Below, piece after piece: positions 1 through 64,000 of a DNA stretch of 64,000 nucleotides (the first letter of the stretch is position 1; each line of letters begins with the position of its first letter). The notes under the pieces were generated by a model. The model was not told where the DNA came from. It ran no database searches and saw only the letters and a program-made list of their open reading frames with translations. Position numbers and translations under genes: made by a program. The stretch is from the NCBI RefSeq assembly GCF_963921235.1, contig NC_086124.1, positions 15,562,001 through 15,626,000 on the forward strand. The letters are read 5' to 3'. This stretch comes from Mobula hypostoma (lineage: Eukaryota).

Positions 1-1053
1 ATGATAAAAACAGTAAGAGGGAAAAGATACATGTTGATGGTAATCGACAGATTCAGCAGATGGGTAGAGGCAGTACCCTCGAAAGATCAAGGGGCAGGAA
101 CAGTGGTGAAATTCCTGACAAACGAAGTGATCCCAAGGTTTGGGATACTGACGGAAATTAGCTCAGACAATGGTTCAGCTTTCATTCAAAAAGTGGTCAA
201 GTTAGTTCTGCGAGCATTGAGAATAAAGCAGAGATTTGGATGTGTGTATCACCCTCAGTCGCAGGGTATGGTGGAAAGAATTAACGGGACCTTAAAAACC
301 AAACTAAACAAAATCTGTGTAGATACTAAACTTAATTGGGTCGATGCACTACCATTAGCATTAATGAGTTACCGCATGCAGACTAATCGGATGACGTGTC
401 TAACACCGCATGAAATGCTAACCGGAAGGCCCATGCCAATGCCCCAGTGGAGAGGACCATATAAAGGGCCTAGTTTAGAACAACTGGAATTGGAATTAAA
501 ACAATACATGCGGCAATTGACTATGATGCATAAGTCTATTTATGTACAGGAAAAACAGAAAGAGCCAGAGATTGATCAAGGGGAAGGACCAATCAAGCCA
601 GGTGATCAGGTCTACATGTGAGCGTTTTGAAGAAAGTGGAACGAACCCAGCAGGGAAGGGCCCTTTATAGTAACCAAAGCATCACCCACCGCAGTTCAAG
701 TGGAAGGACGCTCCACCTAGTATCATCTCAATCACTGCACTAGAGCAGTCCCGCAGGTACAGTCAGGTGGGCCAGCCGAGGTAAGTGGTGAAGAGGAACA
801 AACAGTAGGGGGCAGGCAAGAGCAACAAGAAGCTGACACTGACCCGCAGGAACTTGACCGAGTAATAAGGGAAATTTTTGGTCCTGAGGACAGGCCCGAA
901 GATCCCAAGGACGAGGTTATGGATGGTAGTACTCTTTCAGATAATGGGGACGACTTGGGGGCGACCAGTCTCGCCCCCTGGGAGGATACACTCAGATACT
1001 CTTGTGCAGATTTGGAGATGATTAATTTGGCAGATGTGGCATGGGACTGTTAA
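1..1053 (+). pseudogene. pol: Endogenous retrovirus pol, integrase and C-terminal region (5' part outside window), disrupted
   Basis: DDE core VIDRFSRW / SSDNGSAF / HPQSQGMVER. The frame continues past in-frame stops at 619, 628 and 718 through a GPF module (REGPFIVTKASPTAVQVEG..YHLNHC) to TAA at 1051-1053. Confidence 0.9.
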
Positions 1054-2542
1054 GATTCCACCAAATCTGAGAGAAAGGAGTAAGAGGAGCACAATGGTTA
1101 CCTCCGTACCATGGTACCAGAACATGTGGTACCAATGGGCAAATTATACAGCAGGGATGATGAAGAGACAGAATTGTTATCTATGCTCAAGGGCAAGTCC
1201 AGTGCAATATGTAGTCCCCATGCCATACAACTCCTCCACCTGCACGCAATGGCGAAAGGAGCGGAGGGGGCAGTGTGTGCAGCAGTGTCCAAGTATAGTC
1301 AAGACCTGCAGTATGGGAATTTGTAGCGGGATAGATCCTTGTTATCGGAAATGTATTGATAACACACCAATGTGCCTTTATTGGTGTATTTTATACCAGG
1401 CTTCCTCGCAGTATGATCAAAACAAGCTTGCCTCTAACTGAAATTACAGCAGACCGTGGGCTATGAATAAAAGAAGCCAGACACCCACATTTGAAAAGCT
1501 CAAAGTGCAGGAGCATTTGAGTTATGAATGTTTCACATGGACGGGTGATCTCCAGGTTGGACATTTCAGTGGTAACTGTGCTGAGACTTGGGATGTAACC
1601 CCAGGCCAGAGATACAAGACAGGTACCCCTCCGCCCGATGGTGCACTGGATGCCCAGACCATCCCGTTAGCAGATACCCGGTGGCTCTGTGGGAAGGAGG
1701 GAGGTCTGAGATCCACGCTCCCCCTTGGTTGGACAGGTACAAGTACACGAGTTATGCTGATTCAAGAAGTTGTAGTATCCCCTGAAGTACAATTTGACAC
1801 TCTGAAGCAGCAGATACTGCGAATAAGGAAGAGAAAATATGAACCTGATCCAACAATCCAAATCGACAGTACAGGACAGCCGAGAGGTATACCTAATGAA
1901 ATTAAGACAAGAAATGAGATTGCTGTGGGCTGGGAGGCACTTACACCTATAACAGGGGTTAGTAAAAATGTTGAATGGATAAATTATATATATTATAATC
2001 AACAGAGATTCATTAACTACACTGATGATGCACTAGAGGCCTTGGGGCAGCAGCTAGATGCAACCAGTAGAGTGGCGTGGCAAAATAGACAGGTACTAGA
2101 CTGGCTATTGGCAGAGAAAGGAGGAGTTTGTGTAATGTTTGGGGAACAGTGCTGTACTTTTATACCGAATAGCACTAGTCCGGAGGGATCGTTTACCAGA
2201 GCAATGAATAAACTGAAAAATTTAAGAAAGGAAGTTAAACAAAATGCAGGGTTTGGACACCAGTTCTTTGACTGGTTAAATAGTAAACTAGGAGGATGGG
2301 CAGCATGGCTGACCAAGATTGCAGTAACCATTGGTATTGTATTACTAAGCTGTGCGGTCATTCTGTGCTGTTTTCTTCCATGCCTCAAGTCGCTTGTAGT
2401 GCGTGCTGCAATGAAACGGTTTCCGATGCTCCTGGAAATTGTTGGGTCGAGCCCTATGGAGAAGGAGGCACCGATGATGTATTCGTACAGTCTACGAGAC
2501 ATGCAAGACGAACAGGAGAGAGATGAGATATGTGGGGATTAG
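944..2542 (+). pseudogene. env: Gamma-type retroviral envelope (class I / epsilon-like ERV), interrupted by in-frame stops
   Basis: ORFs 1034-1441 and 1463-2542 share a frame and are separated by TGA 1439-1441. Motifs: CxxC (CYLC), furin site RIRKR, NVEWINYIYYNQQRF, ISD WQNRQVLDWLLAEKGGVC, CX6CC and a TM helix. Possible acceptor ctttcag at 934-940. The start position is uncertain. Confidence 0.88.
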
Positions 2543-2769
2543 GCTGTGAAGGCTCCTGAGTCTTTTTTCCTGTCTCAGTTACGAAGGGATGGGTTTTTGG
2601 CTCAGCGGCCTAGGGAGTTAGGGAGAGAACACTTTGAGTCTTAAGCGCAGGAAACTATAGTTTAACCCAAATTTGGGAGTAAATGCGTGGCTTTATTTGA
2701 GCTTTTGTGCATAGACTCTCAGTCCTCTCTCTCTCTGTATGAGACCCTGTGGGTCTCAAAGGGTGGATT

Positions 2770-3366
2770 ATATTGGAAAATGTAAACGCATACATTGTAT
2801 TTTCTATGTATTACAGTATTTACAATATTTACTCAACAGTATTTCAGTATTCACTCAAATGCACACATTATATTTTCTATATTTACTATGTAACTGCTAC
2901 TAGCTGAGTGGAAGGTATTCACAATGTAGCCATGACTTTTGACCTAATCACTATTAATTCATGAAGAGAACTAGAATGAAACCAAGTAGGAAGATAACGG
3001 TGGCGAGTAAGGTAATGAAATATGTGGCAGTATGTCAAAACAAGACCAATTAAGAAATAACTGTGGTTAGGGATGAGGGGACACCTGGTCTAAAAAGTAA
3101 ACTAGGACATAATTAAATTGGGGAGTAAAACAATAGTGGAAGGTCGAGAGCGGATGTATTGATGATATGTGATCACAGGCCGTCTGGATATGATAATGTA
3201 GCTAAGATAGGAGATTGCTATAAAAAATGCTGTGTCCAAGCCTCGAGGGGCAGTCAGCTACTAGCTTTCTGATTGTCTCAACTTTGATTTGCAAATTAAA
3301 GTTTAAAACTTCTTGAAGGATTTTCTGCGTCTCCTTGTTGTTTGTAAGAAACGAGAAACCACGACA
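2770..3366 (+). mobile_element. 3' LTR of the ERV, preceded by a polypurine tract
   Basis: PPT-like aaagggtgga at about 2758-2767, TATAAAA 3219-3225, ATTAAA 3295-3300. Ends ...acgaCA at 3366 with an abrupt switch to CR1 sequence. The 5' edge is approximate. Confidence 0.75.
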
Positions 3367-5070
3367 AAATCAGACCTCTGGAAAATTACACCAGAGAGGT
3401 AGTAATGTGAGGGAAAGAAACAGCAGATAAATGGAATAAATATTTTGTATCAGTCTTCACAGTGGAAGACACTAGCAATATGCTGGAAGTTCTAGTGCAT
3501 CGGGGGAAGAATTGAGTACAGTTGCTATTTGATAGGGAGAAGGAGCTTGGGAAGCTGAAAAGGGCGAACCATCTGAATCAGATGGTCTACACCCCAGGAT
3601 TCTGAAAGAAGTAGCTAAAGAGATTGTGAAGGCATTGGTAATGATCTTTCAAGAATCACTAGATTCTCGCATGGTTCAGGGTGATTGGAAAATTGCAAAT
3701 GTCACTCTACCCTTCAAGAAGGGAAGATAGCAGAAGAAAGGAAATTATAGGCCAGTTAGCCCGATGTCAATGTTAGATGTAAGATGTTGGCGTCAATTGT
3801 TATGTATGTGGTTTCAAGGTACATGGAGGCAGTAGGCCACAGAAAACAGGCCAGTCTGCATTAGTTCTTTAAGGGAAAATTTTGCCTGACAGATCTTTGG
3901 GAATTTTTGAGGAAATAACAAGCAGGATAGACAAAGGAGAATTGGTGGATGTTGTGTACTTGGATTTACGGAAGGCGTTTGATAAGGTGCTGGGGATGAG
4001 GCTGCTTAATAAGGGCCCATTATTAAAGGTAAGATACTAGCATGGAAAGCTGATTGGCAGGAGGCAAAGAGTGGGAATAAAGGGAGCCTTTTCTGGTTGG
4101 CTGTCGGTGACCAGTAGTGTTCTTCAGTGGTCGGTGTTGGAACCACTTTTTTTTGTTATATGTCAATGATTTGGATGACAGAATTGATGGCTTTGTGGCC
4201 AGGTTTGCAGATGAAACAAAGGTTTGTGGGGGAAGGCACTGCAGTGGAAGCAGGGATCTAGAAATATTAGGAGAATGGGCAAAGATTGGCAGATGGAATA
4301 CACTGTTGGGAACTGTATGGTCATGCACTTTGGCAGAGGGGATAAAAATATAGACGGTTTTCCAAATGGGGATAAAATTCAAAAATCTGAGGTGCACAGG
4401 GATTTGGGAGTCCTCATGCAGGATTCACTGAAGGTTAATTTGCAGATTTGAATCGGTGGTGTGGAAGGCAAATGCAACATTAGCATTCATTTCAAGAGGA
4501 CAAGAATATAAAATCAAAGATATCATGCTGATGCTTTATAAGGCACTGGTGAGGCCTCATGGAGTATTGTGAGCAGTTTTAGGCCCTTTATCCAAGGAAA
4601 GACATGCTAACATTGGAGGGGTTCAAAGTAGGTGCACAAAAATGCTTCCAGAATTGAAAGGGTTATTGTATAAAGAGTATTTGATGGCTCTGGGCTTGAA
4701 CTTAATGCAATTTGGAAGAATGAGGGGGATCTCATTGAAACCTATCTTATGTTGAAAGGCCTAGATAGAACGGATGTGGAAAGAATGTTTCCCCCAGTGA
4801 GGGAGTCTTGGACTCTATTCCGAGGCTTAGAGGGATGTCCTTTCAGAACAGTGATGACAAGGAATTTCTTTAGCTGGAGGGTAGTGAGTCTGTGGAGTTC
4901 ATTCCTACAGGTGGCATGGAGGCCAGGTTATTAGGCATACTTAAGACAGAGGTTGATAGGCTCTTGATTAGTCAGGACATGAAAAGTTACAGGAAGCAGG
5001 TAGGAGAATGGGGTTTAGAGTGAAAGTGGAACAGCCCTGATGATATGGCGGAGCAGACCCAATGGGTCAA
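3367..5070 (+). mobile_element. CR1-clade LINE, degenerate ORF2 RT plus 3' UTR (host site of the ERV)
   Basis: RT remnants (LDLRKAFDKV; YVNDLDD..FADETK) and a 3' tail similar to other CR1 copies in the window. Confidence 0.85.
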
Positions 5071-5074
5071 AATC

Positions 5075-5412
5075 AGAAACAACTAAACAGATTATATCTT
5101 GATGCACCTTCTATGCATGGACATCAGAAATTATATGTTCCTTCAAAAACGTCAATTAGATATGTGCAGAACATTAAACATAAAGAAAGGTGCAACTGAG
5201 CTAGTAGGATCTAAACAGAGCAGCAGGACGAATATGAAACATGCACATATCTGCAATATCAACAAGCAAAGAAAATAGATCATAGTGTGATAAAGGGAAA
5301 ACTTTCGACAGAATATACTTCCAGGGTTAAGAAAATCTACCTAATAGAGCTCAATAATAAAAAGATAACAAAGGCAATAAGCACTTTTGGTATACCCATA
5401 TTAATGTATTCT
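5075..5412 (+). mobile_element. R4/Dong-like non-LTR RT fragment
   Basis: 5281-5412 translates to HSVIKGKLSTEYTSRVKKIYLIELNNKKITKAISTFGIPILMYS, resembling the post-RT segment of R4/Dong-clade elements. Recognised by eye only. Confidence 0.5.
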
Positions 5413-6320
5413 GTAGTTCCATTTACACCACAGTAATACTGATACCTCTGATTTTAGCTTCTCCTGCCCAAACTGCAGGGTGAATTCTATCATATTATAT
5501 GGTCACTGCCCAAAAGGTTCAAATTTGGTTCATTACACAACTCCCAATCCAGGATTGCCTTTTTCCTAGAGCGCTCAACCACAAGCTGTTCTAAAAGGCC
5601 ATCTTGTAAACATTCTACAAATTCCTTCTTTTGGGTTCCAGCACTAACCTGATTGTCCCAATCTATCTGCATATTAAAATACCCCATGACCATCGTGACT
5701 TTTCCCTTTTTAAATGCATTCTTATATTTCAATGTGCTTTATAGCCTATGTCCTGGCTACTGTTTGGAGGCCTGAATATCATTCCCATCAGGGTCTTTTT
5801 ACTCTTGCAGTTTCTTAACTCTGCACACAAGTATTCCACATCTTCTGATCCCATGTCATCTCTTTCTAAGGATTTGATTTCATTTTTTATCAACTGAGTC
5901 ACCTCATCCCCTCTGTTATCTACCTGTCCTTTTGATACAAAGTGTATTCTTGAATGTTAGCTCCCAACTATGATTTTCTTTTAGCACATCTCAGTGATGT
6001 CCACCACTGCAAGATCATCTATCTTATTTTGTATACTGTGTGCATTCAGACAAAACACTTTCAGTCCTGTATTCATCATCCTTTATGACTTCCTCCTGTT
6101 ACATTTCAATTACCTCAATGACAGCAACTTTGCCCTATCATCTGCCTGCCCTTCCTCACAATCTCACTACCCATTGTCTCATACCAACTGCCCCATATTC
6201 AGGCCTGTTACTTCAGTTCCCAGCTCCATGCCAAATTGCTTTAAACCCTCCCCAACAGCTCTGACAAACCTGTCTGTAAGATTCTTGGCCTCCCTCGGGT
6301 TCAGGTGTAACCCGTCCTGA
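5413..6320 (-). mobile_element. CR1 LINE 5' fragment (end of ORF1 esterase and APE endonuclease)
   Basis: DGLHLN (SGNH esterase) and MGYFNMQIDW...EFVECLQDGLLEQ...AILD. Confidence 0.8.
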
Positions 6321-7773
6321 GATCTTGTCCTACAGTGGCTGGACAATTTCAGGACCAGGGTAGGACTGCCAGACTGGGTAACAGCTTCTTCTCTCAGGCT
6401 GTAAGACGAATAAATACCCTGCCACCATTGAGGTCTCAGCACTAAGGCCCCGCGCTGCACTCTATGACATACATTTTGAACTATATCTTACTGACTTATT
6501 TAGAATGTGCTGTATATGATATAATGTATGTAGTGTGGTTGCACTGTGGTTGGAGGAACATTTGTTGGGTTGTATATATATCCAGTCAAACAACAACAAA
6601 CATGAACTGGAGCTTGAACAATTTAGGTGTGTATCTTTTTGCCAGGAACAATCACAGTCATGGAAAGACCATGATCGCCCACGCCACATGACACACCACA
6701 TTACAAACAAACAATTCTTTGGAGCCAAGAGTGAGGGGTGATCACATTCAAATTCAAACATACAAGGCCCGGTGGGGGCGGGGGGGGGGTGGTGACAGGC
6801 GATATGTTGGAGAACCATAAACATGGGGATATACCTGCTGGTCATTTCTGTTGAATGGTAATGCCTTCTCTGAGTGAGTAGTGATTCTCAGCACCACTCT
6901 AACCCAGATACCCAGATGGAGTGCAGGGCAGGGCATCAGACATATGTAAGGAGGAGATGATAAATATTTGAAAAAAACATCACTTGAAGGAAGATCCCTT
7001 GTGTATAAAAGGTATTCAGACAAATAGAGGCAGAGAAAAGCTGCTAGGATTAATGGCTGAATACAGACAAATGGGGTTAACAAGGGTGGGCATTGCTGTT
7101 GGCATGGACCTGGTGGGTACAAAGGGCACTTTCTGTGCTGTACAGTTGGTTCCTTGGCTGAGGAATTAAGGGTCACGGGGAACAAGTGCTGAAGAAGAGC
7201 TGAGGCCTGAGACAGATCAGTCCTGATCATAGTAAATGGAGCAGGGGTGAGGTGCCAGGTGGGCAATGCCTCTCCTGTTGTCTTGTGGGCAGCAAGTCCA
7301 GGGTGGACAAGGTCAGCCTGTGCAATAAGGACGCACTTCTGAAAAAACACTGGCATGGTACTGCAAGCACACTGAGCTGCTGGAGCACAGCACCTGCCAG
7401 TGAGGACACAGACCAGTTACAACAGGCAATCTCTAATACAAGGGCAGAGATTTAAGAGATGGACCAGAACTGGACATTTCCAGCATTGCACTCTCAACAC
7501 TAGAGTAACAGAGTACTACAGCACAGGAACAGGCTCTTTGGTCCATCTGGTCAGTGCCGAACTGTTATTCTGATTAATCTCATCGACCTGCACATGGATC
7601 ACAACCTTCATACTCCTCTCATCCACATGTACTTATCCAAGTTTCCCTTACACTCTGCAATCGAACTCACACCAACCAATTCCACTGGAAGCTCATTTCA
7701 CACTTGCACCATCCTCTGGGTGAAGAAGTCCTTCTTTTCAGGTTCCTCTTAAATATTTCACCTTTCACCCCTA

Positions 7774-10700
7774 ACCATAAGACCATATGATATGGGAGCA
7801 GAATTAGGCCATTTGGCCCATCGAGTTTGCTCCACCATTTCATCATGGCTGATCCACTTTTCCTCTCAGCCCCAATCTCCTGCTTCTCCCTGTATCCCTT
7901 CACGCCCTGACCTATCAACCTCTGCCTTAATTATACATAAAGACTTGGTCTCTACAGCTGCCTCTGGCAAAGAATTCCACAGATGCACCACCCTCTAGCT
8001 AAAGAAATTCCTCCTCATCTCCGTTCTAAAAAGGCGCCCCTGTATTCTGAGGCTGTGCCTTAGACTCTCTCACCATAGGAAACATCCTCTCCACATCCAC
8101 CCTATCAAGGCCTTTCTACATTCAATAGGTTTCATTAAAATTACTCCTCATTCTTCTGAATTCTAGTGAATACAGGCCATCAAACACTCTTCATATGACA
8201 AGCTGTTTAATCCTGGAATCATTTTCATGAATCTCCTATGCACCCTTTCCAGTTTCAGAACATCCTTTCTAAGATGCTTTCAAAACTGCTCACAATATTC
8301 CACGTGAGGCCTCACCAGTGCTTTATAAAGTCTCAACATTACATCCTTGCATATATTTTCCAGTCCTCTTGAAATAAATGCTGAAATCGCATTTGGCTGC
8401 TTCACCACAGACTCAACCCGCAAACCCTACACAAGGACTCCCAAGCCCCATTGTTCCCCAGTTTATTTTGTATTTTCTCTCCATTTATTAAAAAGTCAAC
8501 CCTTTCATTTTTTTCTACCAAAGTGCGTGACCATACACTTCCCAACACTATATTCCATCTGCCACTTTTTTCCCCATTCTCCTAAACTGTTTGTCCATCT
8601 GTAGCCTCTCAGCTTCCTCAAAGCTACCTGCCTCTCCACCTATCTTCATATTGTCTGCAAGCTTTGCAACGAAGCCATCAATTCCATCATCCAAATCATT
8701 GAAATACAATGTAAAAAGAATTGATCCCAAAACAGACCCCTGTGGAACACCAGCAGCCAAGCAGAAAAGATCCCCTTTATTCTCACTTTTTCCCCTGGCC
8801 AATCAGATGCTGCTTTTTCCATGCTAGAATCCTTCCTGTAATACCATGGGTTTGTAGCTTGTTAAGTAGCCTCATGTGTGGCACTTTGTCAAAGGCCTTC
8901 TGAAAATCCAAGTACACAACATCAACTGATTTCTCCTTTGTCTATCCTGCTTGTTGTTTCTTCAAAGAATTCCAACAGACTTGTCAGTCAAGATTTTCCC
9001 TTTTGTAAACCTTACTGACTATGATCTATTTTATCATCTGCCTCCAAGTACCCTAACCTCAGCCTTAAAAGTTGACTCCAACATCTTCCCAACCACTTAA
9101 GTTAGACTACCTGGCCTGTAGTTTCCTTTCTTCTGCCTTTCTTCCTCCTTAAAGAGTGCAGTGATATTTGCAATTTTCCAATCTTGCCGAACCAATCCAT
9201 AATCCAGTGATTCTTGGAAGATCATTACCAATACCTCCACAAACTCTTCAACCACCTCTTTCAGAACACTAGAGTGTACACAATCTGGTCCAGGTGATTT
9301 ATGTACCTTCAGACCTCTCAGTTTCCCAAGAACCTTCTCTCTAATAATGATAACTTCATCCACTTCATGACTGCTAACACCTGGAAATTCCAGCATACTG
9401 CTAGAGTGTTCCATAGTGAAGACATACAAAATACTTATTCAGTTCATCCGCCATTTCCTTGTCCCCCATTATTACTTTTCCAAATCATTTTCTAGTGGGC
9501 TGATATCCACTATCCTCTTTTACATGTTATGTGTCTGAAGAAACTTTTGGTATCCTCTTTAATATTACTGACTAGCTTACTTTCGTATTCCATCTTTACA
9601 TTCTTTTTTACTTTTTTAGTTGCCTTCTGTTGGTTTTTAAACATTTCTCAATCCTCTAACCTCCCAGTAATTTTGCTCTTTTATACGCCCTTTGTTTTTT
9701 ACATTGGCTTTGACTTCTCTTGTTAGCCATGATTGTGTCACCTTGCCTTTAGAATACTTTCTCCTCTTTGGGATGTATATATCCTGTGCCTTCTGAATTG
9801 CTTCCAGAAATTCCAGTTGTTGCTGCTCTGCCATCATCCCTGCCAGTGTTCTTTTCCCATCAATTCTGGCAACTCCTCTCGCATGCCTCTGTAATTCCCT
9901 TTACTCTACTGCATGTCCATAAACGTTCTTTTACCTTAAGCTCTCTAATCAATTCTGGTTCATTGCCGAACAGCCAACCCAGAATAGCTGATCTCCTAGT
10001 GGGTACAACTACAAGCTGCTCTAAAAAACCATCTCTCAGGCACTCTAGAAATCCCCCTTTCTGGAATCCAGCACCAAACTGATTTTCCCAATCTATCTGC
10101 ATATTGGAATCCACCATGACCATTGTAACATTGCCCTTCTGGCCTAAATTTTCTATCTCCTGTTGTAATTTGTAGGCCACATTCTTCCTACTCTTCGGGG
10201 GTCTGTATACAACTCCCATCAGGGTCTTTTTATCCTTGCAGTTCCTTAGCTCTATCTACAATGATTCAACACCTTCCAACCTTATGCTAGCTCTTTCTAA
10301 TGATTTGATTTCAATTTTTACCAACAGAGCAACGGTGTCACCCTGCCTTCCTGCCTGTCTTTTTGATATAATGTGTATCCTTGGACATTAAACACCCAGC
10401 TATAACCTCCTTTCAGCCATGATTCAGTGATGCCTACATCATCATATCTGCTAATCTGCAAATGTGCTACCAGTTCATCTTATTCTGTATGCTGCGCATT
10501 CAAATATAACACCTTCAGCCCTGTAATTCACCCTTTTCTATTTTGTCCACCTTTTACATTGGAACTCATCCTGTTAAATGCAATTTTGCCCTATCAACAG
10601 CCTCTTCTTACTTCAGATTGCCTTTGTCTGTAAACCAGCTACCCATCTTCAGTACTATCATCCGCCTTTCATATGATACTTCTGGCAGCTCAAGACACTA

Positions 10701-11370
10701 TTTGCACCATCTTCATCCTTTTGATTCCTAACTTTGTATGAGGTCTTACCTCAGACCTTCATAACCTCTCCACTAACTGTTCCAGTTTTCTGGTTCCCAG
10801 CCCCCTGCAACTCTCCTTTAAACCCCGCTGTGCAGCAATAAAAAACCTTCCCGCTAGGATATTAGCTCCCCTCCAGTTCAGGTGCAAACCGTGCCACCTG
10901 TACAGGTCCCATCTTCCATAGAAGGGAGCTTAATAATCCAATGATCTTATGCCCTTCCTCCTACACCAACTCCTTAGCCACATATTAAACCATGTAATCT
11001 TCCTATTTCTGGCCTCACTAGCACGTGACATAGGTAGCAATCCTGAGATCACAACCCAGGATGTCCTGATTTTTAACTAAGCACCTAACTTCCTGAACTC
11101 TAAATGCAGAAACTCATCGCTCATCCTACCCATGTCATTGGTAACTACGTTTGTACATAGACCACGACATCTGGCTGTTCACCCTCCCACTTAAGAATGC
11201 TGAGGACTCAATCTGAGATATCTCAAACCCTGTCACCGGGTAGTCCGCACACCATCTGGGAATCTCGTTCTTGCCCACAGAACCTCCTGTCTGTTCTCCG
11301 AAGTAATAAATCCCCTATCACCACAGTGTTCCTCTTCTCCTCCTTCCCTTCAGAGTCACAGAGCTAGGAA
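7774..11370 (-). mobile_element. Near full-length degenerate CR1 LINE (ORF1 SGNH esterase, APE, RT, 3' tail)
   Basis: Minus-strand remnants VVIGD / TNDMG / VVISG; GVVYRPP; KSPGPD; GVPQGSVLG; 3' tail at 7774-7830. Confidence 0.85.
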
Positions 11371-11379
11371 CCTTCTCCT

Positions 11380-12135
11380 AATCTCTAGGGAATAAACCTA
11401 TTCAACCTTTCCCCATAACTCAGATTCTCAAATCCCAACAACATCATTATGCATTTTCTCTGCACTCTTTCAAGTTTATCATTACCTTTCCTGTAGGTAG
11501 GTGACTAGAACTGAACACAATACTCCCAGATTTGGCCTGACCAATATCTTATAAAGCTTCAATATATCCCAACTTCTTTACTCAATACTGTCATTTATTA
11601 AGCCCAATCTGCTAAGAGCTCTTTTTTTTAATGACACTATCTACATGTGATGCTACTTTAAAGACATTATGGATCTGTATTCCCATACTGATCTTCAAGT
11701 GGGCTAATTTTGTCTCTTGCTATGCATTTGCTCGTCTTCCAGAGCAAGCTCGTACTTTATTTAGTCCCTCTGAAGTGTTCCTTACTTCTTTTATCTCCTC
11801 AAGTGCATCACTTGTTCCTTGTTGCCTATTCTTGCAAAACACCTCCTCCTTTGTTAAAACAGGGTCGCAATATCTCTCGAAAACCTAAATTCCCTAAACC
11901 TTTTAGCCTTGCCTTTTATTCTAACAGGAGCATACAAACACATTACCCTCAATATTTCAGTTCTGAAGGCATCCCACTTAGCCAGCGTCCCTTTGCCAGA
12001 GAACAACCTATCCCAATAAACACGGGCCATTCCATTCTGATACCGTCCAAATTGGCCTTACTCTAATTTAGAACCTCAACCCGAGGACCAGTCCTATCCT
12101 TCTCCAAAACTGTCTTGAAACCAATGGAAATATGA
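11380..12135 (-). mobile_element. CR1 fragments (second subfamily)
   Basis: Similar to the CR1 copies at 35465-37570 and 41050-42625. Confidence 0.6.
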
Positions 12136-12169
12136 TCACGAGTGAACCGACACACTCATCTATCACCCC

Positions 12170-12361
12170 CGGGCCAAGGCCGCACCCCCACACCGTCCTG
12201 TTGCCACGGGAACGGCGTCAGTGACGTCGCGCACAAATGATCCTACGAAGCGCCCTCGCGTCACGTGACATCCAGTCCGCAGACCAGGAGGCGGAGCATA
12301 GTAGACTGTCAATCAGCGAGCCGCCGCTGGCAGTCACCCGTATACGGGGGCTTCGGTGAGG
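12170..12361 (+). promoter_or_regulatory. CpG-rich promoter-like island with a candidate first-exon splice donor
   Basis: RFX X-box-like GTTGCCACGGGAAC 12200-12213, CRE-like TGACGTC 12222-12228, palindromic E-box GTCACGTGAC 12260-12269, GC box 12287-12297, donor G|GTGAGG at 12356. Confidence 0.6.
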
Positions 12362-12459
12362 GAATTTGGCACCGGGGCAGAGAGGGCGATCATTTCAATT
12401 ACTGTATCCGTATATTGAAAAGAAAAATAATAGTTTAATTATGTTAAGATGATTCTTTT

Positions 12460-12730
12460 CAGAACATGTTTAGAACGGAGTTGAGGAAAAACTTTCACAC
12501 AGAGGGTTGTGGTTCTGTGATATGCTCTGTCTCAGAAGGCACTGGAGGACAATTTTCCGGATTCTTTCAAGAAAGAGTTAGATAAAGCTCTTCAAGGTAG
12601 CGGAGTCAAGGGATATGGGGAGAAGGCAGGAAAAGGGAAGTGATTGTGGATGATCAGCCATGATCACAGTGAATGGCAGTGCTGGCTCGAAGGGCTGAAT
12701 GGCCTACTCTGCACCTATTGTCTATTATCT
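12460..12730 (+). mobile_element. CR1 3' end fragment
   Basis: Typical 3' tail ...gctggctcgaagggctgaatggcctactctgcacctattgtc. Confidence 0.75.
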
Positions 12731-13009
12731 GAGTTTGATATAATCAGCTTAAAATGACGAGAGGATCGAAAACAAATTGAAACGCTGGAAATTTGAAACT
12801 AAAGCAGAGAAACTCAGCAGCTCAGGAAGCATCTATGGAAAAGAGTAAACTGTCGACGTTTTGGGACCCTTCAAAAGCAACCTCGCTGTAATTTGCAAAA
12901 AAGAATGGTGGAGAGATCGATGGAATTAAATGAATAGCAGTATAAACCGAAGCCAGGGGAAATAGGTCAATGGGGACAGAGAGATGGTGAATAAGATTAT
13001 CATATTTAT

Positions 13010-13110
13010 ATAGTCCTGACGAAGGGTCTCGGCCTGAAACGTCGACTGCACCTCTTCCTGGAGATGCTGCCTGGCCTGCTGCATTCACCAGCAACTTTGA
13101 TGTGTGTTGC
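13010..13110 (+). mobile_element. Short Penelope-like non-autonomous insertion flanked by a 13-bp TSD
   Basis: TTATCATATTTAT at 12997-13009 and 13111-13123. Paralogous blocks near 26815 and 61760 lack the insert. Confidence 0.75.
13011..13048 (+). ncRNA. Minimal type I hammerhead ribozyme motif
   Basis: Stem I tagtc/gactg, core CTGACGA, stem II agggtctcggcct, GAAAC, then GTC cleavage triplet (predicted cut after 13043). Confidence 0.7.
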
Positions 13111-13987
13111 TTATCATATTTATCTTGTTTACATGTTCCTAAATAGCAGAGATTCATTTAATCCCACTTTCACGGAATGTTACAACACTATAACAGGCCA
13201 TTTGGCCCTTCACATCTATATCAACTACAAAGAGCCCATCCATATTAATTCCTTCTTCCAGCACTTAGCCTGGCAATTCAAGTGTTTGATGAGACATTTC
13301 TGAAATCCCATCAGTAACACTGCTTTCACTGCTGTCTCTGGTACTCCAGGTACTAACTATTGTCTGGGCAAACAGGTCCTCCTCAGATCCTCTTTCAACC
13401 TCTGACCCCCTCAACCTAACCCCATGTCCAGCAGTTTCATCCACTCATGATATGGGGAAAAGCTCTCTGCAACCTATCCTATCTCTACCCCTCCTCATAA
13501 TTTTCTATACCTAAATCACCTCCCCTCATTAGCAGGGTATACTACTGTGTACTGGGTCCAATTTTAATTGTCATCTATGTCAATGATCTGGATGATAATA
13601 TTATAAAATGGATCAACAAATTTGAGAATGGCACCATGATTGGGGTGTAGTGGACAACAAGGAAGGCCATTGAAGCTTGCAGTGTGATCTGGGAATACAG
13701 ACCCATTATTCCTTGAAAGTGCTGTCACAGGTAGCAAGGAATGTAAAGAGAGCTGTAGGCATATTGGCCTTCATAAATCAAAACAATGAGTACAGGAGTT
13801 GGGGTGTTATGTTGAAGTTGTAAAATTCATTAATGAGGTCAAGTTTGGAGTATTGTGTACAGTTCTGGCCACCTATCTACAGCTAACTGTCTGTCCCAGA
13901 AAATGTTTGAAACTGTAACCACAGAGAGAATAAATGCACATTTCCAAAATTTCCAACAATCAGGCAAAGTGAAGAGGGTTTTGTGAA

Positions 13988-16410
13988 ATGGGAGATAGAA
14001 AATGCATGCCAAAAGGGCAATGTTACAATAGTCATGAGGGATTTCAATATGCAGGCAGAGTGGGGAAATCAGATTGGTGCTGGTTTACAGGAGGTTGAAT
14101 TTCTAAAGTACATAGCTCATGGTTGAGCCTGCTATGGGATCAGCTATTCTGGATTGGGGGTTATGCCATGAACCAGAACTGATTTGAGATTTAAAGTAAA
14201 AGAACCCTTGGGGCAAGTGATCATAATATGAACAAATTCACCCTGAAATTTGAGTAGGAAAAGCTGAAGTCAGATATATCAGTATTACAGTGGAGTAAAG
14301 AGAGTTACAGAGGCATGGCTATAATTGATTGGGGAAAAAAAAACACTGGCAGGAATGATGGCAAAGCAGCAATGGCTGCAATTTCTGAAAGCAATTCAGA
14401 AGGCACAAGGTATATAAACTCTGAGGAGGAAGAAGAATTCTAAAAGAAAGACGACACAACCATAGCTAACAAGAGAAGTCAAAATCACCATCAAACCCGA
14501 AGAGAGGGCAAAATTTAGAGGGAAGTTAGAGGATTGGGAAGCTTTTAAAAACCAACAGAAGGCAACAAAAAAAATCATTAAGGTAAAGATGAAATATGAA
14601 AATATGCTAGCCAATAACATTAAGGAGGATACCAAAAGTTTCTTCAGATACATAAAGTGGAAAGTAGAGGCGACAGATATCAGGTCGCTGGAAAACAATG
14701 CTGGAGAGGTAGTAATAAGGGAAAAATAAATAGCAGTCAAACTGAGTAAATATTTTTCATCAGTCTTCACTGTTGAAGACTCTTGCAGTACGGTGGAAGT
14801 TCCAGGTGTCATGAAGTGTGCGAATTTACCTAAACTGAGAGAAGGTTCTTAGGAAACTGTAAGATCTGAAGGTTGATAAGTCACCTGGACCAGATGGTGC
14901 ACACCCCAGTGTTCGGAAAGAGGCATGAGTAATGACCTTTCAAGAATCACTAGATTCTGGAAGACTGGAAGATTCCAAATGTCACTCCACTCTTCAAGAA
15001 GGGAGAGAGGCAGAAGAAAGGAACCCATAGGCCAGTTACTTTGACCTCAGTGAAGATGTTGGAGTCGATTTTTAAGGATGAGGTGTCAGGGTACTTGGAG
15101 GCACATGATAAAATAGGTTGTAGTCAGTAAGGTTTCCCCAAGGGAAAATCTTGCCTGACAAATCTGTTGGAATTCTTTGAAGAAATAACAAGCAGGATAG
15201 ACAAAGGAGAATTGGTTGATGTTGTGTACTTGGATTTTCAAAAAGCATTTGGCAAAGTGCTACACATGATGCTGCTTAACAAGCTATGAATTCATGGTAG
15301 CACAGGAAAAATTCTGGCATAGATAAAGCAGTGTCTGATTGGCCGGGGGAAAGAGCGGGAATAAAGGGAGTCTTTTCTGCTTGGCTGCTGGTGTTCCACA
15401 GGGGTCTGTTTTGGGATCAATTCTTTTTACATTGTATTTCAATGATTTGGATGATGAAATTGATGGCTTTGTTGCAAAGCTTGCAGACAATATGAAGATA
15501 GGTGGAGAGGCAGGTAGGCTTGAGGAAGTTGAGAGGCTACAGATGGACAGACAGATTAGGAGAATGGGCAAAGAAATGGCAGATGGAATACAGCGTTGGG
15601 AAGTGTATGGTCATGCACTTTGGCAGAAGAAAATGAAAGAATTTACTTTTTAATAAGTGGAGTAAAAATACAAAAAAACTGAGGTGCAAGGGGACTTGGG
15701 AGTCCTTGTGCAGGATTCCCTCTCAAAGTTAATGTGGAGGTTGAATCTGTGGTGAGGAAAACAAATGTGGTGTTAGCATTCATTTCAAGAGGACTGGAAT
15801 ATAAAAGCAAGGATGCAATGTTGAAATGTTACAAAACACTGGTGAGGCCTCACTTGGTGTACTGTGAGCTGTTTTGGGCCCCTTAACTTAGAAAAGATGT
15901 GTTGAAACTGGAGAGGTTTCAAAGGAGGTTCACAAAAGTGATTCCAGGATTGAATGGTTTGTTATATGAAGAACATTGGATGGCTCTGGGCCTGTATTCA
16001 CTAGAATTCAGAATCATGAAGGACGACCTCATTGAAACCTATCAAATAGTGAAAGGTGTTGACAAAGTGGACATGAAGAGGATGTTTCCTGTGGAGGGAG
16101 AACCTAAGACCAGAGGACACAGCCTCAGAATAAATGGGTGTCCTTTTATAATGGAGAAGAGGAGGAATTTCTTGAGCCAGTGAGTGGTGAATCAGTGGAA
16201 TTCTTTGCCACAGGCAGCTGTGGAGACTAAGTCTTCATGGATAATTAAGACAGAGTTGATAGATTCTTGATTGGTCAGGGCATGTAGGGAGACAATGAGA
16301 AGGCAGGACATTAGGGCTGAGAGGAAAACTGGATCAGCCATGATGAAATGACAGAGCAGAACTGATGGGCCAAATGGCCTACTTCTGCTCCTATATCTTA
16401 AGGTCTTATG
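13988..16410 (+). mobile_element. CR1 LINE, 5'-truncated, degenerate ORF2 plus 3' tail
   Basis: Endonuclease and RT motifs ([15 protein letters not shown]). An empty site is visible in the paralogous block at about 60930-60945 (minus strand). Confidence 0.88.
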
Positions 16411-16794
16411 AAGTGATTTCACATTTAACAAATACATTTGAATCTTCAAATAGTAGGAGCATAAGCTGTGGGTTGCACTGAACTGAGACGTCCATTTGTT
16501 AAGCTGCTCTTTCACAGCTCACTGATCTCTGAACTTACTGGTGACAAAGAGAGATAGGAACTTAAGTAGTGAAGATGGGGGAAGGAGGGGATATTATGGG
16601 AGGAAGTGAGATTGTACATTTCGGCAGGAAAAATATACAATAAATCATGTTCTCTAAATGCTGAGAGATAGCAGGTCGTTTTCTGATAAAGAGGCTTTGG
16701 CTTGAAATGTTTACTCTGTTTCTCAGTCTTCAGTTGCTGCGTTTTACTTAAATTTCAGAACTCTGGTCTTCACGTTCGTTCTTTTTCCAGAGGA

Positions 16795-17050
16795 ACATTC
16801 GTTTAGAACAGAGATGAGGAGGAATTTCTTTAGCCAGAGGGTGGTGAATCTACAGAATTCACTGCCACGGATGGCTGTGGACGCCAAGTTCTTGCGTATA
16901 TTTAAAGTGGAGGTTGATAGGTTCTTGATTAGTCGGTTCTTCAAAGATAATAGGGAGAATGGGTTGAGAGGGATAATAAATCAACTATGATGGAATGGGG
17001 GAGAAGATCAACGGGTTGAATGGCCTAATTCTTCTCCTATATCTGATGAT
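16795..17050 (+). mobile_element. CR1 3' end fragment
   Basis: Matches the 3' ends of other CR1 copies. Confidence 0.75.
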
Positions 17051-17377
17051 TTGGTGTTAATTTTCGGAAAATTGTGTACAAATCTGAAGAGGTTTTGCGT
17101 CAGTTATCGGGGGTGGGGGTGGGGGTTAGGTAGTAACGTTACAGTTTGTATTCCGTTGTGGCTAAACCGTTGAAAAGTCGCGGTTACTAATCTGGTAAAA
17201 TAAGAGACCATTCTCTGCTTGGCCATCCCTCTGACTCTGTCTGCACCTCTTCCCGCCCCGCCTCTCTCTCTCTCGCACAGTCTGTCTCCACCCCCCTCCC
17301 GCCCGTCACTCTCTCTGCGCATAGTCCGTCACTTTGTCTCCGCCCCTTCCCGCCTCTCTAGATTTCTGCGCCGTTCT

Positions 17378-17404
17378 CGGGCAGGTCGGGGCGCTGTGTA
17401 TAAA
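17378..17404 (+). promoter_or_regulatory. H4 core promoter (GGTC element plus TATA)
   Basis: gggcaggtcggggcgctgtgtataaa is conserved upstream of all three H4 genes (also at about 31180 and 62030). Confidence 0.7.
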
Positions 17405-17451
17405 CGGAGTCAGCAACAGTCTTCGTCAGTGAGCAACAGCGTCTGTGGTGA

Positions 17452-17772
<321 letters not shown>

Positions 17773-17801
17773 GGAACTCCTGATTCTGAACACAACACAA
17801 A

Positions 17802-17843
17802 GGCTCTTTTAAGAGCCACCCACCACCTCACAGAGAGAGCAGT
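17802..17843 (+). terminator. Histone 3' stem-loop plus HDE (H4)
   Basis: GGCTCT-TTTA-AGAGCC, ACCCA, then cagagagagcag. Confidence 0.95.
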
Positions 17844-18714
17844 GACCCGGAGCAGAAATAGATGCCTTTGGAATAATTTATCGGTGAAACAAACCTTGTG
17901 CTTGTCCGTAGTTTATTTTAAGCGAATCCCTTACGTTACAGAAGAGGTATAGATGATGGTTGATAGTGAAAATTACCAAAGTGACGAGGTATTTATAGAC
18001 AGGTGAATTGAGCGGTACAAGCTATATGCGAGCGTAGGGAGTTAATCTAAATCGGCATCATGGACGGGGCAAACATGGGTCAAAAGTCTGCTCCCCTGCA
18101 TTACACTGTTCTATTCAAATCGGCATCAACCCACATTTAGCAGTCTCCCGCAGAAAACCTCAGCTCCGAAACGATTCAGTAAACTCGGCTTGTTTAGAAA
18201 ATAAATACAGCAATTTTAATTAAAAGGTTTGGATAACTCCCTCAAAAACCATTCCCTGTGACAATGATATGTTTGGGTTATTCGAAATGGAAAAAGCAGC
18301 CTACCATTTCGGACTGGCTGAATGTCAGACCAGCCAGTCACACACATCTGTACCTGGGCAAAGATGATGCCAACTCACCCGTCGTGGTTGTTCTGGAAGG
18401 GGCGGCTGTTTGAATTCGACAGCAGATATGAAGCCGATCGCAGTGCTGGGGCTCTGTAATAGACACGGCCAGGACGGACATTCACTTCCAACAGTCGGCG
18501 GAGAACCCAGCCTCGACATTTCAGACTGAGCACCCACCGTTAACCCTTTCGTTTTGCACTAGTAAGGAATTTCAATGGACCCTGCCTGCTAGTTGGTACA
18601 ATCTAATCCGAACCTTTGCCCCGCGCTCATAGAATCCGCACAGTAGCTCTTTCACAGACTCTGTGAGCGGCTCTGAAAAGAGCCTTTGGGTCACTGGGTT
18701 CAGATTCTGTGTCT

Positions 18715-19263
<549 letters not shown>

Positions 19264-19624
19264 TCAAGAAACAGTAGCAGAGGCGTGGAAAATAACCTTT
19301 TACTCCCCTAAAATGAACTGAAATTTGACACAGCCCGCCAAAATCTTTGTTTAAACCTCATCTGAAATGAAGTCTTTCCAGTTCTATTTATCGACTACGC
19401 ATTCACCCATTACTGAAGTCAGCCACATTTAATATAAGTGTAGCTATTATTGTAACAGTGTCTGGCTATTTAATTCGCCGACTTCTTTCAACGGATGAAC
19501 GTTCAGAATAAAAATCGATTCTCAGCTTCTGTTCGCGGTCATTGCATGAACGGCATCGGTTTATGAATGAGTTGCTCTTTTCAAACTGCGACTTGACTTT
19601 AGTCTACAGTTTTCCTAATGTAAA

Positions 19625-20490
19625 GAGAGACAGGGAAGTTAAAGCTAAGGAGAGGGCATATAATAGAGCAAAAAACAGCGGGAAGTTACAAGATTGGAAA
19701 GCTTTAAAGAACAACAGAAGGGAACCGAATCCATAGAGGTGGAACCCTAAAATGGGATTGCCAAAAATCCTGAAGAGGATACCAAAAGTTTCTTCAGATA
19801 TATAAAGAGTAAAAGAGAAGCTGACGGTGACTAGTGGTGTTTCTTGGGGATCTGTGTTTGGACTGCTTTCCTTTATGTTATATGTCAATGATTTGAATGA
19901 TGGAATTGATCGCTTTGTGCCAAGTTTGTGGATGATACAAAGGTAGGTGGAGGGGCGAGTAGTGTTGCAGAAGCAGAGAGTCTGCCGAAGGATTTAGACA
20001 GATTAGGAGAATGGGCAAGGAAGTGGCAGATGGAGTACAGCGTCAGGAAGTCTTTGGTTGTGAACTTTGGTAGAAGAAGTAAAAGCATAACCTATTTCTA
20101 AATGGGAGAAAATTCAAAAATCGGAGATGCAGAGGGACTTGGGAATCATCGTGCAGGATTCCCTAACGATTAATTTGCAGCTTGAGTCGGTGGCGAGGAA
20201 GACTTTATAAGGAATCGGTAAGGCCTCACTTGGAGTGCAGTGAGCAGTTGTGGGACCATTATCAAAGAAAAGATGTGCTGATATCGTAGAAGTTTCAAAG
20301 GAGATTCAAAAAATAATAATAATTCTGGGATAGAAAGGCTTCCAGTATGAAGAGCATTTGAAGTCTCTGAGCCTCGACTTACTGGAATTCAGAAGAATGA
20401 GTAAACCTCATTGAAAATATCAAATGTTAAAAGGCCTTGATAGAGTGAATATGAGGAGCAAGTTTCCTCTGGCGGGGGAGTATAAGACTA
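19625..20490 (+). mobile_element. CR1 fragments (duplicated at 33365-34230)
   Basis: RT remnants; near-identical to the second copy. Confidence 0.8.
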
Positions 20491-20655
20491 GCTGAAGCCC
20501 GTTTGAGTATCTGAAGGGACCGCTGCTCGGATTCTGGTTGTACTTCATCCCTGTGCTCCTCATACATGGGCACCCAGCGAGGAGGATCTACTGGTGCGCT
20601 TGCTCCTGGGCCAATCAAGAAACAGTACCCAGAAGTGCAGAAAATAACCCTTTTG

Positions 20656-21435
20656 TAAATGAGGTTTCGGAAGCAAGGATCAGATGGGTCTATTGAGGAT
20701 TATAGGGTAGCAAGAAAGGAGCTTAAGAAGGGGCTGAGAAGAGCAAGAAGGGGGCATGAGAAGGCCTTGGCAAATAGGGTAACAGAAAACCCCAAGGCAT
20801 TCTTCAACTATATGAAGAACAAAAGGATGACAGGAGTGAAGTTAGGACAGATTAGAGATAAAGGTGAGAAGATGTGCTTGGTAGCTGCGGAAGTGAGCGA
20901 GGTCCTCAATGAATACTTCTCTTCGGTATTCACCAATGAGAGGGAACTTGATGACGGTGAGGTTGATGTTCTGGAGCATGTTGATGTTAAGGGAGAGGAG
21001 GTGTTGGAGTTGTTAAAATACATTAGGACGGGTAAGTCCCCAGGGCGTGATGGAATATTCCCCAGGCTGCTCCAAGAAGCGAGGGAAGAGAATTTTGAGC
21101 CTCTGGCTAGGATCTTCATGTCCTCATTGTCCACTGGAACAATACTGGAGGATTGGAGGGAGGCGAATGTTGTCCCCTTGTTCAAAAAAGATAGTAGGGA
21201 TAGTCCGGGTAATTATACACCAGTGAGCCTTACGTCTGTGGTGGGAAAGCTGTGGGAAAAGATTCTTAGAGATAGGATCTCTGGGCATTTAGAGAATCAT
21301 GGTCTGATCAGGGACAGTCAGCATGGTTTTGTGAAGGGCAGATCATGTCTGAAAAGCCTGATAGTGTCCTTTGAGGAGGTGACCAGGTATATAGATGAGG
21401 GTAGAGCAGTGGATGTGATCTATATGGATTTTAGT
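20656..21435 (+). mobile_element. CR1 ORF2 segment (young subfamily)
   Basis: Open 272-codon frame with KSPGRDGI, SQHGFVKGRSC and VDVIYMDFS. Confidence 0.9.
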
Positions 21436-23410
21436 ACCCTCTGTACCCTTTCCAATGTTTCCACATCCTTCCTGTAGTGAGGAAGCCAGAACTGGACACA
21501 GTATTACAAGTGTGGCCTAACCAGAGTTTTATAGAGTTGCTTCATTACCTCATGACTCTTAAACTCTATCCCTCAACTTATGAAAGTTAACACCCCATAA
21601 GCTTTCTTAACTACCCTATCTACCTGTGAGGCAACTTTCAGGGATCTGTGGACATGTACCCCCAGATCCCTCTGCACCTCCACACTACCAAGTATCCTGC
21701 CATTTACTTTGTACTCTGCCTTGGAGTTCGTCCTTCCAAAGTATACCACCTCACACTTCTCCGGGTTGAACTCCATCTGCCACTTCTCAGCCCACTTCTG
21801 CATCCTATCAATGTCTCTCCGCAATATTTGACAATCCTCTACACTATCTACAACACCACCAACCTTTGTGTCATTTGCAAGCTTGCCAACCCACCCTTCT
21901 ACCCCCACATCCAGGTTGTTAATAAAAATCACAAAAAGTAGAGGTCCCAGAACAGAGCCTTGTGGGACACCACTAGTCACAACCCTCCAATCCGAATGTA
22001 CTCCCTCCATCACGACCCTCAGCTTTCTGCAGGCAAGTCAGTTCTGAATCCACCTGGCAAACTTCCCTGGATCCCATGCCTTCTGACTTTCTGAATAGGC
22101 CTACCGTGTGGAACCTTGTCAAATGCCTTACTAAAATACATGTAGATCACATCCAGTGCACTACCCTCATCTATATGCCTGGTCACCTCCTCAAAGAACT
22201 CTATCAGGCTTGTTAGACATGATCTGCCCTTCACAAAGCCATGCTGACTGTCCCTGATCAGACCATGATTCTCTAAATGCCCAGAGATCCTATTTCTAAG
22301 AATCTTTTCCAACAGCTTTCCCACCACAGACGTAAGGCTCACTGGTCTATAATTACCCGGACTATCCGTACTACCTTTTTTGAACAAGGGAACAACATTC
22401 GCCTCCCTCCAATCCTCCGGTACCATTCCCATGGACAACGAGGACAAAAAGATTCTAGCCAGAGGCTCAGCAATCTCTTCCCTCGCCTCGTGGAGCAGCC
22501 TGGGGAATATTCCGTCAGACCTCGGGGACTTATCCGTCCTAATATATTTTAACAACTCCAACACCTTCTCTCCCTTAATATCATCATGCTCCAGAACATC
22601 AACCTCACTCATATTGTCCTCACCATCAAGTTCCCTCTCATTGGTGAATACCGAAGAGAAGTGTTCATTGAGGACCTCGATCACTTCCACAGCCTCCAGG
22701 CACATCTTCCCACCTTTATCTCTAATCTGTCCTACCTTCACTCCTGTCATCCTTTTGTTCTTCACATAATTGAAAAATGCCTTGGGGTTTTCCTTTACCC
22801 TACTTGCCAAGGCCTTCTCATGCCCCCTTCTTGCTCTCCTCAGCCCCTTCTTAAGCTCCTTTCTTGCTTTCCTATATTCCTCAATAGACCCATCTGATCC
22901 TTCTTCCTAAACCTCATGTATGCTGCCTTCTTCTACCTGACTAGATTTTCCACCTCACTTGTCACCCATGGTTCCTTCATCCCACCCTTCTTTATCTTCC
23001 TCACCAGGACAAATTTATCCCTAACATCCTGCAACAGATCCCTAAACATTGACCACATAGCCATAGTACCTTTCCCTGCAAAAACATCATCCCAGTTCAC
23101 ACCCGCAAATTCTAGCCTTATAGCCTCCTAATTTGCCCTTCCCCAATTAAAAATTTTCCTGTCCTCTCTGATTCTATCCTTTTCCATGATAATGCTAAAG
23201 GCCAGGGAGCGGTGGTCACTGTCCCCCAGATGCTCACCCACTGAGAGATCCGTGACCTGACTCGGTTTGTTAACTAGTACTAGATCTAGTATGGCGCTCC
23301 CCCTAGTCGGCCTGTCAACATACTATGACAGGAATCTGTCCTGGACACACTTAAACTCTGCCCTGTCTAAACCCTTGGAAATAATCTGGTGCCAATCAAT
23401 ATTAGAGCAG
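21436..23410 (-). mobile_element. CR1 ORF2 segment, inverted relative to 20656-21435
   Basis: ORFs 22019-22810 and 21573-22013 carry RT motifs ([21 protein letters not shown]). Confidence 0.9.
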
Positions 23411-23689
23411 TTAGGGAATGAGCTGCCAGAAACACTGGTTGAGGCAGGCACCTGAGCAACCTTTTAAAAACCGACTTGAGAAGAGCAACCCATCCGTAAG
23501 CTGATGTGTTTCCACAAAGAACCAGAAATTCTTAAAGTCTGTCGTGGAACAATTAATTTACATTCTGTATGGACAGAAGTGGAGTAGTCATGCAGGGAAT
23601 CCGTGTTCATACAGAGATCTGTAATTGATTTATATTGTAGACCATTTATTTATTTATTGGTGGGCTTTTCAAATTTCAGAGTTTTTGGT

Positions 23690-24040
23690 GACTGACTGTT
23701 ATTTTCCGCGCTTCTCTTGCTGCCGCTGATCATTGGAGAACCGGACAGCTCGCTCATTCGGTTATTCCAGATAACCAATCTGAGAAAGCGTTGCACCACC
23801 AATCGTAAGTACCCTTCCTCATTCCCCCAGAAGCTAGAAAAAGGGTGAATCCGGAAGCTTTCGCCATTCTTTGTGAAGGACTTTGCAAGAGTGAGTGAAT
23901 GAGGAAAAGCAGGTGGTAAGGCGAAGAGCGGTGTGCCGGGCAGGACTGTGGTTCCAGGTGGGCCGTGTTCACAGGTTCATGAGAAAGGGAAATTAATGAG
24001 GAAATTCTCTTGGGCTCGCCCCGGTACTTTCTGGAGCAAT
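23690..24040 (+). pseudogene. H2A: Decayed H2A promoter and 5' coding fragment
   Basis: CCAAT boxes, then a ccggaagctttcgccattct leader like the H2A genes, then gccgggcaggactg..gtgggccgtgttcacagg..agaaagggaaat..gccccggt, with indels. No 3' half. Confidence 0.7.
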
Positions 24041-24707
24041 ACAGGTGACAAAAATAAATTCTCCAACTAACTTCAGCCCCCACAATATGCAAATGCCGCC
24101 AAGATTATAATTGTATCCATTAATCAAAAATAAAAATAGATGTATGAACAGGATTTCACCGTCAGATTCCACACTCATTTACGATAAAGACCGTGTGTGG
24201 ATTCGTCACATAAAAGAGATTTAATGTTGCCCCACTTCCCAAATCCACTTGTAATCTATTGGAATAAAGGCTGATTCACAGAATGCAACCAATTTAGTCC
24301 AATATGTAGACGCATCAGCTTGTCGTCGTGTCACCACTGAAAAACTGCAGTCGGAGCAGAGTCTGTCGGTTCTGTGAAAGGACTCGAGTGAATCTATTGT
24401 GATCGCAGGTTGAAATACAATTCAAGCCATTTATAACACGGGTGTATTCACAGTAACAGCTAACATCTTCACTTCAATCCGCTCTAGGTGTAAAACTTTG
24501 TGTGAAAACTGAGTGAGCAAAATTTCCGCGTTTGGGCGCGAACGGCATTGTAGAGCAATGAAAGAATACGCAACATAAAAATTAATGTAATTACATCTAA
24601 TGCCAGGCTTGTAGCGATCCAATATAGAATTATTAGTACAACTCTTTAACCGAAACTGTGAGTGGCTCTTAAAAGAGCCGTTGGGTTTTTCTTAGTACTC
24701 AGTCGCT

Positions 24708-25079
24708 TCACTTGGAACTAGTGTACTTGGTCACCGCTTTGGTTCCTTCCGACACAGCGTGCTTGGCCAGTTCTCCGGGCAGCAGCAGGCGCACGGCGGT
24801 CTGGATCTCCCGAGAAGTGATGGTCGATCGTTTGTTGTAATGAGCCAGGCGGGAAGCCTCCCCAGCGATGCGCTCGAAAATGTCGTTCACGAACGAGTTC
24901 ATGATGCTCATGGCCTTGGAGGAGATGCCGGTGTCAGGGTGAACTTGCTTCATTACCTTATAAACGTAAATGGAATAAGTCTCCCTCCTCGCCCTCCTGC
25001 GTTTCTTGCCAGCCTTGCCTTGCGCTTTGGACACGGCTTTCTTGGCGCCCTTCTTGGAAGACTTCGACGGCTCAGGCAT
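24708..25079 (-). CDS. H2B: Histone H2B (divergent N-tail type)
   Basis: 123-aa ORF, stem-loop 24664-24679, TATTTAAA, octamer-like ATTAGCAT at 25158-25165, CCAAT boxes. Confidence 0.97.
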
Positions 25080-25961
25080 TTCCTCACTCAGCTTTAGACA
25101 CAGAAATGAATGTAATAACTTGGAACGCGGTTTAAATAGGCAGTGTGTCCCCGCCCTATGCTAATGAGGAATCGGTAAAAGCAGATTCCCATTGGTAAAT
25201 TTGGACGAATGAACGTTAGCATTTCAGTCTAACGCTTTGATTGGGCAATGTGAACTGGCGAAACACATCACAGGGTGACACATTCGCAGGGTTTATTGCT
25301 TAAATAAGACAAGAGGATATAAACTTGGTTATCCTATATTGGCAACAGTAATAGAGTGTTGGGAGTACTTCATTCGTAAGGTCTTCAGTTTTGGGCGGAA
25401 AGGAAATGAACGGACACAAAATATTGTCTTTTTATCAATGTGGAATATGATCCTAGTGTATCTCTTGCTCTCCCTCCATGATATCCCCCTTGGCCTGTGG
25501 TTGATTTCAGTCTTTGAGAAAAGATCAAGATGAAGAATGATTGTACATCAGCAGTACATGTAGTTCAGCGTTATGTGCAAGGCAGTCATGGATTCTTACA
25601 CTACAAAGATGGTTTGAAAGATCAGGGTTTTCTGTTTATGTTCCAAAGTTTCAGGTGATTATAAAGAAGATTATTAGTTAAAATATCAGAATTCACGTCT
25701 GGGATATTTTCTATTATTTTAGCCTGCCCTGATTCTGTACTTCTGTGCTTTGATTAGTTTTCAGTTTTGTTCATTATGTGAGGACATGAATGACATTGGT
25801 GATCAGTCTTTCCATAATCATGATTGCTCTTCGCAATTTTCTCCACAGAAGTAGTTTATCGTTACCTTCATCTGGGCAGTGTCTTTACAAGTTTCGGTTT
25901 TGACATCGATTAAAACAGGTATATCGAATCATAGGCCAAACATTATTTTTGGTTTCGTTGA

Positions 25962-26312
25962 GGTTGCTGTTGTTGTTGTTCGTCCTTCGTAGTCGAAGAT
26001 GATCATGGCTTCAAAGTCAAATGGGAGATTGGCGGCTCTGGGTCCGGAGGTGACTGATGAGGCCAATCCGGGCCCTGAAGGCTCGCCCACATGTGGGACA
26101 CAAGTGGGTGGGTGCTGTTGTGGCAGTGGATGCTGCTCGGGCCTTGCGCACAGCACGCTTTCGTTGCGCCTCGATGATGCGCCTGACTTCAGCTGCACGG
26201 GCTCCTGTGGTGAACTTGCTGTGCCAAGCTGGACGGTCGAGGGCAAGCGTCTCCCACGTGTTGATGTCGACACCCAGGCCTTTGCGGGACGCTTTCAGGC
26301 AGTCTTTGTCTT
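25962..26312 (-). mobile_element. RTE-clade LINE 3' end
   Basis: KDCLKAS..INTWETLALDRPAW...CPTCGRAFRARIGLISHLRT and a (CAA)n tail. Confidence 0.8.
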
Positions 26313-26329
26313 TGCAGGAGGCAAAGAGT

Positions 26330-26640
26330 GTGAATAAAGGGGGCCTTTTCTGGGTGCCCAACTCTTTTAGTAGTGCTTTCAATTCTGTTAGGAAAATTAT
26401 TATCACTATCCTTAAAACAGGAAGTTTTCCAGATGCCCTCAAAACTGCGACCGTCAGACCTCCACGAAAAAGCCAAACCTCAACAGTGAGTTACTAGCTA
26501 ACTGCAGGACTTTCTCAAAATTTCCCTTCCAGGGTAAGATTCTTGAGTAAGTAATATTCAGATAACCCAACATTCTGAATGAGAACAATATTCACGAAAA
26601 TTTCAGACAGGCCCTCACAAAATCTGTCAGAAACCTTAGA
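26330..26640 (+). mobile_element. L2-like RT fragment
   Basis: Remnant ILKTGSFPDALKTATVRP. Confidence 0.5.
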
Positions 26641-27356
26641 TTCAGCACTGAGAGAGGAAGAGAGTTAACATTTCAGGTCAGAATTTGGAAAGTGAAACAA
26701 AAGCAAGTTTGTTTTAATTTACAGAAAAGAATGGGGAGAGATCGATGGGATGAAATTAACATCAGTATAAACCAATGCCAGGTGGAACAGGTTAATGGAG
26801 ACAATGGTAAATATGATTATCATTCATCAGGTTTCAAGTAGCAGAGTACGTAGATTCACACTTTCACAGAATGCTACAGAATGAAAACAGGCAATTTGGC
26901 CCATCCAGTCTCTAGTTTTGTTCCTTTTTTCGAATATCATCGTTTATTTTCTGGAGAATTGAGTACAATTCTGAAGAGGTACTGTGTCAGTTATCCAGGA
27001 CATTCGATAGCAATGTTACTGACTAACCTTAAATATGAGACCGTAGTAAAAGGGAAATTGATCCAAACCATCTCTCCGGGGAACATTCGAACATTTTGTA
27101 GACACCAGCAGAAAACTCCCTCCACTCTGGAAATGATTCATCAAACCATCTGCACACATCGACAGAAATAAGATAAGATAGATTAGAATGACTTTAGTGT
27201 TTTTGTAGAAGGAACTTACTCAGAAACATTTCGCAGTGACAACGAAACGCGTGTCCTTTACCCCGCGCTCATGGAATCCGCAGAGCAGCCCTTCCACAGA
27301 GACTGTGAGCGGCTCTGAAAAGAGCCTTTGGGTCAATGGGTTCAGATTCTGTTCGC

Positions 27357-27702
27357 TGCACTTGCTGGCACTGCCGGTTTTCTCGAACAACATCACAGCC
27401 TGGATGTTGGGCAGCACCCCGCCCTGAGCGATGTTCACTCCCTCCCCCCCGCAGCTTGTTAAGATCGTCGGCGTTGCGGACAGCCATCTGCAGATGCGGT
27501 TCTTTTTGTTGTCCCGGGCCAACTCGAGGATTTCAGCGGTCAGATACTCGAGCACAGCAGCTAGATAGACCGGGGCTCGCTCAGCATAGTTATCCTTTCT
27601 CAGAAGCCTGCGAACGCGGCCAAGCGAGTACCTCGGTCCCAGGGTCGAGCGAGACTTGGCTTTGGAACGAGCATTCCCGCCCGAATTTACTCGTCCACTC
27701 AT
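27357..27702 (-). pseudogene. H2A: Histone H2A pseudogene (multiple deletions, lost stop codon)
   Basis: H2A segments [19 protein letters not shown] and [13 protein letters not shown] with deletions; stem-loop retained at 27311-27326. Confidence 0.9.
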
Positions 27703-28097
27703 TTTCATACACTCAGCAATTTACAGAAAGAATGAGGAAATACTTTCGGCCCTCGACCTTCACATAACATCTGGGGGAATGCTGTGCGACGTTTATGATT
27801 GGTGCAATAACATTTAACTTCATCGGATGATTAGCTGTCTCCAATCGGAGAGGTGCCTTATTTACCATCAAAATCAAAGAAAAAGCGCGGAAAACAACCG
27901 CTTCCTCTCCGAAAATAAGCAGAAATTTCAAACAGCCCGCCAAAAATCTTCAGTTCAAAGCTAATCAAAAATGAAATCATTGCAGATCTGCTCGTTGGCT
28001 TACTCTCCGCAGTAACGCACTACTGAAGTCCGGCACATCCAATCTTTCAGTGCAGCTAATACTGCAAAAGTGTCTGGGGAATTATTTCTAAATAAGA

Positions 28098-28216
28098 GAA
28101 AATCGGTAGATGCCGGAAATCCAAGCAAAGCACACAAAGTACTGGAGGAACTCAGCAGGCCAAGCAGCATCGGTGGAAAAATGCTGCCTAGCCTGCTGTT
28201 CCTCCAGCATTTTGTG
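28098..28216. repeat. Palindromic Penelope-like short element (same family as 13010-13110)
   Basis: Arms 28133-28170 and 28181-28216 are inverted copies. Confidence 0.7.
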
Positions 28217-28493
28217 AGCTATGTGGGAGTGAAATTCACCGATTTCTCTACTCAGAACAAGTGTTCATTCTCAGTTGCAGTCCTCGGTCGGTCATTGTGT
28301 GAATTGCATATGAACGAGTTGCTTTTCTCAAACTACGACTGAAGTTTAGTCTGCAATTTTAACGAATTATTTGTAAAAGAACCGTCTGGCATTGAAATGG
28401 GATTCAGGGAATAAGAAATACAGCTCTGTTAATGAAATATTGAGTGGCTCTTAAAAGAGCCTTTGGGTTTTCGGTTTGTTTTGGCAGCACTCT

Positions 28494-28865
28494 TCACTTG
28501 GAGCTGGTGTACTTGGTCACTGCTTTTGTCCCTTCCGACACGGCGTGCTTAGCCAGTTCCCCGGGGAGCAGCAGGCGCACGGCGGTCTGGATCTCCCGGG
28601 AGCTAATAGTCGACCGCTTGTTGTAATGGGCTAGGCGGGAGGCCTCGCCAGCGATGCGCTCGAAAATGTCGTTCACGAACGAGTTCATGATGCTCATGGC
28701 CTTGGAGGAGATACCGGTGTCAGGGTGAACCTGTTTCATCACTTTGTAGATATAGATGGAGTAACTCTCCTTCCTCAGCCTCCTACGCTTCTTGCCAGAC
28801 TTGCCTGATGGCTTCGGCAGCGCTTTCTTAGCGCCCTTCTTGGGAGCAGGCTTCTGATCGGGCAT
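28494..28865 (-). CDS. H2B: Histone H2B
   Basis: 123-aa ORF, stem-loop 28446-28461, TATTTAAA upstream. Confidence 0.97.
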
Positions 28866-29229
28866 TTCTTCCGTTTAGTTGAGACCCAGCAATGAGAATA
28901 ATAATACACGGAGCGCGGTTTAAATAGGCAGCGTGACACCGATATGCTGAAGAGGGATAGGGAATTCAAGCATTTTCATTGGCTGCTTGGGGAGACGAAT
29001 CAGCCATTCAATTTATTTCTACAGATCTTTTCATTGGATATCAGAGGGGAGATATTATAATCGCACGCTCCAGCAATGAGGAGCCTCTCAACGTTGCCAA
29101 CCCGCGGCGGTTCTCTGTGCCATTTATTACGACAGAATGCATAAGAGAGGGGACTGGGACTGAAACTGAAATTACACAATGGAAAACGTAAAATACAATT
29201 GCAGATGGAAGAAAAACACGTTCAGATGA

Positions 29230-29855
29230 AAAGTTAAGCATATTTATTATCCAAGTACATAATGTCACTATCATCAAGCATGATTCATTTTCTTGCGGGC
29301 ATACTCAATAAATCGCTAACAGAATATTAGACATGACAGAATAAGTGGAAGACCGATCCAACTTGGAGATTCAACAAGTGTGCTAAAGACTCAAAATATG
29401 CAAATAAAATATAAAGAAATAATAATAAATAAATAAATAAGCAAACTATATTGAGAACATGAGATGAATAGTCCTTGAAAGTGAGACCAGGTTGTGGAAT
29501 CATTTCAGTGATGAAGAGGATGTTCCTTTGGTTCAGGAGCCTGACGGTTGAGGGATAATAACCATTGCTGACACTGATTGTGTGAGTCGTGAGGCTCTTT
29601 TACCTTTTACCCGATAGCATCAATGAGAAGAGAGCATGTCCTGTGAGGTGGCGGGGGCGGGGGGGGGGTGGGTCCCTGATGATAGCTACCGATTTCCTGA
29701 AACAATGTGCTCATTGCAGGGAGGACTTTGCCCATGATGGACTGAGCTGCATCCACTAAGTTTTTGTAGGGCTTTCCATTCAAGGACACTTGGCATTTCC
29801 ATACCAGCTGTGATGCAGCCAGTCAATATACTTTCCACCACACATCTATAGAAGT
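29230..29855 (-). mobile_element. Rex1/Babar-like LINE 3' fragment (paralog at 55800-56390, plus strand)
   Basis: Motif FYRCVVESILTGCITA. Confidence 0.65.
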
Positions 29856-29879
29856 TAATAGAAAATGAAATATTGCAAT

Positions 29880-30945
29880 ACAGAACATTAAAAGTATCAA
29901 ACATAGAAAAATACAGCACAGGGACAGGCCATTTGGCCCTCAGTGTTGTGCCAAACCAGCTAAAAAACAAATCATAAACATGCAAACACTAATTCCTCCT
30001 ACCTGCACCATGTCCATATCCACACATCCATGTGTCTAACCAAAAGTCTATTAAAAGTTTCTTATTTATTTGCCTCTACCACCATTCCAGGCATCCATGA
30101 CTCTGGGTAAAAAAACACCCATCATATTCCCCTTGAACCTACCCCTGTCACCTTCAGTGCATGCCCTCTGACACTTCAACCCTGGGAAACAGATACTCTC
30201 TGTCCACTCTATCTATGCCTGTCATAATTGTGTAAACCTCTATCAGATTTCACCTCAGCCTATAATCCTCCATAGAAAACCATCCATGCCATCTAAACCA
30301 GGCCGCGTCCTGGTAAACCTCTCCTGAACCCTCTCCAAAGTCCCAACATCCTTCCTATAGTGGGGCATACTCTAGATGTGGCCTCGCCAGAGTTTCATAA
30401 AGTTGCAACAGAAAAGGTCTCCTTTATTCCCATTCTTTGCCTCCTGCTAGTCAGCTAATCTTCTATTCATACAAGTACTTTTCCAGTAATACCATAGACT
30501 TTTATCTTCTTAAGCAACATCATCTTCAACAACTTGTGCAAGGCTTTCTGAAAATCCAAATAACCAACATCTACTGACTTTCCTTTGTTTATTTTGCGTG
30601 TTATTTCCTCAACAACACGCAGAATAGGTCTCAGGGTACTTGCAGACCAATGATAAAACAGGCCACAGAGTCAGTATGGTTTCCTCAAGGGAAAATCTTG
30701 CCTGAAAAATCTGTTGAAGTCCTTTGAAGAAATAACAAGAAGGATAGACAAAGGAGAATCGGTTGATGTTGGGCGCTTGGATTTTCGGAGGTGCCACACC
30801 TGAACCTGCTCAACAAGCTACGAGCCCAAGGTATTACAGGAGAGATTCTGACATGGACAAAGCAGTGGCTGCTTGGTAGAAGGCAAAGAGTGGGAATAAA
30901 AAGGGAGCCTTTTCTGGATGGCTGCCGGTGAATAGTGGTGTTCTG
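29880..30945. mobile_element. Mosaic of CR1 fragments in both orientations
   Basis: CR1 3' tail on the minus strand, with RT remnants on both strands. Confidence 0.65.
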
Positions 30946-31249
30946 AATATCAGCATTTAATTTTCAGAGAATTGAGCACAAAGCTGATGAGGTTTTGGGT
31001 CAGTTATCCCGGGGGTTGTGTGGTAATGTTACAGTTTGTGTTCCCTTGTGGCTAAACCGTTGAAAATTGGCGGTAGCGGATCAGGAAACTGAGAGGCCGG
31101 TCTCTGCTCTGGCCGTCCCTCTGACTCTGCCTCTGCCTCCACCCCTCCCCCCTCTCTCTCCCTTACTGCGCGTTTCTCGGGCAGGTCGGGGCGCTGTGTA
31201 TAAAGGAGACAGCAGCGGTCGGTTCGTCATTTAGCAGCGTCTGTGGTGA

Positions 31250-31570
<321 letters not shown>

Positions 31571-32453
31571 GGAACTCCTGATTCTGAACACAACACAAAG
31601 GCTCTTTTAAGAGCCACCCACCACCTCACAGAGAGAGCAGTGACCCGGAGCAGAAATAGATGCCTTTGGAATAATTTATCGGTGAAACAAACCTTGTGCT
31701 TGTCCGTAGTTTATTTTAAGTGAGTCCCCTACACGGTACAGTTGAGGTGGAGATGATGGTTGATAGTGAAAATTACCAGTGACTAGACCGGTACAGACTA
31801 TATGCGAGCGTTGGGAGTTAATCTAAATCATGGACGGGGCAAACATGAATCAAAAGTCTGTCCCCTCCCGTACTGTTCAAATTGGCGTTTAGCAGTCTCC
31901 CGCAGAAAACTACCTCAGCTCCGATAACGATTCAGTAAACTGGGCTTGTTTAGAAAATAAATACAGCAATTTTAAAAGTTAGGATAACTCCCCCAAAAAC
32001 CACTCCCAGTGACAATGATATGTTCGGGTTATTCGAAATGGAAACTGCAGCCTATCATTTCGGACTGGCTGCAGTCCGACCAGCCAGTCACACACATCGG
32101 TACTTGGGCACAGATGATGCTAACCCACCCGTCGTGGTTGTTCTGGAAGGGGCTGCTGTTTGAATTCGACAGCAGATATGAAGCCGATCGCACTGCGGAC
32201 AGGGCTGACATTGCTTCCAACAGTCGGCGGAGGGCCCAGCTTCGACATTTCAGACTGAGCACCCACCGTTAACCCTTTCGTTTTGCACCAGTAAGGAATT
32301 CCAATGGACCCTGCCTGCCAGCTGGTATAACAATCTAATCCGGACAAGAGCCCTTTCCCCCGCGCTTAAGGTATCCGCAGAGCAGCCCTTTCACAGACAC
32401 TGTGAGTGGCTCTGAAAAGAGCCTTTGGGTCACTGGGTTCAGATTTTGTGTCT

Positions 32454-33002
<549 letters not shown>

Positions 33003-33364
33003 TCAAGAAACAGTAGCAGAGGCGTGGAAAATAACCTTTTACTCCCCTAACATGAACTGAAATTTGACACAGCCCGCCAAAATCTTTGTTTAAACCTCAT
33101 CTGAAATGAAGTCTTTCCAGTTCTATTTATCGACTACGCATTCACCCATTACTGAAGTCAGCCACATTTAATATAAGTGTAGCTATTATTGTAACAGTGT
33201 CTGGCTATTTAATTCGCCGACTTCTTTCAACGGATGAACGTTCAGAATAAAAATCGATTCTCAGCTTCTGTTCGCGGTCATTGCATGAACGGTATCGGTT
33301 TATGAATGAGTTGCTCTTTTCAAACTGCGACTTGACTTTAGTCTACAGTTTTCCTAATGTAAAG

Positions 33365-34945
33365 AGAGACAGGGAAGTTAAAGCTAAGGAGAGGGCATAT
33401 AATAGAGCAAAAAACAGCGGGAAGTTACAAGATTGGAAAGCTTTAAAGAACAACAGAAGGGAACCAAATTCATAGAGGTGGAATCCTAAAATGGGATTGC
33501 CAGAAATCCTGAAGAGGATACCAAAGGTTTCTTCAGATATATAAAGAGTAAGAGAGAAGCTGACGGTGACTAGTGGTGTTTCTTGGGGATCTGTGTTTGG
33601 ACTGCTTTCCTTTATGTTATATGTCAATGATTTGAATGATGGAATTGATCGCTTTGTGCCAAGTTTGTGGATGATACAAAGGTAGGTGGAGGGGCGAGTA
33701 GTGTTGCAGAAGCAGAGAGTCTGACGAAGGATTTAGACAGATTAGGAGAATGGGCAAGGAAGTGGCAGATGGAGTACAGCGTCAGGAAGTCTTTGGTTGT
33801 GAACTTTGGTAGAAGAAGTAAAAGCATAACCTATTTCTAAATGGGAGAAAATTCAAAAATCGGAGATGCAGAGGGACTTGGGAATCATCGTGCAGGATTC
33901 CCTAACGATTAATTTGCAGCTTGAGTCGGTGGCGAGGAAGACTTTATAAGGCATCGGTAAGGCTTCACTTGGAGTGCAGTGAGCAGTTGTGGGACCATTA
34001 TCAAAGAAAAGATGTGCTGATATCGTAAAAGTTTCAAAGGAGATTCAAAAAATAATAATAATTCTGGGATAGAAAGGCTTCCAGTATGAAGAGCATTTGA
34101 AGTCTCTGAGCCTCGACTTACTGGAATTCAGAAGAATGAGTAAACCTCATTGAAAATATCAAATGTTAAAAGGCCTTGATAGAGTGAATATGAGGAGCAA
34201 GTTTCCTATGGTGGGGGAGTATAAGACTAGCTGAAGCCCGTTTGAGTATCTGAAGGGACCGCTGCTCGGATTCTGGTTGTACTTCATCCCTGTGCTCCTC
34301 ATACATGGGCACCCAGCGAGGAGGATCTACTGGTGCGCTTGCTCCTGGGCCTGGCCAAGGTGGCCATGATGGCCATTTACAGGTCCAGGCAGCAGAAATT
34401 CGAAGGGTCTGCAAGGGCCGACTGCCTGCCCCTGTTATGGTGATACATTAGTGCCCAGCTATCATTGGAGAGGGAACATGCAGTCACAATGGCTACAGTG
34501 GGGGATTTCCCGGAGCAGTGGGTCCCCTGGAGTTGACTGTTTGATAGGTGATAATAATCATATTTTAATTTGAATTTATTCACCGTCTTGTAAATGCTGA
34601 ATGTTTGTACTTTGTGTATTTTTTGAGCGAATAAACTTTTTATAGATTTGTAGAAAAAAATATTAGCGGGACATCCACTTAGAAGGTAGATGAGGAGGAA
34701 TTCCGTTAGTCAGACAGCGGTGAATCTGTGGAATTCCTTGCCACAGGCGGCTGTGGAGGCCGTGATTGAGTATACTAAGGCAGGGGTTGAAAGATTCATT
34801 ATTAGTCAGGGCCTAAAGGTTTACAAGGAGAAAGCAGGAGACTGGTGCTGAGAGGGAAATGGATCAGCCATGATGAAACAGCAGAGTACACTCAATGGGC
34901 CAAATGACCTAATTCTGCTCCTATAGTATATCTGATGGTCTTTTG
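33365..34945 (+). mobile_element. CR1 fragments with a nested L1/Tx1-like 3' end at about 34230-34660
   Basis: The insert encodes an LLLGLAKVA-like C-terminus and ends with AATAAA and an A-tract; the CR1 3' tail resumes at about 34665. Confidence 0.7.
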
Positions 34946-35464
34946 GCATTTAAACCGGTATGGCCAAGGAATCAGAACAGACAACAACACAGTTAGGCTG
35001 TACATCCACTATCCACTGCAAGGATTGCCACCATTTCATTAGTATTGTGAGGTTCTGGGTGGGGGTGTGGTTGACAGCCTGCTTGTTCATTTCTAATGAC
35101 CCGCACTGTTTTTGTTCTTGTGTAAAAATGCTTTTGTGGGATTATGGTGGGAAGTTTCAGTTCGTTTATTGTTACATTTTAGCTTGCGTCATACAGTTAT
35201 TTGCTTGTGTTTTTGTGGGTCACCCTAACTGATGGTCACCTCCCCCGTTGGTGTGAGACTGGTTGGATTCACTCTCTGGGTCATGGTGCCCAGTCTGTTT
35301 GTGTCTATCACAATAAAATGGTTGTTGAGTTAAAGGGCTTCCTATTCTGTCATTATACTGTGGTGAGCATTTGGTCTATAAACTAAAAGTTCATTAGACT
35401 GACACCTGAAATTCTGGGACATAGACTGCTGCACTGGCGTCGTGAGACTCTGGGCCTTTAGAAC

Positions 35465-37570
35465 CATCTGTAAACAATTGGGATCAGATGTTTTCAGGGA
35501 AATGTACGGAAGAAATGTGGCAAATATTCAGGGGATATTTGAGTGGAGTTCTGTGTAGGTACTTTCCAATGAGACAGGGAAAGTATGGTAGGGAACAGAA
35601 ACTGTGGTGTACAAAGGCTATTGTAAATCTAGTCAAGTAGAAAAGAAGAGCTTACAAAAGGTTCAAAATACTAGGTAATGATAGAGATCTAGAAGATCAT
35701 AAGGAGCTTCAGAAAGAAATTAAGAGAGCCAGAAGGGGCCATGAGAAGGCCTTGGTGGACAGGATTAAGGAAAACCCCAAGGCATTCTACAAGTATGTGA
35801 AGAGCAAAAGGATAAGACGTGAGAGAATAGTGTGACATTGGAAAAGTGTATATGGAACCGGAGGAGATAGCAGAGGTACTTAATGAACACTTTGCTTCAA
35901 TATTCACTATGGAAAAGGATGTTGGCGACTGTAGGGATGACTTACAGCAGACTAAAAAGCTTGAGCATGCAGATATTAAGAATGAGAATGTTCTGGAGCT
36001 TTTGGAAATCATCAAGTTGGATAAGTCACCGGGACCGGATGAGATATACCCTAGGCTACTCTGGGAGGTGAGGGAAGAGATTGCTGAGCCTCTGGCGATG
36101 ATCTTTTCATCATGAATGAGGATGGGGGAGGTTCCGGAGGATTGGAGGATTGCAGATGTTGGATGAAAGGGAGTAGAGATAGCGCAGGAAATTATAGACC
36201 AGTGAATTTTACTTCAGTGGTTGGTAAGTTGATGGAAAAGATTCTGAGAGGCAAGATTTATGAACATTTGGAGAGGCATAATATGATTAGGAATAGTCAA
36301 CATGATTTTATGAAAGGCAGGTCGTGCCTTATCAGCCTGATTGAATTTTTTGAGGATGTGACTAAACACATTGATGAAGGTAGAGCAGTGGATGTAGTGG
36401 ATATAGATTTCAGCAAGGCATTTGACAAGGTACCCTATGAAAGGCTGATTGAGAAAGTAAGGAGGCATAGGATCCAAGGGGACATTGCTTTTTGGATCCA
36501 AAACTGACTTGCCCACAGAAGGCTAAGAGTGGTTGTAGATGGGTCATAATCTACATGGAGGTCGGTAACCCATGGTGTGCTTCAGGGATCTGTTCTGGGA
36601 CCCAACTCTTCGTGATTTTTATAAATGACCTGGATGAGGAAGTGGAGGGATGGGTTAGTAAGTTTGCTGATGACACAAAAGTTGGGGGTGTTGTGGATAG
36701 TGTGGAGGGCTGCCAGAGGTTACAGCGGGACATTGATAGTATGCAAATCTGGGCTGAGAAGTGGCAGATAGAGTTCATCTCAGATAAGTGAGGTGGTTCA
36801 TTTTGGTATGTCAAATATGATGGCATAATGTAGTATTAATGATAAGACTCTTGGCAGTGTGGAGGATCAGAAGGACCTTGGGGACTGAGTCCATAGGACA
36901 CTCAAAGCTGCTGCGCAGGTTGCCTCTGTGGTTAAGAAAGCATACGGTGCATTGGCCTTCATCAATCATGGGATTGAGTTTAGAAGCCGAGAGGTAATGT
37001 TGCAGCTATATAGGACACTGGTCAGACCGCACTTGTAGTACTGTGCTCAGTTCTGGTCACCTCACTACAGGAAGGATGTGGAAACTATAGAAAGGGTGCA
37101 GACATTTACAAGGATGTTGCTTGGATTGCAGAGCATGCCTTACGAGAATAGGTTGAGTGAACTCGGCCTATTTTCCTTGAAGCGACGGAGGATGAGAGGT
37201 GACCTGATACAAGTGTATAAGATGATGAGAGGCAATGATTGTGTGGATAGTCAGAGTCTTTTTCCTCGGGCTGAAATGGCTAGCACGACAGGGCACAGTT
37301 TTAAGGTGCTTGGAAGTAGGTACAGAGGAGATTTCAGGGGTAAGTTTTTTTTTACGCAGAGAGTGGTGAGTGGATGGAATGGGCTGCCGGTGACGGTAGT
37401 GGAGGCGGATACAATAGGGTCTTCTAAGAGACTCCCGGACATGTACATGGAGTTCAGAAAAGATAGAGGGCAAAGGGTAACACTGGGTAATTTCTAAAGT
37501 AAGTACATGTTTGGCACATCATTGTGGGCCGAAGGACCTGTATTGTGCTGTAGGTTTTCTATGTTTCTAA
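35465..37570 (+). mobile_element. CR1 LINE, 5'-truncated ORF2 plus 3' tail
   Basis: KSPGPDEIYP, DFSKAFDKVP, SKFADDTK; tail tgtttcta. Confidence 0.9.
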
Positions 37571-37869
37571 TGGAACCATTCCATCATATTGATGATGCAT
37601 ATAGAGTCACCACTACCTCCTCAGTTACACACCATTCCGACACTCCTCTCCCAAAGAGTTAAATCTACCCCAGGTAAAGGAAATAGCCAGGGAGGAATAA
37701 TGGATAAAGCCACACTAGGGCATAGGTCATATTAGACAGAGCCATGCTCTCTGCCTGGTCATTTGCTTCCCACCCAAAAATGCAAATCTTGCAATCTTGA
37801 TGATCCGAAAGATCTTTCAATGTATTGACTTGGAGTATCATCCTCATGATCACTGTGGTGTAACAAATA

Positions 37870-38105
37870 ATTCACAGCCATCTGCAAACTTCGCTAATAC
37901 ATTGGCATCAGCATTTCTTGCTGCAGAGCAGAGACAGAAGACCTAACAGCATCACAAACAGATTTAAAACCTGGGCTTGGATAACATCTAGCCATTTCAA
38001 AAGGAGGGGGCAGCAGACCCATAGGACCAACGGCATAATCGAAGACGGTTCTAATTAATGCATAATACAAAGTAATTATAAACACCCTTTTAGCCCCCCA
38101 AGGGT
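37870..38105 (-). mobile_element. Nimb/I-group LINE fragment
   Basis: WGAK..LYYALIRTVFDY..AVRSSVSALQ, similar to 46800-47000. Confidence 0.6.
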
Positions 38106-38109
38106 CTGA

Positions 38110-38360
38110 AAGGTCAAATTTCCATTTTCCTTTGGTGAGCTCAATAAGCCAATCAAAGAGTCGCCTTATTCGCCAATGAACGGAGAGCAGCAAGAACGGC
38201 GCCGAAAGTAACTGCCAGTTCCCCGGAAGCCCTGAAATTTGAAAAGCCTGCCGAAGAAGTTATGTATTGATCGGTAGTCTGCAATAATATGCACTGATTT
38301 ATTAATTCGAGCAAGATTTATTTTATGGTAAGAGCCCAGCTCACCAGTTTGAATGTTTCT
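38110..38360 (-). promoter_or_regulatory. Orphan H2A-type promoter remnant
   Basis: Paired CCAAT boxes and ctgaaatttgaaaagcctgcc resemble H2A upstream regions (e.g. 63600-63715); no H2A CDS follows. Confidence 0.5.
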
Positions 38361-38926
38361 GGTCATTTAGCTCCCAAAAGGCGATCCAGTTTATATTCGT
38401 GTTGGGTCTGTGTATAAATGGCATCGGGTTTCTCTTGTCAGACTTGATGTCTCATATTAAACTGCCGTCCAAGGCCAGTTTGCAACGCGAAAGTAATTGT
38501 TTTGCGCAAGAATCGGAATTCCAGTATATGCAGACTACTGTGTCCCCGCGAAACTCGACTAGAAACGGGATTGGTTACTAAATGTTAGATTGCATTGAAT
38601 AAGGCCCATTCTCTAGCAACCGCAAATCCCTGGAAACCCTGCCTAAAACCGTACTCGGCAAGGTTGTGAGATAGGGACATGCCGGCGGCGAGGGAAAGGT
38701 TATATCCCTAGTGCTGGCACAGAACTGTTGACTTTTCAGTTTCATGAAGGCCGAGCGGCTGGGAATAAAACAGGGACGCCTTATTGATTAGGACACACAA
38801 AAGGTCAGAGGGGAATGGCGTGTCGGTAACACGAAAGCTTAGAGCACAAGAAGTGACAGCCCTTTCCACTGTCGGATTGGTGGCCCTTAAAAGAGCCTTT
38901 TGTTGTGCTTGGTACCGGGGCTGGAT

Positions 38927-39343
<417 letters not shown>

Positions 39344-40206
39344 TCAGCAGTCCAAAGGCAACTTCAAATACCAGGCTAAGACTGTGGGAGGAGAAGCAGG
39401 AACCGGCTTTTTAAAGAAAAGATGAAGGGCCGCCCCACTCTCTTTGATTGGTTACAAAGGAGATGTCCATTGTAGCATCTCGGCGTTGCGATTGGCTGCT
39501 TTTCCATCACCAGTTTGAAGCTGGCCGGTGGTGGGGGTGGGGGTGGGGGAGATGGTGCGGAATGTTACCCATGACCAAATATGGAAATTGGAGACAGAAT
39601 TCAGCCAATCCGAGTGCAATGGTTGGATACCGGCTCAATTTCAAATCGCCCGCCAATTCCAAGGGCAAGCGGGTTTCTTACAATAAATAGAATCATAAAT
39701 TAACAAATTTCACCTTCAATTAAATCACCGATTTTCTTTCCTCAATTAGCTGAATGTGAATGTTTGCACTTTTACTGAATAGCGTATCGAGGTGAGTGAA
39801 TTCAGTCTTGCCGAAAACGGGGCGGACAGGCAGAGGATTTAGATCGATTTTACCTTACCACATTTTCTACAATGGTTTGGGGGAGAAAACAGCAACAAAA
39901 GGATTTCAAACGGACCACAGGAACCAACGCCGAACTGAAATGCTGCTCAATATATCTGCAAAACATTCATTACAAGGAAATAATTGAATTCTTTATCTCT
40001 TCCCACTCCAAATCGCTGTACAAATGTAAACAGACTGCCGCCATCTCATTTTATACACACCGCTCTGAGTTTTAGAGCAGAGAGACCTCTATTTTCCAGC
40101 TCCCTCCCGACGTTACTACAACCGTAAATTTTCTAGCTCTTTCCTGGGAGATGAGTGGCTCTTGGAAGAGCCGTTGTTTTCAGGTGTTTAAAGTTGCGGT
40201 TTTTGT

Positions 40207-40510
40207 TTACTTTTTGGCCGCCGCTTTCTTGACTTTCACAGATTTCGCCTTTGGCTTGGATTTTGCTGACCCTTTTGGGCGCCTTCGGGGCTACGATTTT
40301 CTTGGGGCTTTTGGGCTTCTGCGAATACTTCTTCCTCACTGATTTCTTAGCTGCAGCCCTTTTAGCCGTCGGTTTCTTAACACTTTGTTTCTGGGCGGGA
40401 GATTTCTTAGCTGCTTTCTTGGCCGAAGTTTCCTTGATTGATGGCTTCCTGGTCTGAGATGTCTTGGCCACTGCTTTCTTCACTTTTTTCCCCCGCGATT
40501 TTCGCGCTAC
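40207..40510 (-). pseudogene. H1: Histone H1 C-terminal tail only (truncated, frameshifted)
   Basis: Lys/Ala/Pro-rich tail with KSP motifs ending KVKKAAAKK*. Stem-loop 40157-40172 plus HDE aaagagct. No globular domain found upstream. Confidence 0.85.
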
Positions 40511-41049
40511 TGTCCAGTATCAAAAGGGAGATTAGTCGGGGTGGATGAATGAACAAGGAAATCATGGGGGTGGGGGGGGGGAAGGGAGTGGGAGAAGGTA
40601 AAGTTATGTTTGATGGTAGGATCTCTTTGGATATGGTGGAAGTTGCACAGAATGATGCAGTTTAAAGTAGTTTAAAACAATTTATTTGCAGTTTCCAAAT
40701 TAGAAACCATTTCTGAAACACAAATCCTTTCTAAAACATAAAGAATAAAGCATCAAGGATTTCCAAAACACAGGTATAATTTCTATAAACTAAAAAGACA
40801 TATCAATAAGTTGCAGAAAAATGAATAATCTGTTGCAGAAATCAAAGCTGGAGGAATAGATTCTTGTCACCCTGTATTTCTTCCATGATTCCTGATGTTC
40901 CTCACCCCATTCCTAATCGGCCTGAACTACTCTCTGCATTTACACCCTTTTCTCCTCTCACTTGGTTGACTTCACATGTATATATTTCCCCAGATATCCT
41001 TTCACAAAAATACTCAAATATTTTGGGGACATAGACCTCAGCTTCATAA

Positions 41050-42625
41050 AACCATATAAACCATATAACAATTACAGCACGGAAATAGGCTATCTTGGCC
41101 CTTCTAGTCCGTACCGAACGCTTACTCTCACCTAGTCCCACCGACCTGCACTCAGCCCATAACCCTCCATTCCTTTCCTGTACATATAGCTGTCCAATTT
41201 AACTTTAAATGACAACATCGAACCTGCCTCAACCACTTCTGCTGGAAGCTCATTCCACACAGCTACCACTCTCTGAGTAAAGAAGTTCCCCCTCATGTTA
41301 CCCCTAAACTTTTGCCTTTAACTCTCAACTCATGTCCTCTTGTTTCAATCTCCCCTACTCTCAATGGAAAAAGCCTATCCACGTCAACTCTATCTATCCC
41401 CCTCATAATTTTAAATACCTCTATCAAGGCCCCCCTCAACCTTCTACGCTCCAAAGAATAAAGACCCAACTTGTTCAACCTTTCTCTGTAACTTAGGTGA
41501 TAAAACCCAGGTAACATTCTCATAAATCTTCTCTGTATTCTCTCTATTTTGTTGACATCTTTCCTATAATTTGGTGACCAGAACTGTACACAATACTCCA
41601 AATTTAGCCTCACCAATGCCTTGTACAATTTCAACATTACATCTCAACTCCTATACTCAATGCTCTGATTTATGAAGGCCAGCATACCAAAAGCTTTCTT
41701 CACCACCCTATCCACATGAGATTCCACCTTCGGGGAACTATGCACCATTATTCCTAGATCCCTCTGTTCTACTGCATTCTTCAATGCCCTACCATTTACC
41801 ATGTATGTCCTGTTTTGATTAGTCCCACCAAAATGTCGCACCTCATATTTATCAGCATTAAACTCTATCTGCCATCTTTCAGCCCATTCTTCTAACTGGC
41901 CTAAATCTCTCTGCAAGCTTTGAAAACCTACTTCACTCTCAACAATGCCACCTATCTTAGTATCATCTGCATACTTACTAATACAATTTACCACCCCATC
42001 ATCCAGATCATTAATGTATATGACAAACAACATTGGACTCAGTACAGATCCCTGAGGCACACCACTAGTCATCGGCCTTCAATCTGACAAACAGTTATCC
42101 ACCACTACTCTCTGGCATCTCCCATCTAGCTACTGCTGAATCCATTTTACTACTTCACTATTAATACCTAATGATTGAACCTCCCTAACTAACCTTCCAC
42201 GTGGAACCTTGTCAAAGGCCTTACTGAAGTCCATATAGACAACATCCACTGTTTTACCCTTGTCAACTTTCCTGGTAACCTCTTCAAAAAATTCAGTAAG
42301 ATTTGTCAAACATGACTTTCCACGCACAAATCCATGTTGACTGTTCCTAATCAGACCTTGTCTATCCAGATAATTATATATACCACCTCTAAGAATACTT
42401 TCCATCAGTTTACCCACCACGGTCGTCAAACTCACAGGCCGATAATTGCTAGGTTTACTCTTAGAACCCTTTTTAAACAGTGGAACAACATGAGCAATAC
42501 ACCAATCCTTCGGCACCATCCCCGTTTCTAATGACATTTAAAGTATTTCTGTCAGAGCCCCTGCTATTTCTACACTAACTTCCCTCAAGGTCCTAGGGAA
42601 TATCCTGTCAGGACCCGGAGACTTA
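41050..42625 (-). mobile_element. CR1 LINE, relatively young, 5'-truncated
   Basis: ORFs 42130-42537, 41644-42072 and 41293-41637 (SKYADDTK); (tatgg)-type tail. Confidence 0.92.
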
Positions 42626-42959
42626 ATGTTCACAGAATTAATGTTGTAAAGCTAACATAAAACTCCCAACTATACATATATCAATATGCTAAATAATATT
42701 ATCCATCAATTTTGCAAGTTCCTTGAACTAAGCAATTTAAGAGTCAGCTTGTCTATCGCAATAATAAAACAGATGTAGTGACATTGCGTCTGCTTTTCAG
42801 GGACAGAGTGTCTGTGCTTTATACAGATCTTGTTTGCAAAGCTGGTCTACAAAATGTTTTTGAAACTTCAAGCTGATTACTGCTTTCTATTGCTATCTTA
42901 AGAACTGAAGACAGACTTCCATTTATGACCAGAAACTAAACAAAGCAAAATAGTTGAAA

Positions 42960-43178
42960 CGTAAACACGAGGAAATCTGCAGATGCTGGAATTTTAAGCA
43001 ACACACTTAAAAGTTGCTGGTGAACGCAGCAGGCCAGGCAGCATCTCTAGGAAGAGGTACAGTCGACGTTTCGGGCCAAGAGCTTTCGAAGGGTCTCGGA
43101 CCGAAACGTCGACTGTACCTCTTCCTAGAGATGCTGCCTGGCCTGCTGAGTTCACCAGCAACTTTTAAGTGTGTTGCT
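42960..43178. repeat. TSD-flanked 182-bp palindrome made of head-to-head Penelope-like units
   Basis: Inverted arms span 42997-43178, centred on ttc|gaa. Flanks are CAAAATAGTTGAAA (42946-42959) and CAAAACAGTTGAAA (43179-43192). Confidence 0.85.
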
Positions 43179-44369
43179 CAAAACAGTTGAAAATCTATTT
43201 TGGATCTTATATTGACAGATGTTGTGCTTAGAAGGCAAGGTTAACAAAAAAACCAAGGAGGAGGCTGACTACTGTTGAAGTGAATATTCATGAGTTATGG
43301 GCAAAGTTTGGACAGGCTAGAACATTTTACCTTGGCGTGTAGGAATTGCAGTTTGACTTTACAAAGATGTATTTAATAATAAAAGCCTAGATGGGTGAGT
43401 GCACACAGTCTTTTTCCCCAACAAGAGGGAATCAAAATCAAAGGATATAGATTTCAGGTGAAAGTGACTGATGCTGATACAGTATCAGTATTTAAAAGAC
43501 AGATTATCAGTTGGTGGATTGAGAAGGGCAAGACAAATATGGCCAAGACAGGAAAATTGAATTGGATTAGATAGTCATCTTGGTCGGAATGGACCAGTGA
43601 GCCCTGCATTACCTTCTGGTTATCCAGCAGCATCCCATCTGACAAACTGTTTATAACACCCACACTCACTTACTAAATGTATATTTAGAAAGAAATCTCA
43701 CTATAAAATGTTTCGTCTTTCACTGATAAACTTTCTTTTTTATGTTGTTCTTTTCAAATAATCCTCCCTCGGTAAAAATGTCTATTTTCCTTCCTCAATT
43801 AAGGACTTTACATTGAAATGTCTCTTGGTGATGCCCAACTTTTTTTGCGCAGCCATTTGAGAGATGATGTCATAGAAGCTTGCTGTTACTGACATTATTC
43901 TCTCAATGAAGCGCTGATGTGAGCACGGGATGGCAGCAAGGCCCATTGTGAGGGTGGCAGCGACAGAACTGAATGGGGCAAGTCTGTACTTGCTACAGTT
44001 TCAAAGATGAGAGGTGATATAATGGGGTTTGCAGGTTGGCGTGGAGATTTAGAAGCCAACGACTGAATCAGACGTATTGCACTTTGCTCTCCTCTGTTGG
44101 CAATTGGATACAGGAGCAGATTGGTGGAGACTGGTGGGTCTGACTGCTCCACCACTGTGGGCATTGGCTTCTTCTCATTCTTTCTGCCGCCCAGGGAACT
44201 GTGAGTGCCTTACTGCTCTGGCTCCCTACCTCAGGTTTCACATCCTTGGGCTCACATACTCCTTGGATGTCACCCACCACTCCCTCTGTAACCTCCTCCC
44301 ATGCTGGAAAACTCCCATATCTCTGCCCTCTTTCATATCCTCACATTACTGTTTATAGATTGGTGGCAT

Positions 44370-44800
44370 GTGCCTAGTGTTACAGGGATTCGTGCTGGGT
44401 CCCCTGTTGGTTGTCATATCTGGCATCAAGTTTAACACAATATCAAGGGCAGAACGGTGTGGCACTGAGAAGTGTGGTAGAACAGAGGAAGCTGGGAATG
44501 CAGATCCATAATTCCATGGAGGTGGCGTCACAAGAGGGTCGTAAAGACAGCTTTTGAGAGATTAAATCAGTGTTCAGTACAGAAGTTGGGATGTTGAAGC
44601 TGTACAAGACATTGCTGAGGCCATTCACTTACGTACAGAAAAGATATCAGTAAGACTGAAAGAGTAGAGACTTGAGGAACCGAGTGATAAGGAAAGGTTG
44701 AACAAGTGAGGACTGTATTCCCTGGAGTGTAGGAGAATGAGGGGAGATTTGACAGAACATACAAATTCATGAGGGATATTGATAGGGTGAATGAATGTAG
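44370..44800 (+). mobile_element. Degenerate CR1 RT fragment
   Basis: Remnant QGFVLGPLL and C-terminal CR1 similarity. Confidence 0.65.
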
Positions 44801-45269
44801 GCATTGTATTGTATTGTATTGTAACAAATGTGTTTGATCTTACAGCTACTGCAGGGACATGGTAGCAGGCTGCCTGGGACTGAGAACTCAGTATTCCAGC
44901 ATATTCAATGTTCCACGCCCTCACCCGAACCCTCCCTTAGCGGTTCCTTTTCCAGATCCTCCCCCTACATGAATCAACACTATTTCCCAACATCCCCACA
45001 ACCATTCACAGCCACTAAACCACCCAAAACAGCCCCCAGGCCGAGCCAACGCCCACACGAGTGAAGAAGTTTCCGCTCATGATCACTTTAAATATTTCAC
45101 CCTTCGCCATTAACCCATGACCTCTACTTGTAGTCTCACCCAACCTCAGTGTAAAGAAGCCTGCTCTCATTTACCCTATCTCATAATTTCATACCCTCAC
45201 AAATGTCCCTTCAAGCATGTACGTTCCATTGAATAAAGTCCTAAACTATTCAATCTTTCCTTCTAACTT

Positions 45270-45365
45270 GGGTTTAATGCGCAGGCGCACGGGTCACAGA
45301 TCGTCTCACTAACGCGCATGCGCTTCACCGACGAACGTCTCGGGAGGACCGGCAGCAGGTAGGAT
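45270..45365 (+). promoter_or_regulatory. CpG-island promoter and candidate first exon, probably of the zinc-finger gene
   Basis: NRF1-type motifs TGCGCAGGCGCA 45278-45289 and GCGCATGCGC 45314-45323; donor CAG|GTAGG at 45359. Confidence 0.65.
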
Positions 45366-45522
45366 GTGGACTCCGGGCGGGGGTTTGAGCGGCACCGGCG
45401 CCCGCACCGCGATCCCGGGACAGTTGCTGTGAGCCCCGCACCCCGGGACAGTCTCAGTTCTCTCCATCTTTCTCTTAGTCCCACGATCCGTACCCAGGCC
45501 CCGGGAAACTACTTTCTGCTGA

Positions 45523-48500
45523 CTTTTAATGGCGGTTGGCAGTCCATTTTAAAGGTGCATTACCGCCACCAACTGGACTGGAGTGTGGTGTGGAAAACTA
45601 AATGACCCCAAAAGCCCTATAAATTTTAAATAATGAAAGACAATATTGTGAATTATATTAAAGTCACTTCCATAACTTTAATGAAAACTGTCAATCCCCA
45701 AAGCTAGTTTTTGAATGAAAACTCAATCCCCAAAGCTCATAGTGTAGTCAGCATTTGCTTTTTTTCCAACCTTCTATGCTTCACATTGTAAAAGAATGTT
45801 TTCAACTGTTTCATAATAATGACAACACCTACACACCCCAGAGTGATATTTTCCAACAAGATACAAGGAATAATTAAGCATAGTATAACCAATTCTCAGT
45901 CGAGCCAATATAATTCTTTCCCTTCTTGTCTTACCTCCTCCTGCCATCAATCCAATGTATTCTGTAAAGGTGTCTCCTCTGATGCCCGTTTCCCACAAGT
46001 CTTGCTGTAATCTCCCCAATAACCCCTTAGCTTCTGATTTGCTAAGTGGAAGGCCTGTATCCACAGATGAACTTTTAACAGCTGTTTTGGTCAAACAATC
46101 AACCTGCTCATTCCCTTCACCACCTCTGTGTGCAGGGACCCATAAGTAGAGACATGCAGACCAATGCTTTGAATATGAAATAAAGTTTGAAGAGCTTCCA
46201 GCAGTAAATCAGTCCTACTGCTAGGGTGACTTGTTTTAAGACTAGTCAAAATTGAAAAAGACTGAACAAATCATAACTTTGCAAGGACATATTTCCTACG
46301 CCCACTGTAAGACCAACATGACAGCAACCAGTTCTGCAGTATACACTGATAAATAGTTAGTAAGACGTTTCTTTGTTACCTGAAATTCAGGCAGAAAACA
46401 GCCACACTGACATTTCCTGTTAAATTATATTTTGATTCATCGGTAAAAATGGTTAACATATCACAGTAATTCTCCTTAACGTACTGATGAACCAACAGAC
46501 TCTCAGACATATCAGGTTCCTTTGATTTCATTAAATCATGCAACATAAAATCAATCAAAACCATTGATAAAATCCATGGTGGGGTTACCGAACATGCTAC
46601 AGTGGGACACATTACACAATCCAGAAAACCTATATTCTTAGTGTGATGAGAATGCAGCCACCCAAAACTAAAATCACTCTTCTTGTGATGTTCCCAATGG
46701 TCTTCCAAAACACTCTTAACAGGGTGATCATTCCTCTGCCCCCCTCAAGTTAACCCAGTATGTTAACATCATCTTCAGCCTTTGCAACTGTCAGGGTAAT
46801 TGTCCCATTTCAACCAGTGAGGCTGAAACAGGAGATGACCTTACTGCACCACAGCACAGTCTTAAAGCCTGAGCTCGTATACATGCAAACATTTTAAATT
46901 TGAAGCCACACAGCCATAATCAAGTGCAGATCTAAATAAATAAATATATAAAGTGAACAGAGATTTTCATGTAGCACCCCAAGAGTACCCACATAGACAC
47001 TTAACATACTGCTTTACATTTGTCAATTATCTTACTGATATGGTGCTTCCGTGTTAGCTTATCATCCAGTCACACGCCAAGAAATCTTACCACTGACACT
47101 TCTTCAAGAGTTGGACTATACAATTTCAAATTGTGTGCAGGTCTATTGATCCTCTTTGTAAAACATATAACTTGTGTTTTAGCTACTGAAAGCTTAAAAC
47201 CCCATCTATTTGCCCACTGTTTGACCTTGTTAATTGCTAATTGCATCATATATACAGTCAAATTTATTTATTTTTTTCTCTGATGCATAAAGCTCCATCA
47301 TCTGCAAAGAGTGATTTACCCACCCCAGTATTTTGGAGAAAATATGATTAATCATAATATTAAACAATAAAGGGTTGCAAATACTGCCTTGTGATGCCCC
47401 ATTCTCTGTCTCATGCTGAATATACCTTTCCTACCCTTACCTGCATAGACCGTCCAAATAAGAAAATCAGAAAAAAAAGTATCTCACCTTCCTCCCACTC
47501 CCAATTTCCAAAATTTAATCAAAAGACCCTCCCTCCTTAACATATCATGCTTTTTCTATATCAAAAGATACTGCTATTATAACTTTATTTACCTGTGTTT
47601 TATTAATATCATCTTCCAGACATAAAACTGAATCCAATATCATTCTACCCTTCTGAAATCCACTCTGATAAAATGCTATATCACCTCTTTTTCCCAAAAT
47701 ATAATTCAACTGCTCTATTATCATACGTTCCATAAGTTTACACAAATGGAACATTAATGATATTGGTCTATAACTAGAAGGCTCTGATGGGGGGCTTTCC
47801 AGGTTTTAGAATAAGCACTAAAACTGCCATTTTCCATGAGGAGGGTAGATAGCCTAAATTCAAATATGATTCCAGAATTTTAATATTAGCTTAAGAGAGC
47901 TGTCAGCCATATGTTGAAACATACAATAACATATATCACCCTTTCCTGGAGCTGTCTGACCTGCACTAATAATAGCTTTCATAAATTCACACAAAGAAAA
48001 CTTTACATCACTAATACTATCAATGCTATTGTTATCTTCCAACACATCAGGGTATTCACTTCGAAAGTTATCCCTATATGCTTTAACCTCTTCGCTTAAA
48101 TTATCTTAGAACCATAGAAACATAGAAAACCTACAGCATAATACAGGCCCTTCGGCCCACAAAGCTGTGCCGAACATGTCTTTATCTGAAAAATTACCTA
48201 GTGTTAGCCATAGCCCTCTATTTTTCTGAGCTCCATATACCTGCTCAGGAGTCTCTTAAAATAGGATGGCATATTTAAGTGCTCCGATAAAGACCTTGGT
48301 CCCTTGGGGAAAGTAACGAATAATTATACCAAATTTATTTTGAATCCCATGGAGCATGTGGAAACCTTCCAACACCCAGGCGGTTCTTTTTTCTCTCTTT
48401 CTTTCTTTTTAGGTAGGACTATATATATGGGGGGGGGGAGGGTTACCGGGAGGGGGGAGGGTAGATTTTACCTTTTCATGTATTTTTGAAAACTCAATAA

Positions 48501-50840
48501 AAATTATATTAAAAAAAAAGGAGTCTCTTAAAGGACGCTATCGTATCGGCCTCCACTACCGTCGCCGGCTTATGAATTGGAGCAAATGACTGAGCCAGTA
48601 ACTCAACCTTCTCTGTTTCAGTAACAATCGTATTGTCTTCTTTGATCAATACTGGAATGTTATTAGCCCTATGAATTCTCCCCCCTATTTTTTTAATCAT
48701 TCTCCAAACATCTCCAAGTTTAATACCCTTCCAATACTATCACAATATGACCTCCAGTAAATCTTTTTCACAACCTTCACTACTTTCCTCACCACGGAAT
48801 GGGAATCACTTTCACCACAGTTTGAGGAATAATGTGACATAATCTTTCATTGCAGAAATCCATATTATCCTCAATATTCAGCTCTGATAGATGTTCATCA
48901 TGTAAACCTCTCCCAATTTGCTTTACCAAAATTACACCTCCTAAGAGTGGCCTATCGCCTATAGAAATTCACACCCGAGCTTCTAAATATAGGAAAATGA
49001 TAGCTTCCCACTGTTTCATCTCCCATGACATCCCACTTACTCAGTCCAGCCAGAATGTTCATAACTAAAGTTAAATCTACAGCAGTTTCAAAACTAGTAT
49101 GAACATTAAATCTCAGGCCCCTCTCACACAAGATGTGAAATATCTAAAAACTTCTGCAATCAAACAATTACCATCATTCTGCGAACAACCCCACAGTGAA
49201 CTATGTGCATTAAAATCACCACACCATACAACCCTTAGTGAGCAAGAGCGACATATGCTTTCCAGCAAATCAATCAAGAGCTTTCCACAAGGGTTAGAAA
49301 AATTTACCATTTTAATACCCCTACCTGTTGAATCAAATATTTCTATTACAAGTGCCTCATATACTTCATTTTCATCTACAACTTTACGTCCTGTCCTTTT
49401 CCTTACAAAACTTGCAACACCAACCCCTCCACCAAAACTAATCTGTCATGCCTAACTAGAATATAATCCAGCGAAGAAAAATTTAAATGTTATAACAACC
49501 AAGTTTCCTGAATACATATAACTTTGGGTGGATTTGATAAATCAGAAACTTCTTAAAAAGTCTTGATCATTAGAAATCAGGCTTCTCGCATTCCACTGCA
49601 ATATTCTTATGCCCATTAAACATCACAAGGAGACTGAAATACAGATACCCCACCCATTATAGCTTAATTTATGGTTTCCCACATAATACCAGTTATACCC
49701 AGATAACTTTTCTGCAGCTTCCACAATAATTTTAATTTTCTCAGTACGACTAGATGTCAGAGCAGTACAGTTCACCACATCTGTTCTAAACATCACAAAC
49801 TTCATTTTATCAACTAGTAAAGTGTCTTTAGTAAGAGAAGTATGATGCCGATATATAGCCTTTGACTTCACAGTCTGTTCTCTGACTGGTAATACTTTAT
49901 CAATGTTTGGTTTAACTCTTTGCACAGACACACCTTTAACCTTTTGAACTTAAGCTGCCTTCTTAAGTACTTAACATCCTCTATGTTCTCCTCCACAATT
50001 ACAACAATTAAACTTTACGCCCTCACAATCTTCATACTTTTATGTTCCCCACCACACTTACTACATCTTAGTTTCCCATGACATACTGCCGCAACCTGCC
50101 TAAATCTCTGACATTCGTAACGCCTAAGCGGGGATGGAATATGAGGTTTATAACTAACCCCAAACTAACTTTATCAGAGAGCTTCACTTCATCAAAACAT
50201 ATTAATGTAGATAAACTATCCATCCCTTCCCCATTTCTGACTACTTGTAATCTCTTTGCTGCCTTAACCTTGCCTCCCAGTAAATGAGATTTAACCTCTT
50301 CTATCAAAATCTCCACCGGAACACCTGCTATACATCCTTAATACCTCTATTTTCATTAGGCAAAGTAGGTACTATCTTTTTGCCAAATTAAGTTCTTCAA
50401 TTGTAATGCCTTCTTACACGGCTTTTTATCCTTACACACAATTAACATCTTCCCGAAAGTATGAGCTGCTTTTAGCTTTGGAGTTAATGGGACTGATGGA
50501 GGGTGGCTGTTCCGGTTCAAATTTAAGCAATAGCTTGAAGTCTTTCTTTTTTTTTCAAAATATCCATCCCTTCCTCTCCATCACTTGAAATCATTCCATT
50601 ATTATGTTTCTTATTCCATTTTCCAGATCTGGATTTGACTTCCTTACAAACCCTCCTGCCAACTCGCCGTCACCCGAACCCTCCATTTGCAGTTCCTTTT
50701 CCGGAACCTCCCCCTACCTGAACCAACACTATTTCTCAACATCCCCACACCATACACAGCCAGCGCCACCAACTGCCACACCTCCCTATTCTCCGTCCAC
50801 AGCAATTGAGCCTCGAGCCCAATTCATCCCCCCGGGAAGG
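45523..50840 (-). mobile_element. Near full-length Nimb/I-group LINE (ORF1 CCHC knuckles; APE-RT-RNase H ORF2), degenerate
   Basis: ECQRF..VCHGK.RCSKCGGEH, WCGDFNAH, FDIEKA, SLFADDGA, IFTDESK, WVPAH..GNEQVD, ARLRIGYT, C..C..ETVE..LLQC. Candidate TSD TTTCTGCTGA at 45513-45522 and 50841-50850. Confidence 0.85.
48261..48518 (+). mobile_element. L1-like poly(A) insertion nested in a CR1 3' fragment (about 48108-48570), itself nested in the Nimb element
   Basis: G-tracts, AATAAA and an A-tail; TSD AGGAGTCTCTTAAA at 48247-48260 and 48519-48532. Confidence 0.8.
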
Positions 50841-52012
50841 TTTCTGCTGATGAGCGAAGGTAATGGTGTTTCCTGTGGTGCATGCGCATTGCTGGGACAC
50901 CGTGACATATAGACCGGTCTCTTGTTCGTGGGGCTCTCTGGGTACAGAGGCAGCCATGGGTGTCACTTCTACAGCTTTCCCCACCAGTCCGTAGGGCATG
51001 TTTGGAAGCACAGGTAGTGGAATGGGACCGGATGGATCTGCTGGCGAATATCTAAATCCAAGGATTAGGAACTCGGGATAGAAATACAGAGAATCTTTCT
51101 ATCAATAAAAATGTCTCTTGGACTGTATGGAGAAAAGGAACAAGATCCTTCCATCAGCTTTAATTCTTGAGAAAATCACCTTTGTTCGACCTCCTCTTCT
51201 GGACCTTTCTCCTTGTGAGATCATGTTTTGTCCCATTCTCTCTGGGTACATAGTGACATCAAACAATTTTGTCCCAGGTAACAAGTGACCTGTAGCTTTC
51301 ACATCACAAAAGTGCCACACACTCCAAGGAGAAAGACTAGTGTCCACCCCTTCATTGCCATCGATTAGATCACCACCATCAAGCACCTGCTGTGCTGGGG
51401 GTCAGAGTAATTGGAAAGTCTCCAGGATCAGCCATGAGAGTCTCCAGGGTCACTTGCTGTATTCTCTGATGTCAGAGCTCGACGTAGAGACTAGAGTTGT
51501 CTCATATGAAGTGTCATCCTTCACGTATTGATGTCTTTTGTAATTCATTTTACAGGCTAGCAACGACAAAGGATTTGTGCAGAGGAATCTCAAACACAAC
51601 AACACATCAGTTTTGCTGTCTCTGTCCAGATAGTTAAGGAGTGACCGGCTATTTCCTTTTTATCACCTATGTATCTGTTATTGATCCTCGGAGACGACAA
51701 ATTATCTCATCCCAGCTGGGAATGTTCTTTGTATCTGAAGTGAAGTTTTCTGTTGTAATTCAGTGAAATTGACTGGAACCAGGGTACTGAGAACCCACTA
51801 GCATTTGTTCACAAGGGATCAGTCCTTTAACTGCATTGACTCTGCGAGGGATCCACTGACTCATCCCAACTGGAGACACACCAGTGAGTTCACACTGAGG
51901 AGAGGCTGGTCACCTGCTCAGACTGTGGGAGGGGATTCGCTCAATCATTTGACTTACAGAGAGACCGCGAGTTCACACTGGAGAGAGTCTGTTCACCTGC
52001 TCAGATTTTGGG

Positions 52013-53269
52013 ATGGGATTCATCCAGTCATTCAAAGCACAGCGACACCAACGAGTTCACACAGGGGAAAGGCCGTTCATCTGTTCCGAATGTGGGAAGG
52101 GATTCACTCGGTCATTTCTACTGAAGGTACATCAGCGACTTCACACTGGGGAGAGGCCATTCAGCTGCTCAGACTGTGGGAAGGGATTTACTCAGTCGTC
52201 TCAACTACTGGCACACCAATCAGTTCACACTGGGGAGAGGCCTTTCACCTGTTCAGAATGTGGGAAGGGATTCACTCGGTCATTTCTACTGAAGGTACAT
52301 CAACGACTTCACACTGGGGAGAAACCATTCACTTGCTCAGACTGTGGGAAGGGATTCACTCAGGCATCCCAACTACAGAGACACCAGTCAGTTCACACTG
52401 GGAAGAGACCATTCACCTGCTCAGACTGTAAGAAGGGATTCACTCAGACATCTGACCTCCTGGCACACCAGCGAATTCACACTGGAGAGAGGCCATTCAT
52501 CTGTTCTGAATGTGGGAAAGGATTCACTCACTCATCTACTTTACTGAAACACCAGCGAGTTCACACTGGGGAGAGGCCATTCATCTGTTCTGTGTGTGGG
52601 AAGGGATTCTCTCAGTCATCTGGCCTACAGACACACCAGCAAGTTCACACTGGGGAGAGGCCGTTCACCTGTTCAGACTGTGGGAAGGGATTCACTCGGT
52701 CATCTCAATTGAAGGTACATCAGCGAATTCACACCGGGGAGAAGCCATTCACCTGTTCTGACTGTGGGAAGGGATTTACTCATTCATCTGACTTACTGGC
52801 ACACCAGCGAGTTCACACTGGGGAGAGACCATTCTCTTGCTCAGAATGTGGGAAGGGATTCACTCAGTCATCCAATCTACAGAGACACCAGCGAGTTCAC
52901 ACTGGGGAGAGGCCGTTCACTTGTTCAGACTGTGGGAAGGGATTTATTCAGTCATCTCAACTGCTGGCACACCGATCAGTTCACAATGGGGAGAGGCCAT
53001 TCACCTGTTCAGACTGTGGGAAGGGATTCACTCAGTTGTCTCAACTGAAGGTACATCATCGAATTCACACTGGGGAGAAGCCTTTCACCTGCTTGGACTG
53101 TGGGAAGGGATTCACACAATTATCCACCATACAGAGACACCAGCGAGTTCACACTGGGGAGAGACCGTTCACCTGTTCTAGGTGTGGGAAGGGATTCACT
53201 CGGTCCTCCAGTCTACAGAGACACCAGTCAGTTCACACTAGGGAGAGTCCATTCAACTGCTCTGACTGA
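52013..53269 (+). CDS. Tandem C2H2 zinc-finger protein, 14 intact fingers, no effector domain seen
   Basis: Repeated F-x-C-x2-C-GKGF-x5-L-x2-H-x3-H-TGERP. Candidate acceptor ttcattttacag at 51544-51555. Degenerate fingers flank the ORF (51810-52060 and 53270-53580). Confidence 0.85.
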
Positions 53270-54479
53270 GGAAAAGGATTTAGCCAGTCATCTCAAATGA
53301 CTGGCACACCAGTCAGTTCACACTGGGGAGAGGCCGTTCACCTGTTCTGACTAGGAAGAGATTCACTCAGTCATCTGGTTTACAGAGTCATCAGTCAGTT
53401 CACACTGGGGAGAGGCCATTCATCTCCTATGACTGAGGGAAGGGATGCACTTCGTCATCTGACCTACAGGGATGCCAGTGAGTTCACCTTGGGGAGAAAC
53501 CATCCAGCTGTTCTGAATGTGGGAACTCACTCATCCCTCTTTGTGGCACACTGATAGACTATCGAGTTCACACTGAGGGAAATGTTTAAATCGGCTGCAT
53601 GCTTGATATTTAACCATTACAGTTGTTGAATCCAGAGGCAAGTTTAAAAGTGACTTTTGGTGTTGGAACTCTAAAATTATTGCTGCATTCACTTCTGCAC
53701 CCTGGTCACTGGGCAAGGGAGGAATTTCTTCTGTGAATGTTTAATGGGACTGGATTTTCTTATTCTGCATCTGTGACTAATCAATCAGTTCTATTTTAAA
53801 CCCTGTCCAGGGTATTTAGTGAATCTACAACACACCCAGTGTGCAGTAGAGACTCAACTCAGCCCAGCTGTGTCCCTGTCAGTGTTTTTGTTCCACAATG
53901 GTCCTTTTTAATCCATTCCTGCTGTTCACCTCTCTCTCTCCCTGTGGTGATGCATTCCTAACAGAGGTCTCCGTTGTTTTTCCTGCATGACTTCACGCAG
54001 AATGAAGGTGACAATAAGCAGACTGCAGTTATGTCCCACATGTTCTTCATCCCTCAAATTTCTTGGCCGAGGAAGACTGACATTGGCAGCTACCCTTCTC
54101 CTTCCCAGCCCTTTTCAATGTTATGGGACAGTTTCACTGCTTCTAAAGTGCAGATTCACACAGCTGGGTTGATAGAATACACCACGATCCACAAAAGTCG
54201 GAAAGCAGAATGGAGGACCAATAGTTGTTCAGTGGAACATGGTCGGAAACCAGAGATGGCTCAGCAGAGGGTAGAATTTGGGGCTCTGGGCAGTGGTAGG
54301 GGTAAGAGCATATGATAATGTGCAGGGGGCAGTGGCAACGAACGACACAGTGGCAACATTTGGCAGCTGATTGACAGAGAAAATAAAACTTGGTTGACTG
54401 ACTGCTGACACACACCGTGCCTGTTAACATTGAGTATATTGCTTGTGACAGTTTCTGTTACACTGTTAAGGATAATAGG

Positions 54480-55780
54480 ATGATTTGGTAAGTGAATACG
54501 TGGCTGAGGAACTGGTGCAGGAATTCAGATTTATCGATCATTGGAATCTCTTCTGGGGAAGGTAGGGCCTGTACAAAAGGGACGGGTTACATCTGAACCC
54601 AAGGGGTACCAATATCCCTGTGGGCAGGCTTGCTAGAGTTGTTCGGGAGGGTTTAAACTGATCTGGCAGGGGGATGGGAACTGGAGTGATAGTGCTGAGG
54701 ATGAGGTAGTTGGTTTACAAATAGAAGCTGTGTGTAGTGAGACAGGTAGCAAGGAGAGGCTGATAATAGGGCAAAATTGCAGACAACAGGATGAGTTGCA
54801 ATGTAACAGGTGGACAAAATCGAAAGGGGTGAATACAAGGCTGAAGGTGTTTTATTTGAATGCGTACAGTACACGGAATAAGGCAAATGAACCTGTAGCG
54901 CAGTAACACAATGATATTGAAATCACCAAATTATGGCTGAGCAAAGATTGTAGCTGGTAGCTTAATGTCTAAGGATACACATTGTATGGAAAGGAGAGGC
55001 AGGTAGGCAGAGGGGGTGGTGTGGTTCTGTTGGTAAAAAATGTAATCAAATCATTAGAAAGATGTGACATAGGGCTGGAAGGAGTTGAAACCCTGTGGGT
55101 AGAGTTCACAAAATACAAGGATATAACTCCCTGAAAGCCAATGTAAGGGCCAAAGGGAAGGCGTTTAATTGAGATAAAATTAATGGAAAGTTATAGAGAA
55201 TTGGGAAGCTGTTAAAACCCAACAGAAGGCAACTAAAAAAAGTCAAAGTAGGAAAGAAGAAATACGCAGTTGAGCGAGCCAGTAATATTAAAGAGGATAT
55301 CAAAAGTTTCTGAAGATAGATAAACTGCAAAAGAGAAGTGAGAGTAGTTATCAGACTGCTGTAAAATCATATTGGAGAGGTAGTAATTGGGGACAAGGAA
55401 ATGTTGGATGAACTGAATAAGTATTTTGCTTGTGTCTTCACTGTGGAAGGCACTAACAGAGATGAAGTTTGAGTGTGTCAGCAGGCAAAAAGTGTGAAGT
55501 TGCCATGACTAGTGAGAAGATTCTTGGAAAACTGAAAGGCCTGAAGGTAGATAAGTCACTGCACCAGATGGTAAACACCTCAGGATTCTGAAAGAAGTTG
55601 CTGAAGAGATTGTTGAGGCATTATCTGTATAAAGAAGATGATGGGATATGGACATGGTGTAGGTAGGAGGGATTAGTCTTTGGCTGTTTTTGATTTGCTT
55701 TTCAGCTGGTTGGGAACAACACTGCGGGTCGAATGGCCTGTTCCTGTGCTGTATTCTTCTATGTTCCGTGTTTTATGTCC
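54480..55780 (+). mobile_element. CR1 fragments (ORF1 esterase end, endonuclease start, 3' tail)
   Basis: Remnants RDGLHLNP, YLNAYS..NK and RGGGVVLLVK. Confidence 0.8.
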
Positions 55781-56719
55781 TATATTTCATATGCCATAAA
55801 CTTCTATAGATGTGTGGTGGAAAGTATACTTACCGACTGCATTACAGCTGGTATGGAAAGGCCCCAATGTCCGTTCCATTAGGAATGCCCTACAAAAAGC
55901 AGTGGGTATGGTTCAGTCCATCATGGGCAAAGTCCTCCCTGCCATGAGCACATCGTTTCAGGTAGCCATAATCGGGGATCCCCACCACCCAGGACATGCT
56001 GTCTTCTCACTGCTGCAAAGGTAAGTGCTGCAGGACTTACGCCATCAATTTTAGGAATGGTTATTATCCCACAGCAATCAGGCTCCTGAATCAAAGGGGA
56101 TAAATTCACTTCATCATTGAAACTTTTCCACAACCTGGTCTCACATTCAAGGGCTCTTCACCTCATGTTCTCAATGTATATTACTTAGTCATGATTAATA
56201 TTATTTCTTTTTGTACTTGCACAGTTTCTGTCTTTTGCACAGTGGTTGAATGCCCAAGTTAATACTGTCTCATTTATTCTATTAGGGTCAGTATTGTTAT
56301 GGAATATATTGAGTATGCCCACTAGAAAATGAATCACGCTTGTTGGTGGTAACAGATATGTACCTTGATAATAAATTTACTTTGAACTTTTCATCTGAAT
56401 GTGCTGTTACTTCCATCTCCCATCTATATTTTACGTTTTCCTGTTCAGCCCCAACCCCAGGTTCCCAGTTGGCAGTGTCGCCCGAAGCAGAGTGAGCGGC
56501 TTTTGATTGGTGCAGCCAGGGATTGTGATTTGTTCCCTCTGCTATCCAATTAAAGGATTTGTCGAAATAAATTCGATGAGCGATTGGTCTTTTCAAGCCG
56601 CCAATGAAAATGCTCGGATTCCCCATTCCTCATTAGCATACCGCAGTGAGCGCTGCCTATTTAATTCGCGCTCCGACGATTTGTTTTGTTTATTACTGTG
56701 TCTCAACTCAGCCGAAGAA

Positions 56720-57091
56720 ATGCCCGATCAGAAACCTGCTCCCAAGAAGGGCGCTAAGAAAGCGCTGCCGAAGCCATCAGGCAAGTCTGGCAAGAAGCGC
56801 AGGAGGCTGAGGAAGGAGAGTTACTCCATCTATATCTACAAAGTGATGAAGCAGGTTCACCCCGACACCGGCATCTCCTCCAAGGCCATGAGCATCATGA
56901 ACTCGTTCGTGAACGACATTTTCGAGCGCATCGCTGGCGAGGCTTCCCGCTTAGCCCATTACAACAAGCGGTCGACTATTAGCTCCCGGGAGATCCAGAC
57001 CGCAGTGCGCCTACTGCTCCCCGGGGAGCTGGCCAAGCACGCCGTGTCGGAGGGAACAAAGGCAGTGACCAAGTACACCAGCTCCAAGTGA
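56720..57091 (+). CDS. H2B: Histone H2B (protein identical to 28494-28865)
   Basis: ATG at 56720, stem-loop 57124-57139, octamer-like ATTAGCAT at about 56632 and TATTTAA upstream. Confidence 0.97.
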
Positions 57092-57905
57092 AGAGTGCTG
57101 CCAAAACAAACCGAAAACCCAAAGGCTCTTTTAAGAGCCACTCACTATTTCATTAACAGAGCTTCATGATCTAGTTCATATTTTATTCTTGTTAATCAGA
57201 ATATGCTGTCCACTGCTCGATATAATAGCAATGTCTCTTCCACACGAATATATTGCCCCTCCTCGTCACTTGTAATGGACACTTGCTGTTCCTTCTTGTT
57301 TAATTGTTTTGGGGGATGAGCTTTATTAATTTCTGTCCCATTTTGAAAACTTCTCCGAAGCCCATTTCAATGCTAGACGGTTCTTTAACTTGGTGAAACT
57401 GCAGTCCTAGTTCGTTCAGAACCTCATGCAATTCACATAATGGCTGACCGGGAACTGAAACTGAGAATCAATTTTTGTTCTAACCCAGTAAGTCGTAGAA
57501 TTAAATCCTCAGACTCGTTTGCAACATTAGCTACACTTAAAAGATTAGATGTAGCGGACTTCAGTAAAGGGTGAATGCGGAGAACAATCCGACAAGCAAA
57601 ACACACAACGCTGGAGGAAGTCAGAAGCCATCTATGGAAAAAAAAGGTTCAGGTTTGAACAAAATGATTTTTGGCGGGCTGTTACAAAACAGTTCATTTT
57701 TTTGGTGAGTAAACGGTTATTTTCCGCACTTTTGCTTTTGATTGGTAAGTGGATCAGCGGACTCCAGTAATTAGTGAATGTGGAGATGCAATAATTTCAT
57801 TTTAGATAAGCTTTAAACAAAGGATTTTTGGCGGGCTGTTCCGCATTTCAGTTTATTTTGGGAGAATGAGCGATTATTTTCCATGACTCTGCTGCTGTTT
57901 CTTGA

Positions 57906-58457
<552 letters not shown>

Positions 58458-58769
58458 AGACACAAAATCTGAACCCAGTGACCCAAAGGCTCTTTTCAGA
58501 GCCACTCACAGTGTCTGTGAAAGGGCTGCTCTGCGGATACGCTGAACACGGAGGAAAGAACTCTGGTTTCGCTATCACTGCGAAGCGTTTCTGAGTAAAT
58601 TATATGTAAATTATTTTTTGCTTTTGCTGAACGAGTCGACATTGGTTGTGCAGGGATAGTTTACTGAATTACCTCCGGAGCTGAGGGAGTTTCCTGCTCG
58701 AGTCTGCAAAAAGTGTATCGCGGAGAGATGGTTGGGATCAATTTTATATTTACTGCGGGTTCCATATTG

Positions 58770-60460
58770 AAGGTTAGTAGGCCATTTGGCCCATCAGATC
58801 TGTTCGCTATTCAATCATGGGTGATTCTTTTTTCCGTTCCTCAGCCCCACTCCCAACATCCCTCCCCATTAACCTTTGATGCCCTGTCCAATCAATAACC
58901 TATCAAGATCTGACTTAAATACACTCAATGATCTGGCCTCCACAGCTGCCTGTGGTAATAATTTCTAAAAATTCACCACCATCTGGATAAAGAAATTTCT
59001 CCACATCTGTTTTAAAAAAAATGGACGACCATCTATCCCTGTTGTCCTCGACTCACCCACCATGGGAAACTTCCTTTCCACACCTAATCTGTCTAGGCCT
59101 TTCAACATTCAAAAGGTTTCAATGAGGTCCTCCCAATCCTTTTTCTCCTCATCCTTCTAAATTCCCTTGAGTACAGACACAGAGCCATCAAACGTTCGAC
59201 AGATGATAATCCTTTCATTTCAGCAATCATCCTGGTGATCCTTCTCTCCAATGCCAGCACAACTTTTCTGAGATGAGGTGACCAAAACTGTTCACAATAC
59301 TCAAGGTGAGGCCTCACCAATGCCTTATAAAGCCTCAGCAACACATCCTTGCTCTTGTATTCGAGACCTCTTAAAATGAATGCCAACGTACAGCATTTGT
59401 GATCCTCGCCACTGACTCTGTCTGCAAGTTAACATTTCGGGTGTTCTCTACAAAGTCCCATTGGATTTTTTCTCTGTTTTGAAATAGTCTGCACGTTTAT
59501 TTCTACAACCAAAGTTGATGACCATGCATTTTCCAACATTGTGTTTCATTGCCAACATTGTCCATTATTCCAGTCTGTCTTAGTCCATGTGCAGCCTACC
59601 TGCCCCTCCAGCAATCTTCATATCAGCTGAAAACCTGGCAACAAAGCCATCTATTCCATCATCTAAATCATTGATATTAAAAGAAGTGGTCCCAACACTG
59701 ACCACTACTCACTGGCAGCCAAGCAGAAAAAGATCCTTTTATTCCCACTCGCTGTCTTCTACCAATCTAGTAAGCAGTCTCATGTGTGGCACCTTGTCAA
59801 AGGCCTTCTGAAAGTCCAAATATAGAAAGAACATCCACTGCATCCCCTTTATCTATCCTATGTGTAATCTACTCAAAAGAATTCCAACAGGTTTGTCAGG
59901 CAGGATTTTTCCTTAGGAAGCCAAGTACTCCAGAATCTCATCCTTAACAATTTACTCCAACATCTTCCCAACCACTGAGGTCAGGTCTATAATTTCCTTT
60001 CTACTGCCTTTCTAAAAGAGTGGAGTGCCATTTTCAACTTTCCAGGCCTCTGGAGGTTTGCCAGAGTCCAATGATTTTTAAAGATCATTACTAATTATCC
60101 CACAATCTCCACCACTAGCCCTTTCAGAATCTGAGGGTGCAGTTCATCTGGTCAGGTGACATGTATCCTTAGGTCTTTCAGCTTTTTGAGCATCTTCCCC
60201 CTTGTAATAGTAACTGCACCCACCTCTCTTCCCTCACACCCTTTAACATTTGGCACACCGCTAGTGTTTTCCACAGTAAAGACTAATGCAAAATACTCAT
60301 TTACGTCATCTGCCATCTCCTTGACCCCTGTTATTATTTCTTCAGCCTCATTGTTTAGCAGTTCTATGTCCACTCTCATCTCTCTTTTTTAATACACTTG
60401 AAAAAGCTTTTACTACCCACTTTGATATTGGCAGTAACATTACTATCATATATCCTGTAT
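58770..60460 (-). mobile_element. CR1 LINE, degenerate
   Basis: YKALVRPHLEYCEQFWSP; 3' tail at about 58775. Confidence 0.85.
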
Positions 60461-62088
60461 AACTGATGCAAAATCTCTTCAGATGTGTTTTCAATTCTTG
60501 GAAAATTAAATGATGGTTTTATCGAAATAGAACAAACGCAAAGAGATGAGTACAGTATTGAAATTCAAGTAAAACACAGCTTAGGCAGCAAAGACAGAGA
60601 AACAGAGTTAGCATTTCAAGCAGAAGCCTTTTCATCTGATAACATTCTGCTGACATGCTTTATTGCATATTTTTTTCCTGCCAAAATGTGCAATCTCACT
60701 TCCTCCCATAATTTCCCCTCCTTACCCCATCTTCCCTACTTATGTTCCCATCTCTCTTTATGTCACCAGTAAGTCCAGAAATCACGATGAGCTTTCGCTT
60801 TCTTGAATACCCTGTGAAAGAGCAGCTTCTCAAATGGACATCTCAGTTCAGCGCAACCACTCTTCCCTTTATCCACAGATTATGTTAGTACACCAAAGAT
60901 TTCAATGTATTTGCTGAATGTGGAATCACTTTCTCAAAGCCCTGTTCACTTTGCCAGATTTCTTGAAGTTTTGGAGATGTGCAATTATTCCCTTTGTGGT
61001 TACAGATTCAAATGTTTTTGGGACAGATGGTTAACTGTAAGTAGGTGACCAGACCTGTTCTCAATACTCCAAATTAGGCCTCATCAACATGTTACACAAC
61101 TTAACACCCCAACTCCTGTACTCAGTGTTTTGATTTTTGAAGGCCACTGTGTCTACAGCTCTATTTACAGTCCTTGCTACCTGTGAGACCACTTTCAAGG
61201 AATAATGGGTCTGTATTCCCAGATCACACTGCAAGCTTCGACAGTCTTCCTCGTTATCCACTACATCCCCATTCTTTGTTGATCCATTTTACAATATAAT
61301 CACTCAGTTTGTGATATAGATGACAAAAAAAAAACGGACCTGGCACTGATCCCTGCTTAAGAGGGGAGGTGATTTAAATATAGAAAATGATGAGGAGTGG
61401 AGATAGTGTAGGTTACAGAGACTCCCCCCCCCCCCCATATTAGGAGCAGATAAAACTGCAGGACATGGGGTTTGGTTGAAGGGATAACAGGTTAAGAGAG
61501 GATTTGTTCACCCAGACGGTGGTGAGTTCCTGGAACACTGTACCGGAGAGAGTGGTGGAAGCAGAGTCGCTGATGGTATTTTCAAAATGTCACGTAAATT
61601 CCCAGGCTACGGAGCAAGTGCTGGAAGAATGAAATAATATGGATGGATTCCCATTGGTTGGTATCGATGTGATGGGCCAAATGGCCTGTAATCCTGCTGA
61701 AACTTTCTATAAAAATCGGAATCAATGAATCTCTCCTACAAGAAACACGCAAACCTGATAAATATGATTCACCGTATTCACCATCTCTCGCTCTGTCCTC
61801 ATTAACCATTTCCACCTGGCCCTCGTTTATTCCAACGGTTTATCCAGAACGCTGACGCTGTTCTGTTGCGGCTAAACCACTGGAAATTGACGGTCGTGGA
61901 GCTGAACGATGAGAGGCCGCTCTCTGCTCTGTCCGTCCGCCTGCCTTTGTCTCCACCCCTCCCCGACTCTCCCTCTCTCCGCAATGTTCGTCACCGTCTC
62001 CACCCCTTACCGCCTCTCTGCCTTTCTCGGGCAGGTCGGGGCGCTGCGTATAAAAGGAGGCAGCAGCAGTCGGTTCGTCACTGAGTGA

Positions 62089-62409
<321 letters not shown>

Positions 62410-63085
62410 GGAACTCCTGATTCTGAACACAACACAAAGGCTCTTTTAAGAGCCACCCACCACCTCAGAGAGAGAGAGCAGTGACCCGGAGCAGAAATAG
62501 ATGATAAACAGAATCGTTTATTGGAGAACACACCCTTTCTGTGTTTATCCGTACTTTCATTATTCCAGTAGCTAGAGTTTAGAAAATGCAAATGCAATTA
62601 AAGTTATAATACTTTATAACTGTTCCGTAAAAGTAACTCTCTCAAAGTAATATTCCCAGGAAGGTTATTTATAAAGAAAACTAACGGCCAATCATTTCGA
62701 CCCGTCTGAATTCCGACCGCCAGTCACACATCGGTATCGGGGTACAGATGATTTTAAACCCGACGGGCGGCTGCTTGAATTCGATAACGGATATGAAGCC
62801 GATCGCAGCGCTGGGGCCCTAGACGCGATCGGAGCGGACATTCAACTCCCAGCAGTCGGCGGACTTCCCCGCTCCGACATTTCAGACTGTGCACCCACCG
62901 TTAACCCTTTCGTTTTGCACCAGTAAGGAATTTCAATGCACCCTGCTTGCCAATTAGTACAACAATCTAATCCGGACAAGAGCCCTTTCCCCCGCGCTTA
63001 AGGTATCCACAGAGCAGCCCTTTCACAGACACTGTGAGTGGCTCTGAAAAGAGCCTTTGGGTCACTGGGTTCAGATCAGGTCACT

Positions 63086-63637
<552 letters not shown>

Positions 63638-64000
63638 TCAAGAAACAGCAAGTGTCACGGAAAATATCCGCTCATTCTCCTAAAAGAAACTGAAATTTGA
63701 AACAGCCCGCCAAAAATCCTTTGTTTAATGCTCATCTAGAATGAAATTATTGCATGTCTGTTTGTCGGCTTGATTTCCACATTCACTAATCACTGGAGTC
63801 CACCACATTTAATGGAAGTGTAGCTACTATTGCAACACTGGCTGGGGATTTAATTCACCGATTTCTTTAAACTAAGAAACGCTCAGAACAAAACCCGCTT
63901 CTCAGCTTCTGTTCGCCGTTTGCCATTGTTCGCGCATCAGGTTATGGACCAAGCAACACTCACAACACGCTGGAGGAACTCAGTAGGTCGGACAGCATCC

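What the first reader, a model, noticed from the sequence alone, without database searches (positions are those of the whole stretch)
13010..13110. A 101-bp mobile unit that is essentially a hammerhead ribozyme plus a tail
Seen: tagtc-CTGACGA-agggtctcggcct-GAAAC-GTC-gactg. This gives stem I (tagtc/gactg), an intact CUGANGA box, stem II, GAAA, a palindromic ACGU in place of stem III, and a GUC cleavage triplet. The unit sits between perfect 13-bp direct repeats and is absent from two paralogous blocks (near 26815 and 61760). Known: Penelope-like elements carry minimal type I hammerheads with a vestigial palindromic stem III that cleave as dimers. Inference: this is a non-autonomous, ribozyme-bearing retroelement family mobilised in trans, easily mistaken for a SINE. 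I cannot tell whether this family has already been characterised.
Basis: partly seen in the sequence, partly recalled or inferred. Interest (0 to 1): 0.8.

Follow-up and report, generated by a model that had tools for sequence, protein, structure and literature searches.

The report
Truncated Penelope retrotransposon end with hammerhead
This 101-base insertion is the cut-short tail end of a Penelope-like jumping gene, carrying that family's known miniature "hammerhead" self-cutting RNA motif; it is a real but ordinary, probably dead, copy of a hugely abundant repeat in this ray genome, not a new kind of mobile element.

Summary
A 101-bp insert (13010-13110, + strand) lies between perfect 13-bp target-site duplications. 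Two paralogous histone-cluster blocks are empty sites. Its 5' third fits a minimal type-I hammerhead with no helix III: one hit in the window and none in 300 shuffles. Rfam finds no hammerhead, even at E<=10.

The discrete SINE-like reading is not supported. Other copies in the window have different 5' ends. Two are spacer-less head-to-head fold-backs. One arm carries a 38-nt 3' extension that the other lacks. These are published hallmarks of Penelope-like element (PLE) integration: heavy 5' truncation, inverted partner copies and an optional one-sided 30-40-bp tail.

Contigs from three species hold 14,000-33,000 matching pieces each. Hundreds of contigs per run continue upstream of 13011-13012 with shared sequence. 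Others continue past 13112 with the same tail.

Best reading: a 5'-truncated, tailless PLE 3' end. As an isolated monomer its hammerhead is predicted inactive. Cleavage is untested.

Earlier notes of this scan flagged similar units elsewhere in this genome. Low interest; new member of a known kind.

The parts
12997..13009 (.). Left copy of the target-site duplication, TTATCATATTTAT.
   Evidence: It is a perfect 13/13 match to 13111-13123, and the paralogous block at 61.7 kb holds a single copy.
13010..13110 (+). The inserted unit: a 5'-truncated, tailless 3' terminus of a Penelope-like element. The boundary may extend to 13112.
13011..13048 (+). Minimal type-I hammerhead motif: helix I (13011-15 with 13044-48), CUGACGA (13016-22), bulged A (13023), helix II GGGU-CUCG-GCCU (13024-35), GAAA (13036-39), the C-G palindromic dinucleotide (13040-41) and UC (13042-43). 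The predicted cut is after 13043.
   Evidence: one descriptor hit in the window and none in 300 shuffles; the MFE structure forms helices I and II; the published architecture.
13063..13081 (+). GATGCTGCCTGGCCTGCTG, a block shared by all copies and subfamilies seen.
   Evidence: In one search, the loose ends behind 13048 rejoin at this block.
13091..13110 (+). 3'-terminal hairpin GCAAC-N10-GUUGC, at the point where tailless copies end. I infer it to be the internal start site of reverse transcription.
   Evidence: -6.4 kcal/mol; no common variants in 13084-13110. The analogy is to the stem-loop RT start site of the anole element in PMC11167929.
13111..13123 (.). Right copy of the target-site duplication.
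42946..43192 (.). A second insertion of the same family. The layout is a 14-nt TSD (42946-59 and 43179-92, 13/14), a 38-nt tail (42960-42997, minus strand), an inverted arm (42998-43087, minus strand) and a direct arm (43088-43177, plus strand). Both arms are cut inside the CUGANGA box.
   Evidence: 96-nt arms, 94% complementary, 0 nt between them.
28125..28226 (.). A third, older fold-back insertion of a related subfamily. Its arms are only about 50-60 nt of the tail region and carry no hammerhead.
12784..12885 (-). A fourth, old and decayed single copy of a related subfamily, with a degenerate core.
   Evidence: (nhmmer E=3e-20).

Best explanation
The 101 bp is a dead-on-arrival, heavily 5'-truncated copy of the 3' end of a Penelope-like retrotransposon (PLE).

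Inferred mechanism, following the published PLE model:

1. The element's GIY-YIG endonuclease made staggered nicks about 11-13 bp apart in an AT-rich target.
2. Its reverse transcriptase started at the inner of two internal start sites near the 3' end of the element's RNA. This gives the tailless end at the GCAAC...GUUGC hairpin.
3. It copied about 100 nt and stopped. Repair then produced the 13-bp duplication.

The piece copied happens to include the PLE's resident minimal type-I hammerhead. That motif lacks helix III and can reach an active fold only by pairing its ACGU palindrome with a second copy, that is, in tandem or dimeric transcripts of the parent element.

At this locus there is one copy. 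It has no partner on the same strand and no transcript detected across the locus in the one probable RNA run examined, so the ribozyme is most likely a passenger fossil here.

Shown: the insertion, the TSD, the empty sites, the motif, the variable 5' ends, the fold-backs, the one-sided tail, the very large family and the longer copies.

Inferred: the enzyme responsible, the RT start site and the ribozyme's inactivity.
For: - Insertion, TSD and empty sites.
- The motif is non-random and of PLE type: one search gives 1 hit against 0 in 300 shuffles. The architecture matches PMC4209133 in having no helix III, a palindromic 15.2-16.2, a bulged nucleotide after A9 and a 5-bp helix I.
- Variable 5' ends among four insertions in one window.
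- Spacer-less inverted 5'-truncated partner copies at 43k and 28k.
- A 38-nt extension on one arm only at 43k. The same extension, GAATTTCCAGCATCTGCAG..., forms the loose end behind 13112 in 132-251 contigs in each of the three DNA runs and 38 in the probable RNA run.
- These three features are exactly those listed for PLE insertions in PMC8557442. The tail is explained by two internal RT start sites in PMC11167929.
- Copies longer than this one exist. Loose ends before 13011 and 13012 have a partly conserved consensus that recurs in all four runs, 153-561 contigs per run in the DNA runs.
- Family size: 30,525, 33,174 and 14,341 contigs at 80% likeness or more in three species.
- Monomer inactivity: the MFE pairs core GACG with CGUC. 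ACGU/ACGU is worth only -1.7 kcal/mol, against -7.5 for the competing GUCGAC palindrome.
- No depth in the probable RNA run on the unique flanks 12900-12998 and 13131-13163; only trace depth further out on the right flank.
Against: - No full-length element with an RT/GIY-YIG ORF could be fetched, so the link to an autonomous PLE rests on structural hallmarks and the motif type.
- The summed k-mer depth drops about 3-fold only in the first 10 nt of the unit, having been nearly flat across the other 90 nt. This could mean that many copies share a 5' end near the hammerhead rather than truncating at random. Contig data cannot settle it.
- The 10.1-11.1 pair is G.U (or A-U in the other register), not the G-C reported as highly conserved in PLE min-HHRs. 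The family majority carries the same letters.
- Preferential conservation of the whole hammerhead relative to the rest of the unit is not shown: 3/38 against 7/63 variable positions, p=0.74.
Confidence: 0.75

Rival explanations
1. The roughly 100-nt hammerhead-plus-tail module, alone or as a fold-back, is a discrete non-autonomous retroelement. It would be a SINE-equivalent or monomeric retrozyme, transcribed on its own and copied in trans by PLE reverse transcriptase, and that would explain its very high copy number.
For: - The family is very large and dominated by short pieces.
- K-mer depth is nearly flat over 13021-13097 and falls only in the first 10 nt.
- The module contains the presumed RT entry site at its 3' end.
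- Unchecked notes from this scan report similar 104-124-bp units with 13-bp TSDs elsewhere in the genome.
- Published work holds that animal retrozymes are non-autonomous PLE derivatives and that promoters lie in pLTRs.
Against: - The 5' ends differ among all four insertions in this window.
- Hundreds of contigs per run continue upstream with shared sequence.
- There is no tRNA, 7SL or 5S-type head and no tandem arrangement here.
- Head-to-tail joints are rare among contigs, at depth 13-46 against millions.
- Fold-backs and one-sided tails are by-products of PLE integration, not signs of an independent unit.
Confidence: 0.2
2. The hammerhead resemblance is a chance match inside an ordinary repeat, and the RNA has no ribozyme history.
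For: - Rfam has no hammerhead match, even at E<=10.
- The unit as a whole folds no better than shuffles, z=+0.69.
- The 10.1-11.1 pair is non-canonical.
- The active dimer contact is weak.
Against: - The descriptor gives 0 hits in 300 shuffles of 64 kb.
- The motif sits in exactly the element type (a PLE terminus) where such min-HHRs are universal.
- Features not needed by chance are all present: the bulged nucleotide, the palindromic 15.2-16.2 and the 5-bp helix I.
- No common variants occur in CUGACGA, helix II or GAAA across tens of thousands of contigs.
Confidence: 0.04

Closest known systems
Minimal (dimer-dependent) type-I hammerheads of Penelope-like elements (Cervera & de la Pena 2014, PMC4209133; Lunse, Weinberg & Breaker 2017, cited via PMC6765202).
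   Same: - It has CUGANGA and GAAA boxes in type-I order.
- It has no helix III hairpin, and positions 15.2-16.2 are palindromic.
- There is an unpaired nucleotide between A9 and 10.1.
- Helix I is short, at 5 bp.
- The motifs are dispersed mostly as single copies in a vertebrate genome that holds PLEs.
   Different: - Helix II is only 4 bp and closes with G.U at 10.1-11.1 instead of G-C.
- N7 is C.
- A GUCGAC palindrome overlaps the cleavage site and competes with the ACGU contact.
- Activity is untested.
5'-truncated, inverted and tailed PLE insertions (Evgen'ev & Arkhipova 2005 and Arkhipova 2006, as summarised in Craig et al. 2021, PMC8557442; mechanism in Frangieh et al. 2024, PMC11167929).
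   Same: - There is heavy 5' truncation.
- An adjacent inverted 5'-truncated copy is present in the 43k and 28k insertions.
- An optional 30-40-bp tail sits at one end only; here it is 38 nt.
- A TSD is present.
- The hammerhead lies about 70-105 nt upstream of the insertion's 3' end. This is broadly similar to the anole Poseidon element, where RT starts 111-118 bp downstream of the ORF start at helix II.
   Different: The parent element and its clade (Poseidon or Neptune) are not identified here, and the copy at 13k is extreme in length, at about 100 bp.
Non-LTR retrozymes (Cervera & de la Pena 2020, PMC7229834; Li, Clavereau & Pollet 2026 preprint, 10.64898/2026.07.22.740005).
   Same: They are short, non-coding, hammerhead-bearing sequences related to PLE pLTRs, and solo 'monomer' copies of them are dispersed through vertebrate genomes.
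   Different: Retrozymes are defined by head-to-tail tandem repeats with canonical type-I hammerheads and circular RNA products. This unit is single, its hammerhead lacks helix III, and no tandem was found at the locus.
Schistosome Sm-alpha/Sj-alpha SINE-like elements with hammerheads (cited in PMC6765202).
   Same: They are short interspersed retroposons that carry a type-I hammerhead.
   Different: Those have a pol-III-type head and a canonical hammerhead with helix III. Here no such head was found, and the 5' end is not fixed.

Membership tests
PLE minimal type-I hammerhead | CUGANGA and GAAA boxes in type-I order with a UH cleavage dinucleotide. | tested here: met
   CUGACGA at 13016-22, GAAA at 13036-39 and UC at 13042-43.
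PLE minimal type-I hammerhead | No helix III hairpin, with palindromic positions 15.2-16.2 so that helix III forms only between two copies. | tested here: met
   C13040-G13041 with a 0-nt loop, giving the ACGU palindrome.
PLE minimal type-I hammerhead | An unpaired nucleotide between A9 and 10.1. | tested here: met
   the MFE register leaves A13023 unpaired before helix II (13024-27 with 13032-35).
PLE minimal type-I hammerhead | A conserved G10.1-C11.1 pair. | tested here: not met
   G13024 faces U13035, a G.U wobble. The alternative register gives A-U. One search lists no common variant at these positions, so the family majority is the same.
PLE minimal type-I hammerhead | A short helix I of 4-5 bp. 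| tested here: met
   5 bp including one G.U.
PLE minimal type-I hammerhead | Consensus families with compensatory changes in the helices. | tested here: inconclusive
   Only four copies are readable in the window. One search shows no common variants in 13010-13040, but the whole motif against the rest of the unit gives p=0.74.
PLE minimal type-I hammerhead | Location in the pLTR of an element encoding RT plus a GIY-YIG endonuclease. | not testable with these tools
   There is no PLE ORF in the window. The metagenome scan gave only chance hits.
PLE minimal type-I hammerhead | Site-specific self-cleavage as a dimer. | not testable with these tools
   This needs in-vitro transcription. Thermodynamics does not favour the active fold.
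5'-truncated PLE insertion | Variable 5' truncation with a common 3' end. | tested here: met
   four insertions have different 5' ends; longer copies exist.
5'-truncated PLE insertion | An adjacent inverted 5'-truncated copy in a share of insertions. | tested here: met
   43k has 96-nt arms, 94% complementary, with 0 spacer; 28k.
5'-truncated PLE insertion | An optional 30-40-bp tail at only one end. | tested here: met
   38 nt on the 43k left arm only; the same extension appears in 132-251 contigs per DNA run and 38 in the probable RNA run, and it is absent from the 13k copy.
SINE | An internal pol-III promoter head derived from tRNA, 7SL or 5S. | tested here: not met
   One search finds no tRNA. 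Searches find no 7SL, 5S or tRNA-like Rfam match at E<=10.
SINE | A fixed 5' end and unit length across copies. | tested here: not met
   One caveat is that the depth drop near 13010-13020 is unexplained.
Non-LTR retrozyme | Head-to-tail tandem repeats of the hammerhead-bearing unit. | tested here: not met
   One search finds no tandem at 12000-14000. One search shows only rare 'goes back' joints among contigs.
Rfam hammerhead families (type I, II, III, HH9, HH10) | A covariance-model match. | tested here: not met
   Searches (gathering score; E<=10) give no hammerhead hit. This is expected, since those models include helix III.

The most novel reading that the evidence does not exclude
In this ray lineage the roughly 100-nt hammerhead-plus-RT-entry-site module, alone or as a ~240-bp fold-back, has become a self-sufficient template that PLE reverse transcriptase copies in trans. 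It would be a SINE-equivalent for Penelope elements, with a 5' end set just upstream of the ribozyme, and that would account for the very large number of copies.
Probability: 0.15. Interest if true: 0.5.

Novelty: new member of a known kind. Interest (0 to 1): 0.22.

Why it matters
Mostly as annotation hygiene. In ray and shark genomes these roughly 100-bp pieces are extremely numerous and carry an intact-looking ribozyme core, so they can be mistaken for SINEs or for functional ribozyme genes. Recognising them as truncated Penelope termini avoids that mistake.

The family offers a very large natural sample of one min-HHR variant, with G.U at 10.1-11.1 and a competing GUCGAC palindrome over the cleavage site. 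It could be used to ask whether PLE hammerheads are under selection at all. That question is still open: published in-vitro work found that hammerhead mutants do not impair PLE insertion.

Tried and rejected
1. **Rfam/Infernal** on the whole window and, permissively, on 12950-13170 gave no hammerhead. This does not count against a min-HHR, because the Rfam models require helix III.
2. **Link to an autonomous PLE inside the window.** The RT-bearing ORFs at 20.6-22.8 kb have motifs typical of CR1/L2-type LINEs by my reading, and Pfam reports RVT_1 only, with no GIY-YIG. Other LINE-like RT fragments lie at 9.1, 15.3, 36.1 and 41.6-42.5 kb.
4. **Pattern scan of public metagenome contigs** for the ribozyme 3' half plus the tail block. 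It returned 120 loci, and none matched the element's profile HMM. The pattern was too permissive, and the hits are chance matches in unrelated contigs.
5. **Full-text search for the element's sequence strings.** This turned up only unrelated primer coincidences.
6. **An ORF starting in the hammerhead, as in the anole element.** The one open frame through the unit closes at the first codon of the tail consensus, so I dropped this idea.
7. **Preferential conservation of the hammerhead.** This is not demonstrable from the variants (p=0.74 for the motif against the rest). The p=0.004 contrast between 13010-13040 and the spacer is a post-hoc partition and is confounded by subfamily structure.
8. 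**Lunse et al. 2017.** The paper is not held in the library, so it is cited only through the 2019 review.

Full report
**What is there**

The window is a histone-gene cluster, with nine histone 3' stem-loops. I did not verify the species. The window's exact H2B protein is on record only in two NCBI assemblies.

- At 13010-13110 a 101-bp insert lies between two perfect copies of TTATCATATTTAT, at 12997-13009 and 13111-13123.
The 61.7-kb block has a single 'atcatatttatc' (A1). The repeats are therefore a target-site duplication, and the insert arrived after the blocks duplicated.
- Contigs of a second species bridge both junctions (X5 records 25 and 32), so the insertion is shared by two species labels.

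**The hammerhead motif**

- Helix I is uAGUC paired with GACUg, 5 bp with one G.U.
- The boxes are CUGACGA and GAAA.
- A C-G dinucleotide with no loop makes ACGU a palindrome, and it is followed by U-C. The predicted cut is therefore between 13043 and 13044.
- I scanned both strands of the window with a relaxed descriptor. It required CUGANGA, 9-24 nt holding at least 3 bp of helix II with an optional 5' bulge, GAAA, a Watson-Crick 15.2-16.2 dinucleotide, UH, and at least 4 bp of helix I. It hits only this site and nothing in 300 dinucleotide-preserving shuffles.
- Rfam finds no hammerhead at the gathering score or at E<=10. This is expected, because the Rfam models include helix III.

ViennaRNA chooses this register. 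[quoted passage not shown] One published feature is not met: the 10.1-11.1 pair is G.U rather than G-C.

**The unit is not discrete**

A profile search of the window finds three more insertions of the family.

| Insertion | Coordinates | Form | 5' end | Other features |
|---|---|---|---|---|
| This one | 13010-13110 | Single | 6 nt upstream of the CUGANGA box | Tailless, 13-bp TSD |
| 43k | 42946-43192 | Spacer-less fold-back; 96-nt arms, 94% complementary | Both arms cut inside the CUGANGA box | 14-nt TSD (13/14); the left arm alone carries 38 extra nt after the common 3' end |
| 28k | about 28125-28226 | Fold-back, arms about 50-60 nt | Within the tail region; no hammerhead | Older, related subfamily |
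| 12.8k | 12784-12885 (-) | Single | Not resolved | Old and decayed |

So 5' ends vary, inverted partners are common, and a 38-nt tail is optional and one-sided.

Craig et al. 2021 describe exactly this for PLEs. [quoted passage not shown] Frangieh et al. 2024 explain the tail as the stretch between two internal reverse-transcription start sites in the element's RNA (PMC11167929).

The 13k copy ends at a GCAAC-N10-GUUGC hairpin (-6.4 kcal/mol). I infer that this marks the inner start site.

**Genome-wide view (contigs laid at 80% likeness or more)**

- Contigs matching the unit number 30,525, 33,174 and 14,341 in DNA runs of three species labels, and 2,151 in a probable RNA run.
- Summed k-mer depth on the unit is in the millions, against about 20 on the unique flanks. 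The tool warns that this is not a copy number, but the family is plainly enormous.
- Loose ends before 13011 (...CTCTTACTATCTCTTCTTTCAGT) and before 13012 (...CATCTTCCCCCTTCCTTTCC) have partly conserved consensus sequences that recur in all four runs. Many copies are therefore longer on the 5' side than this one.
- Loose ends behind 13112 read GAATTTCCAGCATCTGCAG..., the same tail seen on the 43k left arm.
- This copy differs from the family majority at two positions, 13060 and 13083. With its perfect TSD, it looks fairly young.
- The probable RNA run has no depth on the unique flanks next to the insert (12900-12998 and 13131-13163) and only trace depth further out. I see no sign that this locus is transcribed across the insert.

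**Is the ribozyme functional here?**

- As a monomer the RNA folds into a rod. Helices I and II form, but the core GACG pairs with CGUC, which is an inactive state.
- The only way to build helix III is the intermolecular ACGU/ACGU contact, worth -1.7 kcal/mol. A competing GUCGAC palindrome over the cleavage site is worth -7.5 kcal/mol.
- This agrees with published work. Single min-HHRs show no cleavage, dimers cleave poorly, hammerhead mutants do not impair PLE insertion in vitro, and no RNA-seq ends map to the site.
- A solitary copy with no same-strand partner is therefore most likely a passenger fossil.

- Among positions with an alternative letter at 10% or more in any run, none falls in 13010-13040 (helix I 5' strand, CUGACGA, helix II, GAAA). 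Ten fall in 13041-13083, and none in 13084-13110.
- The three that touch the motif (G16.2, C17, G1.1) are CpG transitions at 5-15%.
- Taken as a whole, the motif is not significantly less variable than the rest of the unit, at 3/38 against 7/63 (p=0.74). Only a post-hoc partition gives p=0.004. I call this inconclusive.

**What I could not do**

I could not tie the sequence to an RT/GIY-YIG ORF.

- The window's RT fragments look LINE-type: Pfam RVT_1 only, with motifs I read as CR1/L2-like.
- A metagenome pattern scan returned only chance hits.

There is also one loose thread. K-mer depth is nearly flat over 13021-13097 but drops about three-fold in 13010-13020. That might mean many copies end near the 5' half of the hammerhead, as the 43k arms do. 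Contigs cannot give a length distribution, so a discrete short non-autonomous unit is not excluded. I give that about 0.15-0.2.

**Comparison and novelty**

- The motif works like, and by most defining features belongs to, the PLE minimal hammerheads of 2014 and 2017.
- The insertion belongs to the well-described class of truncated, inverted and tailed PLE copies.
- It is not a SINE: it has no pol-III head and no fixed 5' end.
- It is not a retrozyme as defined: there is no tandem and no canonical helix III.
- The idea that hammerhead-bearing short elements are PLE derivatives is itself published (PMC7229834; the 2026 preprint).
- Earlier notes of this scan flagged the same kind of unit elsewhere in this genome. 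I used them as leads and re-tested the architecture on this window's own copies.

**Verdict**

The claim of a new mobile unit is not supported. This is a new member of a known kind, of low interest.

Noticed in passing
window 42946-43192: A spacer-less fold-back of two copies of the same element: 96-nt arms, 94% complementary, a 14-nt TSD and a 38-nt tail on the left arm only. Both arms are cut inside the CUGANGA box, so neither has a complete hammerhead.
   Followed up: yes
window 28125-28226: An older head-to-head pair of a related subfamily (...TTCCTCCAGCATTTTGTG...). Its arms are only about 50-60 nt. Both arms seem to carry a decayed tail-like extension, which differs from the one-sided tail at 43k.
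   Followed up: partly
window 13041-13046: A GUCGAC palindrome overlaps G16.2 through position 1.3 of the hammerhead. It is kept in all four readable copies. It would compete strongly (-7.5 against -1.7 kcal/mol) with the ACGU contact needed for the active dimer. I do not know whether this is a regulatory feature or an accident.
   Followed up: partly
window 13010-13020 (depth table): Summed k-mer depth of the family falls about three-fold in the first 10 nt of the unit, while it is nearly flat across the remaining 90 nt. This hints at a preferred 5' end near the 5' half of the hammerhead. Contig data cannot resolve it.
   Followed up: no
window 1-2542: Endogenous-retrovirus remnants. One ORF has an integrase core domain (1-621). 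A 359-aa ORF (1463-2542) matches the C-terminal part of the TLV_coat envelope family.
   Followed up: no
window 20659-22810: Two convergent LINE reverse-transcriptase fragments of the same family, with motifs I read as CR1/L2-like, one on the + strand and one on the - strand. Further LINE-like RT pieces lie at 9097-9429, 15339-15653, 36112-36507 and 41644-42537.
   Followed up: partly
window 52013-53269: An open 418-aa ORF made almost wholly of C2H2 zinc fingers (14 matched stretches), lying inside the histone cluster.
   Followed up: no
window 27220-27708 (-) and 18925-19263 (-): Decayed or truncated H2A copies lie next to intact H2A genes at 32454-33002, 57906-58457 and 63086-63637. The cluster mixes live and dead histone paralogs.
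   Followed up: no
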